Source: a bacterium (GTDB taxonomy: Bacteria; Electryoneota; Electryoneia; Electryoneales; Electryoneaceae). Taken from it: a DNA stretch of 64,000 bases. The notes beneath the pieces were generated by a model. That model worked only from the letters and a program-made list of their open reading frames with translations, ran no database searches and was not told where the DNA came from. Location: positions 5,248,001-5,312,000 of the forward strand of contig OY769902.1 of the NCBI GenBank assembly GCA_963669175.1, written 5' to 3'. This document shows, piece after piece, positions 1 through 64,000 of the stretch. Made by a program: the position numbers and the translations under genes. The stretch's first letter is position 1, and every line of letters begins with the position of its first letter.

Positions 1-2304
1 TTAGTCCTATGGGAGCTGGTTCCCAAGCGTCATATAGTTCAGCGACCTGTAGAGCTTTGTCTTCGTTCGTCATCAGCAGTTCATCAGCGACTTTCCATAA
101 AGCAAAGAGATTGTTGTTGCTATCTGGAACAGGCTCCTGAAATTCCCATTGTTGCTCAGTGTTCTGGTAAAGGCCAGTATTCAGAAGGAGTGAATCGAAC
201 AATCCACCTTCAGCTGGGTAACCCTCAATCCCAAGACGAGCTTCCCCATTGTGATTGACCATATTTCTAAGGAGAGCATTTTGAGCTGCTACAGCACTCC
301 CAGAGGGCTTCGTTCTGTTCAGAAGTTCGTTATGGATTATGGGGGCGTCATAGAAAATTTCTGCTGCAATTGATGATGCTTTATAGCTAAGGCCACCCCG
401 ATCCAAAACTCCGAGGCAATTCCCCTGCTGATACCATCTGGCAGTGGCTATGGCCTTGTCCAAGAGAATATTAAGCATCGCTTGTAGCTCCGCAATCCTC
501 TCTTTTGTTTCGCGTCTTGCAATCTCATCGCTAGCTATTGCAGGATGGGTCTCCCTGACACGTTCTGTGGCGAGCAGTTCCTTTACGACCGAAGCGAAGC
601 CCCAGGAATAATCTGAATAGCCATACAGAATGCACGTTGGTGCTTGGCAGCTAATGTCTTCACAAATTGTTTCTTGAATCTTCTTGTCTGATTCAACTAG
701 GTCGATTGAGTCTGGCACTACAAGTACAAATCTTCCGACCAGCGAGGGGGATTCAGGAATATCCTCAAGAGAATTTTTCAACTCAGAAGTTGGAATTAGC
801 TTGAGATCAAACCATCGCAATGTCCCAGTTTCATGATAATGTCTCTTCGCAACAATCGGTTGGATGTTATGGAGGCTTTCAACCTTCCCATATTCAATTT
901 GACCAATTTGGTTTGAGATTGTTGATACCTCGGCATCAAGGTCAAAATCACTTCCAGAGAAAAGGGCGTATGAATCTGATTGCTTTTTGTACACGATAAG
1001 ATTTGATTCTTCCAATCTTTCCAGCGAAGTGACTAATGAAGCACTTCTGAATAAGGTTGAAAGCAATTCTTGATTCGGTTCCATTCCAGCTTCTTTGCCG
1101 AATAGATGCACAATCGAAATAGTCTTCAAGACCTGGAGATCGATATCCTCAAAGCCCAAAGCCTGACACTTGTCAATTACTGTTGCAGCTATTGTCCAAC
1201 GGTGCCCATCTGGAGAAGCTAATATTGCTGGTTCGAGATTTGATTTGTAATAATCCCAAAGTTTGGATGGGGTGAAGAGCGCTTCCTTGCTATTCTCCAG
1301 AAAATCCTGGAATCCTGCCGGTTCGCTCGATGAAAGAAAACTGAAAACACTTCTCTGGTTTTGGCTGAACCTCCTTCTAGAGATGGGTCCCAATAGGCAT
1401 GTGCAAATTGGATGGAGCGGCCAAGCCTTAGATAGAAGACTAATCACATTGCTTGCCGAGATGACACGATTCCTGCTAATCAAAGCAACAATATCTTTCG
1501 AGTTTCCAATAAATGATTCAGCGATTCTACAATTATCATTCTGGATCGCATTGGATATTAGCGAGATTGTTTCATCCTGTGTTACACTCAGGGGAAGCTC
1601 TATGAATCGCCCCTGTACCTTCCGCCAGTCATCTCTAACTTGTTGGGTCGATCGATTTACATATTCTGTGAAGGATTGATGCAACACACCAATGAAAAGG
1701 AGTCTACCCTCGCTTCGATTGGCGATTTCAGCTATTTGCTGAAAGAGATAGACGTCAGAATAGCCTCTTGCGGCATGTTCAAGAGCTTTTCCCATCTCGT
1801 CAAATATGATGATCGAGTTCTTTTTTACGTTAGGTTTTGCGAGCCTGGTCAGAATCTTGATGAGGTCGGAATCCGATTCCACAGGCGTTGATTTTCTAAT
1901 TGTCTTACTGCCTACCAAGCCCTCAGTGATCAGTGTCAATGGAGACTCTCGGCGGCCAACGATTGGAATTAGATTTGTCCCAGCTTTGTTTCTCTTCAAT
2001 ACATCTACTAAGGAACCTGAGATTTCCTTGCCTAGAACTTTGTTAGCTTTCTCGTTGAGCTCGCTTTGTTTGGAGAATAGTGAAAACAGAGCAAGAGCTA
2101 AGCTAGATTTACCACTTCCATATGGACCGACCCAGGAAAAAGCACAATGTCCATCCGAGATGATGTTTGTCATCTGCGAAAGCATGCTTCGCGCCGAAGG
2201 AGGGCAAATATACCCATCAAGCGATTCCAAGGAATCAATATCTTGCGAAATCTCGATTGACCTCTGGAATCTTCGGCAATTTCTATATGGCATTTGGCTC
2301 GCAT
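1..2304 (-). CDS. sspC: SspC-like P-loop ATPase of a DNA phosphorothioation (Ssp) cluster; 3' end runs off the window; probable 1-nt frameshift near 2275
   Basis: Absent from the ORF track because there is no stop in the window. Hand translation gives RRFQRSIEIS..., Walker A GPYGSGKSS, Walker B IIIFDEMGKALE, and ELYDAWEPAPIGL at the window edge. Lies directly downstream of the DUF4007 gene. In-frame ATG at 2293; ATG at 2304 gives MRAKCHIEIARRFQRS if one C is restored. Confidence 0.75.
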
Positions 2305-2316
2305 GGTTTTTCCCAA

Positions 2317-3240
2317 TTACTGGTAGCTTTCTTGAAGTAACTCGAACTTCATTTCACTGGGGATTTCATGTGTCCTAATCAGTTGTTGCAATCCTGCTGT
2401 TTCGGACCATTCAATGCTTCCATTGGACATTGACACCATATCCTGAATTCTGTTCATGAGGGATTCTTCATCTAGCAGGAATACTCTTCCTGGGGATCCG
2501 GGATGGAAGGTCAAACGCTCCGATGAAAGGGTAATATTATCAGGAAACCTTTCCCAGAAATCCAACACAGCATATCCAAAAACGCCAGTGGTTAAGGTTG
2601 GTTTCTCCCCACGATTGAACCTAAATCCATCGCGTGATCCAATTTGTTTTAACAGGTTCAGTTCAATCAAGGGTGACTCGATTGATTCTTCAGCGTCTTT
2701 ACGCTTTGAGGATTTTTGGGGTGCGTATGTTCGTATGAAACAATCAACATCACGTTTCAGAGTGTTTTCAGATATTTTCATCCAATCCAATTCGGTTGCC
2801 ATTCTCAAGATAGCCTTTACCAGATTTTCCCTTTCGAAAAAGCTATCCGGATAATGATTGAATGACCAATACCAAGTCGTATTCTCATGGTTCCCTGAAA
2901 GGTTCCATTGAATGATCCACAAGGATGCCGGATTCTCCAGATAGGGATCAAGTCCACTATCTTCATCAAAGATCATCTTTCCAATTCTAGTCGGTTCAAT
3001 AGCTTGGCTATCTTCCATGAGGATGCCTGAAGTGTTGGCCCAATAACGGATTGATGATACCATATTCCGTCCAACCCCAAACCTCGCAATGGCATCAGGA
3101 TCAGTAAAGACAGATTTGCAGTTGCCATTTTGGGTTACCGCATCATATGCTTTTTTAAGCCACCCGTAGCGCATAGGGAATGTCTCATGGCCAGAAAAGC
3201 TTGGCTTGTAATCCGGTTGGGAAAGTGGTCCCACATGCAT
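2317..3240 (-). CDS. sspB: DUF4007 family protein, SspB-like nickase
   Basis: FSGHETFPMRYGWLKKAY, FGVGRNMVSSIRYW and DPYLE motifs typical of DUF4007. AGGAG RBS precedes ATG at 3240, so the ORF-track start at 3318 is likely too long. Confidence 0.8.
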   Translation of the reverse strand: MHVGPLSQPDYKPSFSGHETFPMRYGWLKKAYDAVTQNGNCKSVFTDPDAIARFGVGRNMVSSIRYWANTSGILMEDSQAIEPTRIGKMIFDEDSGLDPYLENPASLWIIQWNLSGNHENTTWYWSFNHYPDSFFERENLVKAILRMATELDWMKISENTLKRDVDCFIRTYAPQKSSKRKDAEESIESPLIELNLLKQIGSRDGFRFNRGEKPTLTTGVFGYAVLDFWERFPDNITLSSERLTFHPGSPGRVFLLDEESLMNRIQDMVSMSNGSIEWSETAGLQQLIRTHEIPSEMKFELLQESYQ

Positions 3241-3362
3241 ATATTTGTCTCCTGGATGAATCGTCCAGCAGGAAGATACAGTGATAAGGTCAAGCAAACA
3301 AGGAGCTGGAGGATTCATCCAGCAACAAAGGAAATTGAAAAAGCGAGGAGATTGTAAAGTAA

Positions 3363-4523
3363 ATGATTATAAATAATCGCATTTACGCAGATTACAACGC
3401 AACCACTCCTGTTGACCCAAGGGTGCTTGAGGCAATGGAACCCTATCAGAGCAGTTATTTTGGAAATCCACACTCCAACAGTCACTCCTTCGGATGGGAA
3501 GCACGCAAAGCTGTAGACGATGCCGTTGGGGAAATCGCTCAGATTCTCCGGGTGGATTGCGATGAAATCATTATCACTTCGGGCGCAACTGAATCGAATA
3601 ACCTTGCTATTCAGGGAATGCTTCCTCGAGAATTGCACGAAGGCAAGAATCATTTATTGATCGGTGCAAACGAACACTCCAGCATCAGGGAATGCGCTTA
3701 CAATCTTCAACTTCAGAAAAGGGTGTCTGCAATATCAGTGGGGGTAAATAATGAAGGATTCATCATAGAAGATCAAATCTCACAACTTTCAGACGCCCAG
3801 GACTATTACCTCGCTAGTATCGAAGCTGTGAATGGTGAAATTGGAACCATTCAGGATATAGAATCAATTCACAATATCTTGCAAACGAGATCGATTCCTT
3901 TTCATACGGATGCCGCTCAAGCTCCTGCTGCAATAGATATTTCCGGATTAGCTCAACATTGCGAACTGATGAGCCTGTCAGCCCATAAAGTGTACGGTCC
4001 TAAAGGAATTGGGCTCTTATATATCTCAAGAGAAATTCAAGATCGATTTCACCCTATAATGTATGGAGGCGGACAACAGCGGGGATTACGTCCAGGGACA
4101 ATACCAGTACCCCTTGTTATCGGTTTCAAGGAAGCACTTCGAATTGTTCAAAGAGAAGGAGGTGAGGAAAGAAGGAAAATTGCCGATCTCCGAAATCAAG
4201 TTATTCAAGCACTCAGAGACAGCAATCCAGAAATTAGACTGAATGGTCCTGAAAATGAAAGGCGGCACCCAGGGAATGCCAATATCCTATTATCGGATAT
4301 TGATGCCGAAGATTTTCTGCTCCGTTTACAACCCCATATTGCAGCCTCAACAGGGTCAGCTTGCACATCAGGAATTCCAGAGCCTTCTCGAGTTTTGCGT
4401 GAAATTGGACTCTCAAAATCGGAAGCTGCTTCAAGTATTCGGCTCTGTTTTGGCCGATTTAATAATGTTCAGCAAACAGTTCATATTATTGATCTTATTG
4501 AAAGGTTCATGAATCAATATTAA
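3363..4523 (+). CDS. sspA: Cysteine desulfurase (IscS/DndA/SspA-like)
   Basis: YADYNATTPVD, GNPHS, HTDAAQ, PLP lysine in SAHKVYGPKG, catalytic STGSACTS; divergent from the DUF4007 and ATPase genes. Confidence 0.8.
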   Translation: MIINNRIYADYNATTPVDPRVLEAMEPYQSSYFGNPHSNSHSFGWEARKAVDDAVGEIAQILRVDCDEIIITSGATESNNLAIQGMLPRELHEGKNHLLIGANEHSSIRECAYNLQLQKRVSAISVGVNNEGFIIEDQISQLSDAQDYYLASIEAVNGEIGTIQDIESIHNILQTRSIPFHTDAAQAPAAIDISGLAQHCELMSLSAHKVYGPKGIGLLYISREIQDRFHPIMYGGGQQRGLRPGTIPVPLVIGFKEALRIVQREGGEERRKIADLRNQVIQALRDSNPEIRLNGPENERRHPGNANILLSDIDAEDFLLRLQPHIAASTGSACTSGIPEPSRVLREIGLSKSEAASSIRLCFGRFNNVQQTVHIIDLIERFMNQY

Positions 4524-4644
4524 TTATCAATATCTTCTCTTTGTCTCTCCTTACAATAAATTTCATTAAATTGTTAATAATATACTTAGGTTTCACATTC
4601 CACTCTATAATGGCATTCTACTTCCCCTGGATCACTAGTATTGT

Positions 4645-5712
4645 TTAATGATTTACAAGAAACTGGAACGCAGGCTCAAGTTCTTGGGCGATAATTTTCG
4701 CCTGGAGATCGATATGCTGAAGATTATAAAATCCAGGGTACTTTTCGGCAATATCTCTCAGGCGAATCGCCCACCCAAATCCTTCCCAATAAATCCATTT
4801 ATAGAAACCTGGATGCGAGAACTTCTTAAATTCTTCATTGCCGGAGTAATCATACACACAAACGAATACGTTTCCCTCTTCCGGTAAATCACGCCTTTCA
4901 GGTTCCGGACGAATGCCATAGAACACATATATACTGAAGGCTAGCTTATCATCATCCGTGTAGTTCCCACCTGCATACCAGAAGGATTTTTCCTTGAAGG
5001 TATATTCTTCAGCATCTTCTGGATCTAATATTTGAATTATCTTTCGGGCCAGAGTCATCATTTGACTGTTGAATCTATGGTATGTGAGAACGGTTTCATT
5101 CAAGTTTGCTGGCAGTGGGGGATCGGCAATCATGTTCCACTCCTTCATTAATTCACAGAATTCGTTACGCAGGAAGACCTTCACCTCTACCGCCGTGTCA
5201 TCAGAAGGCAGTTCGGTATGGAATTCTCGATGCAGTTGATCCCAGGTCAGGTTAAGGAATGCACGTTTTTCTGGATGCAATGGATTTTCAAGTAGAGTCC
5301 CTGGTACGATATCACGCGTCAACAAGATCACTTCAACCACTTTGTTGGGATACCGTTTTAGGGCCCGGGCATAATACTTTTGTGGCTGTTGATCACCCAA
5401 GCCTGCATCCACCTTCGCTTCGATGACCAGAATCCTGTCTGGCTCTTCCTGATTTTCGCCCTCAAAGAGGACAATATCTGGACGTAGGGTTTCCTTGTCA
5501 GCCTTCTTTCCATTCTTGTCACCGATCCATACTACTTGATGATTTATCCTGACGAGTGCATCTGGAGACTTTTGAAATGCAGCCTTCCAGAACCAATCCC
5601 GGATGTCTTGATCTACCGAAAGCAGACGAGTGAGAGCGGCTGTGGTAAAGCACTCCTTTGCACCTTTTTGCTCACCTTTCGTATACCTGTATAGCTCACC
5701 CAAGTAGCCCAT
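4645..5712 (-). CDS. PD-(D/E)XK nuclease family protein
   Basis: RPDIVLF...ILVIEAKVDAGLGDQQPQKYY motif; AAGGAGG RBS before ATG at 5712. Confidence 0.7.
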   Translation of the reverse strand: MGYLGELYRYTKGEQKGAKECFTTAALTRLLSVDQDIRDWFWKAAFQKSPDALVRINHQVVWIGDKNGKKADKETLRPDIVLFEGENQEEPDRILVIEAKVDAGLGDQQPQKYYARALKRYPNKVVEVILLTRDIVPGTLLENPLHPEKRAFLNLTWDQLHREFHTELPSDDTAVEVKVFLRNEFCELMKEWNMIADPPLPANLNETVLTYHRFNSQMMTLARKIIQILDPEDAEEYTFKEKSFWYAGGNYTDDDKLAFSIYVFYGIRPEPERRDLPEEGNVFVCVYDYSGNEEFKKFSHPGFYKWIYWEGFGWAIRLRDIAEKYPGFYNLQHIDLQAKIIAQELEPAFQFLVNH

Positions 5713-5727
5713 GAGCACCTCCTTATC

Positions 5728-6841
5728 TTACCGACCAATGTTTCCATACCGTCTAAGGATCCATTCCTTCCATGCTTGTCTGGTGCATATTGGGTCAGCG
5801 CGCCCAGGAGCTCCTCTGTATACATAAATTTGAAGAAATCCTTTGCTCGTTTTGGACCGCCAAGGAAATATGTCCAAACATCTTCGAGGGTGGTGCCAAT
5901 CTTATGGAAGCGTGATTTCTCCCTGATCTCAAGCAACTCCTTGTTCTTTTCTGGTGCAACGTAAAGAACTGATACTGTATCAGCCTGCATCTCCTGGGCT
6001 TTCTCCATCGCTCGTGCTAAAAGCTGGAGTCGCATCAGTTGGTCGAAGGGATCGTAGAAGAGATGTTCAAGTGGGAAACGGGGATTGTTTCCGAAAGGCG
6101 ATCCCTTTTCTGTGATATGCTGCTGGTAGATGGAGAGACGATCCGTACCGCTCTGGCTATACCTGATCAACTGGTTTGTATTGTAAGACTCTGTGTACTT
6201 CCACTCGCCAATCACTATGTGGATCTTGTTATTGGAGTCTCGATACCGGAAGGCGAAGTCGGCAGAGGTGAAGTTCGCACCACGTGACCGTTGCCAGCAT
6301 TTTGCAGGCATACCTCGAGCAAGCTCGCCCAAATAGTTATGCTGCCCAATCCATTCGAAGCTTAGATATGGTGCTGTCTGCGATACGTGAGGCATTTCAG
6401 AGTAGTTACCTTGGGGATGATCCTCACTGGTATAGTCCAAATCGAAAGGCAAGAGTTCAGCGATATCAAATATTCTTTCTTCTGGAAGTGAGCCTGAACC
6501 ACCCTTTCTGAGCGAGTTCAAGGCATTTTTAAATAGCTCTGGATTGCGGCTGAAAGGAAACAAGACGTTTACACAAGCCGCTTGTGAGTCGAGCATGTTG
6601 TTGCTCGGGTGGTACGATTTATCGGGTTGTTGCACTGCGTCGTGCCATTTGATTTTGCGGTTCGTGAAGTAGGTAATTGCTTTTTCGCGAATGGAGCGAT
6701 GCAGTTTTCGGCGGCAAGCTCTCTGACGAGGCAATGAGAATATTTTTGACTGCGATACGAACCATCAACCTTGACCGCTTCTGCACTGAACAAATTAGGT
6801 TCAATTGCCATACTACGAGCTTGATCATCTTTAAAAGACAT
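5728..6841 (-). pseudogene. PGN_0703-like putative restriction endonuclease with two 1-nt frameshifts (~6703 and ~5776); may be intact with sequencing indels
   Basis: Core has NMLDSQAACVN, SFEW, RGANFTSADF, IGEWKYTE, QLMRLQLLA. The N-terminus (MSFKDDQ...ELAAEN) lies in another frame after an RBS, and the C-terminus AWKEWILRRYGNIGR* is shifted again. Confidence 0.65.
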
Positions 6842-6854
6842 GATTTCTCTCCTT

Positions 6855-7727
6855 TCAAACTCCAAGAGATTTTAAGAGCCAATGATAATTCTCAGTGCTA
6901 AATGGGGTTCCACGCATATCAACTGCGTGATTTGATGATAAAAATATTGGTAGTGATTCATTCCATTCACCCTCGCGCAAGATAGGAATGAATTTTCGAT
7001 CATTGAATTGTGTTAATATCTCATTTGTAATTATTCTTGCTTCATAACCAACGCCACCTGTACGATTATCAGCCTTTTTTTTGTACTCAGGTGTACAAAT
7101 AATAAGGACAAAGTTGCTTTCACTGACAGATCTCTCCATAAAATGTGTAAGTTCATTACCTGCCAATGAATTATTTTTATCAATGATAACCTTCACGCCT
7201 TCTGTCGCCAGACGTGAAGCAAGTTCGTAAATCCACTCAATATGATCATCACTGTCATAGGAATAAGAAATAAACACTGACAGCATCGATGATTCTAATT
7301 CTACCATGTGTTGTGCAGGGGAGGCAGGTTTTGAAGGTGATAGCTCAAGCTCATACGCTTCTGGCCAGGATACTTTATTTGGATCAATTGGATTTCTTTG
7401 AGGTACATTAGCGGTGTGGAGATCAATATTTCCGAAATCGCCAGGGAGGTTACCAGTTGAGATGACAGATTTAATATGTAATTCTGCGTATGCGAAAAGT
7501 GTCTTTATAAGGGCTGGATGGCTATCTAGATTGGGATAGCTAACCCATCCCCATGTGACGATCAACGAGTCCGATATTGTTACCTCAATTCGGTGTTCTG
7601 ATTCTTCATCGCGAAATGGTGGATCTTGGTATATGATTACTTTAAAGGGAAAACGTACTTGTTTTCCATCAAAACCAGGAGGAGTAGTTTCTCGGTATCT
7701 TTTAAATTGTATCTTCAATCTCATCAA
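6855..7727 (-). CDS. SEFIR/TIR-domain protein with unrecognised N-terminal domain
   Basis: C-terminal VFISYSYDSDDHIEWIYELASRL, FMERSVSESNFVLIICTPEYKKKADNRTGGVGYE, KFIPILREG. Confidence 0.8.
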   Translation of the reverse strand: MMRLKIQFKRYRETTPPGFDGKQVRFPFKVIIYQDPPFRDEESEHRIEVTISDSLIVTWGWVSYPNLDSHPALIKTLFAYAELHIKSVISTGNLPGDFGNIDLHTANVPQRNPIDPNKVSWPEAYELELSPSKPASPAQHMVELESSMLSVFISYSYDSDDHIEWIYELASRLATEGVKVIIDKNNSLAGNELTHFMERSVSESNFVLIICTPEYKKKADNRTGGVGYEARIITNEILTQFNDRKFIPILREGEWNESLPIFLSSNHAVDMRGTPFSTENYHWLLKSLGV

Positions 7728-7742
7728 CTCATCTCTCCTGTG

Positions 7743-8594
7743 CTATTTCACTTCCGGCCAAATATTTTTAAAGCCTTGCAACTTTAATTTCCCTTGAGCA
7801 TTGATAGCACTTATTAGTCCACTATCAATCTTATTGTCAGGAAATATAACATGTTCAGTATAAAGATCTTTATTTGCCCATGATTTAAGCATTTCTCGTT
7901 TTAGTATAAACTTTGCAACACAAAGGTAAGACATCTCATCCCCAAGGCGATTTTGCTTCAAATCACATATGGCAAGTGCTTGTTGTGTATGAGGACGTAG
8001 CCAAAGGGCATCAGAGATTCTAAGATCTATAACTCTAATAAGTTGAGACCTGTGAGATCGCGCACAGTATTGGGGAATGGCCAGCAAATAGATATATCCC
8101 TGATCCTTACTTGTATTATATGCAAACCAAACGGCTGTATGGGGATGATCAACAACATCCAACCACCATGTCTTACATCCATAATGAGTAGCCATTGCGG
8201 TTCTTATACCTTTCTCGTCATCATGGCTAGGTTCAGGTGCAAAATCATGTTCAATTAACTTCATAGCTTCTTCACACTTTTTATACATGCTCAAGACTTC
8301 AGATTTATCTTCCAAATTTCGAAATAACTTGGGGAATAGAGGATAATCTTCGGATTGTCCTCTATAATAAACACTTGTATTAAAATATTTTAGCTGAGCT
8401 TTAAACATTCCTACCGCAAGCATCATTTCTTCTATTGAACCAATCTCTATTATCCAAGGTCCAGGGAAATCATCTTTAATCGTTGAATTTTCCCACTTAT
8501 TCTTGAAGTGGTTTTTCGTTACCAATTCAATCAATGATCTAAGTTGGTCTTTCTCATCGTCATCCAACCATGGTAACCAATTTTTGACTGGCAT
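7743..8594 (-). CDS. FRG domain protein
   Basis: YYRGQSEDYPLFPKLFR and HYGCKTWWLDVVDHPHTAVWFA fit the FRG pattern (FRGQ...HYGxxTxxLDxT...AxxFA); GGAGG RBS before ATG 8594. Confidence 0.75.
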   Translation of the reverse strand: MPVKNWLPWLDDDEKDQLRSLIELVTKNHFKNKWENSTIKDDFPGPWIIEIGSIEEMMLAVGMFKAQLKYFNTSVYYRGQSEDYPLFPKLFRNLEDKSEVLSMYKKCEEAMKLIEHDFAPEPSHDDEKGIRTAMATHYGCKTWWLDVVDHPHTAVWFAYNTSKDQGYIYLLAIPQYCARSHRSQLIRVIDLRISDALWLRPHTQQALAICDLKQNRLGDEMSYLCVAKFILKREMLKSWANKDLYTEHVIFPDNKIDSGLISAINAQGKLKLQGFKNIWPEVK

Positions 8595-8934
8595 TATCCC
8601 CTCCACCTTTCTTCGAAAAACCGTCTTCGCTTCTCTGTTTTGAATGAATCCAAGTTCTCATCTTTTTCTAGTCGATGGATGAAGGTAAGGGTGCTTACTT
8701 TAGAACACCAAATGTTAAAACAAATTTTCCGATCTTTTTACAGAATATTTTTTTGGGGTGGGATAGAGTTTAGAATTCTGAATGTAGATTTGGATCCCAT
8801 TTCCTTCCCACCCGACCTGTCATCTTATGTCGCTTAGCGTCCATTCTTGACTGCTATTCAAGGGGCTGATAAACAGGGAAATAACTCCACAATAACTGTA
8901 AAAATAAGAGGATAGATCACCGGATTGTCACCCA

Positions 8935-8977
8935 ACTCTTAATCCGTTGGTTCGGGGTTCGAGTCCCTGATGGCGCA
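8935..8977 (+). mobile_element. 3' fragment of tRNA-Lys(CTT): att site of a tRNA-integrated island
   Basis: ACTCTTAATCCGTTGGTTCGGGGTTCGAGTCCCTGATGGCGCA = anticodon loop, T arm and 3' acceptor strand; no matching 5' half or D arm upstream. Confidence 0.75.
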
Positions 8978-9056
8978 CTTTGATTTTTAAAAGGGTTACA
9001 GTTGATTTTGCAATCCTTTTCTTTGTATTGGTAGAGCAATAGTAGAGCGTAATCAT

Positions 9057-10745
9057 CTATTCCGTCGAAGGACGTGGTGTAAACTCCAGACCAAGAACCT
9101 CTTTTAGGTATTGTTTTAAAACAAACACTTCTATTCTGTGTGGGTGTTGTGGGTCCTCAAGGAAAATTTTTGTGTAAGTGCTGTTTTCATCAGGTTGAAT
9201 GATTTGCATTTTTCTTTTCTTGTTGTTTAGATCGCTGACCATATCGCCATTCTTAACCATTGTCTCCCAACAAACAATTGTAAATAGATTATCAAAACAA
9301 TGATTAAAAGATCCACCTAATTTATTTTTAAACTCAACATAGTACAATTTTGATTGATAAATGGGTGTTCTTTTATCAGATTTAGCTATAACATCTATTC
9401 CCTCATGCGTATCATAATCAACTATTTCAAATGGTAATAGTTCATTATTTAGAATGCTCAACTGAATCATTAACGCATATACCCCACTTTCCCTTTGTGG
9501 CTCTATCAACGTGACACCTTTATATTCTGCTGTATTTGAAGTATTGATTCTTTGACATCTTCTTGATAAATCATTTTCTTCCTTTGCTGCTGTTTTGTAG
9601 CCCGATGCTTCAGATTCCTACCAATCCATTTCGTGCCAATAATCACTTGCTATAATGCTATTATATATATTATTAACTAGTTCATGAAGATCATTCAATA
9701 TCTCAACAGGCGTATTATCAATGGACCCTCTATTGGCAGTTAAGCGTAAGCTTTGACAGTTAATAAATGCATGTAGTTTTGTATACTCGTAACCCTTTCC
9801 AGGTATCCAGTGATTAGCACGTTGAATTGGTATAAAATCTTTACAAATCCATAAACCATACCTTTCTTGCACAGTATATGCGCCGCTGGGGGCTTGATAG
9901 CCACCATGCCTAACCATCTCGTTGTAACCATGCTTTATTCGATTCCCCTCAATTGAAAATATGGCATGATATTGTATGTCAGGACGTAATCTTAATGTAC
10001 CTGATTTGATAAGCCTTTTACAATAATAATCTGGTGCATTAACTACGTAGGTATCAAATAAAGAATTAATATTATCGCTTTCTTTAGGAAAAGGATGGCC
10101 AAATGATAATAATTCTAGTTCATTACGATCTAATCCTTTTAATTTGAGTATCACGTCTTTATTTACAATGACATTAAACCATAGCTCTATTGAACCAAAT
10201 TTAGTAAACCAATATATATAATCCTTTAGAATGGAATGTGTGAATTTATCCATAGTATTATTGTTGTATGCATAAATGGTTATTGTAGTGCCATTATTAG
10301 CAGAGGATGAATTACTTATAACTTTAACTTTTGGTATTTCTCGATTGTGAAGTTTCATGAAAGGTTCTTCCACTTCAGCCCTATATTCACAACCATTGCT
10401 TATTGTAAGAACTTCTATCTTTTAGCTATTAAAGAACACCTTGGTGCCGTGCCCTTTTTCACCAATCTTCTGTGGGTTTCCACGTCGCAGCGAATTGCCA
10501 AGGTCGAAGAAAGATTGAAGTCCTTGCTTATCCATACCTTGGCCATTATCAATTAACTGTACACGTAAGATGTCACGACCGCATTGATTTACTACGTCAA
10601 AAATAATCTCTATTTCGCTAGCGTTTGCATCGAAGGAATTGCTTATCGCCTCTCTTACAAGATCAAGAGGGTTAGAAAAATCATTGGCAATTTCAATAAA
10701 TTCTTGAGTTTTATCAACGCTAGGAGTTATTGTGAATGTGTTCAA
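9057..10745 (-). pseudogene. GHKL (HSP90/MORC-like) ATPase with C-terminal PD-(D/E)XK-like nuclease, broken by two in-frame stops
   Basis: Three ORFs in one frame: REAISNSFDA, DNGQGM, IGEKGHGTK, then TAA 10422-10424, TAG 9618-9620, then GIDVIAK...YVEFK; GGAGG RBS before TTG 10745. Confidence 0.75.
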
Positions 10746-10761
10746 CTTAAAAACCTCCGAT

Positions 10762-11350
10762 TCAAACAACATTGTAAGGAAGCAGTGCAATAGCTGCTTC
10801 AGCGTGTTTTGGGGCTAGATGAGCGTAATGTTTTTCAGTAACATGAATTGATGAGTGTCCCAATAATCTTGAAACAGTGAATAGCTCAACTCCTTGCATC
10901 ACAAGATGGGATGCAAAGGTATGACGTAATGTATGGCAAGATGCCCATGGCATCTCCAGCTTGTTGAATATACGACTAATGTGTCTGCTAACCCAGTCTA
11001 CACACCATGTTTCTTTAAAATCAGTTGAAGAAGGGAAGACAGGAATTCCTGGCTGTGGTTTCTGCTGATGGAGTAAATTGCGGAGTTCAGGTAACTGATT
11101 GAAAGCAATGGATCGATTCTGTTTATTCTTCGTCCACTTCCCACGGAAATGCACCAATCCATGTTCGAAGTCAACATCTTCACCCTTCAGGTTGATACCC
11201 TCACTCAGCTTGGCACCGGTCAGCAGATAGAATTTGGCCAACGGTAAAATCGGATCATCCTTCATGGCCTCTAAAAACTGCTGGATTTGTTCCTTCTCCA
11301 AGAACTTCGGAAGATCCTTGGCGGGGATCTTCAGCATCTTGATTCCCTTG
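10762..11350 (-). pseudogene. Tyrosine recombinase/integrase catalytic domain, N-terminus replaced by an IS3 orfB fragment
   Basis: LLTGAKLSE, HTLRHTFASHL and LLGHSSIHVTEKHYAH motifs; left breakpoint approximate. Confidence 0.75.
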
Positions 11351-11895
11351 AAATGATTCGCCAAGTGCAACTCATCCAACCGGCGCAACAGCGTCAAATC
11401 TCGCTCCTTCAACGGTTTCAGCCTGTAATACGCCGTTGATCGAGGAACAGACAGCAAGGCACACTGCTTCGTGACCGGGAGTGTCTCGGTGGGCGTGATC
11501 ATCGTTTTACGCTCGGCCTTACCCCAGGTCCGAGCACACGTGATAAAAAATCACGTTCCATCGTCAACTGACCGATCTTGGCATGCAGCTCCTTGATCTC
11601 TGCGGCGGTATCATCCTGATGCACACCACGCTTGCCAGCGAAAAGACCTTCCGCCTGCTCAAGCAACTGCTTCTTCCATTGTACGATCTGGTTGGGGTGA
11701 ACATCGAACTGCGAGGCCAGTTCCGAAATCGTCTTGTCACCCTTGACGGCAGCAAGCGCTACCGATGCCTTGAACTGTGCGGTTAACTTTCTGCGGGATC
11801 GCTTCATCTTCCGCTCCTTCCGAAGAACCTACGGTCCTTCAATGTAGGGCGAAACCATCAACTAAACTACTGTCCAGTTTTGGGACCCCTCTTCA
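11351..11895 (-). mobile_element. Truncated IS3-family element (left IR, orfA, first ~50 codons of orfB)
   Basis: IR TGAAGAGGGGTCCCAAAACTGGACA reading down from 11895; orfA; orfB start LPVTKQCALLSVPRSTAYY; no DDE core or right IR. Confidence 0.8.
11499..11807 (-). CDS. IS3-family transposase OrfA (HTH)
   Basis: RRKLTAQFKASVALAAVKGDKTISELASQFDVHPNQIVQWKKQLL...KIGQLTMERDFL. Confidence 0.9.
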   Translation of the reverse strand: MKRSRRKLTAQFKASVALAAVKGDKTISELASQFDVHPNQIVQWKKQLLEQAEGLFAGKRGVHQDDTAAEIKELHAKIGQLTMERDFLSRVLGPGVRPSVKR

Positions 11896-12061
11896 ATCCG
11901 AGGCTAGTTCCTTTTCACGAGCGTTTGGGCGACGAGCTTCAAAACCGGGGGGGTACCTCAGCGCTCTGGAACTTTGTCTCCTTGAATTCTCCTTTCCTTC
12001 GCAGTACACTCCTATACGGGTGGGCGGTACAGAGGAACTCACGAAGATTCTCGGGGGTTCT

Positions 12062-13813
12062 ATGTCTGGTCGTGCGCAGGACACTACGCAGCAGGTCAAC
12101 ATCAGCAAATGGCCTCACACCAGTGAAACTCCGCTTCTGGTCTTCCTCGACAAAGACTTCCGGATTCAGGGCTGGAGCGGTGAGCAACCGGTTTTCCAGG
12201 AATTATTGAGCAAGACGGAAAAAGGGAATACCCTCGCAAACTGGTTCGATGATTGGGAGCTTATCAGGAAACGCTTGACCGATTCTCCGGTCATTTTCAC
12301 GCCCAATCCTACGACACTGGCAACTCATATCGCGATAAGCCGGACGTTACGCTTACCTGTTTTCGTTAGCCTCGTTTCATTACCCGGCGCTCTTGCTGGC
12401 AAAGCAGTCATGTGTCTGGAAATCTCGCGCAGGGAACCCTCCGCTATCCCGATTGGTCCCCAGTACGATCAGCAGAAACAGCAGGAGTTGATACGTTTAC
12501 GCGCAATCTTCCAGAGTCGTCTGGAGGGCACCTTCACGACAGATTGTCATGGTCACATTACTTCGTTCAACCATGCCGCGGAGACAATAACCGGGTATAC
12601 CGCACGAGAGGCGATCGGGCAATGCTGCTATAATCTTCTGAAGACATCCATTTGCCAGAAAGACTGTATTCACCATAATACGGATGGCGATTCACTACAA
12701 AGCTTCCGTGGCGATACACGGACTATTCATATCACAAGGAAGAATAGCGCTGAAGTACCCGTACGTGTCAACACGGCTCCCCTGTCAGCTTCCAACGGCG
12801 AGATACTCGGGCTGGTAAGCAGTTTTCAGGACATATCCGAATTGAACAACCTGCGAAAACACATTCGTGATCAGTACAATCCGACCCATTTAATCGGAAG
12901 AAGCCCTGCAATCAGAAAGGTTTTGCAATTGATCCAGCAGGTGAGCAACACGGAGAGCAAGGTGTTGATTACCGGTGAAAGCGGGACGGGTAAAGAACTG
13001 GTCGCACGCGCTATTCACCTGTATAGCTCTCGTCATTCCGGGCCGTTTGTTCCCTTGAACTGTGCCGCGCTTGTAGAGACCCTGCTGGAAAGCGAATTGT
13101 TCGGCCATGAGAAAGGCGCATTTACCGGAGCGGTATCCACCAAGCTGGGCAGACTGGAACAGGCCAAAGGTGGAACCCTGTTCCTTGATGAAATTGGTGA
13201 CATTCCACTTGCGGCGCAGGTCAAGCTGCTTAGGGTCTTGGAAACCGGAACCTTTGAGCGAGTTGGTGGAACTGACACAAAGAAAATGGAAGCGCGATTA
13301 ATCACCGCAACGAACAAGAATCTGGATGAAGCGATTCGGAACGGCACATTTCGTGAAGATTTCTTTTACCGGATCAATATTATCAACATCCAGATCCCTC
13401 CCCTTCGCGAACGCAGGGAAGATATCGACATGCTTGCCGATCATTTCCTGAAACGAAACCCGGTGGCGTTGGCTAAAGGGGTTGTCAGCATTCATGAGGA
13501 TGCTCGCACCCTTCTTAACCAATATGCCTGGCCTGGCAATATAAGAGAATTGGAGAATGTGCTTGAGCATGCGGTAGTCATGACGGCCAATACTGAAATC
13601 ATGCCTTTTCATTTGCCTGAACGCATCATGGCGAAATCTCAATTCGAATCCACTTCATCTGTAGAAATAAATCCTGTACATGACGCTGAAATCAATTTGA
13701 TTGTCAGCACACTGCAGAAACATGAAGGCAACCGTACACGGACTGCGGCTGAGCTGGGCATGGATAAGTCAACCCTGTGGAGAAAGATGAAGCGTTTTAA
13801 CCTGAAGTTTTAG
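12062..13813 (+). CDS. PAS-domain sigma54-dependent transcriptional activator (Fis-type HTH)
   Basis: PAS FNHAAETITGY; GESGTGKE, ELFGHEKGAFTGA, LFLDEIGD, WPGNIRELEN; HTH NRTRTAAELGMDKSTLWRK. Start placed at ATG 12062 because the longer ORF runs through the IS end. Confidence 0.9.
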   Translation: MSGRAQDTTQQVNISKWPHTSETPLLVFLDKDFRIQGWSGEQPVFQELLSKTEKGNTLANWFDDWELIRKRLTDSPVIFTPNPTTLATHIAISRTLRLPVFVSLVSLPGALAGKAVMCLEISRREPSAIPIGPQYDQQKQQELIRLRAIFQSRLEGTFTTDCHGHITSFNHAAETITGYTAREAIGQCCYNLLKTSICQKDCIHHNTDGDSLQSFRGDTRTIHITRKNSAEVPVRVNTAPLSASNGEILGLVSSFQDISELNNLRKHIRDQYNPTHLIGRSPAIRKVLQLIQQVSNTESKVLITGESGTGKELVARAIHLYSSRHSGPFVPLNCAALVETLLESELFGHEKGAFTGAVSTKLGRLEQAKGGTLFLDEIGDIPLAAQVKLLRVLETGTFERVGGTDTKKMEARLITATNKNLDEAIRNGTFREDFFYRINIINIQIPPLRERREDIDMLADHFLKRNPVALAKGVVSIHEDARTLLNQYAWPGNIRELENVLEHAVVMTANTEIMPFHLPERIMAKSQFESTSSVEINPVHDAEINLIVSTLQKHEGNRTRTAAELGMDKSTLWRKMKRFNLKF

Positions 13814-13931
13814 CGAACCGGTTGCATGCAATTGCACCATTGCAATTATTCATTGCATACTAGCAATCCAACGCTCTCATTTCAAAACCCTACACACATA
13901 TATTTCATACAGTTACAACTCGCTCCAATTG

Positions 13932-13947
13932 TGGTATGACATTTGTT
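13932..13947 (+). promoter_or_regulatory. Putative sigma54 -24/-12 promoter, with TGCA-rich upstream activator sites at ~13821-13866
   Basis: TGGTAT-GACAT-TTGTT resembles TGGCAC-N5-TTGC; lies between the activator and the oxidoreductase. Confidence 0.5.
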
Positions 13948-14001
13948 AAGTCGTGAGTATAGCCAATTGTCTTGACTATTCACGATTAACAGGAGGCTGT
14001 C

Positions 14002-15957
14002 ATGCCTAACCGTTTTCCCTGCCTTTTGGCGCCTGGAAAAATTGGTTCGTTGACCATTCCGAACCGTGTCGTAAAAGCCCCTCAGTCTACGGGGTTAAGT
14101 AATATGGATGGCAGTGTGTCGGAACGACTCATTCGCCATTACCGCGAGCTGGCTCGCGGTGGAACCGGGTTGATTGTTGTTGAATATGCTTTCGTCGACA
14201 AGAAAGCGAGCAAGTCAGCACATTGCCAGTTGGGGATATGCGATAACGAGCACATCCCTGGATTGGCCTGGCTGGCCGAAACGATCAAGGATGAAGGCGT
14301 TCGTGCCGGCATCCAGATTGAACATTGCGGCCGTCAGAAATTCCTGGGCACTCCCCCGATCAAATCCGCTTCGGATGTCACCTGGCCGTCCTTGTACGAC
14401 CGTGTCGGCAAGGACGCCGTACCGGAAGTGCTGACCATTCCGGAAATTGAAGAAATCGTAGAAGCCTTCGGTGTGGCGGCGTGGCGTGCCAAGACCGCTG
14501 GATTCGAGCTGGTTGAGATCCATGGCGCACATGGCTACCTGATTACAAACTTCCTGTCCCCGCACACGAACAAACGCACCGATGTGTACGGCGGATCACT
14601 TGAAAACCGGATGCGTCTTCTGCTCCAGGTGTATGACGCCGTGAGAAGATACGTAGGCGATGATTTCCCGGTTACGGTCCGTCTTAGCGGTTCGGACTAT
14701 GAGCCGGACGGTTTCGGTATCGAAGAGACGATTGAGGTCTCGAAGGCCCTGGAAGCGAGAGGCATCAACGCGATTCACGTATCCGGCGGTGATCACCACC
14801 AGATGATTCACCAGGTCAGCCCGATGGCGGTGGATATCGGCCATAATGTCTGGGCTGCTGATCGCATCCGGAAAATGGTAAAAGTTCCGGTGATCGCGTC
14901 CGGCTCCATTACAACACCGGAATTTGCGGAATCCATCCTGGCTGAAGGCAAGGGCGATTACGTCGGCTTGGGACGTCCGCTCTGGGCGGATCAGTACTGG
15001 GTGCGTAAACTCGAAGCCGGTAAGCCCGAAGAAATCCGTCCCTGCATCCGATGCAACGAAGGCTGTCTCGAGCGCACTTTCTTCAAGTTCAGGGCGGTCA
15101 CCTGCGGTGTGAATCCCACAATCGGACGTGAAGGTGAGATCGATATCCACACTAACGGCGGCGTAAAGAAGAATATCGCCATTGTCGGTGGCGGACCTGC
15201 GGGCATGGAAGCCGCACGTGTGCTGAAGCTGAAGGGACACAAGGTAACCCTCTTTGAAAAGAGAAGCCTTGGCGGAGCGCTGAATGAAGCGTCTGTCCCG
15301 AAATTTAAGGTGGACCTGGTACACTTCCTGACATACCAGAAACAGCAGATGAAGGCCCTGGATATTAATGTCGTTGAGAAAGCAGCAACATCTGAAGAAC
15401 TCAAACGGGGCAAATTCGACACCGTAATCCTGGCGACAGGCGCGAAACCGGTCAGTCCTTCCGTACCGGGAATTGACCGCACAGAAGTGGTGAATGCGGT
15501 TGATGTACTGAATGAGGTTGTCCCGACGGGCAACAAGGTGATTATTGTCGGCGGTGGTTTGGTAGGCACTGAGACCGCGCTCTGGTTGCAGAAGCAGGGC
15601 AAAGAGGTTGTCATCGTTGAAATGCTCGACCAGATCATGTCCGATTGTGCCGTAACCGACAAGATCGCCCTGGGCGAAATGCTGGCAACAACCCCGATCA
15701 AGGTTATGACAGGCTGGCGCTTGAACAAGATTGACGACCATGCCGTCGTGGTTGAAACCTGGAATGGTTCGCACCGTCAGCAGACTATCCAGGGCGACAG
15801 CATTGTGATTGCCACCGGGTATACGCCGAATGATGATCTGACAGAGCAGTTGCAGCAGAACGGAAAAGTTGATGTTTACCGTATCGGCGACTGTGTCTGC
15901 CCCGGAAAGGTATTCGACGCGATTCATACAGCATACAAAACAGCTTTGAAAATCTGA
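14002..15957 (+). CDS. Old-yellow-enzyme family NADH:flavin oxidoreductase (2,4-dienoyl-CoA reductase-like, FMN/4Fe-4S/FAD)
   Basis: EIHGAHGYLITNFLSPHTNKRTDVYGGSLENRMR, CIRCNEGC...C cluster, GGGPAG and GGGLVG Rossmann motifs. Confidence 0.9.
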   Translation: MPNRFPCLLAPGKIGSLTIPNRVVKAPQSTGLSNMDGSVSERLIRHYRELARGGTGLIVVEYAFVDKKASKSAHCQLGICDNEHIPGLAWLAETIKDEGVRAGIQIEHCGRQKFLGTPPIKSASDVTWPSLYDRVGKDAVPEVLTIPEIEEIVEAFGVAAWRAKTAGFELVEIHGAHGYLITNFLSPHTNKRTDVYGGSLENRMRLLLQVYDAVRRYVGDDFPVTVRLSGSDYEPDGFGIEETIEVSKALEARGINAIHVSGGDHHQMIHQVSPMAVDIGHNVWAADRIRKMVKVPVIASGSITTPEFAESILAEGKGDYVGLGRPLWADQYWVRKLEAGKPEEIRPCIRCNEGCLERTFFKFRAVTCGVNPTIGREGEIDIHTNGGVKKNIAIVGGGPAGMEAARVLKLKGHKVTLFEKRSLGGALNEASVPKFKVDLVHFLTYQKQQMKALDINVVEKAATSEELKRGKFDTVILATGAKPVSPSVPGIDRTEVVNAVDVLNEVVPTGNKVIIVGGGLVGTETALWLQKQGKEVVIVEMLDQIMSDCAVTDKIALGEMLATTPIKVMTGWRLNKIDDHAVVVETWNGSHRQQTIQGDSIVIATGYTPNDDLTEQLQQNGKVDVYRIGDCVCPGKVFDAIHTAYKTALKI

Positions 15958-15990
15958 TCCCGGTGGATTGTACCACTGGTTGGATGCCTG

Positions 15991-16028
15991 AAAAGAGCGG
16001 CTATACCTGGTCAGTATAGCCGCTTTTT
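15991..16028. terminator. Bidirectional intrinsic terminator
   Basis: AAAAGAGCGGCTATAC-loop-GTATAGCCGCTTTTT between convergent genes. Confidence 0.8.
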
Positions 16029-16054
16029 AGTAAGCTTTTGTCTGTTGAGAGTCA

Positions 16055-19000
16055 TCAACGCAGCAGAATCATCTTCTGAACCTGGTTGACCGCCACATCT
16101 CCCCGCCCGGTATACTGTACTCGACAGAAATACATCCCGCTCGCAACGGGCAATCCGTTATCCGACAAGCCGTTCCAGTGCATTGATTGATATCCTGCTT
16201 CCACAGGGTTATCGTGTAAAGTCGCAACCTTGCGTCCAAGAACATCGTAGACAATCAGGCTCAACTGACCGGCTTCCGGTAGATCTACCCGGATATTGGC
16301 GGATTGGTTGAATGGGTTGGGATACGGCGCATGAAAAGCGAACGTCCGGGGAAGATTTTCAGTACCTCGGCCCTCTACACCGACAAATTCAAAGGTTGTG
16401 CCATACCCCCATTCGGTATTGTTGCACATGCCTGCATACTGCTGGCTGCAATCATGGATCGTATCAAAACAACCCTCGTTCAGATTCCAGCAGGCCGCAA
16501 GGTTGGGTTCCGATCCCGTCAGCGCGTGATCCATGTAAGCTTGCAACTCCGCGCCATCCAACGCCGTTTGCCAGAGGCGCATTTCGTCAATCTTGCCTGT
16601 AAAGCAGCGGTCCAGCTCCGCACTGTTGCCAAAAATGACTTGCTGAGATTCACTTTCAACGAGTTGTGATCCCACAGTGCCGGAAGTGAAAGCTGCCGGT
16701 TGCAGCTCGCCATTGATGAACAGGTTTACCGATTGGGAAGCGCCGTCATAGGTCAACGCCACATGTTGCCATCCGTACGTATTAATAGAATTCCTCGGTG
16801 TGCAGATCTTGTAATTTGAACCATCGGTAAAGCTCAACCTGGCGACAAGAGCCTTTGACGGGAAATACGGATGCGCCCGGTCATGCAGGAACAGGCTGAA
16901 GCCATCGGTGGATACGATTCTCCCAAATCCCGCGGAATCCACCTCGCCATACCCATCCGGAGATATCCAGGCATCGAGAGTAAACGCATCTGCAAGCTCA
17001 TCCAGATCCGGCACAATTGTTTGTGCGCAAGATCCTTCTTCGCCAAACTGTAGCGAACTTTCCCCATTAAACACAACGATATAATTCTCCCATACCGTGG
17101 AACGTGAGCTGTTATCTGTGATAGTATTGAGAGTAATCGAATACTCTCCGGGTGTTGTATAGGTGTATTCAGTAATTTCCGAATGTGAATCATAGACACC
17201 ATCACTGTTAAAATCCCAGAATCGTTGCAGAATGGGGTGATAGTGGTTGGCTGTAGATACATCTTCAAACCGAATTGTGACAGGTGGGTTACCTGTTCGC
17301 GTATTTGCCACCATCCCGGGACGGTTCAGCAGGGGAAGCTCAAAAAACATGCAAATTTCACTCAACAGGTGTTCGTTGGAATATCCTTCACCACTACCCA
17401 AACCGTCAATGGTCAGTGAGAAGCAGAAGGACTTCTGCCCGTAATCACCTTCATGTTGTACCGCTACGACGCCATAACCATCAGCAATCAACGCATTCCG
17501 TCCAAGGTTCTCCAATTGAAAACGATCTGGCCAGTTCAGGTTATGCTGGGTGGAAGATGGGAAATGCATTCCGCCGGCAATGGATCCTGGCTGCCCGATA
17601 AGAGGAATCCACTCATAATCCTGAACACCTGAATCCAGAATATTTATCCCAAGAAGCTGAAGAAGTTCACTGTTTGTTCCTTGATCATATGCAAGCGAAC
17701 TGCCGCCTTCCAGATAAACACGTCCACCTCGTCTGAGATAAGTTGTCACTGCGGAAGCCATCGCACCCGTAAATGGTGTATAGGTGGAACCGTCAACATT
17801 AAAGTTCCCAAAACTTAGAAATACAGCATCAAAGCCCTGGAGTGAGTTTGGAAATTCATCAGTATACAACACTGTCAAACCTTGCATTTCAAGGTATTCG
17901 GAAATAAACAGACCACTATAGTCCGTGCCATCCAGATCACCATCGAATACCAGGACACCATTGTTTCCGATAGCGTAGGTAATAACCGGTTCTTCGTAAA
18001 AAGAAACTTCAAAATCGGCTTCTATACCCAATAAAAGCCTGGCGAGTCTGAAGTCTTCACAATCTTCAACAGTGATACAAAACGCATCTTCCAGAACAAA
18101 TTGCCCTTCAGCCGGGATAGTACACGTGCAACTATTATCAAGAATGTCTATGGATTCGTCATCCGTAGTAAGAAGCAGTGTGGCGTTTCCAGGACTAGAG
18201 TTATGTTTTAGCGACAACATCTCAACACTGATATAGAGGCTTCCTTCCGGTTCCCCTTCAACGGCTTCACGTGTGCTTATTCCTTTCATCTGTACTATCG
18301 GTGAACATTCCAGCGTAGGATTTTCTTCTGTGAAGGTAGAATAGGCGTTAATCCGTCCAGTTCCCATTTGACCAGCATAATCTCCGTTCAGATTGGATAT
18401 ATCATCTGTTGTCGCAAGTGTTTGGTAAATCAGCTCTTCACGTGTCCAATCAGGATGATATGACTTAAGCAAGCCTAAAAGACCGGCTACCAATGGCGAA
18501 GCCATGGATGTGCCACTCTTCTCCCCATATCCTCCTCCCTTCACAGTACTCAGAATTCCACCATCTGCAACGAGCTCACCACCCGGCGCACACAGGTCTA
18601 CAAGAGTGCTATAATTTGAATACTGTGTCTTATGATCATATATATTCACAGCGCCGACTGAAATCACATAGGGATAACAAGCGGGATAGAAAGCTGTGTC
18701 ATTGGCATCGTTTCCAGCGCCGGCAACAACGATAATTCCCTGGTTGGCAGCGTATGTTATCGTCTCTTCTGCAAAAATGGAATAGTAGTTGTTACCCCAA
18801 CTTAGATTAATAATATCCACGCCCATATTGATAAGATACATTACCCCGTCGAAACCATTATATATTAATCCGTCTTGTGCTGGTGTGTGATTTGTAACCA
18901 ATATTTTCACGTTCCAGGAAATACTGGCGATCCCCTGGTCATTATTCGTAACACCGCCTGCTATTCCGGCGACATGGGATCCATGGCACCATATATATAT

Positions 19001-19750
19001 TTCATCTGCATTATTCGTATCCTCATAAAAATTCCAACCACAAAAATCATCTACAAACCCATTATTATCATCATCAATGCCGTTGATATCATCATAATCA
19101 AAATGCCATCCACCTTCATCAGCATATAAGGTTAAATAATCTCCATCTGCATCTTCGCCAAGGTTTTGATATAGATTCATGTACAGATCAACATGATTGT
19201 AATCAACACCGGTATCCGTAATACCAATTACTACAACACTGTCGCCATTCTGCCCCTGGTGGATATCCCAGGCGCCGTCCGCGTAAATCTGCGCCAGGTG
19301 ATGCTGATCTATTGCCAATGGGTCATTGGGACCTTCTTGCGGAAAGTACAGGAAATCCGGTTCCGCCCAGGTGATGGCAGGGTGTACCGCCAGCATTCCT
19401 GCAGCGGCAAGTACATCTTTTTCTTCCGGAAACTCAAGCAGGTAGATTCGTGACATGTCGGGAACGGAAGGATCTTTGGGAGACTCAACGTAGGGATACT
19501 TGCGTGTCAGACGAAAAGCATCCAATCGTTTGAAACGCTCACCCAGGGCTGGGATGGCACATGAAATATCACCTTCCTGATCCTCGATCAGGGGAACATC
19601 CGCCGCCAGACGAAAGATGAGTCGTCCGGGTTGATAATAAGGTTCATCATCCGATCCGGCCATTGCAGCAGGAATCAATACAACTGCGAATAACAATAAT
19701 CCAAGACCGGTAATGACAGAGGAAAGCCGTACACGTTCGCATCTAATCAT
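16055..19750 (-). CDS. Secreted S8 serine peptidase with PKD, LamG-like and T9SS/FlgD-Ig C-terminal domains
   Basis: Signal peptide; DTG, HGSHVAG, GTSMASP triad; WDFNSDG PKD; WQHVALTYDG LamG; YPNPFN...SGMYF C-terminal domain. Confidence 0.9.
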   Translation of the reverse strand: MIRCERVRLSSVITGLGLLLFAVVLIPAAMAGSDDEPYYQPGRLIFRLAADVPLIEDQEGDISCAIPALGERFKRLDAFRLTRKYPYVESPKDPSVPDMSRIYLLEFPEEKDVLAAAGMLAVHPAITWAEPDFLYFPQEGPNDPLAIDQHHLAQIYADGAWDIHQGQNGDSVVVIGITDTGVDYNHVDLYMNLYQNLGEDADGDYLTLYADEGGWHFDYDDINGIDDDNNGFVDDFCGWNFYEDTNNADEIYIWCHGSHVAGIAGGVTNNDQGIASISWNVKILVTNHTPAQDGLIYNGFDGVMYLINMGVDIINLSWGNNYYSIFAEETITYAANQGIIVVAGAGNDANDTAFYPACYPYVISVGAVNIYDHKTQYSNYSTLVDLCAPGGELVADGGILSTVKGGGYGEKSGTSMASPLVAGLLGLLKSYHPDWTREELIYQTLATTDDISNLNGDYAGQMGTGRINAYSTFTEENPTLECSPIVQMKGISTREAVEGEPEGSLYISVEMLSLKHNSSPGNATLLLTTDDESIDILDNSCTCTIPAEGQFVLEDAFCITVEDCEDFRLARLLLGIEADFEVSFYEEPVITYAIGNNGVLVFDGDLDGTDYSGLFISEYLEMQGLTVLYTDEFPNSLQGFDAVFLSFGNFNVDGSTYTPFTGAMASAVTTYLRRGGRVYLEGGSSLAYDQGTNSELLQLLGINILDSGVQDYEWIPLIGQPGSIAGGMHFPSSTQHNLNWPDRFQLENLGRNALIADGYGVVAVQHEGDYGQKSFCFSLTIDGLGSGEGYSNEHLLSEICMFFELPLLNRPGMVANTRTGNPPVTIRFEDVSTANHYHPILQRFWDFNSDGVYDSHSEITEYTYTTPGEYSITLNTITDNSSRSTVWENYIVVFNGESSLQFGEEGSCAQTIVPDLDELADAFTLDAWISPDGYGEVDSAGFGRIVSTDGFSLFLHDRAHPYFPSKALVARLSFTDGSNYKICTPRNSINTYGWQHVALTYDGASQSVNLFINGELQPAAFTSGTVGSQLVESESQQVIFGNSAELDRCFTGKIDEMRLWQTALDGAELQAYMDHALTGSEPNLAACWNLNEGCFDTIHDCSQQYAGMCNNTEWGYGTTFEFVGVEGRGTENLPRTFAFHAPYPNPFNQSANIRVDLPEAGQLSLIVYDVLGRKVATLHDNPVEAGYQSMHWNGLSDNGLPVASGMYFCRVQYTGRGDVAVNQVQKMILLR

Positions 19751-19798
19751 CTGAATTTCCTCCTGTTGTTCTCGTAAGATACAGGTTCTGCAACTTGA

Positions 19799-22700
19799 TC
19801 AGCGCAACAGGATCATCCTCTGAACCTGGCTTACATCACGTACCCCGTGCTGGACAAAATGTACCCGGCAGAAATACATACCGCTGGCTACAGGAAATCC
19901 ACTATCTGAAAGTCCATTCCAATGTATCGTGTGATACCCTGCTGCGACCTGTTTCTCGTGCAGGGTAGCAACTTTGCGTCCCAGGACATCATAGACAACA
20001 AGACTCAACTGCCCGGCCTCCGGCAGATCGATCCTGATATTGGCGGACTGGTTGAAAGGATTGGGATAGGGTGCATGGAATGCAAAGGATTGCGGCAATT
20101 CTTCCCTGGAATCCTCAACACCAGCATACTCAAAAGTCGTTCCGAAAACCCATTCGGTGTGCGTGCAGATTCCTTCATACTGATTCGGGCTGCAATCCCG
20201 GATGGTATCATAACTGCCCTCATTCAAACTGAAACAGGCGGCAAGATCGGGTTCGGTTCCCTCGAGGGTATGATTCGAATTCGCCAGCAGGGTTGCTTCA
20301 TCCAGGGCAACCTGCCAGAATCTGACCGCATCCATGTCGCCGACAAACCGGTTCGAATGATCAGAACTGTTACCGATTGTGACCATTTGTTGTTCATCTA
20401 TTCGCAATTCCGATCCAATGTTTCCCATTGAATACGCGACCGGCTGGGGTTCGCCATTGATGAAAAGATCAACCGTGCCTTCATCACCATCATACATCAT
20501 GGCAATATGCTGCCACCCCCAGACATGTATGGAATTGGCTGGCGTACATATCCAGTAGTTGTTGTAATCTGAAAACCGTAGCTTTGCAACGAGACATCTC
20601 GCGGGATAGTGCGAACTTGCCCGATTATGCAGGAACAGGCTGAAGCCATCCGTTTCAACAATATGGGCAAACCCCGCCGAATCCTGCGTACCATAGCTGG
20701 CGGGTGAAATCCAGGCTTCAAACGTGAGTTCATCTGCCAGGTTATCCAGTCCCGGCATATGTATATCCGCTGCCGACCATTCTTCGCCGAACTCCAACGC
20801 GCTTTCACCGTCAAACACACGAATGTAGTCCTGATATACGCGTGACTGTGTATTTGTGCCATTCGCGGCTTGCAGGGTAACAGAATATTCACCGGGAACA
20901 GTATAGGTGAACTCCGGATTCTCCAGGTATGAATCAAAGTCCCCGTCACTGGTAAAATCCCAGGCCCAATCAAGAACAGGGTAATACTCATTGCTTATTG
21001 TCGCATCCTGAAACTGAATTGTCACCGGGGCATGACCGGATCGAATATCCGATTCAATTGCGGGCCGGTTCAGCAGCGACAGACTGAAATACTCACAAAT
21101 CCTGCTTAACAGGTGATCACGTGAATTCTGACCGGTCCCCTCCAGCGCATTCAAAACCACAGACATGCAGAAAGTATGTTGCCCATAGTCACCCTCATTT
21201 TGAATAGCTACCGGTCCATATTCTGCCAGATTAAATGCGATTGCGCCATTCCTGTCGGGCGCAAGAGCGTCTATCCAATTCAGATTTACCTGATTGGATT
21301 CAAGGTAGTATAGCCCATTGCCCAATGTACCAGCAGTCCCAACAATCTCATTACGCGGTACATACTCGTTGCTGAACAAGACGGTCCTGACTCCGAAAAG
21401 ACTAAGCAGGTCAGTGTTGTAACGCTGGTCAAACCCCAGGGCGCAACCACCTTCCAGGTATACATTCCCACCATTCTCGATATAGCGCTCAACAACCAGT
21501 GACATTGCTGGCGTAAAAGCAGAATAGGTGGAACCGTCAAGCCCATAATTGCCATAACTCAGGAATACTGCATCAAAACCACGGAACGTGCTTGGGAAGA
21601 TTTCGGCGTAAACCACATCCAGTCCCTGAGATTCAAGGAATTCCGTGATAAACTGTCCGCTGAAATTCAGCCCATCGGGGTCGCCATCAAATACAAATAC
21701 ATCCCCGGCGCCTGCCGGAAACATGATCTCTGTCTCCGTATCGAAAACAACCGGGAAATCCGCTTCAATTTCCAGGTTGATTCTTGCTAAATGATAGTCT
21801 GCATCCTCGTCCACAGTTAGGCAGAATGCGTCCTCCAGAATGAAGGTACCCTCACCGGGCATTACAAACGCACAGGTGTCGTCAACAAGGTGAATGCTTT
21901 CATCGGCAGTACTGATCCGCAGCAGGGCATTCCCGGGGGCGATTTCATGAGTAAGTTCCATCAATTCAATGCTGAAATAGATATTCTCATACGGTTCATG
22001 AACACCTGCCATACGGGGCTGAATGACATTGTAATGCAGAATAACATCACGTTCAAAAGATGGGTTTTCTTCATCAAGGCAGTTGAATGCATTTATCCGG
22101 CCAGTCCCCAGTTGATTCTCCATGCCAGGATTTAAACGAGAGATATCCTCCGTCGTGCCAAGTACCTGGTTGATCAGTTCTTCACGCTCCCAATCCGGGT
22201 GATATGACTTCAGCAATCCGAACAACCCCGCAACCACTGGGGAAGCCATGGACGTACCACACATCCTTGAATACGAGTTTGTACCTGCTGTGCTCAGAAT
22301 ACCGGAATCAGCAAAGTGATCGCCACCCGGCGCGCTGACATCCACCAATGTACCGTAAGATGAATAATCAGCCATGACATTACCATAATTAACCGATGCG
22401 ACAGATACTACACAGGGATAACAAGCTGGATAGGAAGGAGTATCTGAGGCGCTGTTGCCGGCGGCAGCCACAACAACAATCCCCTGGCTGGCAGCATATT
22501 GCATGATTTCTTCTCCGCCGCGAAGATACATGGAGCTGCCCCAACTGCAGTTGATTATATCCACACCAAGGTTGATCATGTAAACTACACCATCAAACGT
22601 ATTGTATGCCGAAGTGCCTGCATAGTCGGAATGACTTGTGGCAACGACATTGACATTCCATGAAATACTGGCAATCCCGAATCCATTATTGGTGCCACCT

Positions 22701-23497
22701 GCTGAGAGTCCGCTCACATGTGTGCCATGGCTGGTTATACTCACATCATCTGCGATATTGTCCTCTTCCCCTTCAGCGTTATAAAAGTTCCAGCCGCAGA
22801 AATCGTCAATGAAACCATTTTGGTCATCATCAATCCCGTTTACATCATCAGGATCAAAACTCCATCCATTCCCCTCCCGATACCACGTAACGCCGTCGCC
22901 GTCGATATCTTCGCCAAGGTTATTCCACATGTTGGCAGCCAAGTCATCGTGATCCCAGGCAATCCCGGTATCAACAACTCCAATCAGAATCGTGCTGTCA
23001 CCACCTTCACCGTGGTGGATATCCCAGGCCTCACTGGCATCAATCTGCCGGAGATGTTGCATCACGTGATACGTGGTGTCATTGGGCACTTCAAAACACT
23101 CGCAGATCACATCCGGTTCCGCCCAGGTGATCGCCGGATGGGCTTCCAGAACTTTTGTAGCAGTCCTTACATCCAGGTTTTCCGGAAAAACAAGCAGGTA
23201 TATTCGTGACAGGTCTGGAACGGCAGGATCTTCAGGGGGCTTTATAAAAGGGTATTTTCTCTCTATTCGACTGGCATGTAATCGATCGAAACGCTCCTGC
23301 AGCGAAGGAATGCTGCATGTGATCTTCCCCTCCTGATCTTCAATCAGAGGAACATCCGCAGCCAGGCGAAATAGTAGCCTTCCAGGTCGAATTAAAGAGG
23401 AGTCATCCGCGTCTACAAGAGGAACAAAGGCAAGGAGTACTAACATCCCAAGGCAGGACACGACAGAGGAGTACCGTACACGCATCCAACATCTCAT
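19799..23497 (-). CDS. Secreted S8 serine peptidase, tandem paralog of 16055-19750
   Basis: DTG, HGTHVSG, GTSMASP; same domain order and length. Confidence 0.9.
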   Translation of the reverse strand: MRCWMRVRYSSVVSCLGMLVLLAFVPLVDADDSSLIRPGRLLFRLAADVPLIEDQEGKITCSIPSLQERFDRLHASRIERKYPFIKPPEDPAVPDLSRIYLLVFPENLDVRTATKVLEAHPAITWAEPDVICECFEVPNDTTYHVMQHLRQIDASEAWDIHHGEGGDSTILIGVVDTGIAWDHDDLAANMWNNLGEDIDGDGVTWYREGNGWSFDPDDVNGIDDDQNGFIDDFCGWNFYNAEGEEDNIADDVSITSHGTHVSGLSAGGTNNGFGIASISWNVNVVATSHSDYAGTSAYNTFDGVVYMINLGVDIINCSWGSSMYLRGGEEIMQYAASQGIVVVAAAGNSASDTPSYPACYPCVVSVASVNYGNVMADYSSYGTLVDVSAPGGDHFADSGILSTAGTNSYSRMCGTSMASPVVAGLFGLLKSYHPDWEREELINQVLGTTEDISRLNPGMENQLGTGRINAFNCLDEENPSFERDVILHYNVIQPRMAGVHEPYENIYFSIELMELTHEIAPGNALLRISTADESIHLVDDTCAFVMPGEGTFILEDAFCLTVDEDADYHLARINLEIEADFPVVFDTETEIMFPAGAGDVFVFDGDPDGLNFSGQFITEFLESQGLDVVYAEIFPSTFRGFDAVFLSYGNYGLDGSTYSAFTPAMSLVVERYIENGGNVYLEGGCALGFDQRYNTDLLSLFGVRTVLFSNEYVPRNEIVGTAGTLGNGLYYLESNQVNLNWIDALAPDRNGAIAFNLAEYGPVAIQNEGDYGQHTFCMSVVLNALEGTGQNSRDHLLSRICEYFSLSLLNRPAIESDIRSGHAPVTIQFQDATISNEYYPVLDWAWDFTSDGDFDSYLENPEFTYTVPGEYSVTLQAANGTNTQSRVYQDYIRVFDGESALEFGEEWSAADIHMPGLDNLADELTFEAWISPASYGTQDSAGFAHIVETDGFSLFLHNRASSHYPARCLVAKLRFSDYNNYWICTPANSIHVWGWQHIAMMYDGDEGTVDLFINGEPQPVAYSMGNIGSELRIDEQQMVTIGNSSDHSNRFVGDMDAVRFWQVALDEATLLANSNHTLEGTEPDLAACFSLNEGSYDTIRDCSPNQYEGICTHTEWVFGTTFEYAGVEDSREELPQSFAFHAPYPNPFNQSANIRIDLPEAGQLSLVVYDVLGRKVATLHEKQVAAGYHTIHWNGLSDSGFPVASGMYFCRVHFVQHGVRDVSQVQRMILLR

Positions 23498-23666
23498 TGA
23501 TCACCCTCCAGTGGTTTCTATATAATAAGAACCCATTTTGCACGAGTACAAAACAAATGAGAATTAAATTGAAATAATGCTGACTCTCTCGCCGGGTATA
23601 AGAAAACCTGACAGGAACATGTACTGAAGTTGTTCTCAATTTCATTCTGTCATGAGGAGATTGCCG

Positions 23667-23798
23667 GGAAAAGGGGACGGGATCCTTTTCCTTGCGCTTA
23701 TACGGAATACTCTTGAAGCATTCATGGAAAAGGAAACTGGACCCTTTTCCATGTAATTCCTGCCTGCTCACAAGAAAAAGGCTACAGCCACCTTTCCC
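23667..23798. promoter_or_regulatory. Three GGAAAAGG-N9-CCTTTTCC palindromes (candidate operators)
   Basis: Copies at 23667-23691, 23726-23750 and 23774-23798, all with a 9-nt centre, upstream of the S8 pair. Confidence 0.5.
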
Positions 23799-24103
23799 GA
23801 ACCTTTTTCACAGAGTCGGGTGGCCCTGTACGTTTCTAACAGTACTGCAAAAGAGTGCATGGCCCGATTTGCCGGAAGTGCAACACGATACTCTCGAGAT
23901 GCTGACAAGATTTGTGGGGCGTCCTCTTATGAAGCGGATTATGAGCAAGTCGGGAACTGCGGAGAGCCTGGGTGGCCCGATTCACAAGTGATGGCGCTTC
24001 CGGTATCGTTGCAGTTTGAATACTGTGATGCTGTTTTGACTCACGACGCAACGTCGAGTGAGTCGGGACTGTGACAGGGAAATGTTTTACAGAGCTACAG
24101 AAA

Positions 24104-24658
24104 TCAAGTGCTTTTCCAGGGTGTTTCCGGGTGATTCGCTCGGTGATTGGCCCATCTTGCCAGCGTGAACAGGTGATCGGACAGGCGATTCGTAAACTTG
24201 ACCGCAAAACTGTTCACCTTTCCTACCTCATCGATTAGCTCTACCAGGCGGCGTTCACCTCTTCGGCAAATTGTCCGCGCAATATGCAGCGCTGCTCCGG
24301 CCGGACAACCACTGGGCAGGATAAAATGGGTCAATTTCTCCAAGTCTTCGTCCATACGGTCGATATCACGTTCCAGTTCGAGCACATCTTCCTCGGTCAT
24401 CCTTGGAATCGCGAACTGTTCCGGTTCTTCATCAAATTCGGCGGCAACATCACTGCACAGGGTATGAATTTTCGGCTGGATGCGTGCCAGGACAGCTTCA
24501 ACCTCGGCATCGGTGTTGATAGAACGAACATACCCGACCCAACTGTTCAGCTCGTCCAGGGTGCCATAGGCTTCCACGCGGGCGCTGGACTTGGACACAC
24601 GCCCGCCTTTTAAGAGACTGGTCTGTCCCTTGTCACCTGTCTTTGTATAGATTTTCAT
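24104..24658 (-). CDS. pduO: PduO-type cob(I)alamin adenosyltransferase
   Basis: MKIYTKTGDKGQTSL, YGTLDELNS, RTICRRGERR, NRLSDHLFTLAR. Confidence 0.9.
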   Translation of the reverse strand: MKIYTKTGDKGQTSLLKGGRVSKSSARVEAYGTLDELNSWVGYVRSINTDAEVEAVLARIQPKIHTLCSDVAAEFDEEPEQFAIPRMTEEDVLELERDIDRMDEDLEKLTHFILPSGCPAGAALHIARTICRRGERRLVELIDEVGKVNSFAVKFTNRLSDHLFTLARWANHRANHPETPWKST

Positions 24659-24707
24659 GATGTCACCAAAGCAGTATCTAGTGGATCGGTTCACCTGGAT
24701 CGGTCCA

Positions 24708-25742
24708 CTACTGTTCTGAATCCTCTTCCGGTTCCGGTTCCGGTGTTTCCTCTTCAGTCACATCCGGTTCACAGTCTTCCAGTCCGCCACCCTTGTACAG
24801 CATTCTGCCCAGCAGGTTGATGTAATCTGTGAAGACACCGCCTCCTGTTCCGGCTTTATCCAGCTCACGTTCGATCGCATTCAATTTGCTGTCGATTTCG
24901 TCCAGGTAATACAGCACAAAGGCTTCAGGCGTCATCGGTTCAACCGGACAGCCATTTTCACGTTTTCCCTGATGGCTCAGAATCAGGTGTTGCAGATGAA
25001 CCAGGGTTTCACGGTCCAGACCTTCGACATTCTCCGCCGCTTTCCGGACAAAGTCAGCCCCAAGAACGATATGCCCCAGCAACCGGCCTTCAACCGTGTA
25101 GTCGATAGCTGTATCGTATTTGAGTTCCTGGAGTTTGCCGACATCATGCAGGAAAGCTCCTGCTATCAGTATGTCAGTATTCAATTGCGGATAATGCTCG
25201 CCAAACCTGGATGCTATCTTGACCATGGACGCCGAATGTTGCAGGAGGCCGCCGAGATACCCGTGATGCCAGCGTTTTCCTGCCGGGGCGGACTGGAACT
25301 GCTTCATGAATTCTTCGTCACCCAACAGGGAAAGCATGAGATTTTTCAACCCCTCATGCTGCATCCTGCTCAACGCCCAGCGGATTACAGACCAGTCTTC
25401 TTCGGGATCATAGTCTGTTGACGGCAGGAAACGGCTCATGTCTGTCGGTTCTTCTGCAGGACGAATGCGAAGGATCTTCAATTCAGGATTGCCGAGGTAT
25501 TCTCCCACTCCGGCGCGCACCTTAACGACAGTCCCTTCACTGAGCACCTGGTAGGCAACCTTGGCATCTTCCCATAGCTTGCCGGAAATTCTCCCGGTCC
25601 GATCCGTGAATTCACATGTCAGGTAGGGTTTGTTTGCACGAGTGGTTCCCAGCTTGACGCTGCGAAGTACGTAGTACCCGTCAAAAAAATCTCCGATGTG
25701 AAGATCTGTGATGTACGGATGATCACTCCTTGTCAATTCCAT
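24708..25742 (-). CDS. yhaM: YhaM/Cbf1 family OB-fold + HD 3'-5' exoribonuclease
   Basis: OB fold (DRTGRISGKLW), PAGKRWHHGYLGGLLQHS, LHDVGK, ILSHQG. Confidence 0.85.
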   Translation of the reverse strand: MELTRSDHPYITDLHIGDFFDGYYVLRSVKLGTTRANKPYLTCEFTDRTGRISGKLWEDAKVAYQVLSEGTVVKVRAGVGEYLGNPELKILRIRPAEEPTDMSRFLPSTDYDPEEDWSVIRWALSRMQHEGLKNLMLSLLGDEEFMKQFQSAPAGKRWHHGYLGGLLQHSASMVKIASRFGEHYPQLNTDILIAGAFLHDVGKLQELKYDTAIDYTVEGRLLGHIVLGADFVRKAAENVEGLDRETLVHLQHLILSHQGKRENGCPVEPMTPEAFVLYYLDEIDSKLNAIERELDKAGTGGGVFTDYINLLGRMLYKGGGLEDCEPDVTEEETPEPEPEEDSEQ

Positions 25743-25764
25743 GCTTTCCTCCCCCGCCGGGTTT

Positions 25765-26796
25765 TCACCCGTAAAGTTCGTGTACAATGTTCAGTGCATT
25801 GGTGATCTTGTCGTCATCTATATCCAGGTGGGTAACCAGGCGCACCTTGTATTTTCCGGCAAGTGTTACGTGCATGCCCCTTGCCGCTACAGCGCTGGCG
25901 AACCTTGTGCCTGCGAGACCGCGTTCAGACATATCAAGGATAATGATATTGGAATCAAGATGATCCAGGTCAATGCTGAAACCACTGATTTCAGCCAGCC
26001 CTTTTGCAAGGTTCTTCGCCCTGCGATGGTCTTCAACCAGGCGTCCCCTGTTATGCTCCACAGCATAGAGAGCAGCGGCGGCGATCAAGCCAACCTGACG
26101 CATGCCGCCACCAAGACGCTTACGGAAACGATGCGCCTCTTCTATCAATTCTTCCGGTCCAGCGATACAACTTCCGATTGGAGCGCCCAGCCCTTTACTG
26201 AAGCAGACAGATACCGTGTCCGCAAACTTGGCCCATTCTCTTTCTGATATTCCGCTGGCTGCCGCTGCGTTCCAAAGACGCGCTCCATCCAGGTGCACCG
26301 CCATTCCGTTTTCTTTGGCAAAGCCGGACAAACGCCTGACTTCACGCACTGGCCAGACTTTGCCCCCGCTCCGGTTGTGCGTATTCTCGATGACGACCAG
26401 TTTTCCCGGAGGAAAATGGTGATCTTCCGACCGCAAGCGCTCTTCCAGTTGCTCCGCTGTAAATACGCCACGTTCACCGGGAATGGGATGAACCTGTACC
26501 CCGGAAATAAAAGCCGGAGCGCCGGATTCATAATTGAAGATGTGGCTGCCCGCCTCACAGAAGACTTCATCACCAGGAACGGTATGAATCTTGATCGCTA
26601 TCTGGTTTGCCATTGTTCCCGACGGAACGAACAGGGCGCGTTCCTTGCCAAGAAGATCCGCGACTTTTTCCTGGAGTTTGTTGACTGTCGGGTCATCGCC
26701 GAAAACATCATCGCCCACTTCGGCATCGTACATGGCCCGGCGCATTTCCTTGGATGGACGTGTTACGGTATCACTGCGAAGATCAATAGCAATCAT
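25765..26796 (-). CDS. ltaE: Low-specificity L-threonine aldolase
   Basis: [47 protein letters not shown]. Confidence 0.92.
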
Positions 26797-26950
26797 GACT
26801 CTCCTTAAAAGGCTGGTGAATGTGTATCGCGGATTATGGTAGGGAGCTTTTCAGGCAGGGTCAAGCGACTCAACCGTGAAACAGATAACTCACAGGAGTA
26901 ATGTCAGGCTTTCAGGCTTGTGGATCAATTCATACAAATCGCTTCACTTC

Positions 26951-28111
26951 TTAACGCTCATCATCAACTTCGATGATCAGCACTCCAAATCGCAGCACGA
27001 AAGGATACAGTTTCCCAATGGGATAGTCTGCCATATCGCCCCAGGTCGCCAGCATGAATCCAGCTCCTCCCTGCAGGGCCAGTCCTTCGGAAAGGGCATA
27101 TTGACCACCAAGACCATATATCAGGTACCCGTTCGCGGCAGGATCACCGAAACGCGCACGAATCCCGGTATCAAGTGTCAACGGATCCCATCCCCTGTAA
27201 TGAATGGCGATTCCCGTTTCCTCGTAGATTCCTTCTCCATCAAATACTGTTGTATTGTGGTTGATGCCATTGGCTAATGTCAGTGTACCGTCCCATTCGG
27301 CAGAGTATTCTTCACCACGTATGCCGAATCCAACCCTGAAAGTCGGCGCACCATTGAAGGTGATATCAGTAGAGGCACGACTGAAGCCATTTCCATCCGG
27401 ATCTCGATGTACCACAGTACCCACAGCCGGGAAGACAACACTGGCTCCCCAGGCATATCGTTCACGATTCCAGCGTAATCCCGCCGCTACTTCATACAGG
27501 TTCGGTTCGTAAAGATCCTCAATCCGGGCAGAACCGGAAGCAATCGCACCGACACCATAGGTGCCTGTCACCCATCGAACAGCGGCTCCGAAATCCAACC
27601 CCTTGAACAGGCTGCGGGCATAGGCAGCCTCGATATTAAGTAAGCCCAATCGAGCGCTGTGAGTGACATACTGGTACTCGACACCACCAAAAACACAGGA
27701 TCGCGGAACATATCCCAAAACAAAATTACCCTTGCCCAGGCGGGTCAAGTAGAGCACTGAGCCAACTTCGATGCGTGGACTACGAGAATCTGTTCCGGAA
27801 CGGTAGGATGCTGCCCCCCAGATGCTCCCTTCGACAGTCATCTCATTTCTGTCGCAGACGTACTGCGCAGGATTGTTCAGTCCGGCAGAAACCCCTGATC
27901 CAAGGGCCACACCACTTGAAGCTCTTGCCACCTGTAACGCATCACCGTATCCCATAACCGGGCCGTAAACGCCAAAACCCTGTGCCAGCACAGGATTAAG
28001 AATACCGCCCCCGGAAAGGACAACAAGAACCAATAGGGAAACAGCCGAGATTCGTAGAACAGCAGATGCGTTGAGGATCTTCCTGGGATTCATGCCCTTC
28101 ACCACTTCCAT
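26951..28111 (-). CDS. Hypothetical outer-membrane beta-barrel (FadL/PorV-like)
   Basis: Signal peptide, ALG...NNPA N-terminal motif, alternating aromatic beta-strands; start uncertain. Confidence 0.5.
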   Translation of the reverse strand: MEVVKGMNPRKILNASAVLRISAVSLLVLVVLSGGGILNPVLAQGFGVYGPVMGYGDALQVARASSGVALGSGVSAGLNNPAQYVCDRNEMTVEGSIWGAASYRSGTDSRSPRIEVGSVLYLTRLGKGNFVLGYVPRSCVFGGVEYQYVTHSARLGLLNIEAAYARSLFKGLDFGAAVRWVTGTYGVGAIASGSARIEDLYEPNLYEVAAGLRWNRERYAWGASVVFPAVGTVVHRDPDGNGFSRASTDITFNGAPTFRVGFGIRGEEYSAEWDGTLTLANGINHNTTVFDGEGIYEETGIAIHYRGWDPLTLDTGIRARFGDPAANGYLIYGLGGQYALSEGLALQGGAGFMLATWGDMADYPIGKLYPFVLRFGVLIIEVDDER

Positions 28112-28114
28112 GCG

Positions 28115-28915
28115 TTAAAACTGGAATGCTTCTACGTAGATAATCTTCAGCTCACGTCCGATCCCGGGCGTACTGGCGCTGGATTGCAGAATATCCGTCA
28201 CGTTGAATTGCAGCGCGAAGGATTGCGCGAAGCTCCACCGTACCCCGGCGCTCAAATAGCCTTTTCCTTCACCATACATTCCATCTTCCACATTGTCATC
28301 CAGGGCAAAATCATATTCTGCCAGAATAACCATCTGCTCGTTGAAACTGAAATCGACACCGGCAAAGAAATCAATCGTTCGGTCTTCATCACCTGTTTCA
28401 ATGGTGTTGTAACTCGCGCCGCCATGAATGCCAAACCGTCCCAGTGAACTCATCCAGTTCCGGGATGCAGCGGCAAACAAACCCGGGGCTTTGAAAAGGT
28501 AGCGGTCTTCATTCCAGAAATCATGCCCCTGCATGTCAAAGCCAATGGTGATCGCAGGCAGGACATTTGTCTCCTCAATCAGGCGATACTTCGCAATGAC
28601 ACCGGGGAACTTGTTCCAAACCGGGTCTGCATAACCCAGGATGTGGTCACCACCATAGGAAACGCCAAACATGAAGCGGTGAAACAGGCCCATTCCGACC
28701 CCCATATTCATCCCGCCGTTCCCGAAACTGCGCATGGTAAGCTGGTATTGCCCTTTCTTCAGCAAGCCGGCCGTAGGCGTGTGAATGACTTGTTGAAGTT
28801 CAAGGTTTTCCAGGTTATCGGCAGTCTGTGCAGCGGCAAAATCCGCTAAGCCACTCCAAGCAAGAAGCAGAACGGAGAAGCTCAAATAGAGGAGAATGCT
28901 CTTTCTGAGGGCCAT
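28115..28915 (-). CDS. YjbH-like outer-membrane beta-barrel protein
   Basis: Signal peptide, IHTPTAGLL, PAITIG, C-terminal Phe. Confidence 0.6.
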   Translation of the reverse strand: MALRKSILLYLSFSVLLLAWSGLADFAAAQTADNLENLELQQVIHTPTAGLLKKGQYQLTMRSFGNGGMNMGVGMGLFHRFMFGVSYGGDHILGYADPVWNKFPGVIAKYRLIEETNVLPAITIGFDMQGHDFWNEDRYLFKAPGLFAAASRNWMSSLGRFGIHGGASYNTIETGDEDRTIDFFAGVDFSFNEQMVILAEYDFALDDNVEDGMYGEGKGYLSAGVRWSFAQSFALQFNVTDILQSSASTPGIGRELKIIYVEAFQF

Positions 28916-29623
28916 GGCAACCTCGCAAAGTCCAAATTATTAAACGAGTTGAACACGATAAAAACTCGCACACACGATAAACCAGTTACGCAATCAATCT
29001 ACACCTGCTTCGCAGTGATGGTGCAATATACTGTCTTTTCTGCTCCAAGGCCAATGATAAACAGGAAAATTCTAATTGAAACTGCGCGCCTGTCAACAAT
29101 AACAGCTATAACGGAAGTCAACCATTTCAGTGAGTTTAGCCCAGAAGGCATACCAGCCGTGATGTTGTACCGGCTGACAATTGTGACCTCAAAGTGTATC
29201 TTTAGTAATTATTGAACCCCTGCCCTCACATTGCATGGACTCCAGCGCATCGTTTAACATTCACGATTGCAACAGCTTGACCAGGAAGTTTGCGATTCTA
29301 TATTTTTGAAAATGATCTTGATTTCATTGCAATCTTATGAAGAACCCGCTAAATTCCATCGATTCGTTGTTTCTTGAATATTACGGAGCCGTTTAGAAAC
29401 ATTGCTGTTTACACACTGGGACCGGGATTATAGGGTCCCTTATTACGTTTGCCATTCGTGCTGCCACATCCTGGGACGGGCTACTTCACCGACAGCGCTG
29501 AGACAGTAATGTTTCTACGTTTGTTCCGATGCACCATGAACGAGTAAGAAGTCAGAATTCAGCAGGACAGTAAGCGGACAGCTTCCCCGATCCTGGGTAG
29601 ATCTGCTTGGAAGGAGTATCTGC

Positions 29624-32500
29624 ATGTCCCATTTGTTAAAGGTGTGGGTTATTTCCGGAGCAATCCTGCTGCTGTTGGCGGGGTTTGCCCTTTCCGGAAC
29701 AACGGGTAAAATTGCCGGCAAAGTGACTGATGCTGCTACCGGTGAACCTGTTCCCGGTGTCAATATTGTCCTGGACGGCACCACTCGTGGCGCCGCAACC
29801 GACCTCGATGGTGTCTATTACATCATCAATATTGCACCCGGCACATACTCCCTCCAGGTTTCTGCCGTCGGCTACGCTGTTCAGAACATCACGGATATCA
29901 AAGTCAATGTCGATGTCACAAGTACGGTTGACATTGAATTGAGCGAACAAGTGGTTGCCGGTGAAGAAGTCACCTTCATTGCCAGACGTCCCAAGGTAAA
30001 GGCCGACCGTACGTTCTCAACTGCCTCCGTTGATGCAACAGACCTTGAAATCATGCCTGTTACAAACACACAGGAAGTTGTTGATCTGCAGGCCGGTGTT
30101 GTGGATGGGCACTTCCGAGGTGGTCGTAGCGGTGAAGTGGTCTACATGCTGGATGGCATTCCGATCCAGGATGTTTATGACAACACCCAGTCGACCAAGG
30201 TCAACCAGGACGTTGTCCAGGAATTACAGGTCATTACCGGCACCTTTAACGCAGAATATGGTCAGGCCATGTCGGGTGTTGTGAACCTGGTGACCAAGGA
30301 TGGCGGCGACGAGTACCACGGTATGCTGGGCGCTCAGATTGGCGATTACTATTCCAACCATAGTAATGAGTTCGATTACATTGATAATATTGACCCCACT
30401 GCCATTCAGAACTACGATTTCTCTCTTTCCGGCCCTACGCCCTTTGTGAAAAAACTGAAGTTCTTCGTGAATGCTCGTTTGGAAGACAACGAAGGCTGGA
30501 TGTATGGCCGCAGAAAGTATGATCCGGACTTTATCGATCAATGGGTTGCATGGGGTGAATACTACGAGTCCATTTTCGAAAACAACAATCCGGTTGTAGC
30601 AGGTCAATTGGCTGATGCCTTCATGGACTCGCTGGGGTGGGATCCGGACAAGTCAGATACCGATAACTTTGCCGCCATGCTTGACAAGTGGGGCCGTTCT
30701 GACAATGAAGCCGTGCCGATGAATCCCAATGAAAATCTTTACCTGTTCGGCAAACTCAGTTACGACCTGACCGACAAGCTGAAACTCAGTGTCACATCGC
30801 TGTGGGATGATCGTGAATACATGGATTTTGACCGCGATTACCTGCAGATACCTGAGGGTGACTATAAGCGGTTCCGTAATGCCAGGACCAACAACGTAAA
30901 ACTGCTCTATGCCGTAAACCAGTCCATGTTTATGGAATTCGGCTATTCCAACAACTTTATCCAGTACCAGCATTATGTATATGAAGATATCAACGACCCG
31001 CGTTACAACTATGATTATTACGGATTCAGCGATACAAATCCATCTTACACGCTGAAGATGATTGGTGTCAAGTACGAACATTTCCGCCGCTATACCAACA
31101 CTCACGTAGTTCAGGGCAAGGCAAGCTGGCAGGTGAACCCGGTCCATTATGTCCAGGCCGGCTTAAACTATAATATCAACGAAGTTTTCTACCGCAGCAT
31201 CAATGATGACATCGGCGATATCGGCCCCACTATTCCGGAGTATGACGGGCACATTCCGCCAGTTTCGGACTTTAATCATGACCATTATCTGTATGATCCG
31301 ATTGAATACGCGGGTTACATACAGGACAAAATCGAACTGAAGAACCTGGTGATTAACATTGGTGTACGATACGACTATTTCAATTCCAACGGAAAAGTCC
31401 TGCGTTATCCGAAAGATCCGGATGTGTACCACCCGGTAAAGGAAGGCTACTATACCGACGCCAATAGCATTCAACATCTGCAACCCTTATCACAAAGGTT
31501 GAACAACTGGTATATAGACCCCTCGGCCAAGACGCAGTTTTCGCCGCGCCTGGGGATCGGGTATCCCATCAGCGAACGTGGTGTTTTACACTTCGCCTAC
31601 GGTCATTTCTTCCAACGGCCACGTTACGAATACCTGTATGCAAATCCCGAATTTGAGATTAAACGACAGGGCGCCGGCTTGCATACAGTCATGGGTAACG
31701 CCGACCTGGAAGCGGAGAAGACAATCTCTTACGAGTTTGGTTTTGACCAGGCCTTGACACCGGATCTCAGCATTGGCGTCAGTATTTATCAACGTGACAT
31801 TCGTGGCCTGGTAGCGGCGGACCTGATCGTGGAAACGAACAGTCCCGGTGTGAAATATGCGCAGTACACCAACCGCGACATTGCTGAAGTAAAGGGTATC
31901 ATCCTCAAGCTGGATCAGCGCTATTCCGGCAACATCAGCTACGGTGTTGACTACACATTCCAGGTCGCCAAGGGTATCGCATCAGATCCGCAGGATGTCT
32001 ACAACGCCCAGAATGGCGATGATGTAAAAGAGCCAATCAAGCAGCTTATTCCGCTGGATTGGGACCGCAGACACACGCTGAATGTGAACTTCAACTATAT
32101 TGTCCCGCAAAAATGGGGCGTTTCGGTAATCGGTACGATCGGCAGCGGCACGCCATTTACCATCGAAACCGGTTCAAGTGTCATTGCCGACCTGGGGTTA
32201 AGCTTCGAGAACGATGGCCGGAAGCCAACATACATGAATGTTGACCTCAGTGGGTATTACGTTATTCCCTACCTGTCCGGCTCACGTTTCAATGCCCGGC
32301 TTGAATTCATGGTGCGTAACCTGCTCGACCGTCTGAACGAGAACGATGTGTTTAAGGACACCGGACGCGCAACCTATCGTACCGACATCCAGGAAGGTGA
32401 ATACACGGACATCACATCGACAGACACATACTGGCTATACTATCCGCAGTATTACTCACGTCCGCGTGAAGTGCGCATAGGAATTAATTTTACGTTCTAA
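29624..32500 (+). CDS. TonB-dependent receptor with N-terminal carboxypeptidase-regulatory-like domain
   Basis: GTTGKIAGKVTD, plug HFRGGRSGEVVYMLDG...TGTFNAEYG, FSPRLG, C-terminal PREVRIGINFTF. Confidence 0.9.
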   Translation: MSHLLKVWVISGAILLLLAGFALSGTTGKIAGKVTDAATGEPVPGVNIVLDGTTRGAATDLDGVYYIINIAPGTYSLQVSAVGYAVQNITDIKVNVDVTSTVDIELSEQVVAGEEVTFIARRPKVKADRTFSTASVDATDLEIMPVTNTQEVVDLQAGVVDGHFRGGRSGEVVYMLDGIPIQDVYDNTQSTKVNQDVVQELQVITGTFNAEYGQAMSGVVNLVTKDGGDEYHGMLGAQIGDYYSNHSNEFDYIDNIDPTAIQNYDFSLSGPTPFVKKLKFFVNARLEDNEGWMYGRRKYDPDFIDQWVAWGEYYESIFENNNPVVAGQLADAFMDSLGWDPDKSDTDNFAAMLDKWGRSDNEAVPMNPNENLYLFGKLSYDLTDKLKLSVTSLWDDREYMDFDRDYLQIPEGDYKRFRNARTNNVKLLYAVNQSMFMEFGYSNNFIQYQHYVYEDINDPRYNYDYYGFSDTNPSYTLKMIGVKYEHFRRYTNTHVVQGKASWQVNPVHYVQAGLNYNINEVFYRSINDDIGDIGPTIPEYDGHIPPVSDFNHDHYLYDPIEYAGYIQDKIELKNLVINIGVRYDYFNSNGKVLRYPKDPDVYHPVKEGYYTDANSIQHLQPLSQRLNNWYIDPSAKTQFSPRLGIGYPISERGVLHFAYGHFFQRPRYEYLYANPEFEIKRQGAGLHTVMGNADLEAEKTISYEFGFDQALTPDLSIGVSIYQRDIRGLVAADLIVETNSPGVKYAQYTNRDIAEVKGIILKLDQRYSGNISYGVDYTFQVAKGIASDPQDVYNAQNGDDVKEPIKQLIPLDWDRRHTLNVNFNYIVPQKWGVSVIGTIGSGTPFTIETGSSVIADLGLSFENDGRKPTYMNVDLSGYYVIPYLSGSRFNARLEFMVRNLLDRLNENDVFKDTGRATYRTDIQEGEYTDITSTDTYWLYYPQYYSRPREVRIGINFTF

Positions 32501-32556
32501 TAGCAGGATTGCAAGTGAACGGGACCGGATCATCCGGTTCATCGAAAGGATAGAGG

Positions 32557-35500
32557 ATGAGTGGATCAGGCATGAAACAGACTGTAACCATTGTATTCCT
32601 TGTCATTTTTCTCCTTGGGCTTGGCGCCGCAGGGTGGGCACAGCAGCTCAAAGAATACAAGGGCAGCGAGTTGTATCGTGCGAAAAACTGGCATACCGGC
32701 AACAAGGTTGGAACGATTTTCTACAACTACGGCCTTGTGGCAAATGTCGGTGAGCAGAGTGGTGAATGGCCGCTTGGTACCGGTGACGAGTATGTAGGCG
32801 ATGTCACACCGCTTGTCGGTATTGAATTTGTCCATCCCGGCGGGGATACTGTCCGGTCTGTCATTACCTGCCTGGGACCACGGTCGGGAAATGAATATAA
32901 CCAGGACGGCACCTTTTCTGGTTTTGAACCGCTTCCCGGTTTTACCGCTGATCCGCTTCCGAATGAAGACCGGCTGGTTGCCATGAGTCATGAAGATGAA
33001 ACCTGGCCCTCTTTCTGGCCGGACCGCAGGTACGATGATCCCAAGGATCAATTGTGGGCGGCGCAGACAGACCTTGGCTGGCCGGGATCCTGGAACGGAT
33101 ATTTCGGCAAGAATGTGTTTAACGCCGATCAGGAATCCTTCTTCATCATGGATGATACAAATGATAGAGAATTCCAGGACTGGCCCCCGAGCAACCCGGT
33201 TCGCTACTACCCGGTGTTTGAGGATACAACGCGCGGTGGTTTGGGCATCCGTGTTGCCGCTCGTGGGTTCCAGTGGGCGCACTTCCTCGCGGAAGACTGT
33301 CTGATCTGGCACTATGAAATCACCAACGTCAGCGACTATGATTACGATAAAGTCGTATTCGGCATGGTCGTCGGCACTCTTTCCGGTGGTCGTAACGACT
33401 CGGAAGATGACCTGGCCTTCTTTGATCCGGATAACGACATCACCTATTCCTGGGATAGCGACGACCAGGTTTCCGGCCAGTGGGTGCCGGTTCGTGAAGG
33501 TGAAATCAATGTCGGTTATGCCGGATACGCATTCCTGGAATCACCGGGCAACGCCTATGACGGCATTGACAATGACGGTGACAGCCAGAACTCAGATAGC
33601 CCGGTTCTGAACTCACTGTACCTTACCGAATGCACCAGCACCGGACTTTCCTACGGCACAGGCGATGAACTGGTACTGATTGATTACAACACCTACGAGC
33701 GTACCGTTACAACCATGCCCGCCAGTGGGCAGCTTATGTATATGGTGCGTGATGACACTTTCTATGTGAGTGCCAACGAGAGCTATGTTGAAGATGGCGT
33801 CAACGGTATCGATGACAATTTCAACGGCCTGATTGACGAGCGGTTGGGTGAGGAAGTCAACGGCAAGCGCCTGGACCACCTTAACCTGAAATACAAGAAT
33901 TACTTCACCGGAGAAGGTGTTGATGATCCGATGATCGATGAAGCTCGTGATGACGGCATTGATAATGATGGCGACTGGGATCCCACTGTTGACGATGTCG
34001 GCGCTGACGGGCAGGGCGGTACAGGTGATGAAGGTGAAAATGATGGTGTCCCGACTTATGGCGAGCCTCATTTCGACCGTACGGACATCAACGAATCCGA
34101 CCAGATCGGCTTGACTTCCTTCGAGTACTTCTCCCCTCCGGGCAACCTGCGCATGAACAATGACGATGGCCTGTGGGAAAAGATGCTCCCGGGTTATATC
34201 GACGTTGTCCCGAACCTCGCGCAGGATGGTGACTTTGTATACGGCTCCGGGTACTTCCCGCTTCCTTCCGGAAAAACAGAACGATTCAGCGTTGCCCTGT
34301 TCTTCGGTGAAGACCTGGAAGACATTACCAATAACAAGATCACAGTACAGCAGATTTACGACAACAACTACAACTTCGTCCGGCCTCCGGAAAAACCAAC
34401 CATGACCGCAGTACCTGGCGATGGAAAAGTCACCCTCTATTGGGACCATGTGGCTGAATCTTCATTTGACATCTCCATGCCTATTGGGCATCAGTATGAC
34501 TTTGAAGGATACAAGGTTTATCGCGCAACGGATTACGCATTCCTTGAGAACTATACCATCACGGACGGCCGTGGTCGTAAAGTATTCCATAAACCAATCG
34601 CTCAATTCGACCTGGATAACGGTAATGCCGGGTATTTCCCGCAACCTTCGTTCGGCTTCAGTTACTACCTGGGCGATGACACCGGAATTCAACATGTCTG
34701 GACGGATACAACGGTAGAAAACGGACAACGGTACTATTACGCCGTTACCGCTTATGACCACGGATATGACGGGTTTACCAACTACACAGTTGATGATGAT
34801 GGTGATACTACGTGGACAGATCACGCCACCTTCTTCCCCGGTGAAACGTCGAAGTACATCTTCCTGAACGCATCCGGTGAACTATCAACAGACATCAATA
34901 CAGCCATGGTCACCCCGGCAGCGCCTGCTGCGGGGTATGTGCCGCCGGTTGTTGGCGCCGCCTATCACAATGCCGGCTACAGTAATGGCCAGGTGTATGT
35001 TGAGGTGGTTGATCCGCGTGAAGTGAACCAGTCCATGTCCTATCGCTTTGAATTCCTTGATCCGGACAGCGTTGGACAAGCCACAGAATACTCGGTCAAA
35101 CAGATTGCCGGTGAAAACCAGAACGTTCTGGTCGAACCAACCGGATTTGGCTACGCTGGCGCAGAAAGTAGAATCCTGGCAATGTTTGATACCTACTTCG
35201 ATTCTATTTATGGGTTGCCCTCCGGTTCATTCATGACCAATGCCAATTACCTGACCTATGAATCGGATGTATTTGGCGGCCTGCGTGCATATATGCTTCA
35301 GCCAAGACGTCCCGGATATATCATTGTTGAAGCGTCGAAATGGTATGCGGGAAGCGTGGATTCCGGCACAGAACCTGTGCGAGAAGACAGTCTGCTTCAT
35401 TACCAGCTTGACCTGATTTCCATTACTTCGATCAAGTATTACGGTGTCGAAAAATATGCTGACTATGAAATCATCTTCCACGATGACTTCATTGACAGTT

Positions 35501-36177
35501 CCGATGCCTTTACCCTTGTTGGCGAGCGTCCACCACCCCGCAGCTACGATAAGGAAGAAGTCAACTTTGAGATCCACAACCTGAGCGGTGGTCAGGACCC
35601 CATGTTCATATACAGGCCAGGTGCAGGCGCTGCGGACAACAAGGTCACTAACGGCAGTGAAATCTGGCTGCTTGAAGTGGAAGAGACAACCGGCGATACG
35701 GTTGGCACCTGGAAAATCCGCTTCAGCGAAGCTTCCAACGATGACCAGGTACTGGACCCGGCCGGGGGCGACACGCTTCGCCTGCGCATGTATAAACCGT
35801 TCACGGAAGACGATCAGTTTACCTTTGACGCCAGTTCGGCCAAGATTGACAAGGGAAAGATAAACCTTGACCGGATAAAGGTATACCCGAACCCGTACCT
35901 GGGCGCTAACAGCCAGGAACCGGCCAACCCGTACACGTCAGGGCGTGGGGAACAGCGTATCACCTTTATCCACCTGCCGGATCAGTGTACAATTCGTATC
36001 TACAATATTCGTGGTGAGCTGGTACAGACTTTGACACACTATGCCAGCATTCACGATGGCAGTGAATCGTGGGATATGCGTAACCTCGACGGGCTGAACA
36101 TCGCATACGGGGTTTATATCTACCATATCGATTCACCGTACGGCGAGCATGTCGGCAAGTTTGCTGTCATCAAATAA
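32557..36177 (+). CDS. Large secreted protein with DGIDNDGD Ca-binding-like repeats, FN3-like domain and variant T9SS C-terminal domain
   Basis: Signal peptide; repeated DGIDN(D)xDG; GDGKVTLYW...YYYAVTAYD; IKVYPNPY...GVYIY...GKFAVIK. Confidence 0.7.
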   Translation: MSGSGMKQTVTIVFLVIFLLGLGAAGWAQQLKEYKGSELYRAKNWHTGNKVGTIFYNYGLVANVGEQSGEWPLGTGDEYVGDVTPLVGIEFVHPGGDTVRSVITCLGPRSGNEYNQDGTFSGFEPLPGFTADPLPNEDRLVAMSHEDETWPSFWPDRRYDDPKDQLWAAQTDLGWPGSWNGYFGKNVFNADQESFFIMDDTNDREFQDWPPSNPVRYYPVFEDTTRGGLGIRVAARGFQWAHFLAEDCLIWHYEITNVSDYDYDKVVFGMVVGTLSGGRNDSEDDLAFFDPDNDITYSWDSDDQVSGQWVPVREGEINVGYAGYAFLESPGNAYDGIDNDGDSQNSDSPVLNSLYLTECTSTGLSYGTGDELVLIDYNTYERTVTTMPASGQLMYMVRDDTFYVSANESYVEDGVNGIDDNFNGLIDERLGEEVNGKRLDHLNLKYKNYFTGEGVDDPMIDEARDDGIDNDGDWDPTVDDVGADGQGGTGDEGENDGVPTYGEPHFDRTDINESDQIGLTSFEYFSPPGNLRMNNDDGLWEKMLPGYIDVVPNLAQDGDFVYGSGYFPLPSGKTERFSVALFFGEDLEDITNNKITVQQIYDNNYNFVRPPEKPTMTAVPGDGKVTLYWDHVAESSFDISMPIGHQYDFEGYKVYRATDYAFLENYTITDGRGRKVFHKPIAQFDLDNGNAGYFPQPSFGFSYYLGDDTGIQHVWTDTTVENGQRYYYAVTAYDHGYDGFTNYTVDDDGDTTWTDHATFFPGETSKYIFLNASGELSTDINTAMVTPAAPAAGYVPPVVGAAYHNAGYSNGQVYVEVVDPREVNQSMSYRFEFLDPDSVGQATEYSVKQIAGENQNVLVEPTGFGYAGAESRILAMFDTYFDSIYGLPSGSFMTNANYLTYESDVFGGLRAYMLQPRRPGYIIVEASKWYAGSVDSGTEPVREDSLLHYQLDLISITSIKYYGVEKYADYEIIFHDDFIDSSDAFTLVGERPPPRSYDKEEVNFEIHNLSGGQDPMFIYRPGAGAADNKVTNGSEIWLLEVEETTGDTVGTWKIRFSEASNDDQVLDPAGGDTLRLRMYKPFTEDDQFTFDASSAKIDKGKINLDRIKVYPNPYLGANSQEPANPYTSGRGEQRITFIHLPDQCTIRIYNIRGELVQTLTHYASIHDGSESWDMRNLDGLNIAYGVYIYHIDSPYGEHVGKFAVIK

Positions 36178-36247
36178 GTTGAAATTTGTTGCGACAACAA
36201 CGCGAATCGCTTTTTCATTCGTGAAGAAGCAAGCGATGGACGGACAT

Positions 36248-37300
36248 ATGGGTAGACGTTGGATTTGGATGCTGCTGCTGGTTATGCTGCCGGTTTCACT
36301 GATGGCAGAAGAGAGGAAAACCGGCACCTCTGCCGCACCGTTCCTGACTATCGGAATCGGGGCGCGTCCACAAGCCATGGGTGGCGCATTTGTTGCCATG
36401 TCGGATGACATACATTCCCTATTCTGGAATCCGGCCGGTCTTGCGAGAATGAACTCTTCCGAAGTGATGCTGGTTCATTCAACCTGGCTTGCCGACATGA
36501 GTTTCGATTATATCGGACTGGCTTTCAACATGGGCCAGGCAGGAACATTGGGGCTTTCTGCCACCATGCTGTCCGTTGGCGAGATGGAGATTACCACGGA
36601 ACAATACCAGGACGGTACCGGCCTGATGTTTGATTCCTACGATATGGCGGCCGCCGTATCCTATGGCTACAAATTCTACGACCGGTTTTCTATCGGGTTT
36701 ACCGGTAAATACATCCGTCAGGTTATCTGGAATGAATCCGCCAGTGGCTTCGCCCTGGACATGGGAACCCTGTTCATTACTCCGTTCAAGGATATCCGTC
36801 TGGGTATGAATATCACCAACTTCGGGACCGACATGAGCATGGAAGGTCGAGACCTTCTTGTTTTTTACGACCCGGATGCGACCAAGGAAGGCAACAACGA
36901 GTCCGTTCCGGCTCAGATTAAAACCGAAGCATGGCCTCTGCCTTTAACCATGCGTCTCGGACTCGCCGGTGAGGTCATTCAGACGCCAAACCACCGGTTG
37001 ACATTGTCCGGCGATTGGGTAGTTCCGAACGACAATACGGAATTTGTCAACGTAGGAACCGAATACGCATTCAATGAGTATGCCTTCCTGCGAGCCGGGT
37101 ATAAGGGCATTAGACCGTATACGTCAAAGGAAACAAACAACTTCAGTTTTGGCGACGGCGACAACGGTGCAGGCTTCACCTTTGGCGGCGGCGCTAAACT
37201 GGCTTTGCAAGGCAACATAGGCATCAATATCGATTACGCGTTTGAAAGTTTTTTCAGGCTCGGAAATGTCCATAAATTTTCTATTGCCTTGAAATTTTAG
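36248..37300 (+). CDS. PorV/PorQ family outer-membrane protein
   Basis: FLTIGIGARPQAMGGAFVA...FWNPAGLA signature; C-terminal Phe. Confidence 0.85.
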   Translation: MGRRWIWMLLLVMLPVSLMAEERKTGTSAAPFLTIGIGARPQAMGGAFVAMSDDIHSLFWNPAGLARMNSSEVMLVHSTWLADMSFDYIGLAFNMGQAGTLGLSATMLSVGEMEITTEQYQDGTGLMFDSYDMAAAVSYGYKFYDRFSIGFTGKYIRQVIWNESASGFALDMGTLFITPFKDIRLGMNITNFGTDMSMEGRDLLVFYDPDATKEGNNESVPAQIKTEAWPLPLTMRLGLAGEVIQTPNHRLTLSGDWVVPNDNTEFVNVGTEYAFNEYAFLRAGYKGIRPYTSKETNNFSFGDGDNGAGFTFGGGAKLALQGNIGINIDYAFESFFRLGNVHKFSIALKF

Positions 37301-37454
37301 GATTCGCTAACGTATTTTTTATGATGCAGCAAAAGCAGACTCGTAATACTGGGCACGGCGTACAGGTCAACGCCAATGCCCTTTGATAGTAGAGAAGGAA
37401 ACACGAAGGCAAAACATTTTGTTTGAGCCGTTCATACCAAAAGGAGAGGTACAG

Positions 37455-38927
37455 ATGAATCTGTTGCGAAAAGGTTTGTTAAGCGTCATGATCCTTGCTC
37501 TTGTAGCGGGCGGCGCTATGGCGGCGAACGTCACCTTCCAGGTGAATATGTCTTTCCAGATCGATCTGGGAAACTTTGATCCTGCGACACAGACGACGTA
37601 TGTGAAGGGTGACTTTAACAGTTGGGATGAGTCCATGGCCCTTACCGACGGTGATGAGGATGGTATTTACACCGGTACTTTCGAAATCGCCGATGGCACC
37701 TACGAGTATAAGTACTTCTACAGCCCGGATGGTTGGGAACAGCTTGACAACAACCGTTCCATGGAAGTAGCCGGCTCGGACGTGACCTTGGATGTAGTCT
37801 GGTTCTCGAACCAGGAACCCCAGGAAACCACACAGCTTGAGATCCTGTTCTCTGTCGATATGTCAGTTGCAATCATTCAGGGAAAATTCGATCCTGCCAC
37901 TGACTGGATCGTTGTGCGTGGCAACTACGATGAGATTGGCCAGTGGGGCGGCGCGGTTCAGCTTTCACTCGACACAGACAACATCTACGCAGCATGGATC
38001 GAGTTTGACAATGCCATCATCGGCGCAAACCTTGAGTACAAGTATGTCATCCTGCATGATGGCAATGTTGATGACCCGAATGGCTGGGAAACGATCATCG
38101 GCAATCGTATATACGTCCCAACCGGTAACGAAGAAGACACCGACAACAATGGGTATGGCGAGTACATTCCGGAAACCGTCTACTACGGTGACACATCTCC
38201 CGATGACATCCTGACACAGGATCTGACAGTCGTCTACCAGGTCAACTGTACCCCGGCCTACTACAAAATCGCTGCCGAGGGTGCTATTTACGATGTACAG
38301 GACAACACTGAGGTAACCAGTTTTGACTTTGTTGCCATTTCTGGCGCACCACCTTTGTCTTGGGATTGGGGCAGCATCCCGGCTGAACACATGGCCTTTG
38401 ACGATGGTCAGAATGGCGACATGACCGCCGGTGACTCCGTTTTCTCCCGTGCGATTGATTATCCAGCCGCCAGTGATAATACACAGATATATAAATACGG
38501 TACTCAAGGTTACGATACAGAAGCGGGGTATCAGATGGACCACAGTATCCAATTCGAAGACAATGGCGACACCTTCTATATCTACGATATTTACGGTTCC
38601 CAAGACACCTTGTATCAGAACTATCCTGCCGAAGTCCGTGAGATGGGCAGCACAACCATCCCGACATCTTTCAGCGTCGAGCAGAACTACCCGAACCCCT
38701 TCAACCCGACCACACAGATCGCGTTCAGCCTGAATGACCGCGCTGATGTCATGGTGAAGGTGTTCAACGTGACTGGCCAGGAAGTCTTCTCGCACAATGC
38801 GGGCACCCTGAATGCAGGCCGTTACAGCGTGACCTTCGACGGCAGCAACCTGTCCAGCGGTGTTTACTTTTACCAGGTCCAGGCCGGTGGCAAGGTCGCC
38901 GTCCGCAAGATGACCCTGATGAAGTAA
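37455..38927 (+). CDS. Secreted starch-binding protein (CBM20/CBM48-like modules) with T9SS C-terminal domain
   Basis: VTFQVNMS, VKGDFNSW, YEYKY, LEYKYV; QNYPNPFNP...SGVYFY; AGGAG RBS. Confidence 0.7.
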   Translation: MNLLRKGLLSVMILALVAGGAMAANVTFQVNMSFQIDLGNFDPATQTTYVKGDFNSWDESMALTDGDEDGIYTGTFEIADGTYEYKYFYSPDGWEQLDNNRSMEVAGSDVTLDVVWFSNQEPQETTQLEILFSVDMSVAIIQGKFDPATDWIVVRGNYDEIGQWGGAVQLSLDTDNIYAAWIEFDNAIIGANLEYKYVILHDGNVDDPNGWETIIGNRIYVPTGNEEDTDNNGYGEYIPETVYYGDTSPDDILTQDLTVVYQVNCTPAYYKIAAEGAIYDVQDNTEVTSFDFVAISGAPPLSWDWGSIPAEHMAFDDGQNGDMTAGDSVFSRAIDYPAASDNTQIYKYGTQGYDTEAGYQMDHSIQFEDNGDTFYIYDIYGSQDTLYQNYPAEVREMGSTTIPTSFSVEQNYPNPFNPTTQIAFSLNDRADVMVKVFNVTGQEVFSHNAGTLNAGRYSVTFDGSNLSSGVYFYQVQAGGKVAVRKMTLMK

Positions 38928-38952
38928 GCTTCATACTACTTTAAGTAACTCT

Positions 38953-38984
38953 AGCCCCATACCGTAATGGTATGGGGCTTTTTT
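38953..38984 (+). terminator. Intrinsic terminator
   Basis: AGCCCCATACC-GTAAT-GGTATGGGGCT followed by a T run. Confidence 0.85.
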
Positions 38985-39186
38985 CATTGTTATCAATGAT
39001 TCTTTTAAAAATGATCTATCAGCTCTCAATGGCCTTGCTTACCCGCTTTTCGGCTTAGTAGTTTAAGGTATTAGTTTATTTGCGAAGTGAGCAGTTTCGT
39101 CATTTTTAGTGTTTTTTTTATATTTTGCCTTTAGCAGATAAGCTATAAGAGCTTATCTCATTTAGAATACAATATGGAGGTGTACC

Positions 39187-41703
39187 ATGAAGTCAAGGTT
39201 TTTTGTTCTTCCGGTTTTTTTCCTCTTGTTTTTATTTGTTTTTACAATCCCTTGTTCTGCTTGTCATTTATTTGGCGCAATTGGAACCAGTTCTACCGAC
39301 TTTAATGATGCTTTATCCGAATATTTAGACGATTTACGGGATGAAGCTATTGATGGTGGTGATGTTCACGGTTGGGCAATAATATACTATTACTATGATG
39401 GAGGTACGTTGACTTATGATGTTATCAGATCTGATGAAGATATAGATGACGAAGCTACAGAATTTTCCGCGGCAATTTCTGATGTGATTAGTGAAGATCC
39501 GGTTGCAGTTTTAGCTCATACACGTTACGCTACTGCAGTAACCGGTATTGATGATCCGCACCCTTTCATTTATGCAATGAACGACACAACTTGGTCATTC
39601 ATCCACAATGGTTATTTCGGTTCTCCTGGCGAAGCATGGGAAGGTAATGTCGCCAATATCATAGGCGCAAATTTTGCCGCGCTGGATATCTTCAGAACTG
39701 AACCGCTTACTTACTGGAATGACGACCCAGGTATTCTTGACTCAAAACTTTATAGTATCTTGATGATGAAAAATATTATGATCGACAACACCTATCGCGT
39801 GGGTAATGATTACAGGCTGAATAATACGTATGCTAAATTAGCTTATGCCACTGGTGTTGATGATTACTTTAATTCTATTTTATCAGATGGTCATAGTTTA
39901 TACGTTATTCGCAATGTTGCAGCTGCTTCATATGGTTTATATGAATATATTAATAGTACGGATGATTACAGTATTGTAATGAAGTACAACGATGGCAATG
40001 AAGGAATAGAGTTTGATGAAGTAGAGGCCACGCACTATTACTATTATATGAATGGTGGCGATGAACATCTTGAAGGAAATTTTGGTGGTAACGGTTATTG
40101 GCCCCAGACCTCCTTTTATGTAAATAATGAAACATCATCAGGACAATACTATCCAAGAATATCAACAGGCGATGATGGTAGTTTTGTAACAGTTTGGCGT
40201 ACATCTGATGGCTATCATATAAAGGCAAGATGGCTAAACCAGATGGCGATGGTGGAGAACCTGGAATTTCAGGTTGACCAGACAGCAACCGGATATAAAT
40301 ACTATCCGGATGTCAAACACGATCCTTCTACTGGTGATATTCTTGTTGCATGGTCTGAGCGTGAAGTTGGTGACTCGTATCCTACTCTCATAAAAACACG
40401 TCGTTTTGAATGGAATTCAACAACGCGTATATGGGAAGGGGAAAACGAGGAGACGATTTATGATGGGATTACCCGTCGAGTTGATCAGCCTCGCATCGCT
40501 TTTGCTGACCATGGTGGCTATGTTATCGTATTCGAAAATGACCAGGAACTCTGGGCGTATGGGAAGTATGATGATTGGGGCTCCTTGGCAACCAGGCCAG
40601 CTCATGAAATTGTAGGTATTACCGGTGATCAGTTTTATGATCCAGATGTTGCCTGGATTGGCAATAGTACATATTTAGATAGATATGCTGTTACCTGGTC
40701 TAACAATTCTACAACTGCCGGCGCGTCGGGTGTTTATGCCTGTCATTACAATCCTTATTTAGCAAGCAGTAGTGTGCCAACCCAAATAGAATCAATGGCT
40801 AATCCCGGATACCTGTACGCTAAACCATCAATTACAAGATCCTCACTCAATAACTATATGATAGTTTATTACGAGAGAGGTGATTTAGATGTTCGGGTTA
40901 AAAGGCTTACTGTAAATGGTGGTTTTAATTGTCCGCCACTTACTCTTACGACACATAGCTTAGATGTCACAGGTACTACAGCTAACCCTGTGATAGCAAA
41001 ACACTCCAATTACAAGTATACTGTCGCATATCATGACTACGATAGTGGTCAATATAAAACATTCATTGTTCCTTATTCTAATGGGTTTGGCACACCAGTA
41101 GAAATAACTGATAACACACAAACATCTACTAATAAATATCCTGCAATTGCTATATCACATAATTATCCAGAATATGGAGCCTTAGATTATGAAACTTATT
41201 CTGACAATGATGATTATGAGGAAAGAGTAGTAGTAGTTTGGCAAAGTTATGGCCATGATGGATCTTCATATGGCATTGCTGGCCGTTTAAAAGGATATTT
41301 ACCCGATTCTGATGAATATTTTGATTGGTGGGATCCTTCAAACAATGATGATTTCGCAGGTACTTCACTATTATCATCTAAAAACGGTGGCGATACAGCA
41401 AATTTGCTTGCTGTCGACGAAGACACGGATGATTTGAACTTATCTTATGGGATAAGTGAGATATATCCGAACCCATTTAATCCAACAACAAGTATTAGAT
41501 ACAGTCTTCCTGCAGCAAATCACGTTCAGATTGCAGTATACGACGTGACGGGACGACTTGTGCAAACCCTTTACGATGGAAACAAACAGGTTGGAACTCA
41601 TAGTATCGAGTTCGATGGATCAAAGTTGTCATCAGGCGTATATTTTGTGCGGTTCTTGAGCGGTTCGAAACATGAAGTAAGAAAGATTGTCTTGACAAAG
41701 TAA
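39187..41703 (+). CDS. Secreted class II glutamine amidotransferase-like (Ntn hydrolase) protein with T9SS C-terminal domain
   Basis: Signal peptide then CHLFG; HGWAI, AHTRYAT, DPHPF, WSFIHNG, DS motifs; YPNPFNP C-terminal domain; AT-richer than its neighbours. Confidence 0.75.
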   Translation: MKSRFFVLPVFFLLFLFVFTIPCSACHLFGAIGTSSTDFNDALSEYLDDLRDEAIDGGDVHGWAIIYYYYDGGTLTYDVIRSDEDIDDEATEFSAAISDVISEDPVAVLAHTRYATAVTGIDDPHPFIYAMNDTTWSFIHNGYFGSPGEAWEGNVANIIGANFAALDIFRTEPLTYWNDDPGILDSKLYSILMMKNIMIDNTYRVGNDYRLNNTYAKLAYATGVDDYFNSILSDGHSLYVIRNVAAASYGLYEYINSTDDYSIVMKYNDGNEGIEFDEVEATHYYYYMNGGDEHLEGNFGGNGYWPQTSFYVNNETSSGQYYPRISTGDDGSFVTVWRTSDGYHIKARWLNQMAMVENLEFQVDQTATGYKYYPDVKHDPSTGDILVAWSEREVGDSYPTLIKTRRFEWNSTTRIWEGENEETIYDGITRRVDQPRIAFADHGGYVIVFENDQELWAYGKYDDWGSLATRPAHEIVGITGDQFYDPDVAWIGNSTYLDRYAVTWSNNSTTAGASGVYACHYNPYLASSSVPTQIESMANPGYLYAKPSITRSSLNNYMIVYYERGDLDVRVKRLTVNGGFNCPPLTLTTHSLDVTGTTANPVIAKHSNYKYTVAYHDYDSGQYKTFIVPYSNGFGTPVEITDNTQTSTNKYPAIAISHNYPEYGALDYETYSDNDDYEERVVVVWQSYGHDGSSYGIAGRLKGYLPDSDEYFDWWDPSNNDDFAGTSLLSSKNGGDTANLLAVDEDTDDLNLSYGISEIYPNPFNPTTSIRYSLPAANHVQIAVYDVTGRLVQTLYDGNKQVGTHSIEFDGSKLSSGVYFVRFLSGSKHEVRKIVLTK

Positions 41704-41722
41704 TCGAAACCTGATTCAAATC

Positions 41723-41756
41723 AAGGGGCTGACCGATAACCGGTCAGCCCCTTTTT
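41723..41756 (+). terminator. Intrinsic terminator
   Basis: AAGGGGCTGACCG-ATAAC-CGGTCAGCCCCTTTTT. Confidence 0.85.
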
Positions 41757-42143
41757 GTCTCTGAAAGTGATCGTCTAGCCCGAATATTTCACAATCAAGG
41801 GCGACGACTCACGAGTTTTGCCATCATTTCAAGAGTATAGTCATACACTTACGCAAATCGGGCCATGCGCTCCTATGCAGGACTGTTAGAAACATTCAGG
41901 CATGAAATCGCCTTGTAGCTAACTCACCTTTGACAAGCAGTATCACTTTCATTAGATAAAACTGTCCACCAGGTGCAGCTTACAGGTTGAAAACAACGAA
42001 ATTACGTTGCTTTATCGAGTGTTACAAAGGAGCCCTTTAGGTGGTTTTATTGCACCCTGCTTATGACTTTCAGCTTTGATATTGTGTACTTTACATGGAT
42101 AGCCGGTTTTGACGTTTGCAGCGATAGACACCCGAGGTGAACC

Positions 42144-45100
42144 ATGAAGCGACAGCATGCAATAGCCCTTCTTTTCCTGATGATTTTTACTGCATCTCTA
42201 CAAGCGCAAGTAAGCTGGTGGGAACCGGAAGACGCAGAGCCGGGCGACCTGCTCACGATCTATTACGATGCCAGCCTGGGCACGGTTCCGGCCAACTCGG
42301 ACCACATCAACCTGCACTGGGGAATCAACGAGAACGGCGCCGGAAACTGGATCGAGCCACCGGAATCCATGTGGCCCAATGGAACAGTATCCTGGGGGGA
42401 TGGCGCTGCAGTGCAATCACCTCTTAATGCCGGTGATAATGATATCTGGTCTATTTCTATCCAGACCAACGACACTACGCGCACGCTGCATTATGTCACC
42501 ACTAACGGCAACGACTGGGACAGCAATGGCGGCAGCAACTGGAATATTATCCTGGAAACCCCGGAACCTACAGACAGTACGTGGCATACCTTTGTTTATG
42601 ACACGAGAAGTCAATACGCCACCTTTTCCACGGATGACATCAACTACATCGGTGTTGCTGGTGATTTTAATAACTGGAACGGTACCGCAAATCTTCTGAC
42701 AGTTGACGACAATGGTGTCTATTCGATTGACCTGCGAATCCCGGCTATCCCGACTTCGTACAAGTTTGTGGTAAACGGCAACAACTGGACCGCCGACCCC
42801 GACAATCCCTATACCGACGGCAGCGAATACGGCAACAGTTATCTCGAACTGGAAACCCGCGATACTCCCAGCTTCTGGCGCCTGCAACCAACAGACGGCA
42901 CCATTGTTCCCCCTGGCGGGTCGGTATCCATCGCCGGATTCGTTCACCCTGCCGATGTGGAAGGCACTATCGGCGAAACAGTAACCGTTTCCTTCCTCGG
43001 ACAGGACTACAACCTGACCATAGATGAATCCACAGGCGCTTTCGGCCCACAGGAAGTCACCATCGGCATGGGCATGACTGAAGGCGCCTATGAGGCTGAA
43101 TTTGAAGTGACTGATGGAAATAACGAATCCTATACCGCACGTACCCGAATCGGCATCTATGAAGGCAATGATGGCTTCCACGCGATTGATGCAATCGGTG
43201 ACAACAAGGGTCCGGGGTATTATACTGTTCCGGTCATTGGTCCAATGGAACCAAGCTTTGACTTGACTGAAGTACATATCTATGAATCCACTTACGGTGA
43301 TTCGATCAGGTTTGAAATCACGTATAACAGCGGCGATGATCATGAATTTGCCCGTACGTTGATCCAGATTTCATCTACCATAGCCGGGATGGAAGTTGAA
43401 CCATCGTACGCTCCCATCGAAGTAGCAACTCCAGAATGGAACGGTACAGGTGTTCAATTATTCATTTGTGAAACTGAATTAGCGGATTCATCGCATTCAG
43501 CCTGCAATCGAATTATTGTTGCCAATGATCCTTATACCATTGGAGCAGAAATCAGCTTTGACCATGAGTTTTTTAATGCCTACGGATTGCTGTTTTTTAC
43601 CGTTTCAGTAGCTGATCTGGAAGCGATCTTGGGATCATACAATACAGGTTGGTATTACTCTATCATGACGATGCGCGAGGGAGATGATGGAGAAGCTGGA
43701 ATATATGAAATTGGACCAAATTACGGCGGTTCTGCGGATGGCAGTTCGCCCGATGTCTACGATATCATGTTCACCGATGATCCGGCCACGCAATACCGTG
43801 TGCTGGACAACTATTCCTCGGATCGCATTGCCACCCTGGACAACTTGGGACGTGGCTTCACATTGATCAATCCGGAGGAGATTGGTCCCAACGTGGGCAG
43901 CGACGGCCCGGTCATGCGCTGGCTGGGACATGGCGCGCCGACAGTGCGTGAGCACTGGACCCTATGGGGCTATATCGGCTCAGATATTGAACAAAGCATT
44001 ACAGTCGTTCAAACATCGGATGAAGGCACCGTAGAACATACTGTTCAGGCCATGACCGACACCTTCTCCCTGGATGTTACTCTTGAACCGGGCGTCAACT
44101 CGTTCCAGGCCTATGTGGTCGCGGATGAGGACACTACCTGGTCCCCGGTGATGAACTGGGAACTGATCCGGGTGCTGGCGCCGTTTGCCGTGTTTGACAA
44201 CTACATAGACGGTGACCGGGTATACCTTGACGCTTCCTCGAGTTACGATCCTCAAAGCCAGGAAATAAGCTACCAATGGGTATCCGATCCGGACAACCCG
44301 GAAGAGATTGATGTCTGGAATAACGACAGCGATGTCGCATCCTTCGAGATTCCCACCATTTCAGGAGAATACTATTTCGACCTGACACTGACCGACCCGG
44401 ATGAAAATGTTACCCGTGCCCGAACCCTTGTCACCGTGTACCCTGATTCGGTACATCCCTTCACACTCAACGAATGTGCGGCATGGGTGGACAATGCTGT
44501 TGTCTACGAGATCTTTGTCCGTGCCTATGCGCAGGAAAATGTGCTGATGAGTATTGCCGATGACATGCAGCGTATCGCTGACCTCGGCGTAACTGCTGTC
44601 TGGCTCACCCCCATCTTCCCGGGACCAACCGCACACGGCTACGAGATCACCGATTATTACGGCATCGACAGCGATCTCGGGACCATGGCTGATTTTGATT
44701 ATCTCGTGGAACAGGCTCATGCTCATGGGCTTAAAGTGATCCTCGACCTGGTAATCAACCACAGTTCCATTCAACATCCCTTGATGCGGGACGCCATCGC
44801 TTATGGCGAATACAGCCCGTATTTCGACTGGTATGATCGTGACGTTCACGGAAACCACGAGTATTATTACGACTGGTATTCCCTGCCCAACTTCAATTTT
44901 GACAATCCGGATGTCTGGCATTACCTGGTGAAGATGTCGCTGTGGTGGGTTACGGAACATGATGTTGACGGCTATCGTTGTGATGTCGCCTGGGGTCCAA
45001 TGGAACGTAATGATGAGTTCTGGGTGGCATGGCGGGAAGCGCTGAAAACTGTGAAACCGGAAGTATTCCTCCTGGGTGAAGCCGGGGCAAGTGGGTTCAG

Positions 45101-46103
45101 CATCTTCGAAGATCGTTTTGACCTGGCCTATGACTGGAACCTGCACCATGAAGGCAGCGCCAGTTTCAGCAACATGTTCCCCGGACCGCCCAACCTGAAC
45201 AACCTGAACACGCTGATCACCAATTACGGCGTCGATTGGCCGGCATACAAGAACCCGTTCCGCTTCATGGAAAACCATGATGAGTCACGCTATATCTCGT
45301 ACAACACACCCAGCCAGACCAGGCTGGCAGCCCAACTTCTCCTGAGCATTCCCGGTGTGCCCATGATTTATGCCGGGCAGGAAATAGGTGTCTCCAGCCA
45401 GCGCGGTCAGATTCCCTGGGGAACAGATCCCGATGGTGTGAGCTGGCGCTACAGCAGCCTGCTGGCCGCAAGAAACCAGTTTGCCGCGCTACGTACCGGC
45501 AGTTATGAAATTCTGAACAACGATCAGAACAGCTTTGTCTATACTGTCGGACGTTATATCGAAGGTGAACCTATTGTGGTTTCCGCGATGAATTTCTTTA
45601 GTTCGTCACGTGTTCCAACGATCCAATTGCCCGTTGAAGAATGGGGGCTTGATCCGGATTCAACGTATTACCTGAGCGACGTTTTCGGTGGTCATGTATA
45701 CGAACGGACCGGAGCGAATCTGTCCACTATTATTACCAGCATCAGCAGTTACAGCGGGAAAATGTGGGTGATTGCCGACAGCGCTTACGATCTTGGCGTA
45801 TCGAGCACACCTGTGGATCTACCGCTTACCTGGTCGCTGGGACAGAACTACCCGAATCCGTTCAATCCATCCTGTTCGATCGAATTCACCATTCCCCAGG
45901 CATCAGATGTTCGCCTTGAAGTGTTCAATGTTCTGGGACAACGTGTGGCGATGTTGACCGATCAACATTTCACCGCAGGACAGCATTCGGTGATGTGGAA
46001 CGGTACCGCGGATAACGGGTTGCCGTTGGCATCCGGTATGTACTTCTACCGGATCAATGCGGGAACCTTCACAGCAACACGCAAGATGATGCTGATGAAG
46101 TAG
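42144..46103 (+). CDS. Secreted GH13 alpha-amylase family enzyme with CBM and PKD-like modules and T9SS C-terminal domain
   Basis: DLVINH, DGYRCDVA, LLGE, FMENHDE conserved regions; VAGDFNNW CBM48-like; QNYPNPFNP. Confidence 0.9.
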   Translation: MKRQHAIALLFLMIFTASLQAQVSWWEPEDAEPGDLLTIYYDASLGTVPANSDHINLHWGINENGAGNWIEPPESMWPNGTVSWGDGAAVQSPLNAGDNDIWSISIQTNDTTRTLHYVTTNGNDWDSNGGSNWNIILETPEPTDSTWHTFVYDTRSQYATFSTDDINYIGVAGDFNNWNGTANLLTVDDNGVYSIDLRIPAIPTSYKFVVNGNNWTADPDNPYTDGSEYGNSYLELETRDTPSFWRLQPTDGTIVPPGGSVSIAGFVHPADVEGTIGETVTVSFLGQDYNLTIDESTGAFGPQEVTIGMGMTEGAYEAEFEVTDGNNESYTARTRIGIYEGNDGFHAIDAIGDNKGPGYYTVPVIGPMEPSFDLTEVHIYESTYGDSIRFEITYNSGDDHEFARTLIQISSTIAGMEVEPSYAPIEVATPEWNGTGVQLFICETELADSSHSACNRIIVANDPYTIGAEISFDHEFFNAYGLLFFTVSVADLEAILGSYNTGWYYSIMTMREGDDGEAGIYEIGPNYGGSADGSSPDVYDIMFTDDPATQYRVLDNYSSDRIATLDNLGRGFTLINPEEIGPNVGSDGPVMRWLGHGAPTVREHWTLWGYIGSDIEQSITVVQTSDEGTVEHTVQAMTDTFSLDVTLEPGVNSFQAYVVADEDTTWSPVMNWELIRVLAPFAVFDNYIDGDRVYLDASSSYDPQSQEISYQWVSDPDNPEEIDVWNNDSDVASFEIPTISGEYYFDLTLTDPDENVTRARTLVTVYPDSVHPFTLNECAAWVDNAVVYEIFVRAYAQENVLMSIADDMQRIADLGVTAVWLTPIFPGPTAHGYEITDYYGIDSDLGTMADFDYLVEQAHAHGLKVILDLVINHSSIQHPLMRDAIAYGEYSPYFDWYDRDVHGNHEYYYDWYSLPNFNFDNPDVWHYLVKMSLWWVTEHDVDGYRCDVAWGPMERNDEFWVAWREALKTVKPEVFLLGEAGASGFSIFEDRFDLAYDWNLHHEGSASFSNMFPGPPNLNNLNTLITNYGVDWPAYKNPFRFMENHDESRYISYNTPSQTRLAAQLLLSIPGVPMIYAGQEIGVSSQRGQIPWGTDPDGVSWRYSSLLAARNQFAALRTGSYEILNNDQNSFVYTVGRYIEGEPIVVSAMNFFSSSRVPTIQLPVEEWGLDPDSTYYLSDVFGGHVYERTGANLSTIITSISSYSGKMWVIADSAYDLGVSSTPVDLPLTWSLGQNYPNPFNPSCSIEFTIPQASDVRLEVFNVLGQRVAMLTDQHFTAGQHSVMWNGTADNGLPLASGMYFYRINAGTFTATRKMMLMK

Positions 46104-46596
46104 GAAGTGAAAAAAGTAGACAGTGAAAAAGGTGAAAAAAGAGGTAGCGTAACCCGGCCACCTGTGCGTCAACCGACGGATGCCTGGCCGGGAAGAAAAC
46201 GGGGACAGACTACAAAGTGTCGAAGATCGCGTGGCCCGGGTGCTTGCACCCGGGGATAAGTGTTTCCGGCCACCTACAACAGTGCTAGTGGACCGAAAGC
46301 AAGTAAAAAATATCTGAATGTATAGCCTATTATTAATTTCTCATTATTAACTGTTTACACGTGTGGCCCGATTTGCGGGTTGTGCTGGCAATACTTCGAA
46401 AATGTAAACAATAAACGAGATTGCAGATTCTGAATCATCATTAAGAGCAAGTCGGGAATGCTACTACAAGAGGACAAACTCCCTTATCTGAATAAGAATA
46501 GACCACCGCCGGTCAGCCGCCTGCGCTACGCTTCGGCTTGCTTCAAACCGGCGGGGCCAAAAGAGTGTTAAGCAAAACCGTTTTAAGGGGGAAAGC

Positions 46597-49500
46597 ATGC
46601 GCAACCCGGGAGGGGATTTGCGGTTTGTAGCTTTGTTCACGTTGATCATGATGGCGTTTTCTATTCATACCGGCTCGGCAGCCGAAGACGATCTATCCTA
46701 TGACCTCAACTACCTGGACCAGATGGGCATCACCATGGAACCCGGTTCAGGACGCCCTTACATCTATTCCGGGCGCGGTTCCTCCTTTTTTTACGGTTCT
46801 ACCCGCACCTTCACCGAAGAAGGGTGGATGGGTTTCCACTGGGACCGTCGCAAGCTCTGGGACGACTGGATGGTCGTGGTTGATGGCGATCCGTTGGACC
46901 GAAACCTCGCCACAGTGACAGTCTACCCGCACCAAGTCGTGTTCAACTGGCCCGAGGGGCATGAACTGAGCATCCGTCTGCTCGGCGTGAAACGTGATGA
47001 CCTGCAATTCGTCTTCTCCACCCCGAAAGTGGACGTCGAATGCAACCTGTTCCTCATGTTCCCGCAGGGTTCGGATATCCCCGAAGCAAAGCGTGAAAAA
47101 CCTCTCCGTTTCCTGCCTGTCATGGTACCAACCGGTGAGGATACGGTCGGTGTCGCTTTCGGCAGCAAGACCACGTTCTCCGTGCGACAGATTCAACCGG
47201 TGCGGAATTCCGCCCACGGTCCCGACAGTGGGCAACTGGCCGGAAAAACCATCTTTGGTATCGGCTTCCCGGTGAACCGTTTTGAGGCGACAGTCGTCTA
47301 CGGTCAAGACCCGCTCTACCTCGAACAACGTCTGACCGATCTGTACAACCACCTTGGCGTGGAATGGCAGAACCGTCAGCATTGGCTGCTGGACGAGATC
47401 AACCGTGCCGTGTTCAAATGCTCCGACGAACGTTTCACCCTTGCGGTAAACTGGGCCAAGGTTTCGCTTGCCAGGCTGTTCTTCGAGGATGAAAAGGGCG
47501 TTTTGCTCTGGGCGGGACTGCCCTGGTTCAACAACTGCTGGGGACGTGATACGTTCATTTCCCTTCCGGGGGCGTGCCTGGTGCTGGGCAAATACGATGA
47601 CGCCAAAGCGATCCTGCAACGTTTCGCCGAATGGCAGATGCGTAATCCCAACTCCCCTGACTACGGTAAAATACCCAACCTGGTCTCCGGCGGCGAGATC
47701 ATGTACAACACCGCTGACGGCACCCCCTGGTTTGTCCGTGAGGTGTTCGAATACGGCCTCTACAGCGGTGATACCGACCTGTGGCAAGCCTATCTGCAAC
47801 CGAACACAGGGGCGGTCTGGTTGGCCAATGAGGGCACCATCGCCCATCGTCTCGATCCGCTCGGGTTCGTGGTGCATGGCGACGCCGATACATGGATGGA
47901 CGCGAAGGGCATGGACGGAGCCTGGTCACCACGCGGGAATCGTGCGGTCGAAATCCAGGCGCTATGGATTACCCAGCTCGACGTATCCATCAAAATGGCC
48001 GAAGCTTTGGGTGAATCCAACCCGGTCCCCGCCGCCACGTTGGAACGCTGGAAGCAACAACTCGAACAATCTAAAACCAGTTTCCAGTCGGAGTTTGTCA
48101 AGCAGGATCCACCCGGCCTGTATGATCACCTGAACTCGGATGGCGCCCCGGACGACAAGATCCGCCCGAACCAGCTCTTCGCCATCAGCGCGGTGTCCGA
48201 TACCCTGCTCAGTGATGAGGTAGCGGAAGCGGTAGTCAACGAGGTGCGTGAACATTGCGTCTATCCCTGGGGTGTGGCCTCACTGGCGCAGAATGATCCC
48301 GACTTCCACCCCTACCACCAGACCTGGCATTATCCCAAAGACGAAGCCTATCACAACGGGATCGTGTGGACCTGGCTGGCGGGACCGTTCATCACAGCCG
48401 CGGGAGGTTCGTGGCCGCTGACCGAGCAAATGGCGACGCAAATCCTCGACTGGGGCGCGCCGGGCACACTGAGCGAAAACCTGGCTGCGGTACCACGTGA
48501 TGGCAATGATCATCCTTATTGCAGTGGAACTGTATCCCAGACCTGGTCGCTGGCGGAATTCATCCGAAACCTGTACCAGGATTACCTGGGGGTGCGGCCT
48601 AGCTTTACTGAGTACGAGTTGATCGAAAAAGAGAAGATTCCAAGATGGATTTTGAATCCTCATGTACCTATAGCTTGGAATTCTGCACAGGTGTTAGTTC
48701 CTGTCAAGGATGCTTTTTTAAAAGCATCCTGTCATCGAGTAGATCAGAAACCGGTTGGATCGGTATTCTATAAATATGTGAATACTAGCGGAATTGCTAT
48801 TGAGAAGTTGGTTTTGCCTGTCAGAGCAATTCCCATTAAACCCATAATTCCAATAGACATTGGCCTCAAAAATCAATGGATGATAACGCCTACGGACGGT
48901 AATTGGGTAATGTATGATATGGGTGGTGATGAGTTATACCCCGGTTCGACCGACTTCCCCGCTAGTCCCGCCAATGAGGATATGACTTTCCTCGAGCCTC
49001 ACATCGCGCCGGACCTGAAATCGCTTGCTCCACCGGACTGGTACCTGATGTCGCAGGATGAGGTGACGGTGCAGCCACGCGCCAGCATCCCGGTCTGTTC
49101 GGTGGTGGACGAGACCAACGATGATCATGGCGGTTCCGGTTACACCTATCCCAAGGCGGCGGTGTTCAAGCCGGGCATCCTTGACCTGACTGGGTTCGTA
49201 GTGCGTGAGGATGGCCTGCGTATCTATTTCGAGCTGGATTTCGCGGCTCTGGTCAATCCCGGCTGGCACAAGGAGTACGGCTTCCAGCTCACCTACGCCA
49301 CCATTTGCATCCATTCCGGGACCAAGGGCGAAAAGACCCGTACCGACGTAGGACGCAATTCTGGCTGGAAGCTGGACAAGGATTTTGCGGCGGATCGGTT
49401 CATCTATGTAGGCGGCCCGATTGACGTGGAAGATGCGTCAGGAAAAATGCTGGCGCAGTATGTCCCTCGTGACGCGTCAGGACGTATTGGCGATGTGGAC

Positions 49501-49722
49501 CGGGGAATCATACGCTTTGGCATTCCGAGGCGCTTCCTGCCGGGTGATCCGTCACAATGGAAAATAACCGTACTGGTCGGTGGGCAGGATGATCATGGCG
49601 GCGCGGGAACCGGGGAGTTCCGTTCGGTGGACAAGGAAGCGTCCGAGTGGATCGGTGGCGGTGGTGGACCGGATAAACACAATGTCTACGACTGGCTCAT
49701 GATCGACCCTTTACAGGAATGA
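46597..49722 (+). CDS. Amylo-alpha-1,6-glucosidase (GH133-like) with C-terminal glucodextranase/DOMON-like domain
   Basis: AGLPWF..WGRDTFISLPG, YNTADGTPW, TWMDAK, RPNQLFA, YHNGIVW, SQTWS; DDHGGSGYTYP...DLTGF. Confidence 0.85.
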   Translation: MRNPGGDLRFVALFTLIMMAFSIHTGSAAEDDLSYDLNYLDQMGITMEPGSGRPYIYSGRGSSFFYGSTRTFTEEGWMGFHWDRRKLWDDWMVVVDGDPLDRNLATVTVYPHQVVFNWPEGHELSIRLLGVKRDDLQFVFSTPKVDVECNLFLMFPQGSDIPEAKREKPLRFLPVMVPTGEDTVGVAFGSKTTFSVRQIQPVRNSAHGPDSGQLAGKTIFGIGFPVNRFEATVVYGQDPLYLEQRLTDLYNHLGVEWQNRQHWLLDEINRAVFKCSDERFTLAVNWAKVSLARLFFEDEKGVLLWAGLPWFNNCWGRDTFISLPGACLVLGKYDDAKAILQRFAEWQMRNPNSPDYGKIPNLVSGGEIMYNTADGTPWFVREVFEYGLYSGDTDLWQAYLQPNTGAVWLANEGTIAHRLDPLGFVVHGDADTWMDAKGMDGAWSPRGNRAVEIQALWITQLDVSIKMAEALGESNPVPAATLERWKQQLEQSKTSFQSEFVKQDPPGLYDHLNSDGAPDDKIRPNQLFAISAVSDTLLSDEVAEAVVNEVREHCVYPWGVASLAQNDPDFHPYHQTWHYPKDEAYHNGIVWTWLAGPFITAAGGSWPLTEQMATQILDWGAPGTLSENLAAVPRDGNDHPYCSGTVSQTWSLAEFIRNLYQDYLGVRPSFTEYELIEKEKIPRWILNPHVPIAWNSAQVLVPVKDAFLKASCHRVDQKPVGSVFYKYVNTSGIAIEKLVLPVRAIPIKPIIPIDIGLKNQWMITPTDGNWVMYDMGGDELYPGSTDFPASPANEDMTFLEPHIAPDLKSLAPPDWYLMSQDEVTVQPRASIPVCSVVDETNDDHGGSGYTYPKAAVFKPGILDLTGFVVREDGLRIYFELDFAALVNPGWHKEYGFQLTYATICIHSGTKGEKTRTDVGRNSGWKLDKDFAADRFIYVGGPIDVEDASGKMLAQYVPRDASGRIGDVDRGIIRFGIPRRFLPGDPSQWKITVLVGGQDDHGGAGTGEFRSVDKEASEWIGGGGGPDKHNVYDWLMIDPLQE

Positions 49723-50382
49723 TTCACAAGATGTACAGGATGAACTGATAATTAACAGGATGATAGGATAGTAGGATTTCAAGGATGAAAGATATTAGGG
49801 TAAAGAAAGTAGAAAAGGTAAAGACAGCAACAAATTGACAGAACTCAAATGAAAGCTATATTTATTGACACAATTCCTAATTGCTAATTAATTGAAACTG
49901 ATTCCTAATTACTAATTTGAAAGTATTAATTCCTAATTTCTAATTCTTAATTACTATAGCGGTTATCGAAAGTTTCTGCTGATTGAATAGCCGTCAGCCT
50001 GCTTCAGCAGGCTCCTCTTAGCACCCGGCTTTAGCCGGGTGAAGGGAGATATTCGAAGATATGAGCGAGCTTTAGCGTGCTTGCATGTGGCAAAGAATAC
50101 AAATCAGGAAAGCAACCTGAAGGGCGCTCGATATGTTTGATTTCTGCTACCCCCGGCTGAAGCCGGGGGCTAAGAGGAGCAGGCTAAAGCCTGCTAAACT
50201 TACAAGTTGGTAGTGTGTTAGTGGTTTCCAGAGGATTACGATTCAAGATAGCTACTGCCGTGGAACTGTTGCATTGTTATAATCACTCAGCCCTATCAAC
50301 CTGAAACAGCAAGAACCTCCAAGAAGTACTATAATTAAAGAATTTATCCTTGATATCCTTCTATCCTATTATCCTGTGAGTC
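49721..50382. repeat. AGGAT-nonamer inverted-repeat element, copy A
   Basis: Left arm 49755-49789 pairs with right arm 50343-50377 (31 of 35 positions); encloses an A-rich tract, TTCCTAA heptamers and a REP doublet. Confidence 0.85.
49996..50195. repeat. REP/REPIN-like doublet
   Basis: AGCCTGCTTCAGCAGGCTCCTCTTAGCACCCGGCTTTAGCCGGGTG is inverted relative to CCCCCGGCTGAAGCCGGGGGCTAAGAGGAGCAGGCTAAAGCCTGCT; each arm has two GC hairpins. Confidence 0.75.
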
Positions 50383-50411
50383 AAGTTGTTGAAAGTGAGA
50401 GGAATTCGGGA

Positions 50412-52637
50412 ATGCAGAGATCATTGTTTGGAATTCTTGTGTCTTTGTTGCTACTCGCGGGGTGCAGCAAAGCGCCGGTACCATACATGGACAACGGTGA
50501 GGTGGTATTCAGCTACCGTTCTGCGTCGGCGAAGACTGTCGCTTTGGCGGGAGCGTTCAACGGCTGGTCGGACAGCGCCACACCCATGACTCGCAACGAT
50601 ACCGGTCTCTGGACCGCACGTGTCGGGCTGTCGGTCGGCTACCATGAGTACCGTTTTGTGGTTGACGGCAACTGGATCGCCGACCCTGTCAATCCGGCGA
50701 CCGTGATCAACAACTACGGCGAGCCGAACAGCGTTCTCTATGTCACCCCCACCGCGACCGTCGAGCTGAAAGCCCCGAAAACCGGATCGGACGGCCTGGT
50801 CGAGATGCCCGGCGGAGAAGGTTTCCTCTATGTCAACCTGATCTGGCACCAGCATCAGCCCAACTATTACGACGCCGAAAAGGATCAGCTTATCGCGCCG
50901 TGGGTACGCACCCATACCACCAAGGATTATTACGACATGACCGCGATGCTGAAAGAGCATCCGGATATCCATGTGACCGTGAACCTGACCCCGGTTCTGA
51001 TTGAACAGATTGACCTCTACACCGACCGCCTGGGTGAGTTTTATTCCAGCAAACGTAAACGCCTTGACGCCGACAAATTCCTCGCGAAATACAAGGGCCA
51101 CACCGACCCCTGGATTGACCTGATGTTAACCGATACGGAGGAGTTCGGCCCGGAAGAGGATCAGTACCTGGCACGTAACGAGTGGTCCTGCTTCAGTGTG
51201 GCCCGCACCATCATGAACCGTTTCCCGGAATATGTGGCGTTACGGGAAAAAGACCCCGAAGATTTTACCGTGCAGGACAAGCGTGACCTGAAATGTTTCT
51301 TCTGGCTGGCGCTCTTCGACCCGGATTTCCTGCGTGGCCCGGTGCAGTTGTCGGAAAGCACCACGGTGGATTTGAGCGATTTGGTCACCGAGGGGCCGGG
51401 GGAAAGCTGGACTGTGGGACGTCACTTCTCTGAAGATGATGCGCTTCGACTGGTGTCGGACTTCTACCTGATCGCCTATCGTTTGAAATACCTCCACAAG
51501 GAGATGATGTACAACCCGGCCAGGCATACCGGTCAGGTTGAGATGATTACCACACCCTTCGCGCACCCGATTCTGCCGTTGATCTATGACCTGCACGCCG
51601 GGAAAAGCCCGAACGACCAGGCTCCGGACAGTGTACAGTTCTCCCGGCCGCATGACGCGCAGTGGCATGTCACCCAGGCCAACCAGAACTATTTCGACTG
51701 GTACGGCACCTATCCCAGGGGGATGTGGCCTGCCGAGGGTTCGGTTTCCGCGGATGTGCTCAAGTTGTTTACCCATGCGAATATAGAATGGATTGCTACC
51801 GGCGATGGCGTATTAGCCAAGTCGTTGCCGGAAGGGTTAAAGGCCACTACCCCGTACAAGTTGAAAGACGGTGAAGGCGGTGAAATCGCGATCTTCTTCC
51901 GTGATACCCATCTGTCCGACCTGATCGGGTTCCGTTACCAGCGCTGGAGCCCGGAGCAGGCCTCGGAAGACCTGATTCGTCAGATTCTGGCCCGCGCCCC
52001 GGAAGCGAAAACTGATACGGCCTGCATCACCATCCTGCTGGATGGCGAAAACGCCTGGGAATGGTACGAGCAGGACGCTGACGCTAAGCAGTTCCTGAAC
52101 CAGGTATACACCAAGCTGGCGGAAAAGCAGAACGAAGGACGTCTACTAACGGTCACCCCCATCGAATACCTTGAAGGCAACCCGGAGCGTGGGGTTCCTC
52201 CCCACCCAATTGCGAATCTTCCCGAAATTGAATCCCTCTGGCCGGGATCGTGGATTTATGGGGATTTCAGTACGTGGGTAGGGGAAGATGAAGAGAATCG
52301 TGCCTGGTGGTGGCTAAACAAGGTGCGCCAGGATTACGCTGCCGCGACTGAAGGCTTGTCCCGACAGGAAGAACTGGCCCATGATGACGCCCTGCGGGCG
52401 GCGTGGGCCGCCATGGCCGCAGCGGAAGGGTCCGACTGGTTCTGGTGGTATGGCACCGATCAGAACACCGGGGAAGGGGATTCGCGTTGGGATCAGCTTT
52501 ATCGCGCGCATCTTGAAAGTGTTTATCGTATCTTGCAGGACGATGGCATCGAGATTGAAATGCCCGAGATACCGTCACTTATGGATACCGGGTCTGACGC
52601 GAGTAGTGAAGGCGGGGCGATGGCCCGCGGGGAGTAG
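50412..52637 (+). CDS. GH57 amylopullulanase-like lipoprotein with N-terminal CBM48
   Basis: Lipobox LAGC; LAGAFNGW/YRFVVDGNW; WHQHQP, HPILPL, GMWPAEGSVS, LDGENAWE, AEGSDWFWW. Confidence 0.9.
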   Translation: MQRSLFGILVSLLLLAGCSKAPVPYMDNGEVVFSYRSASAKTVALAGAFNGWSDSATPMTRNDTGLWTARVGLSVGYHEYRFVVDGNWIADPVNPATVINNYGEPNSVLYVTPTATVELKAPKTGSDGLVEMPGGEGFLYVNLIWHQHQPNYYDAEKDQLIAPWVRTHTTKDYYDMTAMLKEHPDIHVTVNLTPVLIEQIDLYTDRLGEFYSSKRKRLDADKFLAKYKGHTDPWIDLMLTDTEEFGPEEDQYLARNEWSCFSVARTIMNRFPEYVALREKDPEDFTVQDKRDLKCFFWLALFDPDFLRGPVQLSESTTVDLSDLVTEGPGESWTVGRHFSEDDALRLVSDFYLIAYRLKYLHKEMMYNPARHTGQVEMITTPFAHPILPLIYDLHAGKSPNDQAPDSVQFSRPHDAQWHVTQANQNYFDWYGTYPRGMWPAEGSVSADVLKLFTHANIEWIATGDGVLAKSLPEGLKATTPYKLKDGEGGEIAIFFRDTHLSDLIGFRYQRWSPEQASEDLIRQILARAPEAKTDTACITILLDGENAWEWYEQDADAKQFLNQVYTKLAEKQNEGRLLTVTPIEYLEGNPERGVPPHPIANLPEIESLWPGSWIYGDFSTWVGEDEENRAWWWLNKVRQDYAAATEGLSRQEELAHDDALRAAWAAMAAAEGSDWFWWYGTDQNTGEGDSRWDQLYRAHLESVYRILQDDGIEIEMPEIPSLMDTGSDASSEGGAMARGE

Positions 52638-52640
52638 TTC

Positions 52641-52962
52641 GATTCACAATTCGATTCACAAGATGGACAGGATGAAAACACAATTAACAGGATGGATTTT
52701 ATTGTATTTACAGGATGCAAAGGATGATTAGGATATCAAGGATGAAAGAAGCAAATAAGGCAAAAAAGATAAAGGAAATAGAAAAAGCGAAAAAAATTCT
52801 TTTTAGATCTAATAACATCTTAATTTGTTAATAAAATTCCTAATTTCTAATTCCTAATTATTAATTAAGCTGTTATCCTTAATATCCTATCATCCTATTA
52901 TCCTGTGAGTTAAAAAGAATCATCCTGAATATTTTAGTTATATCTTGTATATCCTGTAAATC
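52641..52962. repeat. AGGAT-nonamer inverted-repeat element, copy B (no cargo ORF)
   Basis: GATTCACAAGATGGACAGGATG...CAAGGATGAAA left; TTATCCTTAATATCCTATCATCCTATTATCCTGTGAGT...ATCCTGTAAATC right. Confidence 0.85.
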
Positions 52963-52981
52963 CCAGCGTGAGGGGAAAACG

Positions 52982-55201
52982 ATGCGGATTTGGATCGCAT
53001 GTTTGTTACTGGTCAGTATCCTGGTCAGTCCGGGGTTCAGCGAGGAGATGAACATCTCCTTCTGGCATCAGCTCAACTATGCCGAGCGGGTGGTGCTGGA
53101 TGAGCTGATCGAGGAATACGAGGCGACACATTCGGGGATCACGGTCACTCCGATTTACCGTGAGACGGAAGAACTGCGTTCCGCGTACCAGAACTCAGCG
53201 CTTGCGGGCACCGGGCCGGAACTGGTGCATGGCCCCTCGGACCAGATCGGTCCCTTTGCCACCATGAGCATTGTACGTCCGATGGAGACCCTCCTGTCCC
53301 AGGCCGAGCTGGACCGCTTAAACCCGCAGGCGCTGGTCTGGTTCAAGGGCGAGCACGACAGCACCGAACATCTCTACCAGGTCGCGGACCGCCTGGGCAA
53401 TCACCTCACCCTGATCTACAACAAGAAGTACATCACTGAACCACCAACGACCACCGACGACCTGATCAGGATCGGGCAAGAGCAGACAGTTGATATCAAC
53501 GGCGACGGTAAAATCGACCGTTTCGGCCTGGTCTGGAACTTCACCGAACCCTATTTCTTCATTCCCTGGCTGTCTGGGTTCGGCGGCTGGGTGATGGATG
53601 ATGAATACCGTCCTACGCTCGATACCGAAGCCAATCGCAACGCCCTGCAATTCATCATTGACCTGCGTGACAAGTACAAAATCACCCCGCAAAACGCCGA
53701 CTACGAAACCGCGCACAACCTGTTCCTGGAAGAGATGTCGACCATGATCATCAATGGCGACTGGTCCTGGGGCACGTATATCGATAACGGTATCGACATC
53801 GGGGTGGCACGCATCCCGATGGTATCCGAAACCGGGCTGTGGGCCGCGCCGATGGTATCGCCACGCGGGTACAGCATCAATGTGAACATCGAAGAGGCCA
53901 AGCTCGAACCGACACTGGAACTGCTGCGATTCTTCCTGAGCGATGAAGCCCAGCTAAGGATGGCGTTGGCGACCAACATCACCCCCACCAGCAAGACGGT
54001 ATTCGACACGCCGGAACTACAGGCCAACCCGATCATGCAGGCCAGCCTGAGCGAGATCGAGGTTTGCAAACCAATGCCGGTCGCCCCGGAACTGCGTGCG
54101 ATCTGGGACTCCATGCGTCCCTTTTACCAGGCCGCGCTCGGGGGCACCTCCACCGCTGCCGAATCTGCTGCGGGGATGCAGAAAGAAGCGATACGCAAAA
54201 TCCGTGAGATGAACGAGATCACCCAACCGGCCGCCTATGTCGTGATCATGAAGATCTTCGTGTTGTTGGCGCTGGTGGTGGGGATCTGGTTCACACGTTC
54301 AAGCTGGGCAGAGCTGATTCGTGACCTGCGCAAACGTCCGTTCATCTACTGGATGGTCATGCCGGCGTTCATTGTCATCGTGTTGGTGGTGGTTTATCCG
54401 TTTATCTATAACGTAATCCTGTCCGTCTCGAACATGGGCCTGCGGAACTTCGCCAACTGGGAAATAGTCGGCTTGCAGAATTACGGGCAGGTATTCCTTC
54501 ACCCGGATTTTTATACGGTCCTGTTCAAGACGATTGTCTGGACTGTGGTCAATGTGGGATTTCATGTGATCCTGGGCGTGTTCCTGGCCCTGCTGATGAA
54601 CCGTGTCCTGCCGGGCAAAGGCGTGATTCGTACCCTGCTGATCCTGCCCTGGGCGGTGCCGCAGTACATCACCGCGCTGACCTGGCGTGGGATGTTCAAC
54701 CAGGAATACGGCGCGGTGAACCTGATCATCGCCAAGTACCTGCACATGCCGATTGTCAACTGGCTGGGGTCGCCCTTTGAAGCGTTCCTCGCCTGTATCA
54801 TCACCAATGTCTGGCTGGGCTTCCCCTTCATGATGATCGTGGCGCTGGGCGGGTTGCAGTCGATTCCGTACCAGTTGTACGAAGCGGCGGACATTGACGG
54901 CGGCGGATGGTACACCAAGCTGACCAAGATCACGCTACCCCTGCTCAAACCGGTGATGACCCCGGCGATGGTGCTGGGCATGGTCTGGACCTTCAACCAG
55001 CTCAATGTTATCTGGCTGGTATCGAACGCGGGCGAGCCCTCGGACAAGACGCATATCCTGGTGTCGTTCGTATATAAGAGCGCTTTTAACCTGTACCGGT
55101 ATTCCTATGCCGCTGCGATGAGCATGGTGATCTTTGGTATCCTGCTGGCGTTCGGGATCTTCTTTATCAAACGGTCCAAAGCGACTGAAGCGGTTTACTA
55201 G
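52982..55201 (+). CDS. Maltose/maltodextrin ABC transporter, substrate-binding protein fused to MalF-type permease
   Basis: Signal peptide, SBP domain (LIYNKK, MIINGDW), then TM helices with LQSIPYQLYEAADIDG EAA loop. Confidence 0.85.
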   Translation: MRIWIACLLLVSILVSPGFSEEMNISFWHQLNYAERVVLDELIEEYEATHSGITVTPIYRETEELRSAYQNSALAGTGPELVHGPSDQIGPFATMSIVRPMETLLSQAELDRLNPQALVWFKGEHDSTEHLYQVADRLGNHLTLIYNKKYITEPPTTTDDLIRIGQEQTVDINGDGKIDRFGLVWNFTEPYFFIPWLSGFGGWVMDDEYRPTLDTEANRNALQFIIDLRDKYKITPQNADYETAHNLFLEEMSTMIINGDWSWGTYIDNGIDIGVARIPMVSETGLWAAPMVSPRGYSINVNIEEAKLEPTLELLRFFLSDEAQLRMALATNITPTSKTVFDTPELQANPIMQASLSEIEVCKPMPVAPELRAIWDSMRPFYQAALGGTSTAAESAAGMQKEAIRKIREMNEITQPAAYVVIMKIFVLLALVVGIWFTRSSWAELIRDLRKRPFIYWMVMPAFIVIVLVVVYPFIYNVILSVSNMGLRNFANWEIVGLQNYGQVFLHPDFYTVLFKTIVWTVVNVGFHVILGVFLALLMNRVLPGKGVIRTLLILPWAVPQYITALTWRGMFNQEYGAVNLIIAKYLHMPIVNWLGSPFEAFLACIITNVWLGFPFMMIVALGGLQSIPYQLYEAADIDGGGWYTKLTKITLPLLKPVMTPAMVLGMVWTFNQLNVIWLVSNAGEPSDKTHILVSFVYKSAFNLYRYSYAAAMSMVIFGILLAFGIFFIKRSKATEAVY

Positions 55202-55205
55202 GCAG

Positions 55206-56316
55206 AATTCACAGGATGAACAGGATAAAAAACAATTAACAGGATGATAGGATAGAAGGATATCAAGGATGAAATTTAATATTGACAAAAGCACAAAAAA
55301 CAGCATTAGAGATATAATCGACAATAGCGACAAGTCACTAATGAAATATTATCTACCTTTATATAACTGTATAATTAGATCATTTGAATATAATTTTTCA
55401 CAAGGAAAAGATATAGAGAAAACAAGGATATTAACAATATTCTTTTCTCAAGTGTTAAATATTTTACCTGGATTATTAACATCAATCAACAATAGATACA
55501 TTTACGCATCAAATATATTCGTAAGATTATTACAAGAACGAATGTATGAAGGTAGATATATTATTCTAGTTGATAATGCATATTATGATTTTATGCTTAT
55601 AGAGTGGATGCAAAGAGCATATTTATATAAATCGAATCGACAATATGTAAGTTGGTTATATGGATCTGATAAAGGAACAGAACACATATTTACTCAGCAG
55701 GAAATAGATGCCAGTAATAAAAAAATAGAAAAGGCTTTATTAAATGATGGCCTGACTTACTTGAGAAATCACCCAGAGATCAGCAATGACACTATTAGTT
55801 CTATAAATCAATATCATGATCTACTTTGTCATCCAAAGATAAAGGAAATGAAAAGTTCATGGTATAAATCTCGCAAGAGAAATATCAACAACTTTGATGA
55901 TTTAAAAAGTTTTGTTATCAAGAATTTAGAGAATGATAAAATTATGTTTAGCGAATATGCTTTTGATTTTCCAGGAAACAGAGAAAAATCCAGTGCTGTC
56001 ATACACAGTAGCTGGTATAGATTAAACCACATGATTAATATTAATTATAGAGATGACTATAACGATGTTATAGAATTTGTAATAGACAATAACGAAGATG
56101 AGTCTTTAAAGATATTAAAAAATTGTCTTATTTACATTTATGGTATCTACAGGAATATGATAAACTATATCCCGACAAAAAAAATGAATATCGAAATTGA
56201 TAAAAATATTACTGATATATACGGTGTTAATATTACCAAGAATTCTTAACTTTCTATTATTTTATTATCTTGTTAATCATGTATTTATCTTGTATATCTT
56301 GTTAATCCTTGTGAGT
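55206..56316. repeat. AGGAT-nonamer inverted-repeat element, copy C, enclosing a cargo gene
   Basis: Left arm 55206-55274; more degenerate right arm ATCTTGT/ATCCTTGTGAGT at ~56265-56316. Confidence 0.8.
55269..56249 (+). CDS. AT-rich orphan, weakly DUF5677/HEPN-like helical protein
   Basis: 326-aa ORF, very AT-rich; FVRLLQE and REKSSAVIH motifs; family call is tentative. Confidence 0.55.
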   Translation: MKFNIDKSTKNSIRDIIDNSDKSLMKYYLPLYNCIIRSFEYNFSQGKDIEKTRILTIFFSQVLNILPGLLTSINNRYIYASNIFVRLLQERMYEGRYIILVDNAYYDFMLIEWMQRAYLYKSNRQYVSWLYGSDKGTEHIFTQQEIDASNKKIEKALLNDGLTYLRNHPEISNDTISSINQYHDLLCHPKIKEMKSSWYKSRKRNINNFDDLKSFVIKNLENDKIMFSEYAFDFPGNREKSSAVIHSSWYRLNHMININYRDDYNDVIEFVIDNNEDESLKILKNCLIYIYGIYRNMINYIPTKKMNIEIDKNITDIYGVNITKNS

Positions 56317-56335
56317 AAAGTTGCAGGAGTGATAG

Positions 56336-57169
56336 ATGCAGAAAGACAAGCTGTGGGTTCGGGTGATCATATACGCGATCCTGTTCGTGTTCATCGTGAT
56401 ATCGGTGTACCCGGTGATCCGTGTGCTCTCGATTTCGCTACGTCCGGGCGACCGTCTGTTGAGCACCTCGCTGGCGATCATCCCCGATGACGCGACCCTG
56501 TCGAATTTCGTGGTGCTGTTCACCGAACGTCCGTTCCTGCGTTGGGTGTGGAACAGTACGCTCGTCACCACTGCTGTAACCCTTCTCGGGGTGGCGTTGG
56601 CGTCCACCAGCGGCTACATCATGAGCCGGTATAAGTTCGTTGGACGCACGGCCGCGATGACCGCGATCCTCACCACGCAGATGTTCCCTGCGACCATGCT
56701 GCTGCTGCCGATGTACATCATTATCAGCAAGATGGGCCTGCTGAACAGCTATATCGGGCTCATTGTGGTGTACAGCGCAACCGCTCTGCCCTTCTGTGTC
56801 TGGACCATGAAAGGGTATTACGATACCATCCCCTATTCGCTGGAAGAAGCGGCGATGATTGACGGCTGCAATCGTTTTGAATCGTTTTACAAGGTCGTGC
56901 TGCCGCTGGTCAGCCCGGCGCTGGTAATTACCGGCCTGTTCAGCTTCATCTCGAGCTGGTCGGAATACCTGGTCGCGGCTCAGATCCTGCAGGACCCGAA
57001 GATGTATACGCTCCCCATCGGGCTGAAGCAGTTCCAGCAGAACATGAGCACCGACTGGGGGCTGTACTCGGCGGGGGCGCTGGTGGTGTCCATCCCGGTG
57101 ATCGTCCTGTTCATGATCGCGAATAGATGGCTGGTTAGTGGACTTACTCTCGGTGGAGTTAAGGAATGA
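56336..57169 (+). CDS. malG: Sugar ABC transporter permease (MalG-type)
   Basis: WVWNS, TQMFPA, DTIPYSLEEAAMIDG, LVSGLTLGGVKE. Confidence 0.85.
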   Translation: MQKDKLWVRVIIYAILFVFIVISVYPVIRVLSISLRPGDRLLSTSLAIIPDDATLSNFVVLFTERPFLRWVWNSTLVTTAVTLLGVALASTSGYIMSRYKFVGRTAAMTAILTTQMFPATMLLLPMYIIISKMGLLNSYIGLIVVYSATALPFCVWTMKGYYDTIPYSLEEAAMIDGCNRFESFYKVVLPLVSPALVITGLFSFISSWSEYLVAAQILQDPKMYTLPIGLKQFQQNMSTDWGLYSAGALVVSIPVIVLFMIANRWLVSGLTLGGVKE

Positions 57170-57468
57170 TTCACAAGATGAACAGGATAAAATAACAGGA
57201 TGAACAAGATTTGACTCACAGGATGGTAAGATAGAAGGATATCAAGGATGAAAGAAGTAAAAAAGGTAAAAAACGTAAAGAAGGTAAAGAAAGCCAGGAT
57301 AATATCTAAAAATATTCTTGAGAAATATAACTCCTTATTTCTAATTTCTAATTCCTAATTCCTAATTCCTAATTAAGAAGTTATCCTTATCATCCTATTA
57401 TCCTATCATCCTGTCAGAAGGTAGTTTATCTTGTTAATCAGCAGTTAATCCTGTATATCCTGTAAATC
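57168..57468. repeat. AGGAT-nonamer inverted-repeat element, copy D
   Basis: Outer GATTCACAAGATG...ATCCTGTAAATC and inner GACTCACAGGATG...ATCCTGTC pairs; (TTYCTAA)5 at ~57338-57374. Confidence 0.85.
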
Positions 57469-57475
57469 GAGAGAG

Positions 57476-58120
57476 GTGAGAGTGGGAAAGAAGTTGTGTC
57501 CGAAGGTGATTCTTGAGGGAACACGGTTGACATTCAAGACCGAGATTGCTTTTGCCCTCAACGAGCACCCTCGTGTGGTCGGCCCCAAGAAATACCGTTA
57601 TCACAGCCCGGTAATTTCTGCGGAATGGTGCGGGTTCACCAATTTCCCGTGGGGACGTGGCCCGATCAACTTCGATCCCGAGACCGAAGAAGCGCGAGCG
57701 ATGGACGTCTACCGTACCTGGGCGCACCTGATCGAGCTGCAACGTTATTATTCGTGGATCGTTGACCGTTTCCATATCTCGACCAGGCTTTACCAGCGTC
57801 ACGTGCACGGCAAGGAATATGATTTCGGCTGGCTGGAAGAACGTCTGCACAACCTCGGCTTTCACCTGGTCGTCTGCCATCGTTCTTCGGATTCGTTCAA
57901 GGCCGCACGCAAGGAACGGTTGAAAGTATCGGGCAAACCATCTCAGTACGATAACTTGCAGGCGTTTATCGACGAGCAGAGCGAATACATTGAAGAGGGG
58001 CGGAAATCCCTGTTGCCCTGCCTGGAACTGGATGTGTCGGACAATTCGGTTGCGAACGCTGCGGACCGTATCGCAGACTGGCTGGGGCAAAATGGCGGCC
58101 TGTACGCGAAAGAGCCATGA
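57476..58120 (+). CDS. Hypothetical protein, degenerate nucleoside-monophosphate-kinase-like P-loop fold
   Basis: KVILEGTRLTFKTE and IVDRFHIS resemble the thymidylate kinase P-loop and DR motifs; host-like codon use. Confidence 0.5.
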   Translation: MRVGKKLCPKVILEGTRLTFKTEIAFALNEHPRVVGPKKYRYHSPVISAEWCGFTNFPWGRGPINFDPETEEARAMDVYRTWAHLIELQRYYSWIVDRFHISTRLYQRHVHGKEYDFGWLEERLHNLGFHLVVCHRSSDSFKAARKERLKVSGKPSQYDNLQAFIDEQSEYIEEGRKSLLPCLELDVSDNSVANAADRIADWLGQNGGLYAKEP

Positions 58121-58126
58121 TTTTTT

Positions 58127-58355
58127 CTCACAGGATACTAGGATATAAAGATATCAAGGATAAAGAATTATATTTAAGCTTAAAAGAAATATGTTCATAC
58201 TGTAATATATCTATCAACTATTAATTCTTAATTCTTAATTCTTAATTTATTTTCATCATCCTTTTATCCTAATATCCTGTTAGGCAATAGTAGTTAAGTG
58301 TGGCGACAGCCGAGAATAGAGTGTATCTTTCACAATCCTGTACATCCTGTAAACC
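58127..58355. repeat. AGGAT-nonamer inverted-repeat element, copy E
   Basis: CTCACAGGATACTAGGATATAAAGATATCAAGGATAAA left; (TTCTTAA)3; ATCCTTTTATCCTAATATCCTGT...ATCCTGTACATCCTGTAAAC right. Confidence 0.8.
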
Positions 58356-58381
58356 GGATGTTTGAACTTGCGGAGAGAACG

Positions 58382-64000: not shown

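Follow-up and report, generated by a model that had tools for sequence, protein, structure and literature searches.

Palindromic arrays of short tandem units at five junctions of a starch-uptake operon and their possible relation to intervening sequences

Five consecutive gaps between the genes of a starch-uptake operon hold copies of a genus-specific, genome-wide family of hairpin-forming repeats. Their arms consist of tandem 8-9-nt units with an AGGAT core, opposed by ATCCT arms, and the same arms bracket a small gene for a predicted nuclease-fold protein (GxxExxY) elsewhere in the genome. As this layout resembles that of the self-excising inserts of ribosomal RNA genes, the repeats may show how such inserts spread. 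The observation in the original prediction, that all five junctions carry long AGGAT-unit inverted repeats, was confirmed. Its interpretation as a repeat-bounded system for cassette insertion or exchange was only partly supported.

Repeat elements in the operon junctions

The elements were examined in a 64-kb stretch of the genome (the window). The AGGAT-unit left arms and ATCCT-unit right arms were seen in all five gaps, and a profile search (nhmmer) with arm profiles found 13 arms in the whole window, all of which lie inside the five gaps (E from 3e-14 to 0.04). The arms were classed as A or B, and the inner modules as GTAAAGAAG-type (K) or TTCCTAATT-type (T) units. The host operon and its elements are as follows.

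46597-59449 (+), the host operon (by Pfam): GDE_C/GH133, GH57, an SBP-permease fusion, a permease, a 214-aa ORF of no family, and MalK.
49721-50386 (+), element 1, GH133 to GH57 junction: short outer B-type half arm at 49721-49750, A arm at 49751-49795, K units at 49800-49825, T units at 49924-49952, a GC-rich REP-like doublet at about 49955-50200, closing A arm at 50336-50386.
52641-52962 (+), element 2, GH57 to SBP-permease junction: B arms at 52650-52677 and 52702-52749, T units at 52838-52866, A arm at 52864-52912, and a short outer B-type end running to 52962.
55203-56316 (+), element 3, SBP-permease to permease junction: B arm at 55203-55230, A arm at 55235-55279, an AT-rich cargo ORF at 55269-56249 (326 aa) whose ATG lies in the last AGGATG unit, and a degenerate right arm at 56262-56316.
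57168-57468 (+), element 4, permease to 214-aa ORF junction: outer B-type units beginning at 57168 and overlapping the stop codon, A arm at 57210-57254, K units at 57257-57291, T units at 57339-57374, A arm at 57372-57418, B arm at 57448-57468.
58124-58355 (+), element 5, 214-aa ORF to malK junction: A arm at 58124-58170, T units at 58219-58247, A arm at 58257-58288, B arm at 58329-58353.

The elements start at or within 14 nt after the upstream stop and end 20-35 nt before the downstream start. Several details of the earlier description required correction. The right arm of gap 3 is degenerate, with ATCTTG units, and the listed GTG starts at 50376 and 58298 lie inside elements; in-frame ATGs at 50412 and 58382, each preceded by GAGG-type ribosome-binding sites, are the likely starts. 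The claim that all five elements share one orientation holds for the inner modules, in which the GTAAAGAAG-type precedes the TTCCTAATT-type, but is trivial for the arms alone, because an inverted repeat reads the same on both strands.

The prediction that the arms pair into stems was supported by RNA folding, although to different degrees. Element 2 folds at -90.7 kcal/mol (z -6.6) and element 4 at -77.7 kcal/mol (z -4.15), with 0 of 100 shuffles as good in each case, while the fold of element 5 is weak (z -1.9, with 6 of 200 shuffles as good). In addition, the spacers between AGGAT cores often mismatch across the two arms. An Rfam search of the window from 49 to 59 kb gave only a sub-threshold Acido-Lenti-1 hit in the REP-like part. 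Neither the 326-aa nor the 214-aa ORF matched a Pfam, NCBIfam or PADLOC family; the 326-aa ORF appears DUF5677-like by language-model features only (0.95). No transposase, integrase or other recombinase family was found in the 20 larger ORFs scanned between 24.7 and 64 kb, consistent with the original prediction that none is encoded nearby.

A genus-specific family of dispersed repeats

The repeats are more abundant than expected by chance. The AGGAT-to-AGGAT spacing in the genome peaks at 9 nt (216 cases) and 8 nt (91), whereas every other spacing up to 30 nt has 34 or fewer. Clusters of three or more units number 251, against 39 in a reversed-genome control, and the exact four-unit pattern occurs 63 times, against 0 for the backwards control. 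A run of five or more occupied junctions arose in 3 of 2000 shuffles; our crude ORF calls flagged only three of the five junctions automatically, and the five come from reading the sequence.

Genome-wide, 285 arms were found (173 B and 112 A), and these form 64 pairs. Of the 285 arms, 157 had no partner within 6 kb, a finding that had been named in advance as counting against the cassette reading. Four of the five window elements are empty, as are most copies in the genome. Of the 226 intergenic arms, 72 lie between convergent genes, 138 between co-directional genes and 16 between divergent genes, while the intergenic regions of the genome number 672, 2664 and 671 in these classes; the arms are thus enriched downstream of genes, and most strongly between convergent genes. 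The left and right ends have different consensus sequences, and the arms of one element are no more complementary to each other than arms from different copies (0.733 vs 0.785, permutation p = 1.0), as expected for copies of a master element. No covariation or compensatory change was therefore apparent in the arms. No target-site duplication was apparent in 21 elements, and the empty sites found were too diverged to align.

Association with GxxExxY and four-helix-bundle genes

The original prediction mentioned similar arms around GxxExxY and four-helix-bundle genes, and this link was verified here and widely. The only PF13366/TIGR04256 (GxxExxY) gene of the genome lies between nuoH and nuoI and is bracketed by A arms at -46 and +392 nt; no gene is bracketed by B arms. 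Two of the three four-helix-bundle (S23p, PF05635) genes are bracketed by the units that form the inner modules of the window elements, namely K units (-93/+390) and T units (-106/+371), although none of the five window elements contains such a gene.

The GxxExxY protein is assigned to the PD-(D/E)XK nuclease superfamily by PF13366 (4.5e-40) and TIGR04256 (7.6e-42). D71, E81 and K83 are invariant in 41 of 41 sequences, and the structural model has a pLDDT of 90.4. The best Foldseek matches of this predicted structure are Cas4 SSO0001 (2.5e-5), MGME1 and lambda exonuclease, together with Holliday-junction resolvases, while a sequence search of the PDB returned no relative.

In relatives and in metagenomes, both gene families are usually bracketed by inverted arrays of tandem 7-10-nt units. 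Flanks with an own inverted-repeat score of 18 or more were found at 35 of 64 metagenome GxxExxY loci (cross-locus control, 7 of 64), at 19 of 27 relatives' GxxExxY loci (1 of 27) and at 20 of 26 relatives' four-helix-bundle loci (0 of 26). Exact tandem 5-mers occurred in the flanks but in 0 gene bodies. Nine loci from other phyla gave only chance microRNA-hairpin hits in Rfam.

Moreover, the dispersed repeats of each lineage share the unit motif that flanks its own GxxExxY gene. AGGAT x3 arrays number 296, 198, 71 and 23 in the compared genomes G000 to G003, whose nuoH-nuoI GxxExxY genes have AGGAT arms, while six genomes with other flank units have 0-1. CACGRAA arrays number 22, 21 and 10 in the three genomes of genus g11 whose GxxExxY gene has such flanks (G013, G014 and G011), and 0 in G000 and G019. 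CACAGA arrays occur in all six genomes predicted from their flanks (G006, G018, G024, G027, G033 and G036) and are absent in 32 of the 41 genomes searched. As these relatives are kin, however, the motif tracking is not a set of independent tests. CsrA-type GGA sites, DnaA boxes, IHF sites and type IIS restriction sites were also considered as readings of the unit motif, but were rejected once other lineages showed quite different units.

Comparison with sister species

The content of the elements differs between sister species at shared junctions, so the description of the elements as slots is partly fair. The SBP-permease to permease junction holds 1.1 kb with the 326-aa ORF in this genome, but a 170-nt ORF-less element in the sister species G001. 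At the junction of element 1, a roughly 93%-identical relative in sequencing run X3 has 142 nt where the window has 565 nt (49889-50454). A second cargo difference, at 1686-1688 kb, proved to be a nested REP-like repeat with an IS110 element inside the loop. The REP-like repeat is the target of the genome's IS110 copies, and IS110 was rejected as the mobiliser because its 12 copies target this different repeat.

G001 has an element at the junction of element 4 with the inner part inverted, and the inner part is inverted in G001 at two of the three orthologous sites that were read. This inversion between species was considered in relation to invertible promoters (invertons), which have both orientations present in one population and an invertase. 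The gene order differs in G001 around malK, which has no element upstream. Twelve syntenic junctions are occupied in both G000 and G001, G001 alone is occupied at two junctions that were read, and G001 has a tandem doubling at one site. A synteny search of 538-558 kb against G001 gave scattered contigs and no usable junctions. In assembled contigs from four sequencing runs, which cannot exclude rare forms, the many joints came from other copies of the repeat and gave no reliable inversion joint and no usable circular or excised form.

Origin of the elements

Our preferred explanation, held with moderate confidence, is that the five elements are mostly ORF-less copies of a family of modular palindromic repeats, each arm being an array of 3-5 tandem units, and that this family descends from selfish elements of the intervening sequence (IVS) type, in which a small gene (a GxxExxY nuclease-fold protein or a four-helix-bundle S23p protein) sits in the loop of a stem built from tandem-unit inverted repeats. 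In this view, ORF-less derivatives multiplied through the genome much as REPINs do relative to their single-copy RAYT gene, and the single GxxExxY gene, kept between nuoH and nuoI, is the best candidate for the factor acting in trans. Copies would persist between a stop codon and the next ribosome-binding site, and downstream of genes, where they do not break genes. They would be co-transcribed, with the arms pairing into a long imperfect hairpin that RNase III probably trims or removes, by analogy with 23S rRNA intervening sequences; alternatively, the hairpin may stabilise the upstream message. The loop would be a safe landing place in which further DNA accumulates (a REP-like doublet, IS110 and a DUF5677-like ORF), giving the appearance of a cassette slot.

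The analysis itself establishes the anatomy of the elements, the size of the family, the association of genes with arms, the tracking of motifs across lineages and the turnover of content between species, whereas the mode of copying, the role of GxxExxY and RNA processing, including any excision by RNase III, are inferred from sequence. No act of movement was seen in the genomes compared, and the junctions occupied in both species fit old, stable residents as well as they fit active copying. Likewise, the excess of B arms, which bracket no gene, and the possibility that GxxExxY is a passenger rather than the enzyme weigh against this explanation. The genome has an rnc gene.

Three alternative hypotheses were considered. 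It is unlikely, although possible, that the elements are ordinary MITEs, non-autonomous derivatives of a DDE-type insertion sequence whose terminal inverted repeats are the arms, moved by a transposase encoded elsewhere. Dozens of similar 150-320-nt copies with distinct end consensus sequences, the differing occupancy between species and the tandem doubling in G001 would fit this hypothesis. However, none of the 64 arm pairs encloses a transposase that uses the arms as its ends (the one transposase inside a pair is IS110), the arms are arrays of tandem units with variable spacers, and the same architecture brackets two non-transposase gene families across phyla. A comparably unlikely hypothesis is that the elements serve the host as binding sites or processing stems that set the relative stability or translation of the cistrons, possibly bound by the toroidal four-helix-bundle pentamer or by GxxExxY, and are kept by selection. 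It is favoured by the position of the elements exactly between a stop codon and the next ribosome-binding site, by the occupation of the same junctions in two species whose genes are only 72-85% identical, by the agreement of inner-module orientation relative to transcription in 6 of 7 classifiable elements and by cargo ORFs that start inside the last AGGATG unit. Lone arms in co-directional gaps also carry AGGAT on the sense strand in 56 regions against 29, although our gene calls are crude and paralogous junctions inflate this count. The inversion of the inner part between species, the absence of compensatory change, the enrichment between convergent genes and the lack of any matching Rfam family argue against it.

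The integron-like system of the original prediction, in which a site-specific recombinase recognises the folded arms and inserts, excises or swaps the DNA between them, appears least likely. The differing content at shared junctions, the five consecutive occupied junctions, the hairpins and the location of some GxxExxY genes between two complete hairpins, like cassettes between attC sites, are in its favour. Nevertheless, no dedicated insertion or exchange system was found: no recombinase family was present in the ORFs scanned around the operon, most elements are empty, many arms are unpaired and one apparent cargo is a nested repeat plus IS110.

A more speculative possibility, which remains doubtful, is a cross-phylum class of IVS-type selfish elements, each consisting of a small gene, either a GxxExxY PD-(D/E)XK nuclease or a toroidal four-helix-bundle S23p/Avd-like protein, bracketed by inverted arrays of tandem 7-10-nt units that the protein would recognise. 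The arrays would diversify together with the gene and seed populations of ORF-less hairpin repeats in intergenic and intra-operon DNA. This would be a second, nuclease-based counterpart of the REPIN-RAYT system, would assign a function to two large families of unknown function and would explain where the 23S rRNA intervening sequences come from.

These results bear on two very common small protein families without an assigned role, GxxExxY (PDDEXK_3), listed as 'Unknown' in the 2012 superfamily survey (PMC3424549), and the S23p four-helix-bundle proteins, as well as on the origin and spread of 23S rRNA intervening sequences, still described as unclear (PMC4990558). As this genome shows the same architecture outside rRNA, in large copy number and with arms that match those of the resident GxxExxY gene, both questions become open to direct experiment. 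We found no paper that links these genes to dispersed repeats, supplementary files and non-open journals aside; the tandem motif strings occurred in none. In practical terms, these repeats break short-read assemblies, as the operon of G001 is split over several contigs, several of which end near arm arrays, and they create false extended ORF starts.

Comparison with known systems

Integron gene cassettes with attC sites likewise have imperfect inverted repeats that bound promoterless cargo inside a transcribed array. Here, no integrase was found among the ORFs scanned, most sites are empty, and arms occur alone and genome-wide. BIMEs, Correia/NEMIS and other MITE-like intercistronic repeats, such as the REP units between malE and malF of Escherichia coli, are also mosaic, co-transcribed hairpin repeats between the cistrons of an operon, and Correia elements are reported to be RNase III substrates. 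The present elements differ from these in their unit-array arms, their nested modules and their association with GxxExxY and S23p genes.

REP and REPIN populations with their RAYT gene (PMC3116915, PMC3337134, bioRxiv 10.1101/2022.05.22.493013) share with this family short palindromic intergenic repeats, often as inverted doublets, in tens to hundreds of copies, a single-copy, vertically kept gene bracketed by the same repeat, and lineage-specific repeat sequences. However, the bracketed gene here encodes a predicted PD-(D/E)XK nuclease fold rather than a Y1 HUH transposase, and the arms are arrays of tandem units rather than a single hairpin. None of the 10 Y1_Tnp genes of the genome is flanked by the arms; nine have no module within 2.5 kb and one has an element 1.1 kb away, and a RAYT was therefore rejected.

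The closest published analogue is the 23S rRNA intervening sequence carrying an S23p ORF in Coxiella and Leptospira (PMC4990558). The present elements sit in mRNA operon junctions and other intergenic DNA, not in helix 25 or 45 of 23S rRNA; the single 23S gene is 2954 nt against a 2925-position model, and no arm lies in it. Most copies have lost the ORF, modules of several kinds are nested, there are hundreds of arms, and a second gene family (GxxExxY) shows the same bracketing. In both cases, terminal inverted repeats form a long stem and tandem short units lie beside the ORF. The Coxiella insert is a selfish element with a 28-bp stem and tandem GACAGAT heptamers, variable in number, next to an ORF of the four-helix-bundle S23p family (PF05635) in the loop, and it is tolerated inside an essential transcript because RNase III cuts the stem, with cleavage at the first repeat.

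The repeat arrays in the five operon junctions

The five intergenic gaps singled out in the original prediction all open with a purine-rich array of 8-9-nt units built on an AGGAT core and close with the complementary ATCCT array, and the observation itself is thus confirmed. Profiles built from genome-wide copies detected 13 arms in the 64-kb window, all of which lie inside these five gaps. Two arm types could be distinguished: type A has a unit spacing of 8-8-9 and ends in CTCACAGG or TTAACAGG, while type B has a spacing of 9-9-9 and ends in ATTTACAGG or ATTCACAGG. In the window, the B units lie outside the A arms, and between the A arms lie a GTAAAGAAG-type array (K), AT-rich filler and a TTCCTAATT-type array (T), in the same order in every element that has them.

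Chance does not explain this arrangement. The AGGAT-to-AGGAT spacing in the genome peaks at 9 nt (216 cases) and 8 nt (91 cases), compared to 34 or fewer for any other spacing up to 30 nt. In addition, unit clusters number 251, against 39 in a reversed-genome control, the four-unit pattern occurs 63 times, against 0 for its control, and a run of five or more occupied junctions arose in only 3 of 2000 shuffles.

The host genes form a starch/maltodextrin locus, consisting of GH133, GH57, an SBP-permease fusion, a permease, a 214-aa ORF and MalK. The 214-aa ORF (window 57476-58120) has no Pfam, NCBIfam or PADLOC family, but is conserved (81% nucleotide identity) and syntenic in G001, a genome of the same genus. 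No transposase or integrase family was found in the 20 ORFs scanned around these genes.

A genome-wide family of repeats

The genome (a single contig of 5.45 Mb with 50% G+C, hereafter C1) holds 285 arms at an E-value of 0.05 or better, 112 of type A and 173 of type B, and the arms are thus a genome-wide family rather than a local device. Pairing each forward arm with the next reverse arm within 6 kb gave 64 pairs and left 157 arms unpaired. The recurrent layouts are short A..A or B..B elements with 40-150 nt of AT-rich loop, composite A-B-A forms, 'A B' half modules, and lone B arms placed right after intrinsic terminators. Other tandem-unit modules were also found: K (30 clusters against 0 in the control), T (53 against 16) and a CTTTGCG-type module, R (51 against 0). 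Particular arrangements of the arms and modules were observed at the following loci:

C1:155375-155500, 1911222-1911345 and 2125361-2125490: lone B arms that begin directly after the T-run of intrinsic-terminator-like hairpins, with no partner arm nearby.
C1:548356-551606, 552596-556436, 703712-709734 and 1108548-1112611: ordinary host genes of normal G+C (thioesterase, DUF362, a DcuC carrier, a glycosyltransferase) bracketed by facing half modules 'A B ... B A' that lie 3-6 kb apart; if these pair in RNA, they would resemble the processing stems around rRNAs.
C1:2208242-2209262: a tandem array of six B arms with a 135-nt period, enclosed by one A arm on each side.
C1:14638-22750: four tandem paralogous genes of about 750 aa, each separated by the same 'B A B' triple of arms, all in one direction; the junction was probably duplicated along with the gene.
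C1:334270-334310 and 526830-526860: a further module of CTTTGCG-type nonamers, ending in GTGAAAC, which follows many A-B half modules; in G022, another genome examined, the same kind of array brackets a GxxExxY gene (locus L243).
C1:5097540-5097590: yet another tandem-unit array (ACTTTACA-type), in a junction where G001 instead carries an 880-nt composite of K-type, T-type and A modules.

Based on crude longest-ORF gene calls, 72 of the 226 intergenic arms lie between convergent genes, 138 between co-directional genes and 16 between divergent genes, while the genome has 672, 2664 and 671 such regions, respectively. Thus, the arms favour the 3' side of genes and avoid promoter regions. The two ends of type A elements have different consensus sequences, and the arms of one element are no more complementary to each other than arms from different elements (0.733 vs 0.785, permutation p = 1.0). 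The copies therefore look like descendants of a master element, and not like stems kept by compensatory change. No target-site duplication is visible.

Association with two small gene families

The association of similar arms with GxxExxY and four-helix-bundle genes, which had been suggested in the original prediction, holds. The only GxxExxY gene of the genome (PF13366 at 4.5e-40, TIGR04256 at 7.6e-42) is bracketed by A arms at -46 and +392 nt, and its start codon lies in the last AGGATG unit. This gene sits between nuoH and nuoI, and another A element follows nuoI. Of the three four-helix-bundle genes (PF05635), one is bracketed by K arrays and one by T arrays, while the third is flanked by direct repeats of a GTGAAAAAAG-type array. 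One of these three genes (C1:896757-897071) carries an in-frame TGA and may therefore be decaying, which parallels the reductive evolution reported for the Coxiella S23p ORF. Thus, the window elements combine the arms of the GxxExxY gene with the arms of two S23p-type genes.

In the GxxExxY protein, D71, E81 and K83 are invariant in 41 of 41 aligned sequences. The predicted structure is confident (pLDDT 90.4), and its best structural matches are PD-(D/E)XK nucleases, namely Cas4 SSO0001 (2.5e-5), MGME1, lambda exonuclease and Holliday-junction resolvases, whereas a sequence search found no solved relative.

Inverted arrays around these genes in other lineages

A search of 185,579 species genomes for three to four AGGAT units returned at least 117 stretches, the titles of which name many phyla. 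Of these 117, 35 have an opposed array next in line (28 of them with loops of 150 nt or less), 67 have a partner by a looser rule, and 10 are long arrays that may be coding or plain tandem repeats. Five enclose GxxExxY genes. Subsequently, starting from the protein instead, 80 metagenome loci and the loci of the relatives were read. The flanks are inverted arrays of tandem 7-10-nt units whose sequence differs by lineage, including AGGAT, AGGGGAT, CACGGAT, CGCGGAT, CACAGAG, CACGGAA, GTTGCGA and many more. An own inverted-repeat score of 18 was reached in 35 of 64 metagenome GxxExxY loci (7 of 64 for cross-locus pairs), in 19 of 27 GxxExxY loci of the relatives (1 of 27) and in 20 of 26 four-helix-bundle loci of the relatives (0 of 26). 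Exact three-copy tandem 5-mers occurred in the flanks but in none of the gene bodies. In the genomes G001, G002, G003 and G006, the GxxExxY gene lies between the same conserved coding flanks as in the genome under study (G000), as read from sequence, with nuoH and nuoI identified by Pfam in G000; the gene is therefore vertically kept there.

The dispersed repeats track the flanks of the resident gene. Three-unit AGGAT arrays number 296, 198, 23 and 71 in G000, G001, G002 and G003, all of which have AGGAT arms at the nuoH-nuoI gene, but only 0-1 in G005, G006, G009, G011, G013 and G014, whose GxxExxY flanks use other units. Similarly, CACGRAA arrays number 22, 21 and 10 in G013, G014 and G011, the three genomes of genus g11 whose GxxExxY gene has such flanks, and 0 in G000 and G019. 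CACAGA arrays occur in all six genomes predicted from their flanks (G006, 8; G018, 3; G024, 3; G027, 7; G033, 3; G036, 25); in addition, G023 has 14 and G014 has one simple repeat, while the other 33 of the 41 genomes have 0. As all these genomes are kin, the observations represent a consistent pattern rather than a set of independent tests.

Turnover between species

The genes of G001 are 70-85% identical to those of the present genome. Both genomes are occupied at 12 syntenic junctions that could be compared, but the content differs. The SBP-permease/permease junction holds a 170-nt ORF-less element in G001, against 1.1 kb with a 326-aa ORF here. The inner K/T part is inverted at the permease/214-aa ORF junction and at the 389.6-kb junction, and one site has two tandem copies in G001 against one here. 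At 1686-1688 kb, the present genome carries extra A arms, a REP-like repeat and an IS110 copy inside the loop, where G001 has an element of roughly 150 nt. Two junctions that were read are occupied only in G001, and three more look so from the arm list alone, although these comparisons were chosen because G001 has arms at those places. In addition, a relative about 93% identical, found in a metagenome run, has 142 nt where the first gap, between GH133 and GH57, has 565 nt.

The IS110-family element (DEDD_Tnp_IS110 + Transposase_20) is present in 12 near-identical copies (C1:1687302, 4286277 and 10 other places) and inserts next to a conserved ...ATCGAATCAGCAATA.CTT | CAACTATA context that belongs to GC-rich REP-like repeats. 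Two of the IS copies sit inside A/B elements. The same REP-like doublet, without the IS, fills the loop of the element in the first gap (window 49955-50200), where a sub-threshold Rfam match to Acido-Lenti-1 RNA was also found (window 50150-50185; 22.9 bits, gathering score 37, E 0.098).

Alternative explanations

Ordinary MITEs remain possible. However, no transposase uses these arms as its ends among the 64 pairs, IS110 targets a different repeat, and none of the 10 Y1_Tnp genes is flanked by arms. A host-serving role in RNA would be consistent with the placement of the elements, their shared occupancy in two species and a sense-strand bias of lone arms (56 vs 29), but the inner inversions, the lack of covariation and the enrichment between convergent genes argue against it. 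The original prediction of a cassette insertion or exchange system is only partly supported: the content differs between species at shared junctions, but an integron-like system lacks a recombinase among the 20 ORFs scanned around the operon, and most sites are empty.

Proposed relation to 23S rRNA intervening sequences and REPINs

The published Coxiella 23S intervening sequence (IVS) is a selfish insert with a 28-bp stem of terminal inverted repeats, tandem GACAGAT heptamers, variable in number, next to the S23p ORF, and RNase III cleavage at the first repeat; S23p itself is a toroidal homopentamer (PMC4990558). The elements described here share the sequence features of this insert but differ in their location, as the single 23S gene of this genome carries none. 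An rnc gene is present. The window elements fold into long imperfect hairpins, with fold z-scores of -4.2, -6.6 and -1.9, and they lack a U-tract after the stem, as read from sequence, so they are not intrinsic terminators. Open-text literature searches, which did not extend to supplements or to journals outside the collection searched, found no paper that links these gene families to dispersed repeats.

Thus, the most likely explanation is that the elements are ORF-less derivatives of IVS-type elements, tolerated in operons because they land between a stop codon and the next ribosome-binding site. Once transcribed, they would probably be trimmed by RNase III or act as stabilising hairpins, and the GxxExxY nuclease-fold protein is the best candidate for the trans-acting factor. 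The loops plainly accept other DNA, and this explains the slot-like appearance of the junctions. While the anatomy and size of the family, its association with the two gene families, the tracking of unit motifs across lineages and the turnover of content between species rest directly on our analyses, the copying step, that role for GxxExxY and the processing of the RNA are inferred. In this view, the derivatives have multiplied in the genome much as REPINs do relative to a single-copy RAYT.

Follow-up and report, generated by a model that had tools for sequence, protein, structure and literature searches.

Introduction

The REP/BIME sequences of the Escherichia coli malE-malF spacer, the Correia elements of Neisseria and the BOX elements of pneumococcus are modular intergenic repeats or MITEs that are co-transcribed with genes. 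They are short, dispersed and hairpin-forming, are confined to a narrow taxon, are enriched past gene ends and in operon spacers, and are not known to contain a protein gene.

A different layout, in which a gene lies within a stem, is found in rRNA. In the account of Warrier et al. (2016, PMC4990558), at least, RNase III excises the IVS located in helix 45 of the 23S rRNA of Coxiella burnetii, and S23p, the ~100-aa four-helix protein encoded by the IVS, is reported not to be made in vivo, so that an ORF enclosed by a stem may go unexpressed even when intact.

Here, we describe an element in the spacer between a malE/malF-like and a malG-like gene, within a 64,000-nt stretch of DNA (the window) from a bacterium of the Electryoneaceae. 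As far as that account of the Coxiella IVS goes, the two appear to share the plan of a selfish insert within a host transcript, in which inverted flanks pair into a stem and the ORF is its loop. The element differs in lying in an mRNA spacer of a sugar-transport operon rather than in an rRNA helix, in having arms that are arrays of an 8-nt unit, and in its cargo, a 326-aa DUF5677/HEPN-like protein. It is modular, dispersed and hairpin-forming like the REP/BIME, Correia and BOX repeats, but one copy and a few sister cassettes enclose an ORF, and its AGGAT arms are tandem octamer arrays instead of a single palindrome.

Results

An AT-rich gene occupies the loop between two repeat arms

Features are listed in Table 1. 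All five spacers of the operon GH57-malE/F-malG-X-malK hold the same genus-specific element, whose arms are inverted arrays of NNNAGGAT octamers together with an outer arm pair; an ORF is present only in the copy between malE/F and malG (copy C). The upstream gene is a malE/malF fusion that is conserved across the family, and the malG-like gene has its own SD sequence, GCAGGAG, at positions 56322-56328. The operon holds 4 terminator-like sites where 9.4 would be expected, and none of them is located within a spacer.

Table 1. Coordinates of the operon genes, the copy C cassette and the ORF-less elements in the window
Feature	Position	Strand	Basis
Fused malE/malF-like gene, solute-binding protein and permease, 739 aa	52982..55201	+	Pfam SBP_bac_8 E 4.6e-27, BPD_transp_1 E 1.9e-12
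Outer left arm (GAATTCACAGGATGAACAGGATAAAA)	55206..55231	+	Repeat family D4, 6 copies in window; aligns with copies A, B, D
Inner left arm, four AGGAT octamers; holds AAGGA 55256-55260 and start codon 55269-55271	55234..55276	+	Repeat family D5
ORF326 (P0001), AT-rich gene, divergent DUF5677-like, HEPN-like all-alpha protein (predicted)	55269..56249	+	ORF statistics, homolog, alignments, model
Decayed inner right arm, contains ORF326 stop codon	56242..56272	+	Alignment with inner right arms of copies B, D, E
Outer right arm (TTATCTTGTTAATCATGTATTTATCTTGTATATCTTGTTAATCCTTGTGAG)	56265..56313	+	Repeat families D11, D15; pairs with outer left arm in RNA cofold
malG-like permease, downstream operon gene	56336..57169	+	Pfam BPD_transp_1 E 4e-19
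Element A, ORF-less, upstream of GH57; nested GC-rich repeat ~49995-50195	49715..50384	+	
Element B, ORF-less, GH57-malE/F spacer: arms, 9-mer array and 7-mer array	52647..52975	+	
Element D, ORF-less, malG-X214 spacer	57162..57470	+	
Element E, ORF-less, X214-malK spacer	58120..58360	+	

The anatomy of copy C could be established. At positions 55250-55277 the junction reads ...GATAGAAGGATATCAAGG-ATG-AAA-TTT; as the first-pass annotation had reported, the left arm ends in ATG-AAA, and the ATG at 55269, in the last octamer of the arm, opens an AT-rich ORF of 326 codons (ORF326; 27% GC; A.42, T.31, G.15, C.12; stop codon at 56247-56249). ORF326 is a genuine gene. At its composition the probability of a stop is 0.094 per codon, which gives a chance of ~1.2e-14 for 326 open codons, and the other five frames over the same stretch contain 17-43 stops each. 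Between an in-frame TAG at 55248 and the start codon there is no earlier ATG, GTG or TTG. The sole SD-like sequence, the AAGGA of the inner left arm, lies 8 nt upstream of the start codon and matches the 3' end of 16S rRNA (...CACCTCCTTTCT). Since residues 2-7 of the product, P0001 (KFNIDK), align with RLSIEK of its homolog P0002 (see below), a start at 55269 is favoured over one at M25, whose ATG is at 55341. ORF326 was probably acquired horizontally.

At the other end of the gene, the distance of about 15 nt that had been given between the stop codon and the right arm holds for the conserved outer arm (15 nt, arm start at 56265), but a decayed inner right arm, recognized by alignment to the other copies (GAATTCTTAACTTTCTATTATTTTATTATCTTGT versus TTATCCTTATCATCCTATTATCCTATCATCCTGT), begins within the last codons of ORF326. 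The ATCCT octamers of this decayed arm are altered to ATTCT, TTTCT, ATTTT and ATCTT. On the left side, the similarity of copy C to the other copies stops past ATGAAA, and its inner arm is 90% identical to that of copy A, with 2 mismatches against the 33-nt genome consensus. ORF326 fills the loop exactly: the left arm's final two octamers contain the SD-like AAGGA and the ATG, and the stop codon falls within the right arm's first octamer, which is decayed.

The flanks of ORF326 gave an inverted-repeat score of 33, compared with a mean of 16.9 and a maximum of 26 for shuffles (z 6.9). In an RNA cofold, the copy C arms paired at -53.9 kcal/mol with 55 inter-arm pairs (36 AU, 10 GU and 9 GC). The predicted pairs span positions 55207-55270 and 56242-56306 and take in the SD as well as the A and T of the start codon, and the inner right arm is predicted to pair with 55250-55270. 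With DNA parameters the same arms reach only -22.6 kcal/mol, owing to the 10 G-U pairs. Whole-element RNA folds of the ORF-less copies B and D are -87.6 and -76.6 kcal/mol, respectively. A specific preservation of G-U pairing through the C-to-T decay of the right arm was considered but did not prove distinctive, with 10 G-U pairs in copy C versus 8 each in copies B and D.

Copy C thus has the inverted flanks and predicted stem around an ORF that are seen in rRNA IVSs, and the genome encodes RNase III (G000:C1:2475289-2475681) and, as a further likeness, carries three array-flanked genes of the IVS family PF05635. We consider it fairly probable that 55206-56316 is a stem-bounded gene cassette of the rRNA-IVS type, located in the mRNA spacer between malE/F and malG. 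The cassette would be co-transcribed with the operon, and its arms would pair in the transcript into a ~55-bp stem in which the SD and the start codon are hidden. This stem may be cut by RNase III, as in rRNA IVSs, in which case the malE/F and malG messages would be uncoupled and translation of ORF326 limited.

The arms belong to a genus-specific octamer repeat family

In the 5.45-Mb genome, 89 arms match the 33-nt consensus with 7 or fewer mismatches, compared with none for three shuffled consensus sequences searched on both strands. Arrays of at least three AGGAT or ATCCT units number 198, whereas five control 5-mers gave 0-56 per strand, the highest of them, GATGA, being one that overlaps the repeat unit. 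The octamer family has ~90-200 genomic occurrences. By a crude gene call, 167/198 arrays are intergenic, with flanking genes that are co-directional (98), convergent (53) or divergent (16). A three-octamer pattern was counted 85 times in this genome, 49 times in G001, a genome of the same genus, and 0-1 times in 14 other genomes of the family; with a stricter arm pattern, a search of 185,579 species genomes turned up one other assembly.

The arm had been proposed as a portable source of translation starts for captured ORFs. This is borne out for ORF326 itself, which takes both its ATG and its SD-like AAGGA from the arm, but not as a general rule. Fifty-two of the 89 arms end in ATA, compared with 28 that end in ATG; 26 of the latter open 2-36 codons, one opens 93 codons by reading through further AGGAT arrays, and the remaining one is that of ORF326. 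Copies A (49781), B (52738) and D (57244) share the arm end AAGGATGAAA, and in agreement with the earlier observation their ATG opens no long ORF (17, 29 and 36 codons, respectively); in copy E (58156) ATA replaces ATG. Fourteen arms from a sister genome open no ORF longer than 39 codons, and two other cargo genes use an ATG of their own (see below).

Two further roles for the arms were considered and rejected. The lysine-rich small ORFs of copies A, B and D are not taken to be a conserved peptide, given that they traverse the 9-mer/7-mer tandem arrays and that ATA or an early stop is present in many of the genome copies. Binding of CsrA by the A(N)GGA-rich arms, or a CsrA sponge, was dismissed on finding no CsrA (PF02599) in the genome; the control search was positive in 3/14 control genomes. 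An Rfam search of positions 49000-59000 at E <= 1 returned one sub-threshold match, Acido-Lenti-1, whose 22.9 bits fall below the gathering score of 37; it lies at 50150-50185, within the nested GC-rich repeat rather than in the arms. A promoter scan gave 24 sites against 13.4 +/- 3.5 expected, with weak matches in the outer left arms of copies A, B and C (in copy C at 55208-55236, 9/12); these are consensus matches only and are not treated as evidence.

The malE/F-malG junction differs among relatives

The statement that malF and malG are normally adjacent is correct, or nearly so, for some relatives, G013 having a spacer of 12 nt and G025 one of 21 nt, except that 'malF' is the fused malE/malF gene. 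Comparison of the junction, which the first-pass annotation had suggested as a check, found ORF326 to be absent from this site in G001, in the metagenome run X3 and in G013. In G001, whose MalG is 94% identical, the spacer is 218 nt long and holds an ORF-less element with the usual core. A contig of X3, which comes from another study and is known from an alignment table alone, joins position 55274 to 56267, skipping 992 nt; with 31 differences in 633 nt of malG, it derives from a roughly 95%-identical strain. A sister genus has arms of ACGGAAT units at the same spacer. The G001 arms differ in sequence from the arms studied here, so the spacer elements of the two genomes may not be orthologous, and the element in the G001 malG-X214 spacer has the opposite orientation. 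Judged by these junction sequences, ORF326 is a lineage-specific gain or loss, and its presence in the lineage studied here is not shared by the relatives compared. If the cassette reading is true, the junction states found among close relatives (ORF present, arms only, empty) would provide a natural series for the origin and decay of such a cassette.

P0001 resembles DUF5677 proteins and has a HEPN-like predicted fold

An exhaustive search of 1.84 billion representatives yielded a single relative of P0001, the 325-aa protein P0002 (E 7.7e-15), which is 28% identical over residues 38-300 by BLASTP and whose gene sits on a 1,730-nt contig. Word-index searches with the single sequence or a two-sequence profile returned P0001 and P0002 alone, and locus scans of genome, metagenome and viral contigs confirmed no relatives. 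Another candidate, P0003 (1,309 aa, repetitive, E 2.6e-6), was discarded as a low-complexity match. P0001 had no match in Pfam, even at E values up to 10, none in PADLOC, and nothing usable in PHROGs or NCBIfam; searches of PDB sequences with both profiles were likewise negative.

The earlier guess that the product is DUF5677/HEPN-like nevertheless holds up. DUF5677 (PF18928) is a family for which, to our knowledge, no function is known. In the ESM-Atlas, 30/30 matches to P0001 were DUF5677 (top score 0.95, 208/256 features shared), although the tool rates such matches as leads only. Using hhalign, R86-x3-E90 of P0001 was placed on the RSxxE of DUF5677 with an E value of 0.0024 but a probability of only 12%. 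When P0001, P0002 and 16 DUF5677 proteins of the phylum above the Pfam cut-off were aligned with MAFFT (18 sequences), R86 and H246 were invariant and E90 was at least 90% conserved. The R and E of R-S-x-x-E and the H of S-x3-H are the sole conserved columns in 17 DUF5677 members aligned alone, and P0001 carries all three residues (R86, E90 and H246).

By HMM score, however, P0001 falls outside PF18928, for which the curated cut-off is 27.1 bits. A whole-genome PF18928 scan missed P0001, with 0 matches among 6 candidates, and P0002 scored 16.8 bits (E 0.0076). P0001 is thus like the family in length, in having R-x3-E and S-x3-H on the conserved columns and in being encoded by an AT-rich gene, and unlike it in lying below any reportable Pfam score and in having repeat arms, which are absent at 16/17 family genes examined. 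Of the 17 canonical DUF5677 genes of the phylum, 15 have a GC content of 0.40 or less and are AT-rich relative to their own genome, as is ORF326. Sixteen lack a flanking inverted repeat, the exception having a GC-rich, non-array repeat, so the cassette layout is not a property of the DUF5677 family. Five of the 17 loci adjoin a TIR, ParE, PIN or nucleotidyltransferase gene (TIR at two). On the alignment evidence, which shows a family resemblance, we would class the product as a very divergent DUF5677-type protein that retains the conserved R-x3-E and S-x3-H residues.

An AF2 model of P0001 built from the DUF5677 joint alignment had a pLDDT of 63 and a pTM of 0.54, whereas that from the single sequence (pLDDT 34) was unusable. 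A wide VIA-align search with the former placed HEPN domains at the top (2hsb_A, Z 10.3, rmsd 3.0, 123/126 residues aligned; 4nqf_B, Z 9.9; 3o10_A, 8.6; 7ae2_A, 8.3; 5yep_B, 8.0; 1ufb_A, 7.8; 1wol_A, 7.6) and included the sacsin HEPN, HEPN toxins and Csm6 at Z 7-9, although by the tool's own note Z scores of 8-10 can be reached by chance for helical bundles. Foldseek against the PDB gave no match at E <= 0.001 (best E 0.71). The canonical catalytic motif of HEPN proteins is R-x4-6-H. This motif is absent from P0001, which has R238-x7-H246 instead; its family-invariant arginine lies 160 residues upstream of H246, and the DUF5677 alignment contains no conserved arginine 4-6 residues ahead of the invariant H. 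The modelled product resembles an all-alpha protein with a HEPN-like fold, and our leading guess is that its role is nucleic-acid-directed. If this reading is true, DUF5677 would gain a fold-level lead towards HEPN.

Discussion

The best reading of copy C is, in our view, an IVS-like, stem-bounded cassette with new cargo. A competing account, to which we give somewhat less than an even chance, is that an AT-rich gene secondarily inserted into, or replaced, the 9-mer/7-mer core of a pre-existing ORF-less element, which would leave the arms as bystanders and the arm ATG as a landing accident. Such a capture is consistent with the element with the usual core in the G001 spacer, with the X3 strain, which has arms and no ORF, with the ORF-less state of 4/5 operon copies and nearly all genome copies, and with the 26 of 28 ATG-ending arms that open only 2-36 codons. 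It does not readily explain why ORF326 fits the loop to the nucleotide, with both start and stop inside arm octamers; moreover, because six AT-rich genes of four unrelated groups are array-bracketed (see below), a shared way of arising can be argued, and the comparison with G001 loses force if the elements there are not orthologous. We regard as unlikely a purely DNA-level explanation, in which the octamer arrays are sites for a transposase acting in trans, ORF326 is the passenger of a non-autonomous transposon (a MITE) and RNA structure has no role. Terminal inverted repeats in many dispersed, genus-restricted copies were indeed found, as were an insertion polymorphism between close relatives and a malG-X214 copy that is inverted in G001 with respect to ours. 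However, the ends of copies B, C and D show no visible target-site duplication, no transposase lies between any arm pair examined, the sole IR-flanked transposase-like gene found is a Y1/RAYT-like ORF with a different, GC-rich repeat, and the copy C arms fold much more weakly as DNA than as RNA.

Two other explanations concern the fate of the gene. ORF326 could be an untranslated passenger, that is, a selfish gene gained recently, whose product this host does not make and which is bound to decay; we think this improbable. The predicted pairing of SD and ATG, the already decayed right arm and the lack of ORF326 in close relatives would suit a passenger, as would the Coxiella precedent, in which the S23p of the IVS is reported not to be synthesised in vivo (PMC4990558, as far as its account goes), but against it stand the 326 codons at 27% GC, which are intact and retain each of the three family-conserved residues, and the SD-like AAGGA, which has a workable 8-nt spacing and matches the 16S 3' end. 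Very unlikely, in our estimate, is a silenced toxin or defence gene, in which ORF326 would be a HEPN-type RNase whose translation is blocked by the stem until a disturbance of operon transcription or RNA turnover, such as a phage attack might cause, releases it. The HEPN-like model fold with its conserved R, E and H residues, the predicted burial of SD and start codon in the stem, and the occurrence of the phylum's canonical DUF5677 genes as AT-rich islets, 5/17 of them beside TIR, ParE, PIN or nucleotidyltransferase genes, are compatible with such a role. Against it, PADLOC gave no match, P0001 has no R-x4-6-H, no antitoxin candidate is present, and a DUF5677 ORF assayed against six phages is not among the five positives as PMC12632615 presents them.

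If the IVS-like cassette reading is true, the gene-in-stem layout extends beyond one or two families of small cargo and can accommodate a third, HEPN-like family with a gene of 1 kb. A genus-specific octamer repeat would then bracket genes and, without cargo, fill the spacers of a sugar-uptake operon, which would make this operon a place to probe mRNA punctuation.

Other array-flanked genes in the genome

A PDDEXK_3 gene lies between AGGAT arms elsewhere in the same genome, and a 90-aa ORF also lies between arms; they use their own ATG, 10 and ~45 nt further in than the arm, respectively. Three PF05635 four-helix genes are flanked by 9-mer or 7-mer arrays, two of the flank pairs being inverted and one direct, and these 9-mer and 7-mer units are the core units of the ORF-less elements. 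It is conceivable, although we hold it to be doubtful, that stem-bounded cassettes are a cargo-agnostic way of lodging genes in operon spacers, with arms made from the lineage's own short tandem repeats supplying the SD, the start and even the stop codon to unrelated nucleic-acid-directed proteins (the four-helix IVS protein, a PD-(D/E)XK nuclease and a HEPN-like DUF5677 relative). The ORF-less copies would then serve as RNase III-dependent mRNA punctuation, and the whole would form an undescribed class of element at the DNA and RNA level. Array-bracketed AT-rich genes in the genome number six, from four unrelated groups, with inverted flank arrays in all but one. In the riboflavin operon, an AT-rich gene located between operon partners is enclosed by inverted arrays of 7-9-nt repeats.

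Repeat elements of the mal operon

The source genome (G000) is a single 5.45-Mb contig of 50% GC, of which the window covers G000:C1:5248001-5312000, and its mal operon, which is kept across the family, carries a copy of one modular element in every spacer (copies A-E, listed in the table). Copy C holds ORF326, a 326-aa AT-rich frame (protein P0001), and GC content falls from ~0.57 in the operon genes to 0.29-0.36 over positions 55001-56500. In a complete copy without an ORF, such as B or D, the parts come in this order: the outer left arm (GATTCACAAGATGAACAGGAT...), the inner left arm with its four octamers (CACAGGAT AATAGGAT AGAAGGAT ATCAAGGAT, then G/A AA), a 9-mer array (GTAAAGAAG), a 7-mer array (TTCCTAA), the inner right arm, which is made of ATCCT octamers and has ...ATCCTGTGAG at its end, and the outer right arm (...TATATCCTGTAAATC). 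The operon's conserved 214-aa protein, X214, is 60-87% identical in five relatives, and its gene separates malG from malK throughout the family.

Genes and repeat elements of the mal operon and other arm-bounded genes (bare coordinates are window positions)
Feature	Position	Strand	Remarks
CBM48-GH57 glycosidase	50376-52637	+	mal operon
Fused solute-binding protein and permease, MalE/MalF-like	52982-55201	+	mal operon
ORF326, 326 aa	55269-56249	+	mal operon
MalG-like permease	56336-57169	+	mal operon
X214, conserved 214-aa protein without Pfam or NCBIfam family	57476-58120	+	mal operon
MalK-like ATPase	58298-59449	+	mal operon
Element A	49715-50384		mal operon spacer copy
Element B	52647-52975		mal operon spacer copy, full, ORF-less
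Element C	55206-56316		mal operon spacer copy, holds ORF326
Element D	57162-57470		mal operon spacer copy, full, ORF-less
Element E	58120-58360		mal operon spacer copy
Outer right arm of copy C	56265-56313		3' of decayed inner arm
PDDEXK_3 (GxxExxY-type) gene	G000:C1:3093208-3093603		cassette 3093166-3093642; Pfam E 1.1e-40
90-aa AT-rich ORF	G000:C1:2714761-2715033		region 2714684-2715113, between outer-type arms; GC 0.32

Arms within seven mismatches of a 33-nt consensus occur 89 times in G000, compared with none for three shuffled versions of the consensus. Arrays with at least three AGGAT/ATCCT units number 198, and 167 of these are intergenic by a crude ORF-based gene call, with flanking genes that are co-directional (98), convergent (53) or divergent (16), a placement as expected if operon spacers and transcribed 3' regions tolerate the elements. 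A three-octamer pattern has 85 occurrences in G000 and 49 in G001, a genome of the same genus, compared with 0-1 in each of the 14 other family genomes, and a scan of 185,579 species genomes with a stricter arm pattern gave only one other positive assembly; the octamer repeat family is genus-specific. Further arm clusters, spaced at 1.4-3.8 kb, lie at G000:C1:382224-389848, 548727-559570 and 1771544-1775085, which suggests several operons with most spacers colonised, as in the mal operon.

The window has other repeats as well. Element A encloses, at 49995-50195, a repeat of ~200 nt that is GC-rich and full of hairpins (inverted repeat I3, 82% complementary) and has ~90-110 blastn matches across G000; a match to the Rfam family Acido-Lenti-1 at 50150-50185 is sub-threshold (22.9 bits, gathering score 37). 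At 16116-22868, repeat families D2, D6, D7, D9 and D17, spaced at ~3744 nt with 71-78% identity, indicate two tandem paralogous large genes.

The arms of copy C frame ORF326

The start sequence of ORF326 is as the first-pass annotation gave it. The ATG at 55269 is the first start codon past an in-frame TAG at 55248 and opens a frame whose chance of staying open for 326 codons at this composition is ~1e-14, while the other five frames contain 17-43 stops over the same stretch; ORF326 is thus a real gene. The left arms of copy C are near-consensus, and since their likeness to copies A, B and D ends only after ...CAAGGATGAAA, the start and second codons of ORF326 are arm sequence. Its only SD-like sequence, AAGGA at 55256-55260, belongs to the third octamer, lies 8 nt 5' of the ATG and matches the 3' end of the genome's 16S rRNA (...CACCTCCTTTCT); SD-like sequences are also present at the neighbouring genes.

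On the other side, aligning copy C to B, D and E showed that its inner right arm is decayed (GAATTCTTAACTTTCTATTATTTTATTATCTTGT versus TTATCCTTATCATCCTATTATCCTATCATCCTGT in other copies, with differences that are nearly all C to T). This arm begins within the last codons of ORF326, whose stop codon sits in the first decayed octamer, and ORF326 therefore exactly fills the loop. RNA prediction pairs 55207-55270 with 56242-56306 in a duplex of 55 pairs (36 AU, 10 GU and 9 GC) of -53.9 kcal/mol, compared with -65.2 for copy D and -74.8 for copy B, and the SD and the first two bases of the start codon fall within the predicted paired region.

The first-pass annotation had taken the arm to be a portable translation-start module for captured ORFs. 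The local part of this claim stands, in that both the SD-like AAGGA and the ATG come from the arm; as a general rule, however, it fails. The last triplet is ATA in 52 of the 89 arms, ATG in 28 and some other triplet in nine, and the 28 ATGs open 26 frames of 2-36 codons, one of 93 codons that reads through further AGGAT arrays, and ORF326. In 14 arms of the sister genome, the longest frame opened is at most 39 codons. Two other AT-rich genes lie between AGGAT-family arms in G000, and each has its own ATG. That of the PDDEXK_3 gene is 10 nt past the arm, where the 3-codon frame that begins at the arm ATG (ATG-AAA-AAC-TAA) has a stop that overlaps the gene start as TAATG, raising the possibility of termination-reinitiation coupling via the arm mini-frame. 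The 90-aa ORF, for which no Pfam family was found, has its own GGGAG and ATG ~45 nt past the arm. Because nearly all arm ATG frames are short and the other cargo brings its own ATG, providing start signals is a property of the arm at ORF326 and not of the arm family in general.

The malE/F-malG junction in relatives

Comparison of this junction in relatives, which the first-pass annotation regarded as one of normally adjacent genes, showed a spacer that varies from genome to genome. The spacer measures 12 nt in G013, 21 nt in G025, 183 nt in G011 and 437 nt in G014. In G001, whose MalG is 94% identical, the 218-nt spacer contains an ORF-less element built on the usual core of 9-mers and 7-mers; ORF326 is absent from it. 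In a contig from a public sequencing run of a different study (X3), with a malG that is ~95% identical (31 differences over 633 nt), 55274 is followed directly by the counterpart of 56267 in the alignment; this junction is known from an alignment table, which leaves the sequence between not known, and the 992 nt skipped correspond to ORF326 from codon 3 on plus 17 nt. ORF326 is thus carried by one lineage and missing from the nearest relatives sampled, in a spacer that has been repeatedly colonised. In the sister genus, G014 (L012 5721-6157) and G011 (L016 5992-6174) carry an analogous element with ACGGAAT-type unit arms in the same spacer, whereas their congener G013 (L013 5865-5876) has none, a pair that could define the insertion boundaries. 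The G008 spacer (L014 6732-7031) is of a different kind, 300 nt long and GC-rich.

An apparent small ORF of different kind (MAVYMVSCDSD...) in the G008 spacer is a further sign that the junction tolerates insertions. In the malG-X214 spacer of G001 (L011 3466-3655), the element is inverted relative to copy D of G000, by either independent insertion or inversion.

ORF326 encodes a probable, divergent DUF5677-type protein

P0001 had no match in Pfam, PADLOC, PHROGs or NCBIfam, and HMMER, run exhaustively against 1.84 billion representatives, gave one true relative, P0002 (325 aa, E 7.7e-15), with 28% identity over residues 38-300 by BLASTP and the common blocks EGRYIILVD, HPKIK and GIYRNMI-Y; P0003, a low-complexity repeat protein, was rejected. 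The earlier guess of a DUF5677/HEPN-like protein held up. The ESM-Atlas feature matches of P0001, 30 in number with a top score of 0.95, all belong to DUF5677 clusters, and P0002 matches DUF5677 weakly (E 0.0076, under the cut-off). An alignment of 17 DUF5677 genes from the phylum's other genomes is conserved only at the R and E of RSxxE and the H of SxxxH; when 16 of them (L018 left out) were aligned jointly with P0001 and P0002, R86 and H246 of P0001 fell on invariant columns and E90 on a near-invariant one. In a profile-profile comparison, the alignment was confined to the RSxxE helix (E 0.0024, probability 12%).

With the AF2 model built from the joint alignment (all-alpha, pLDDT 63, pTM 0.54), Foldseek gave no match, but HEPN domains led a Foldseek-independent fold search, with 2hsb_A on top (Z 10.3, 123/126 residues aligned), followed by 4nqf_B (9.9), sacsin HEPN (8.6), several HEPN toxins and Csm6, although for helical bundles such Z values do not settle the matter. 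P0001 lacks the R-x4-6-H motif that is canonical for HEPN proteins. We take P0001 to be a very divergent protein of DUF5677 type, the fold of which is probably HEPN-like.

In the phylum, most canonical DUF5677 genes form AT-rich islets amid housekeeping genes (GC at most 0.40 in 15/17), adjoined at 5/17 loci by a TIR (two loci), ParE, PIN or nucleotidyltransferase gene; no flanking inverted repeat was found at 16 of the 17. In the one experimental paper found, a DUF5677 ORF was assayed against six phages and does not figure in the list of five positives (PMC12632615).

Likeness to intervening sequences of 23S rRNA

Among 132 AT-rich ORFs of G000 (GC at most 0.38, 70-450 aa), ten have a flank inverted-repeat score of at least 30; ORF326, one four-helix gene and both of the other arm-bounded genes (PDDEXK_3 and the 90-aa ORF) are among them. 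G000 has three genes of the PF05635 type (four-helix, as in 23S rRNA IVSs), and all are flanked by 9-mer or 7-mer arrays, two pairs inverted and one direct, built of the core units of the ORF-less elements. Four-helix cassettes in the riboflavin operon of G000 were confirmed in this analysis. The published parallel of the ORF326 cassette is the ORF-bearing intervening sequence (IVS) of 23S rRNA; in Coxiella, the IVS is excised by RNase III and its ORF is reportedly not made in vivo (PMC4990558).

We think it fairly likely that the ORF326 cassette is a variant, with new cargo, of the stem-bounded cassettes that resemble IVSs. It would be co-transcribed with the mal operon, because a scan of the operon found no terminator-like site in any spacer, and the arms, from their predicted pairing, would form a stem within the mRNA. 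By analogy with IVSs, RNase III, which G000 encodes, may cut this stem, and as a consequence ORF326 translation would be damped and the malE/F and malG messages separated. CsrA was not found in G000.

Outside the window, an AT-rich ORF of 162 aa at G000:C1:5087366-5087854 looks, by eye, like a REP-associated Y1 transposase; it has the HUH-like motif 'HIHLL' and lies between GC-rich inverted repeats (GTGTGTGACCTGACAC...) of a family distinct from the AGGAT arms.
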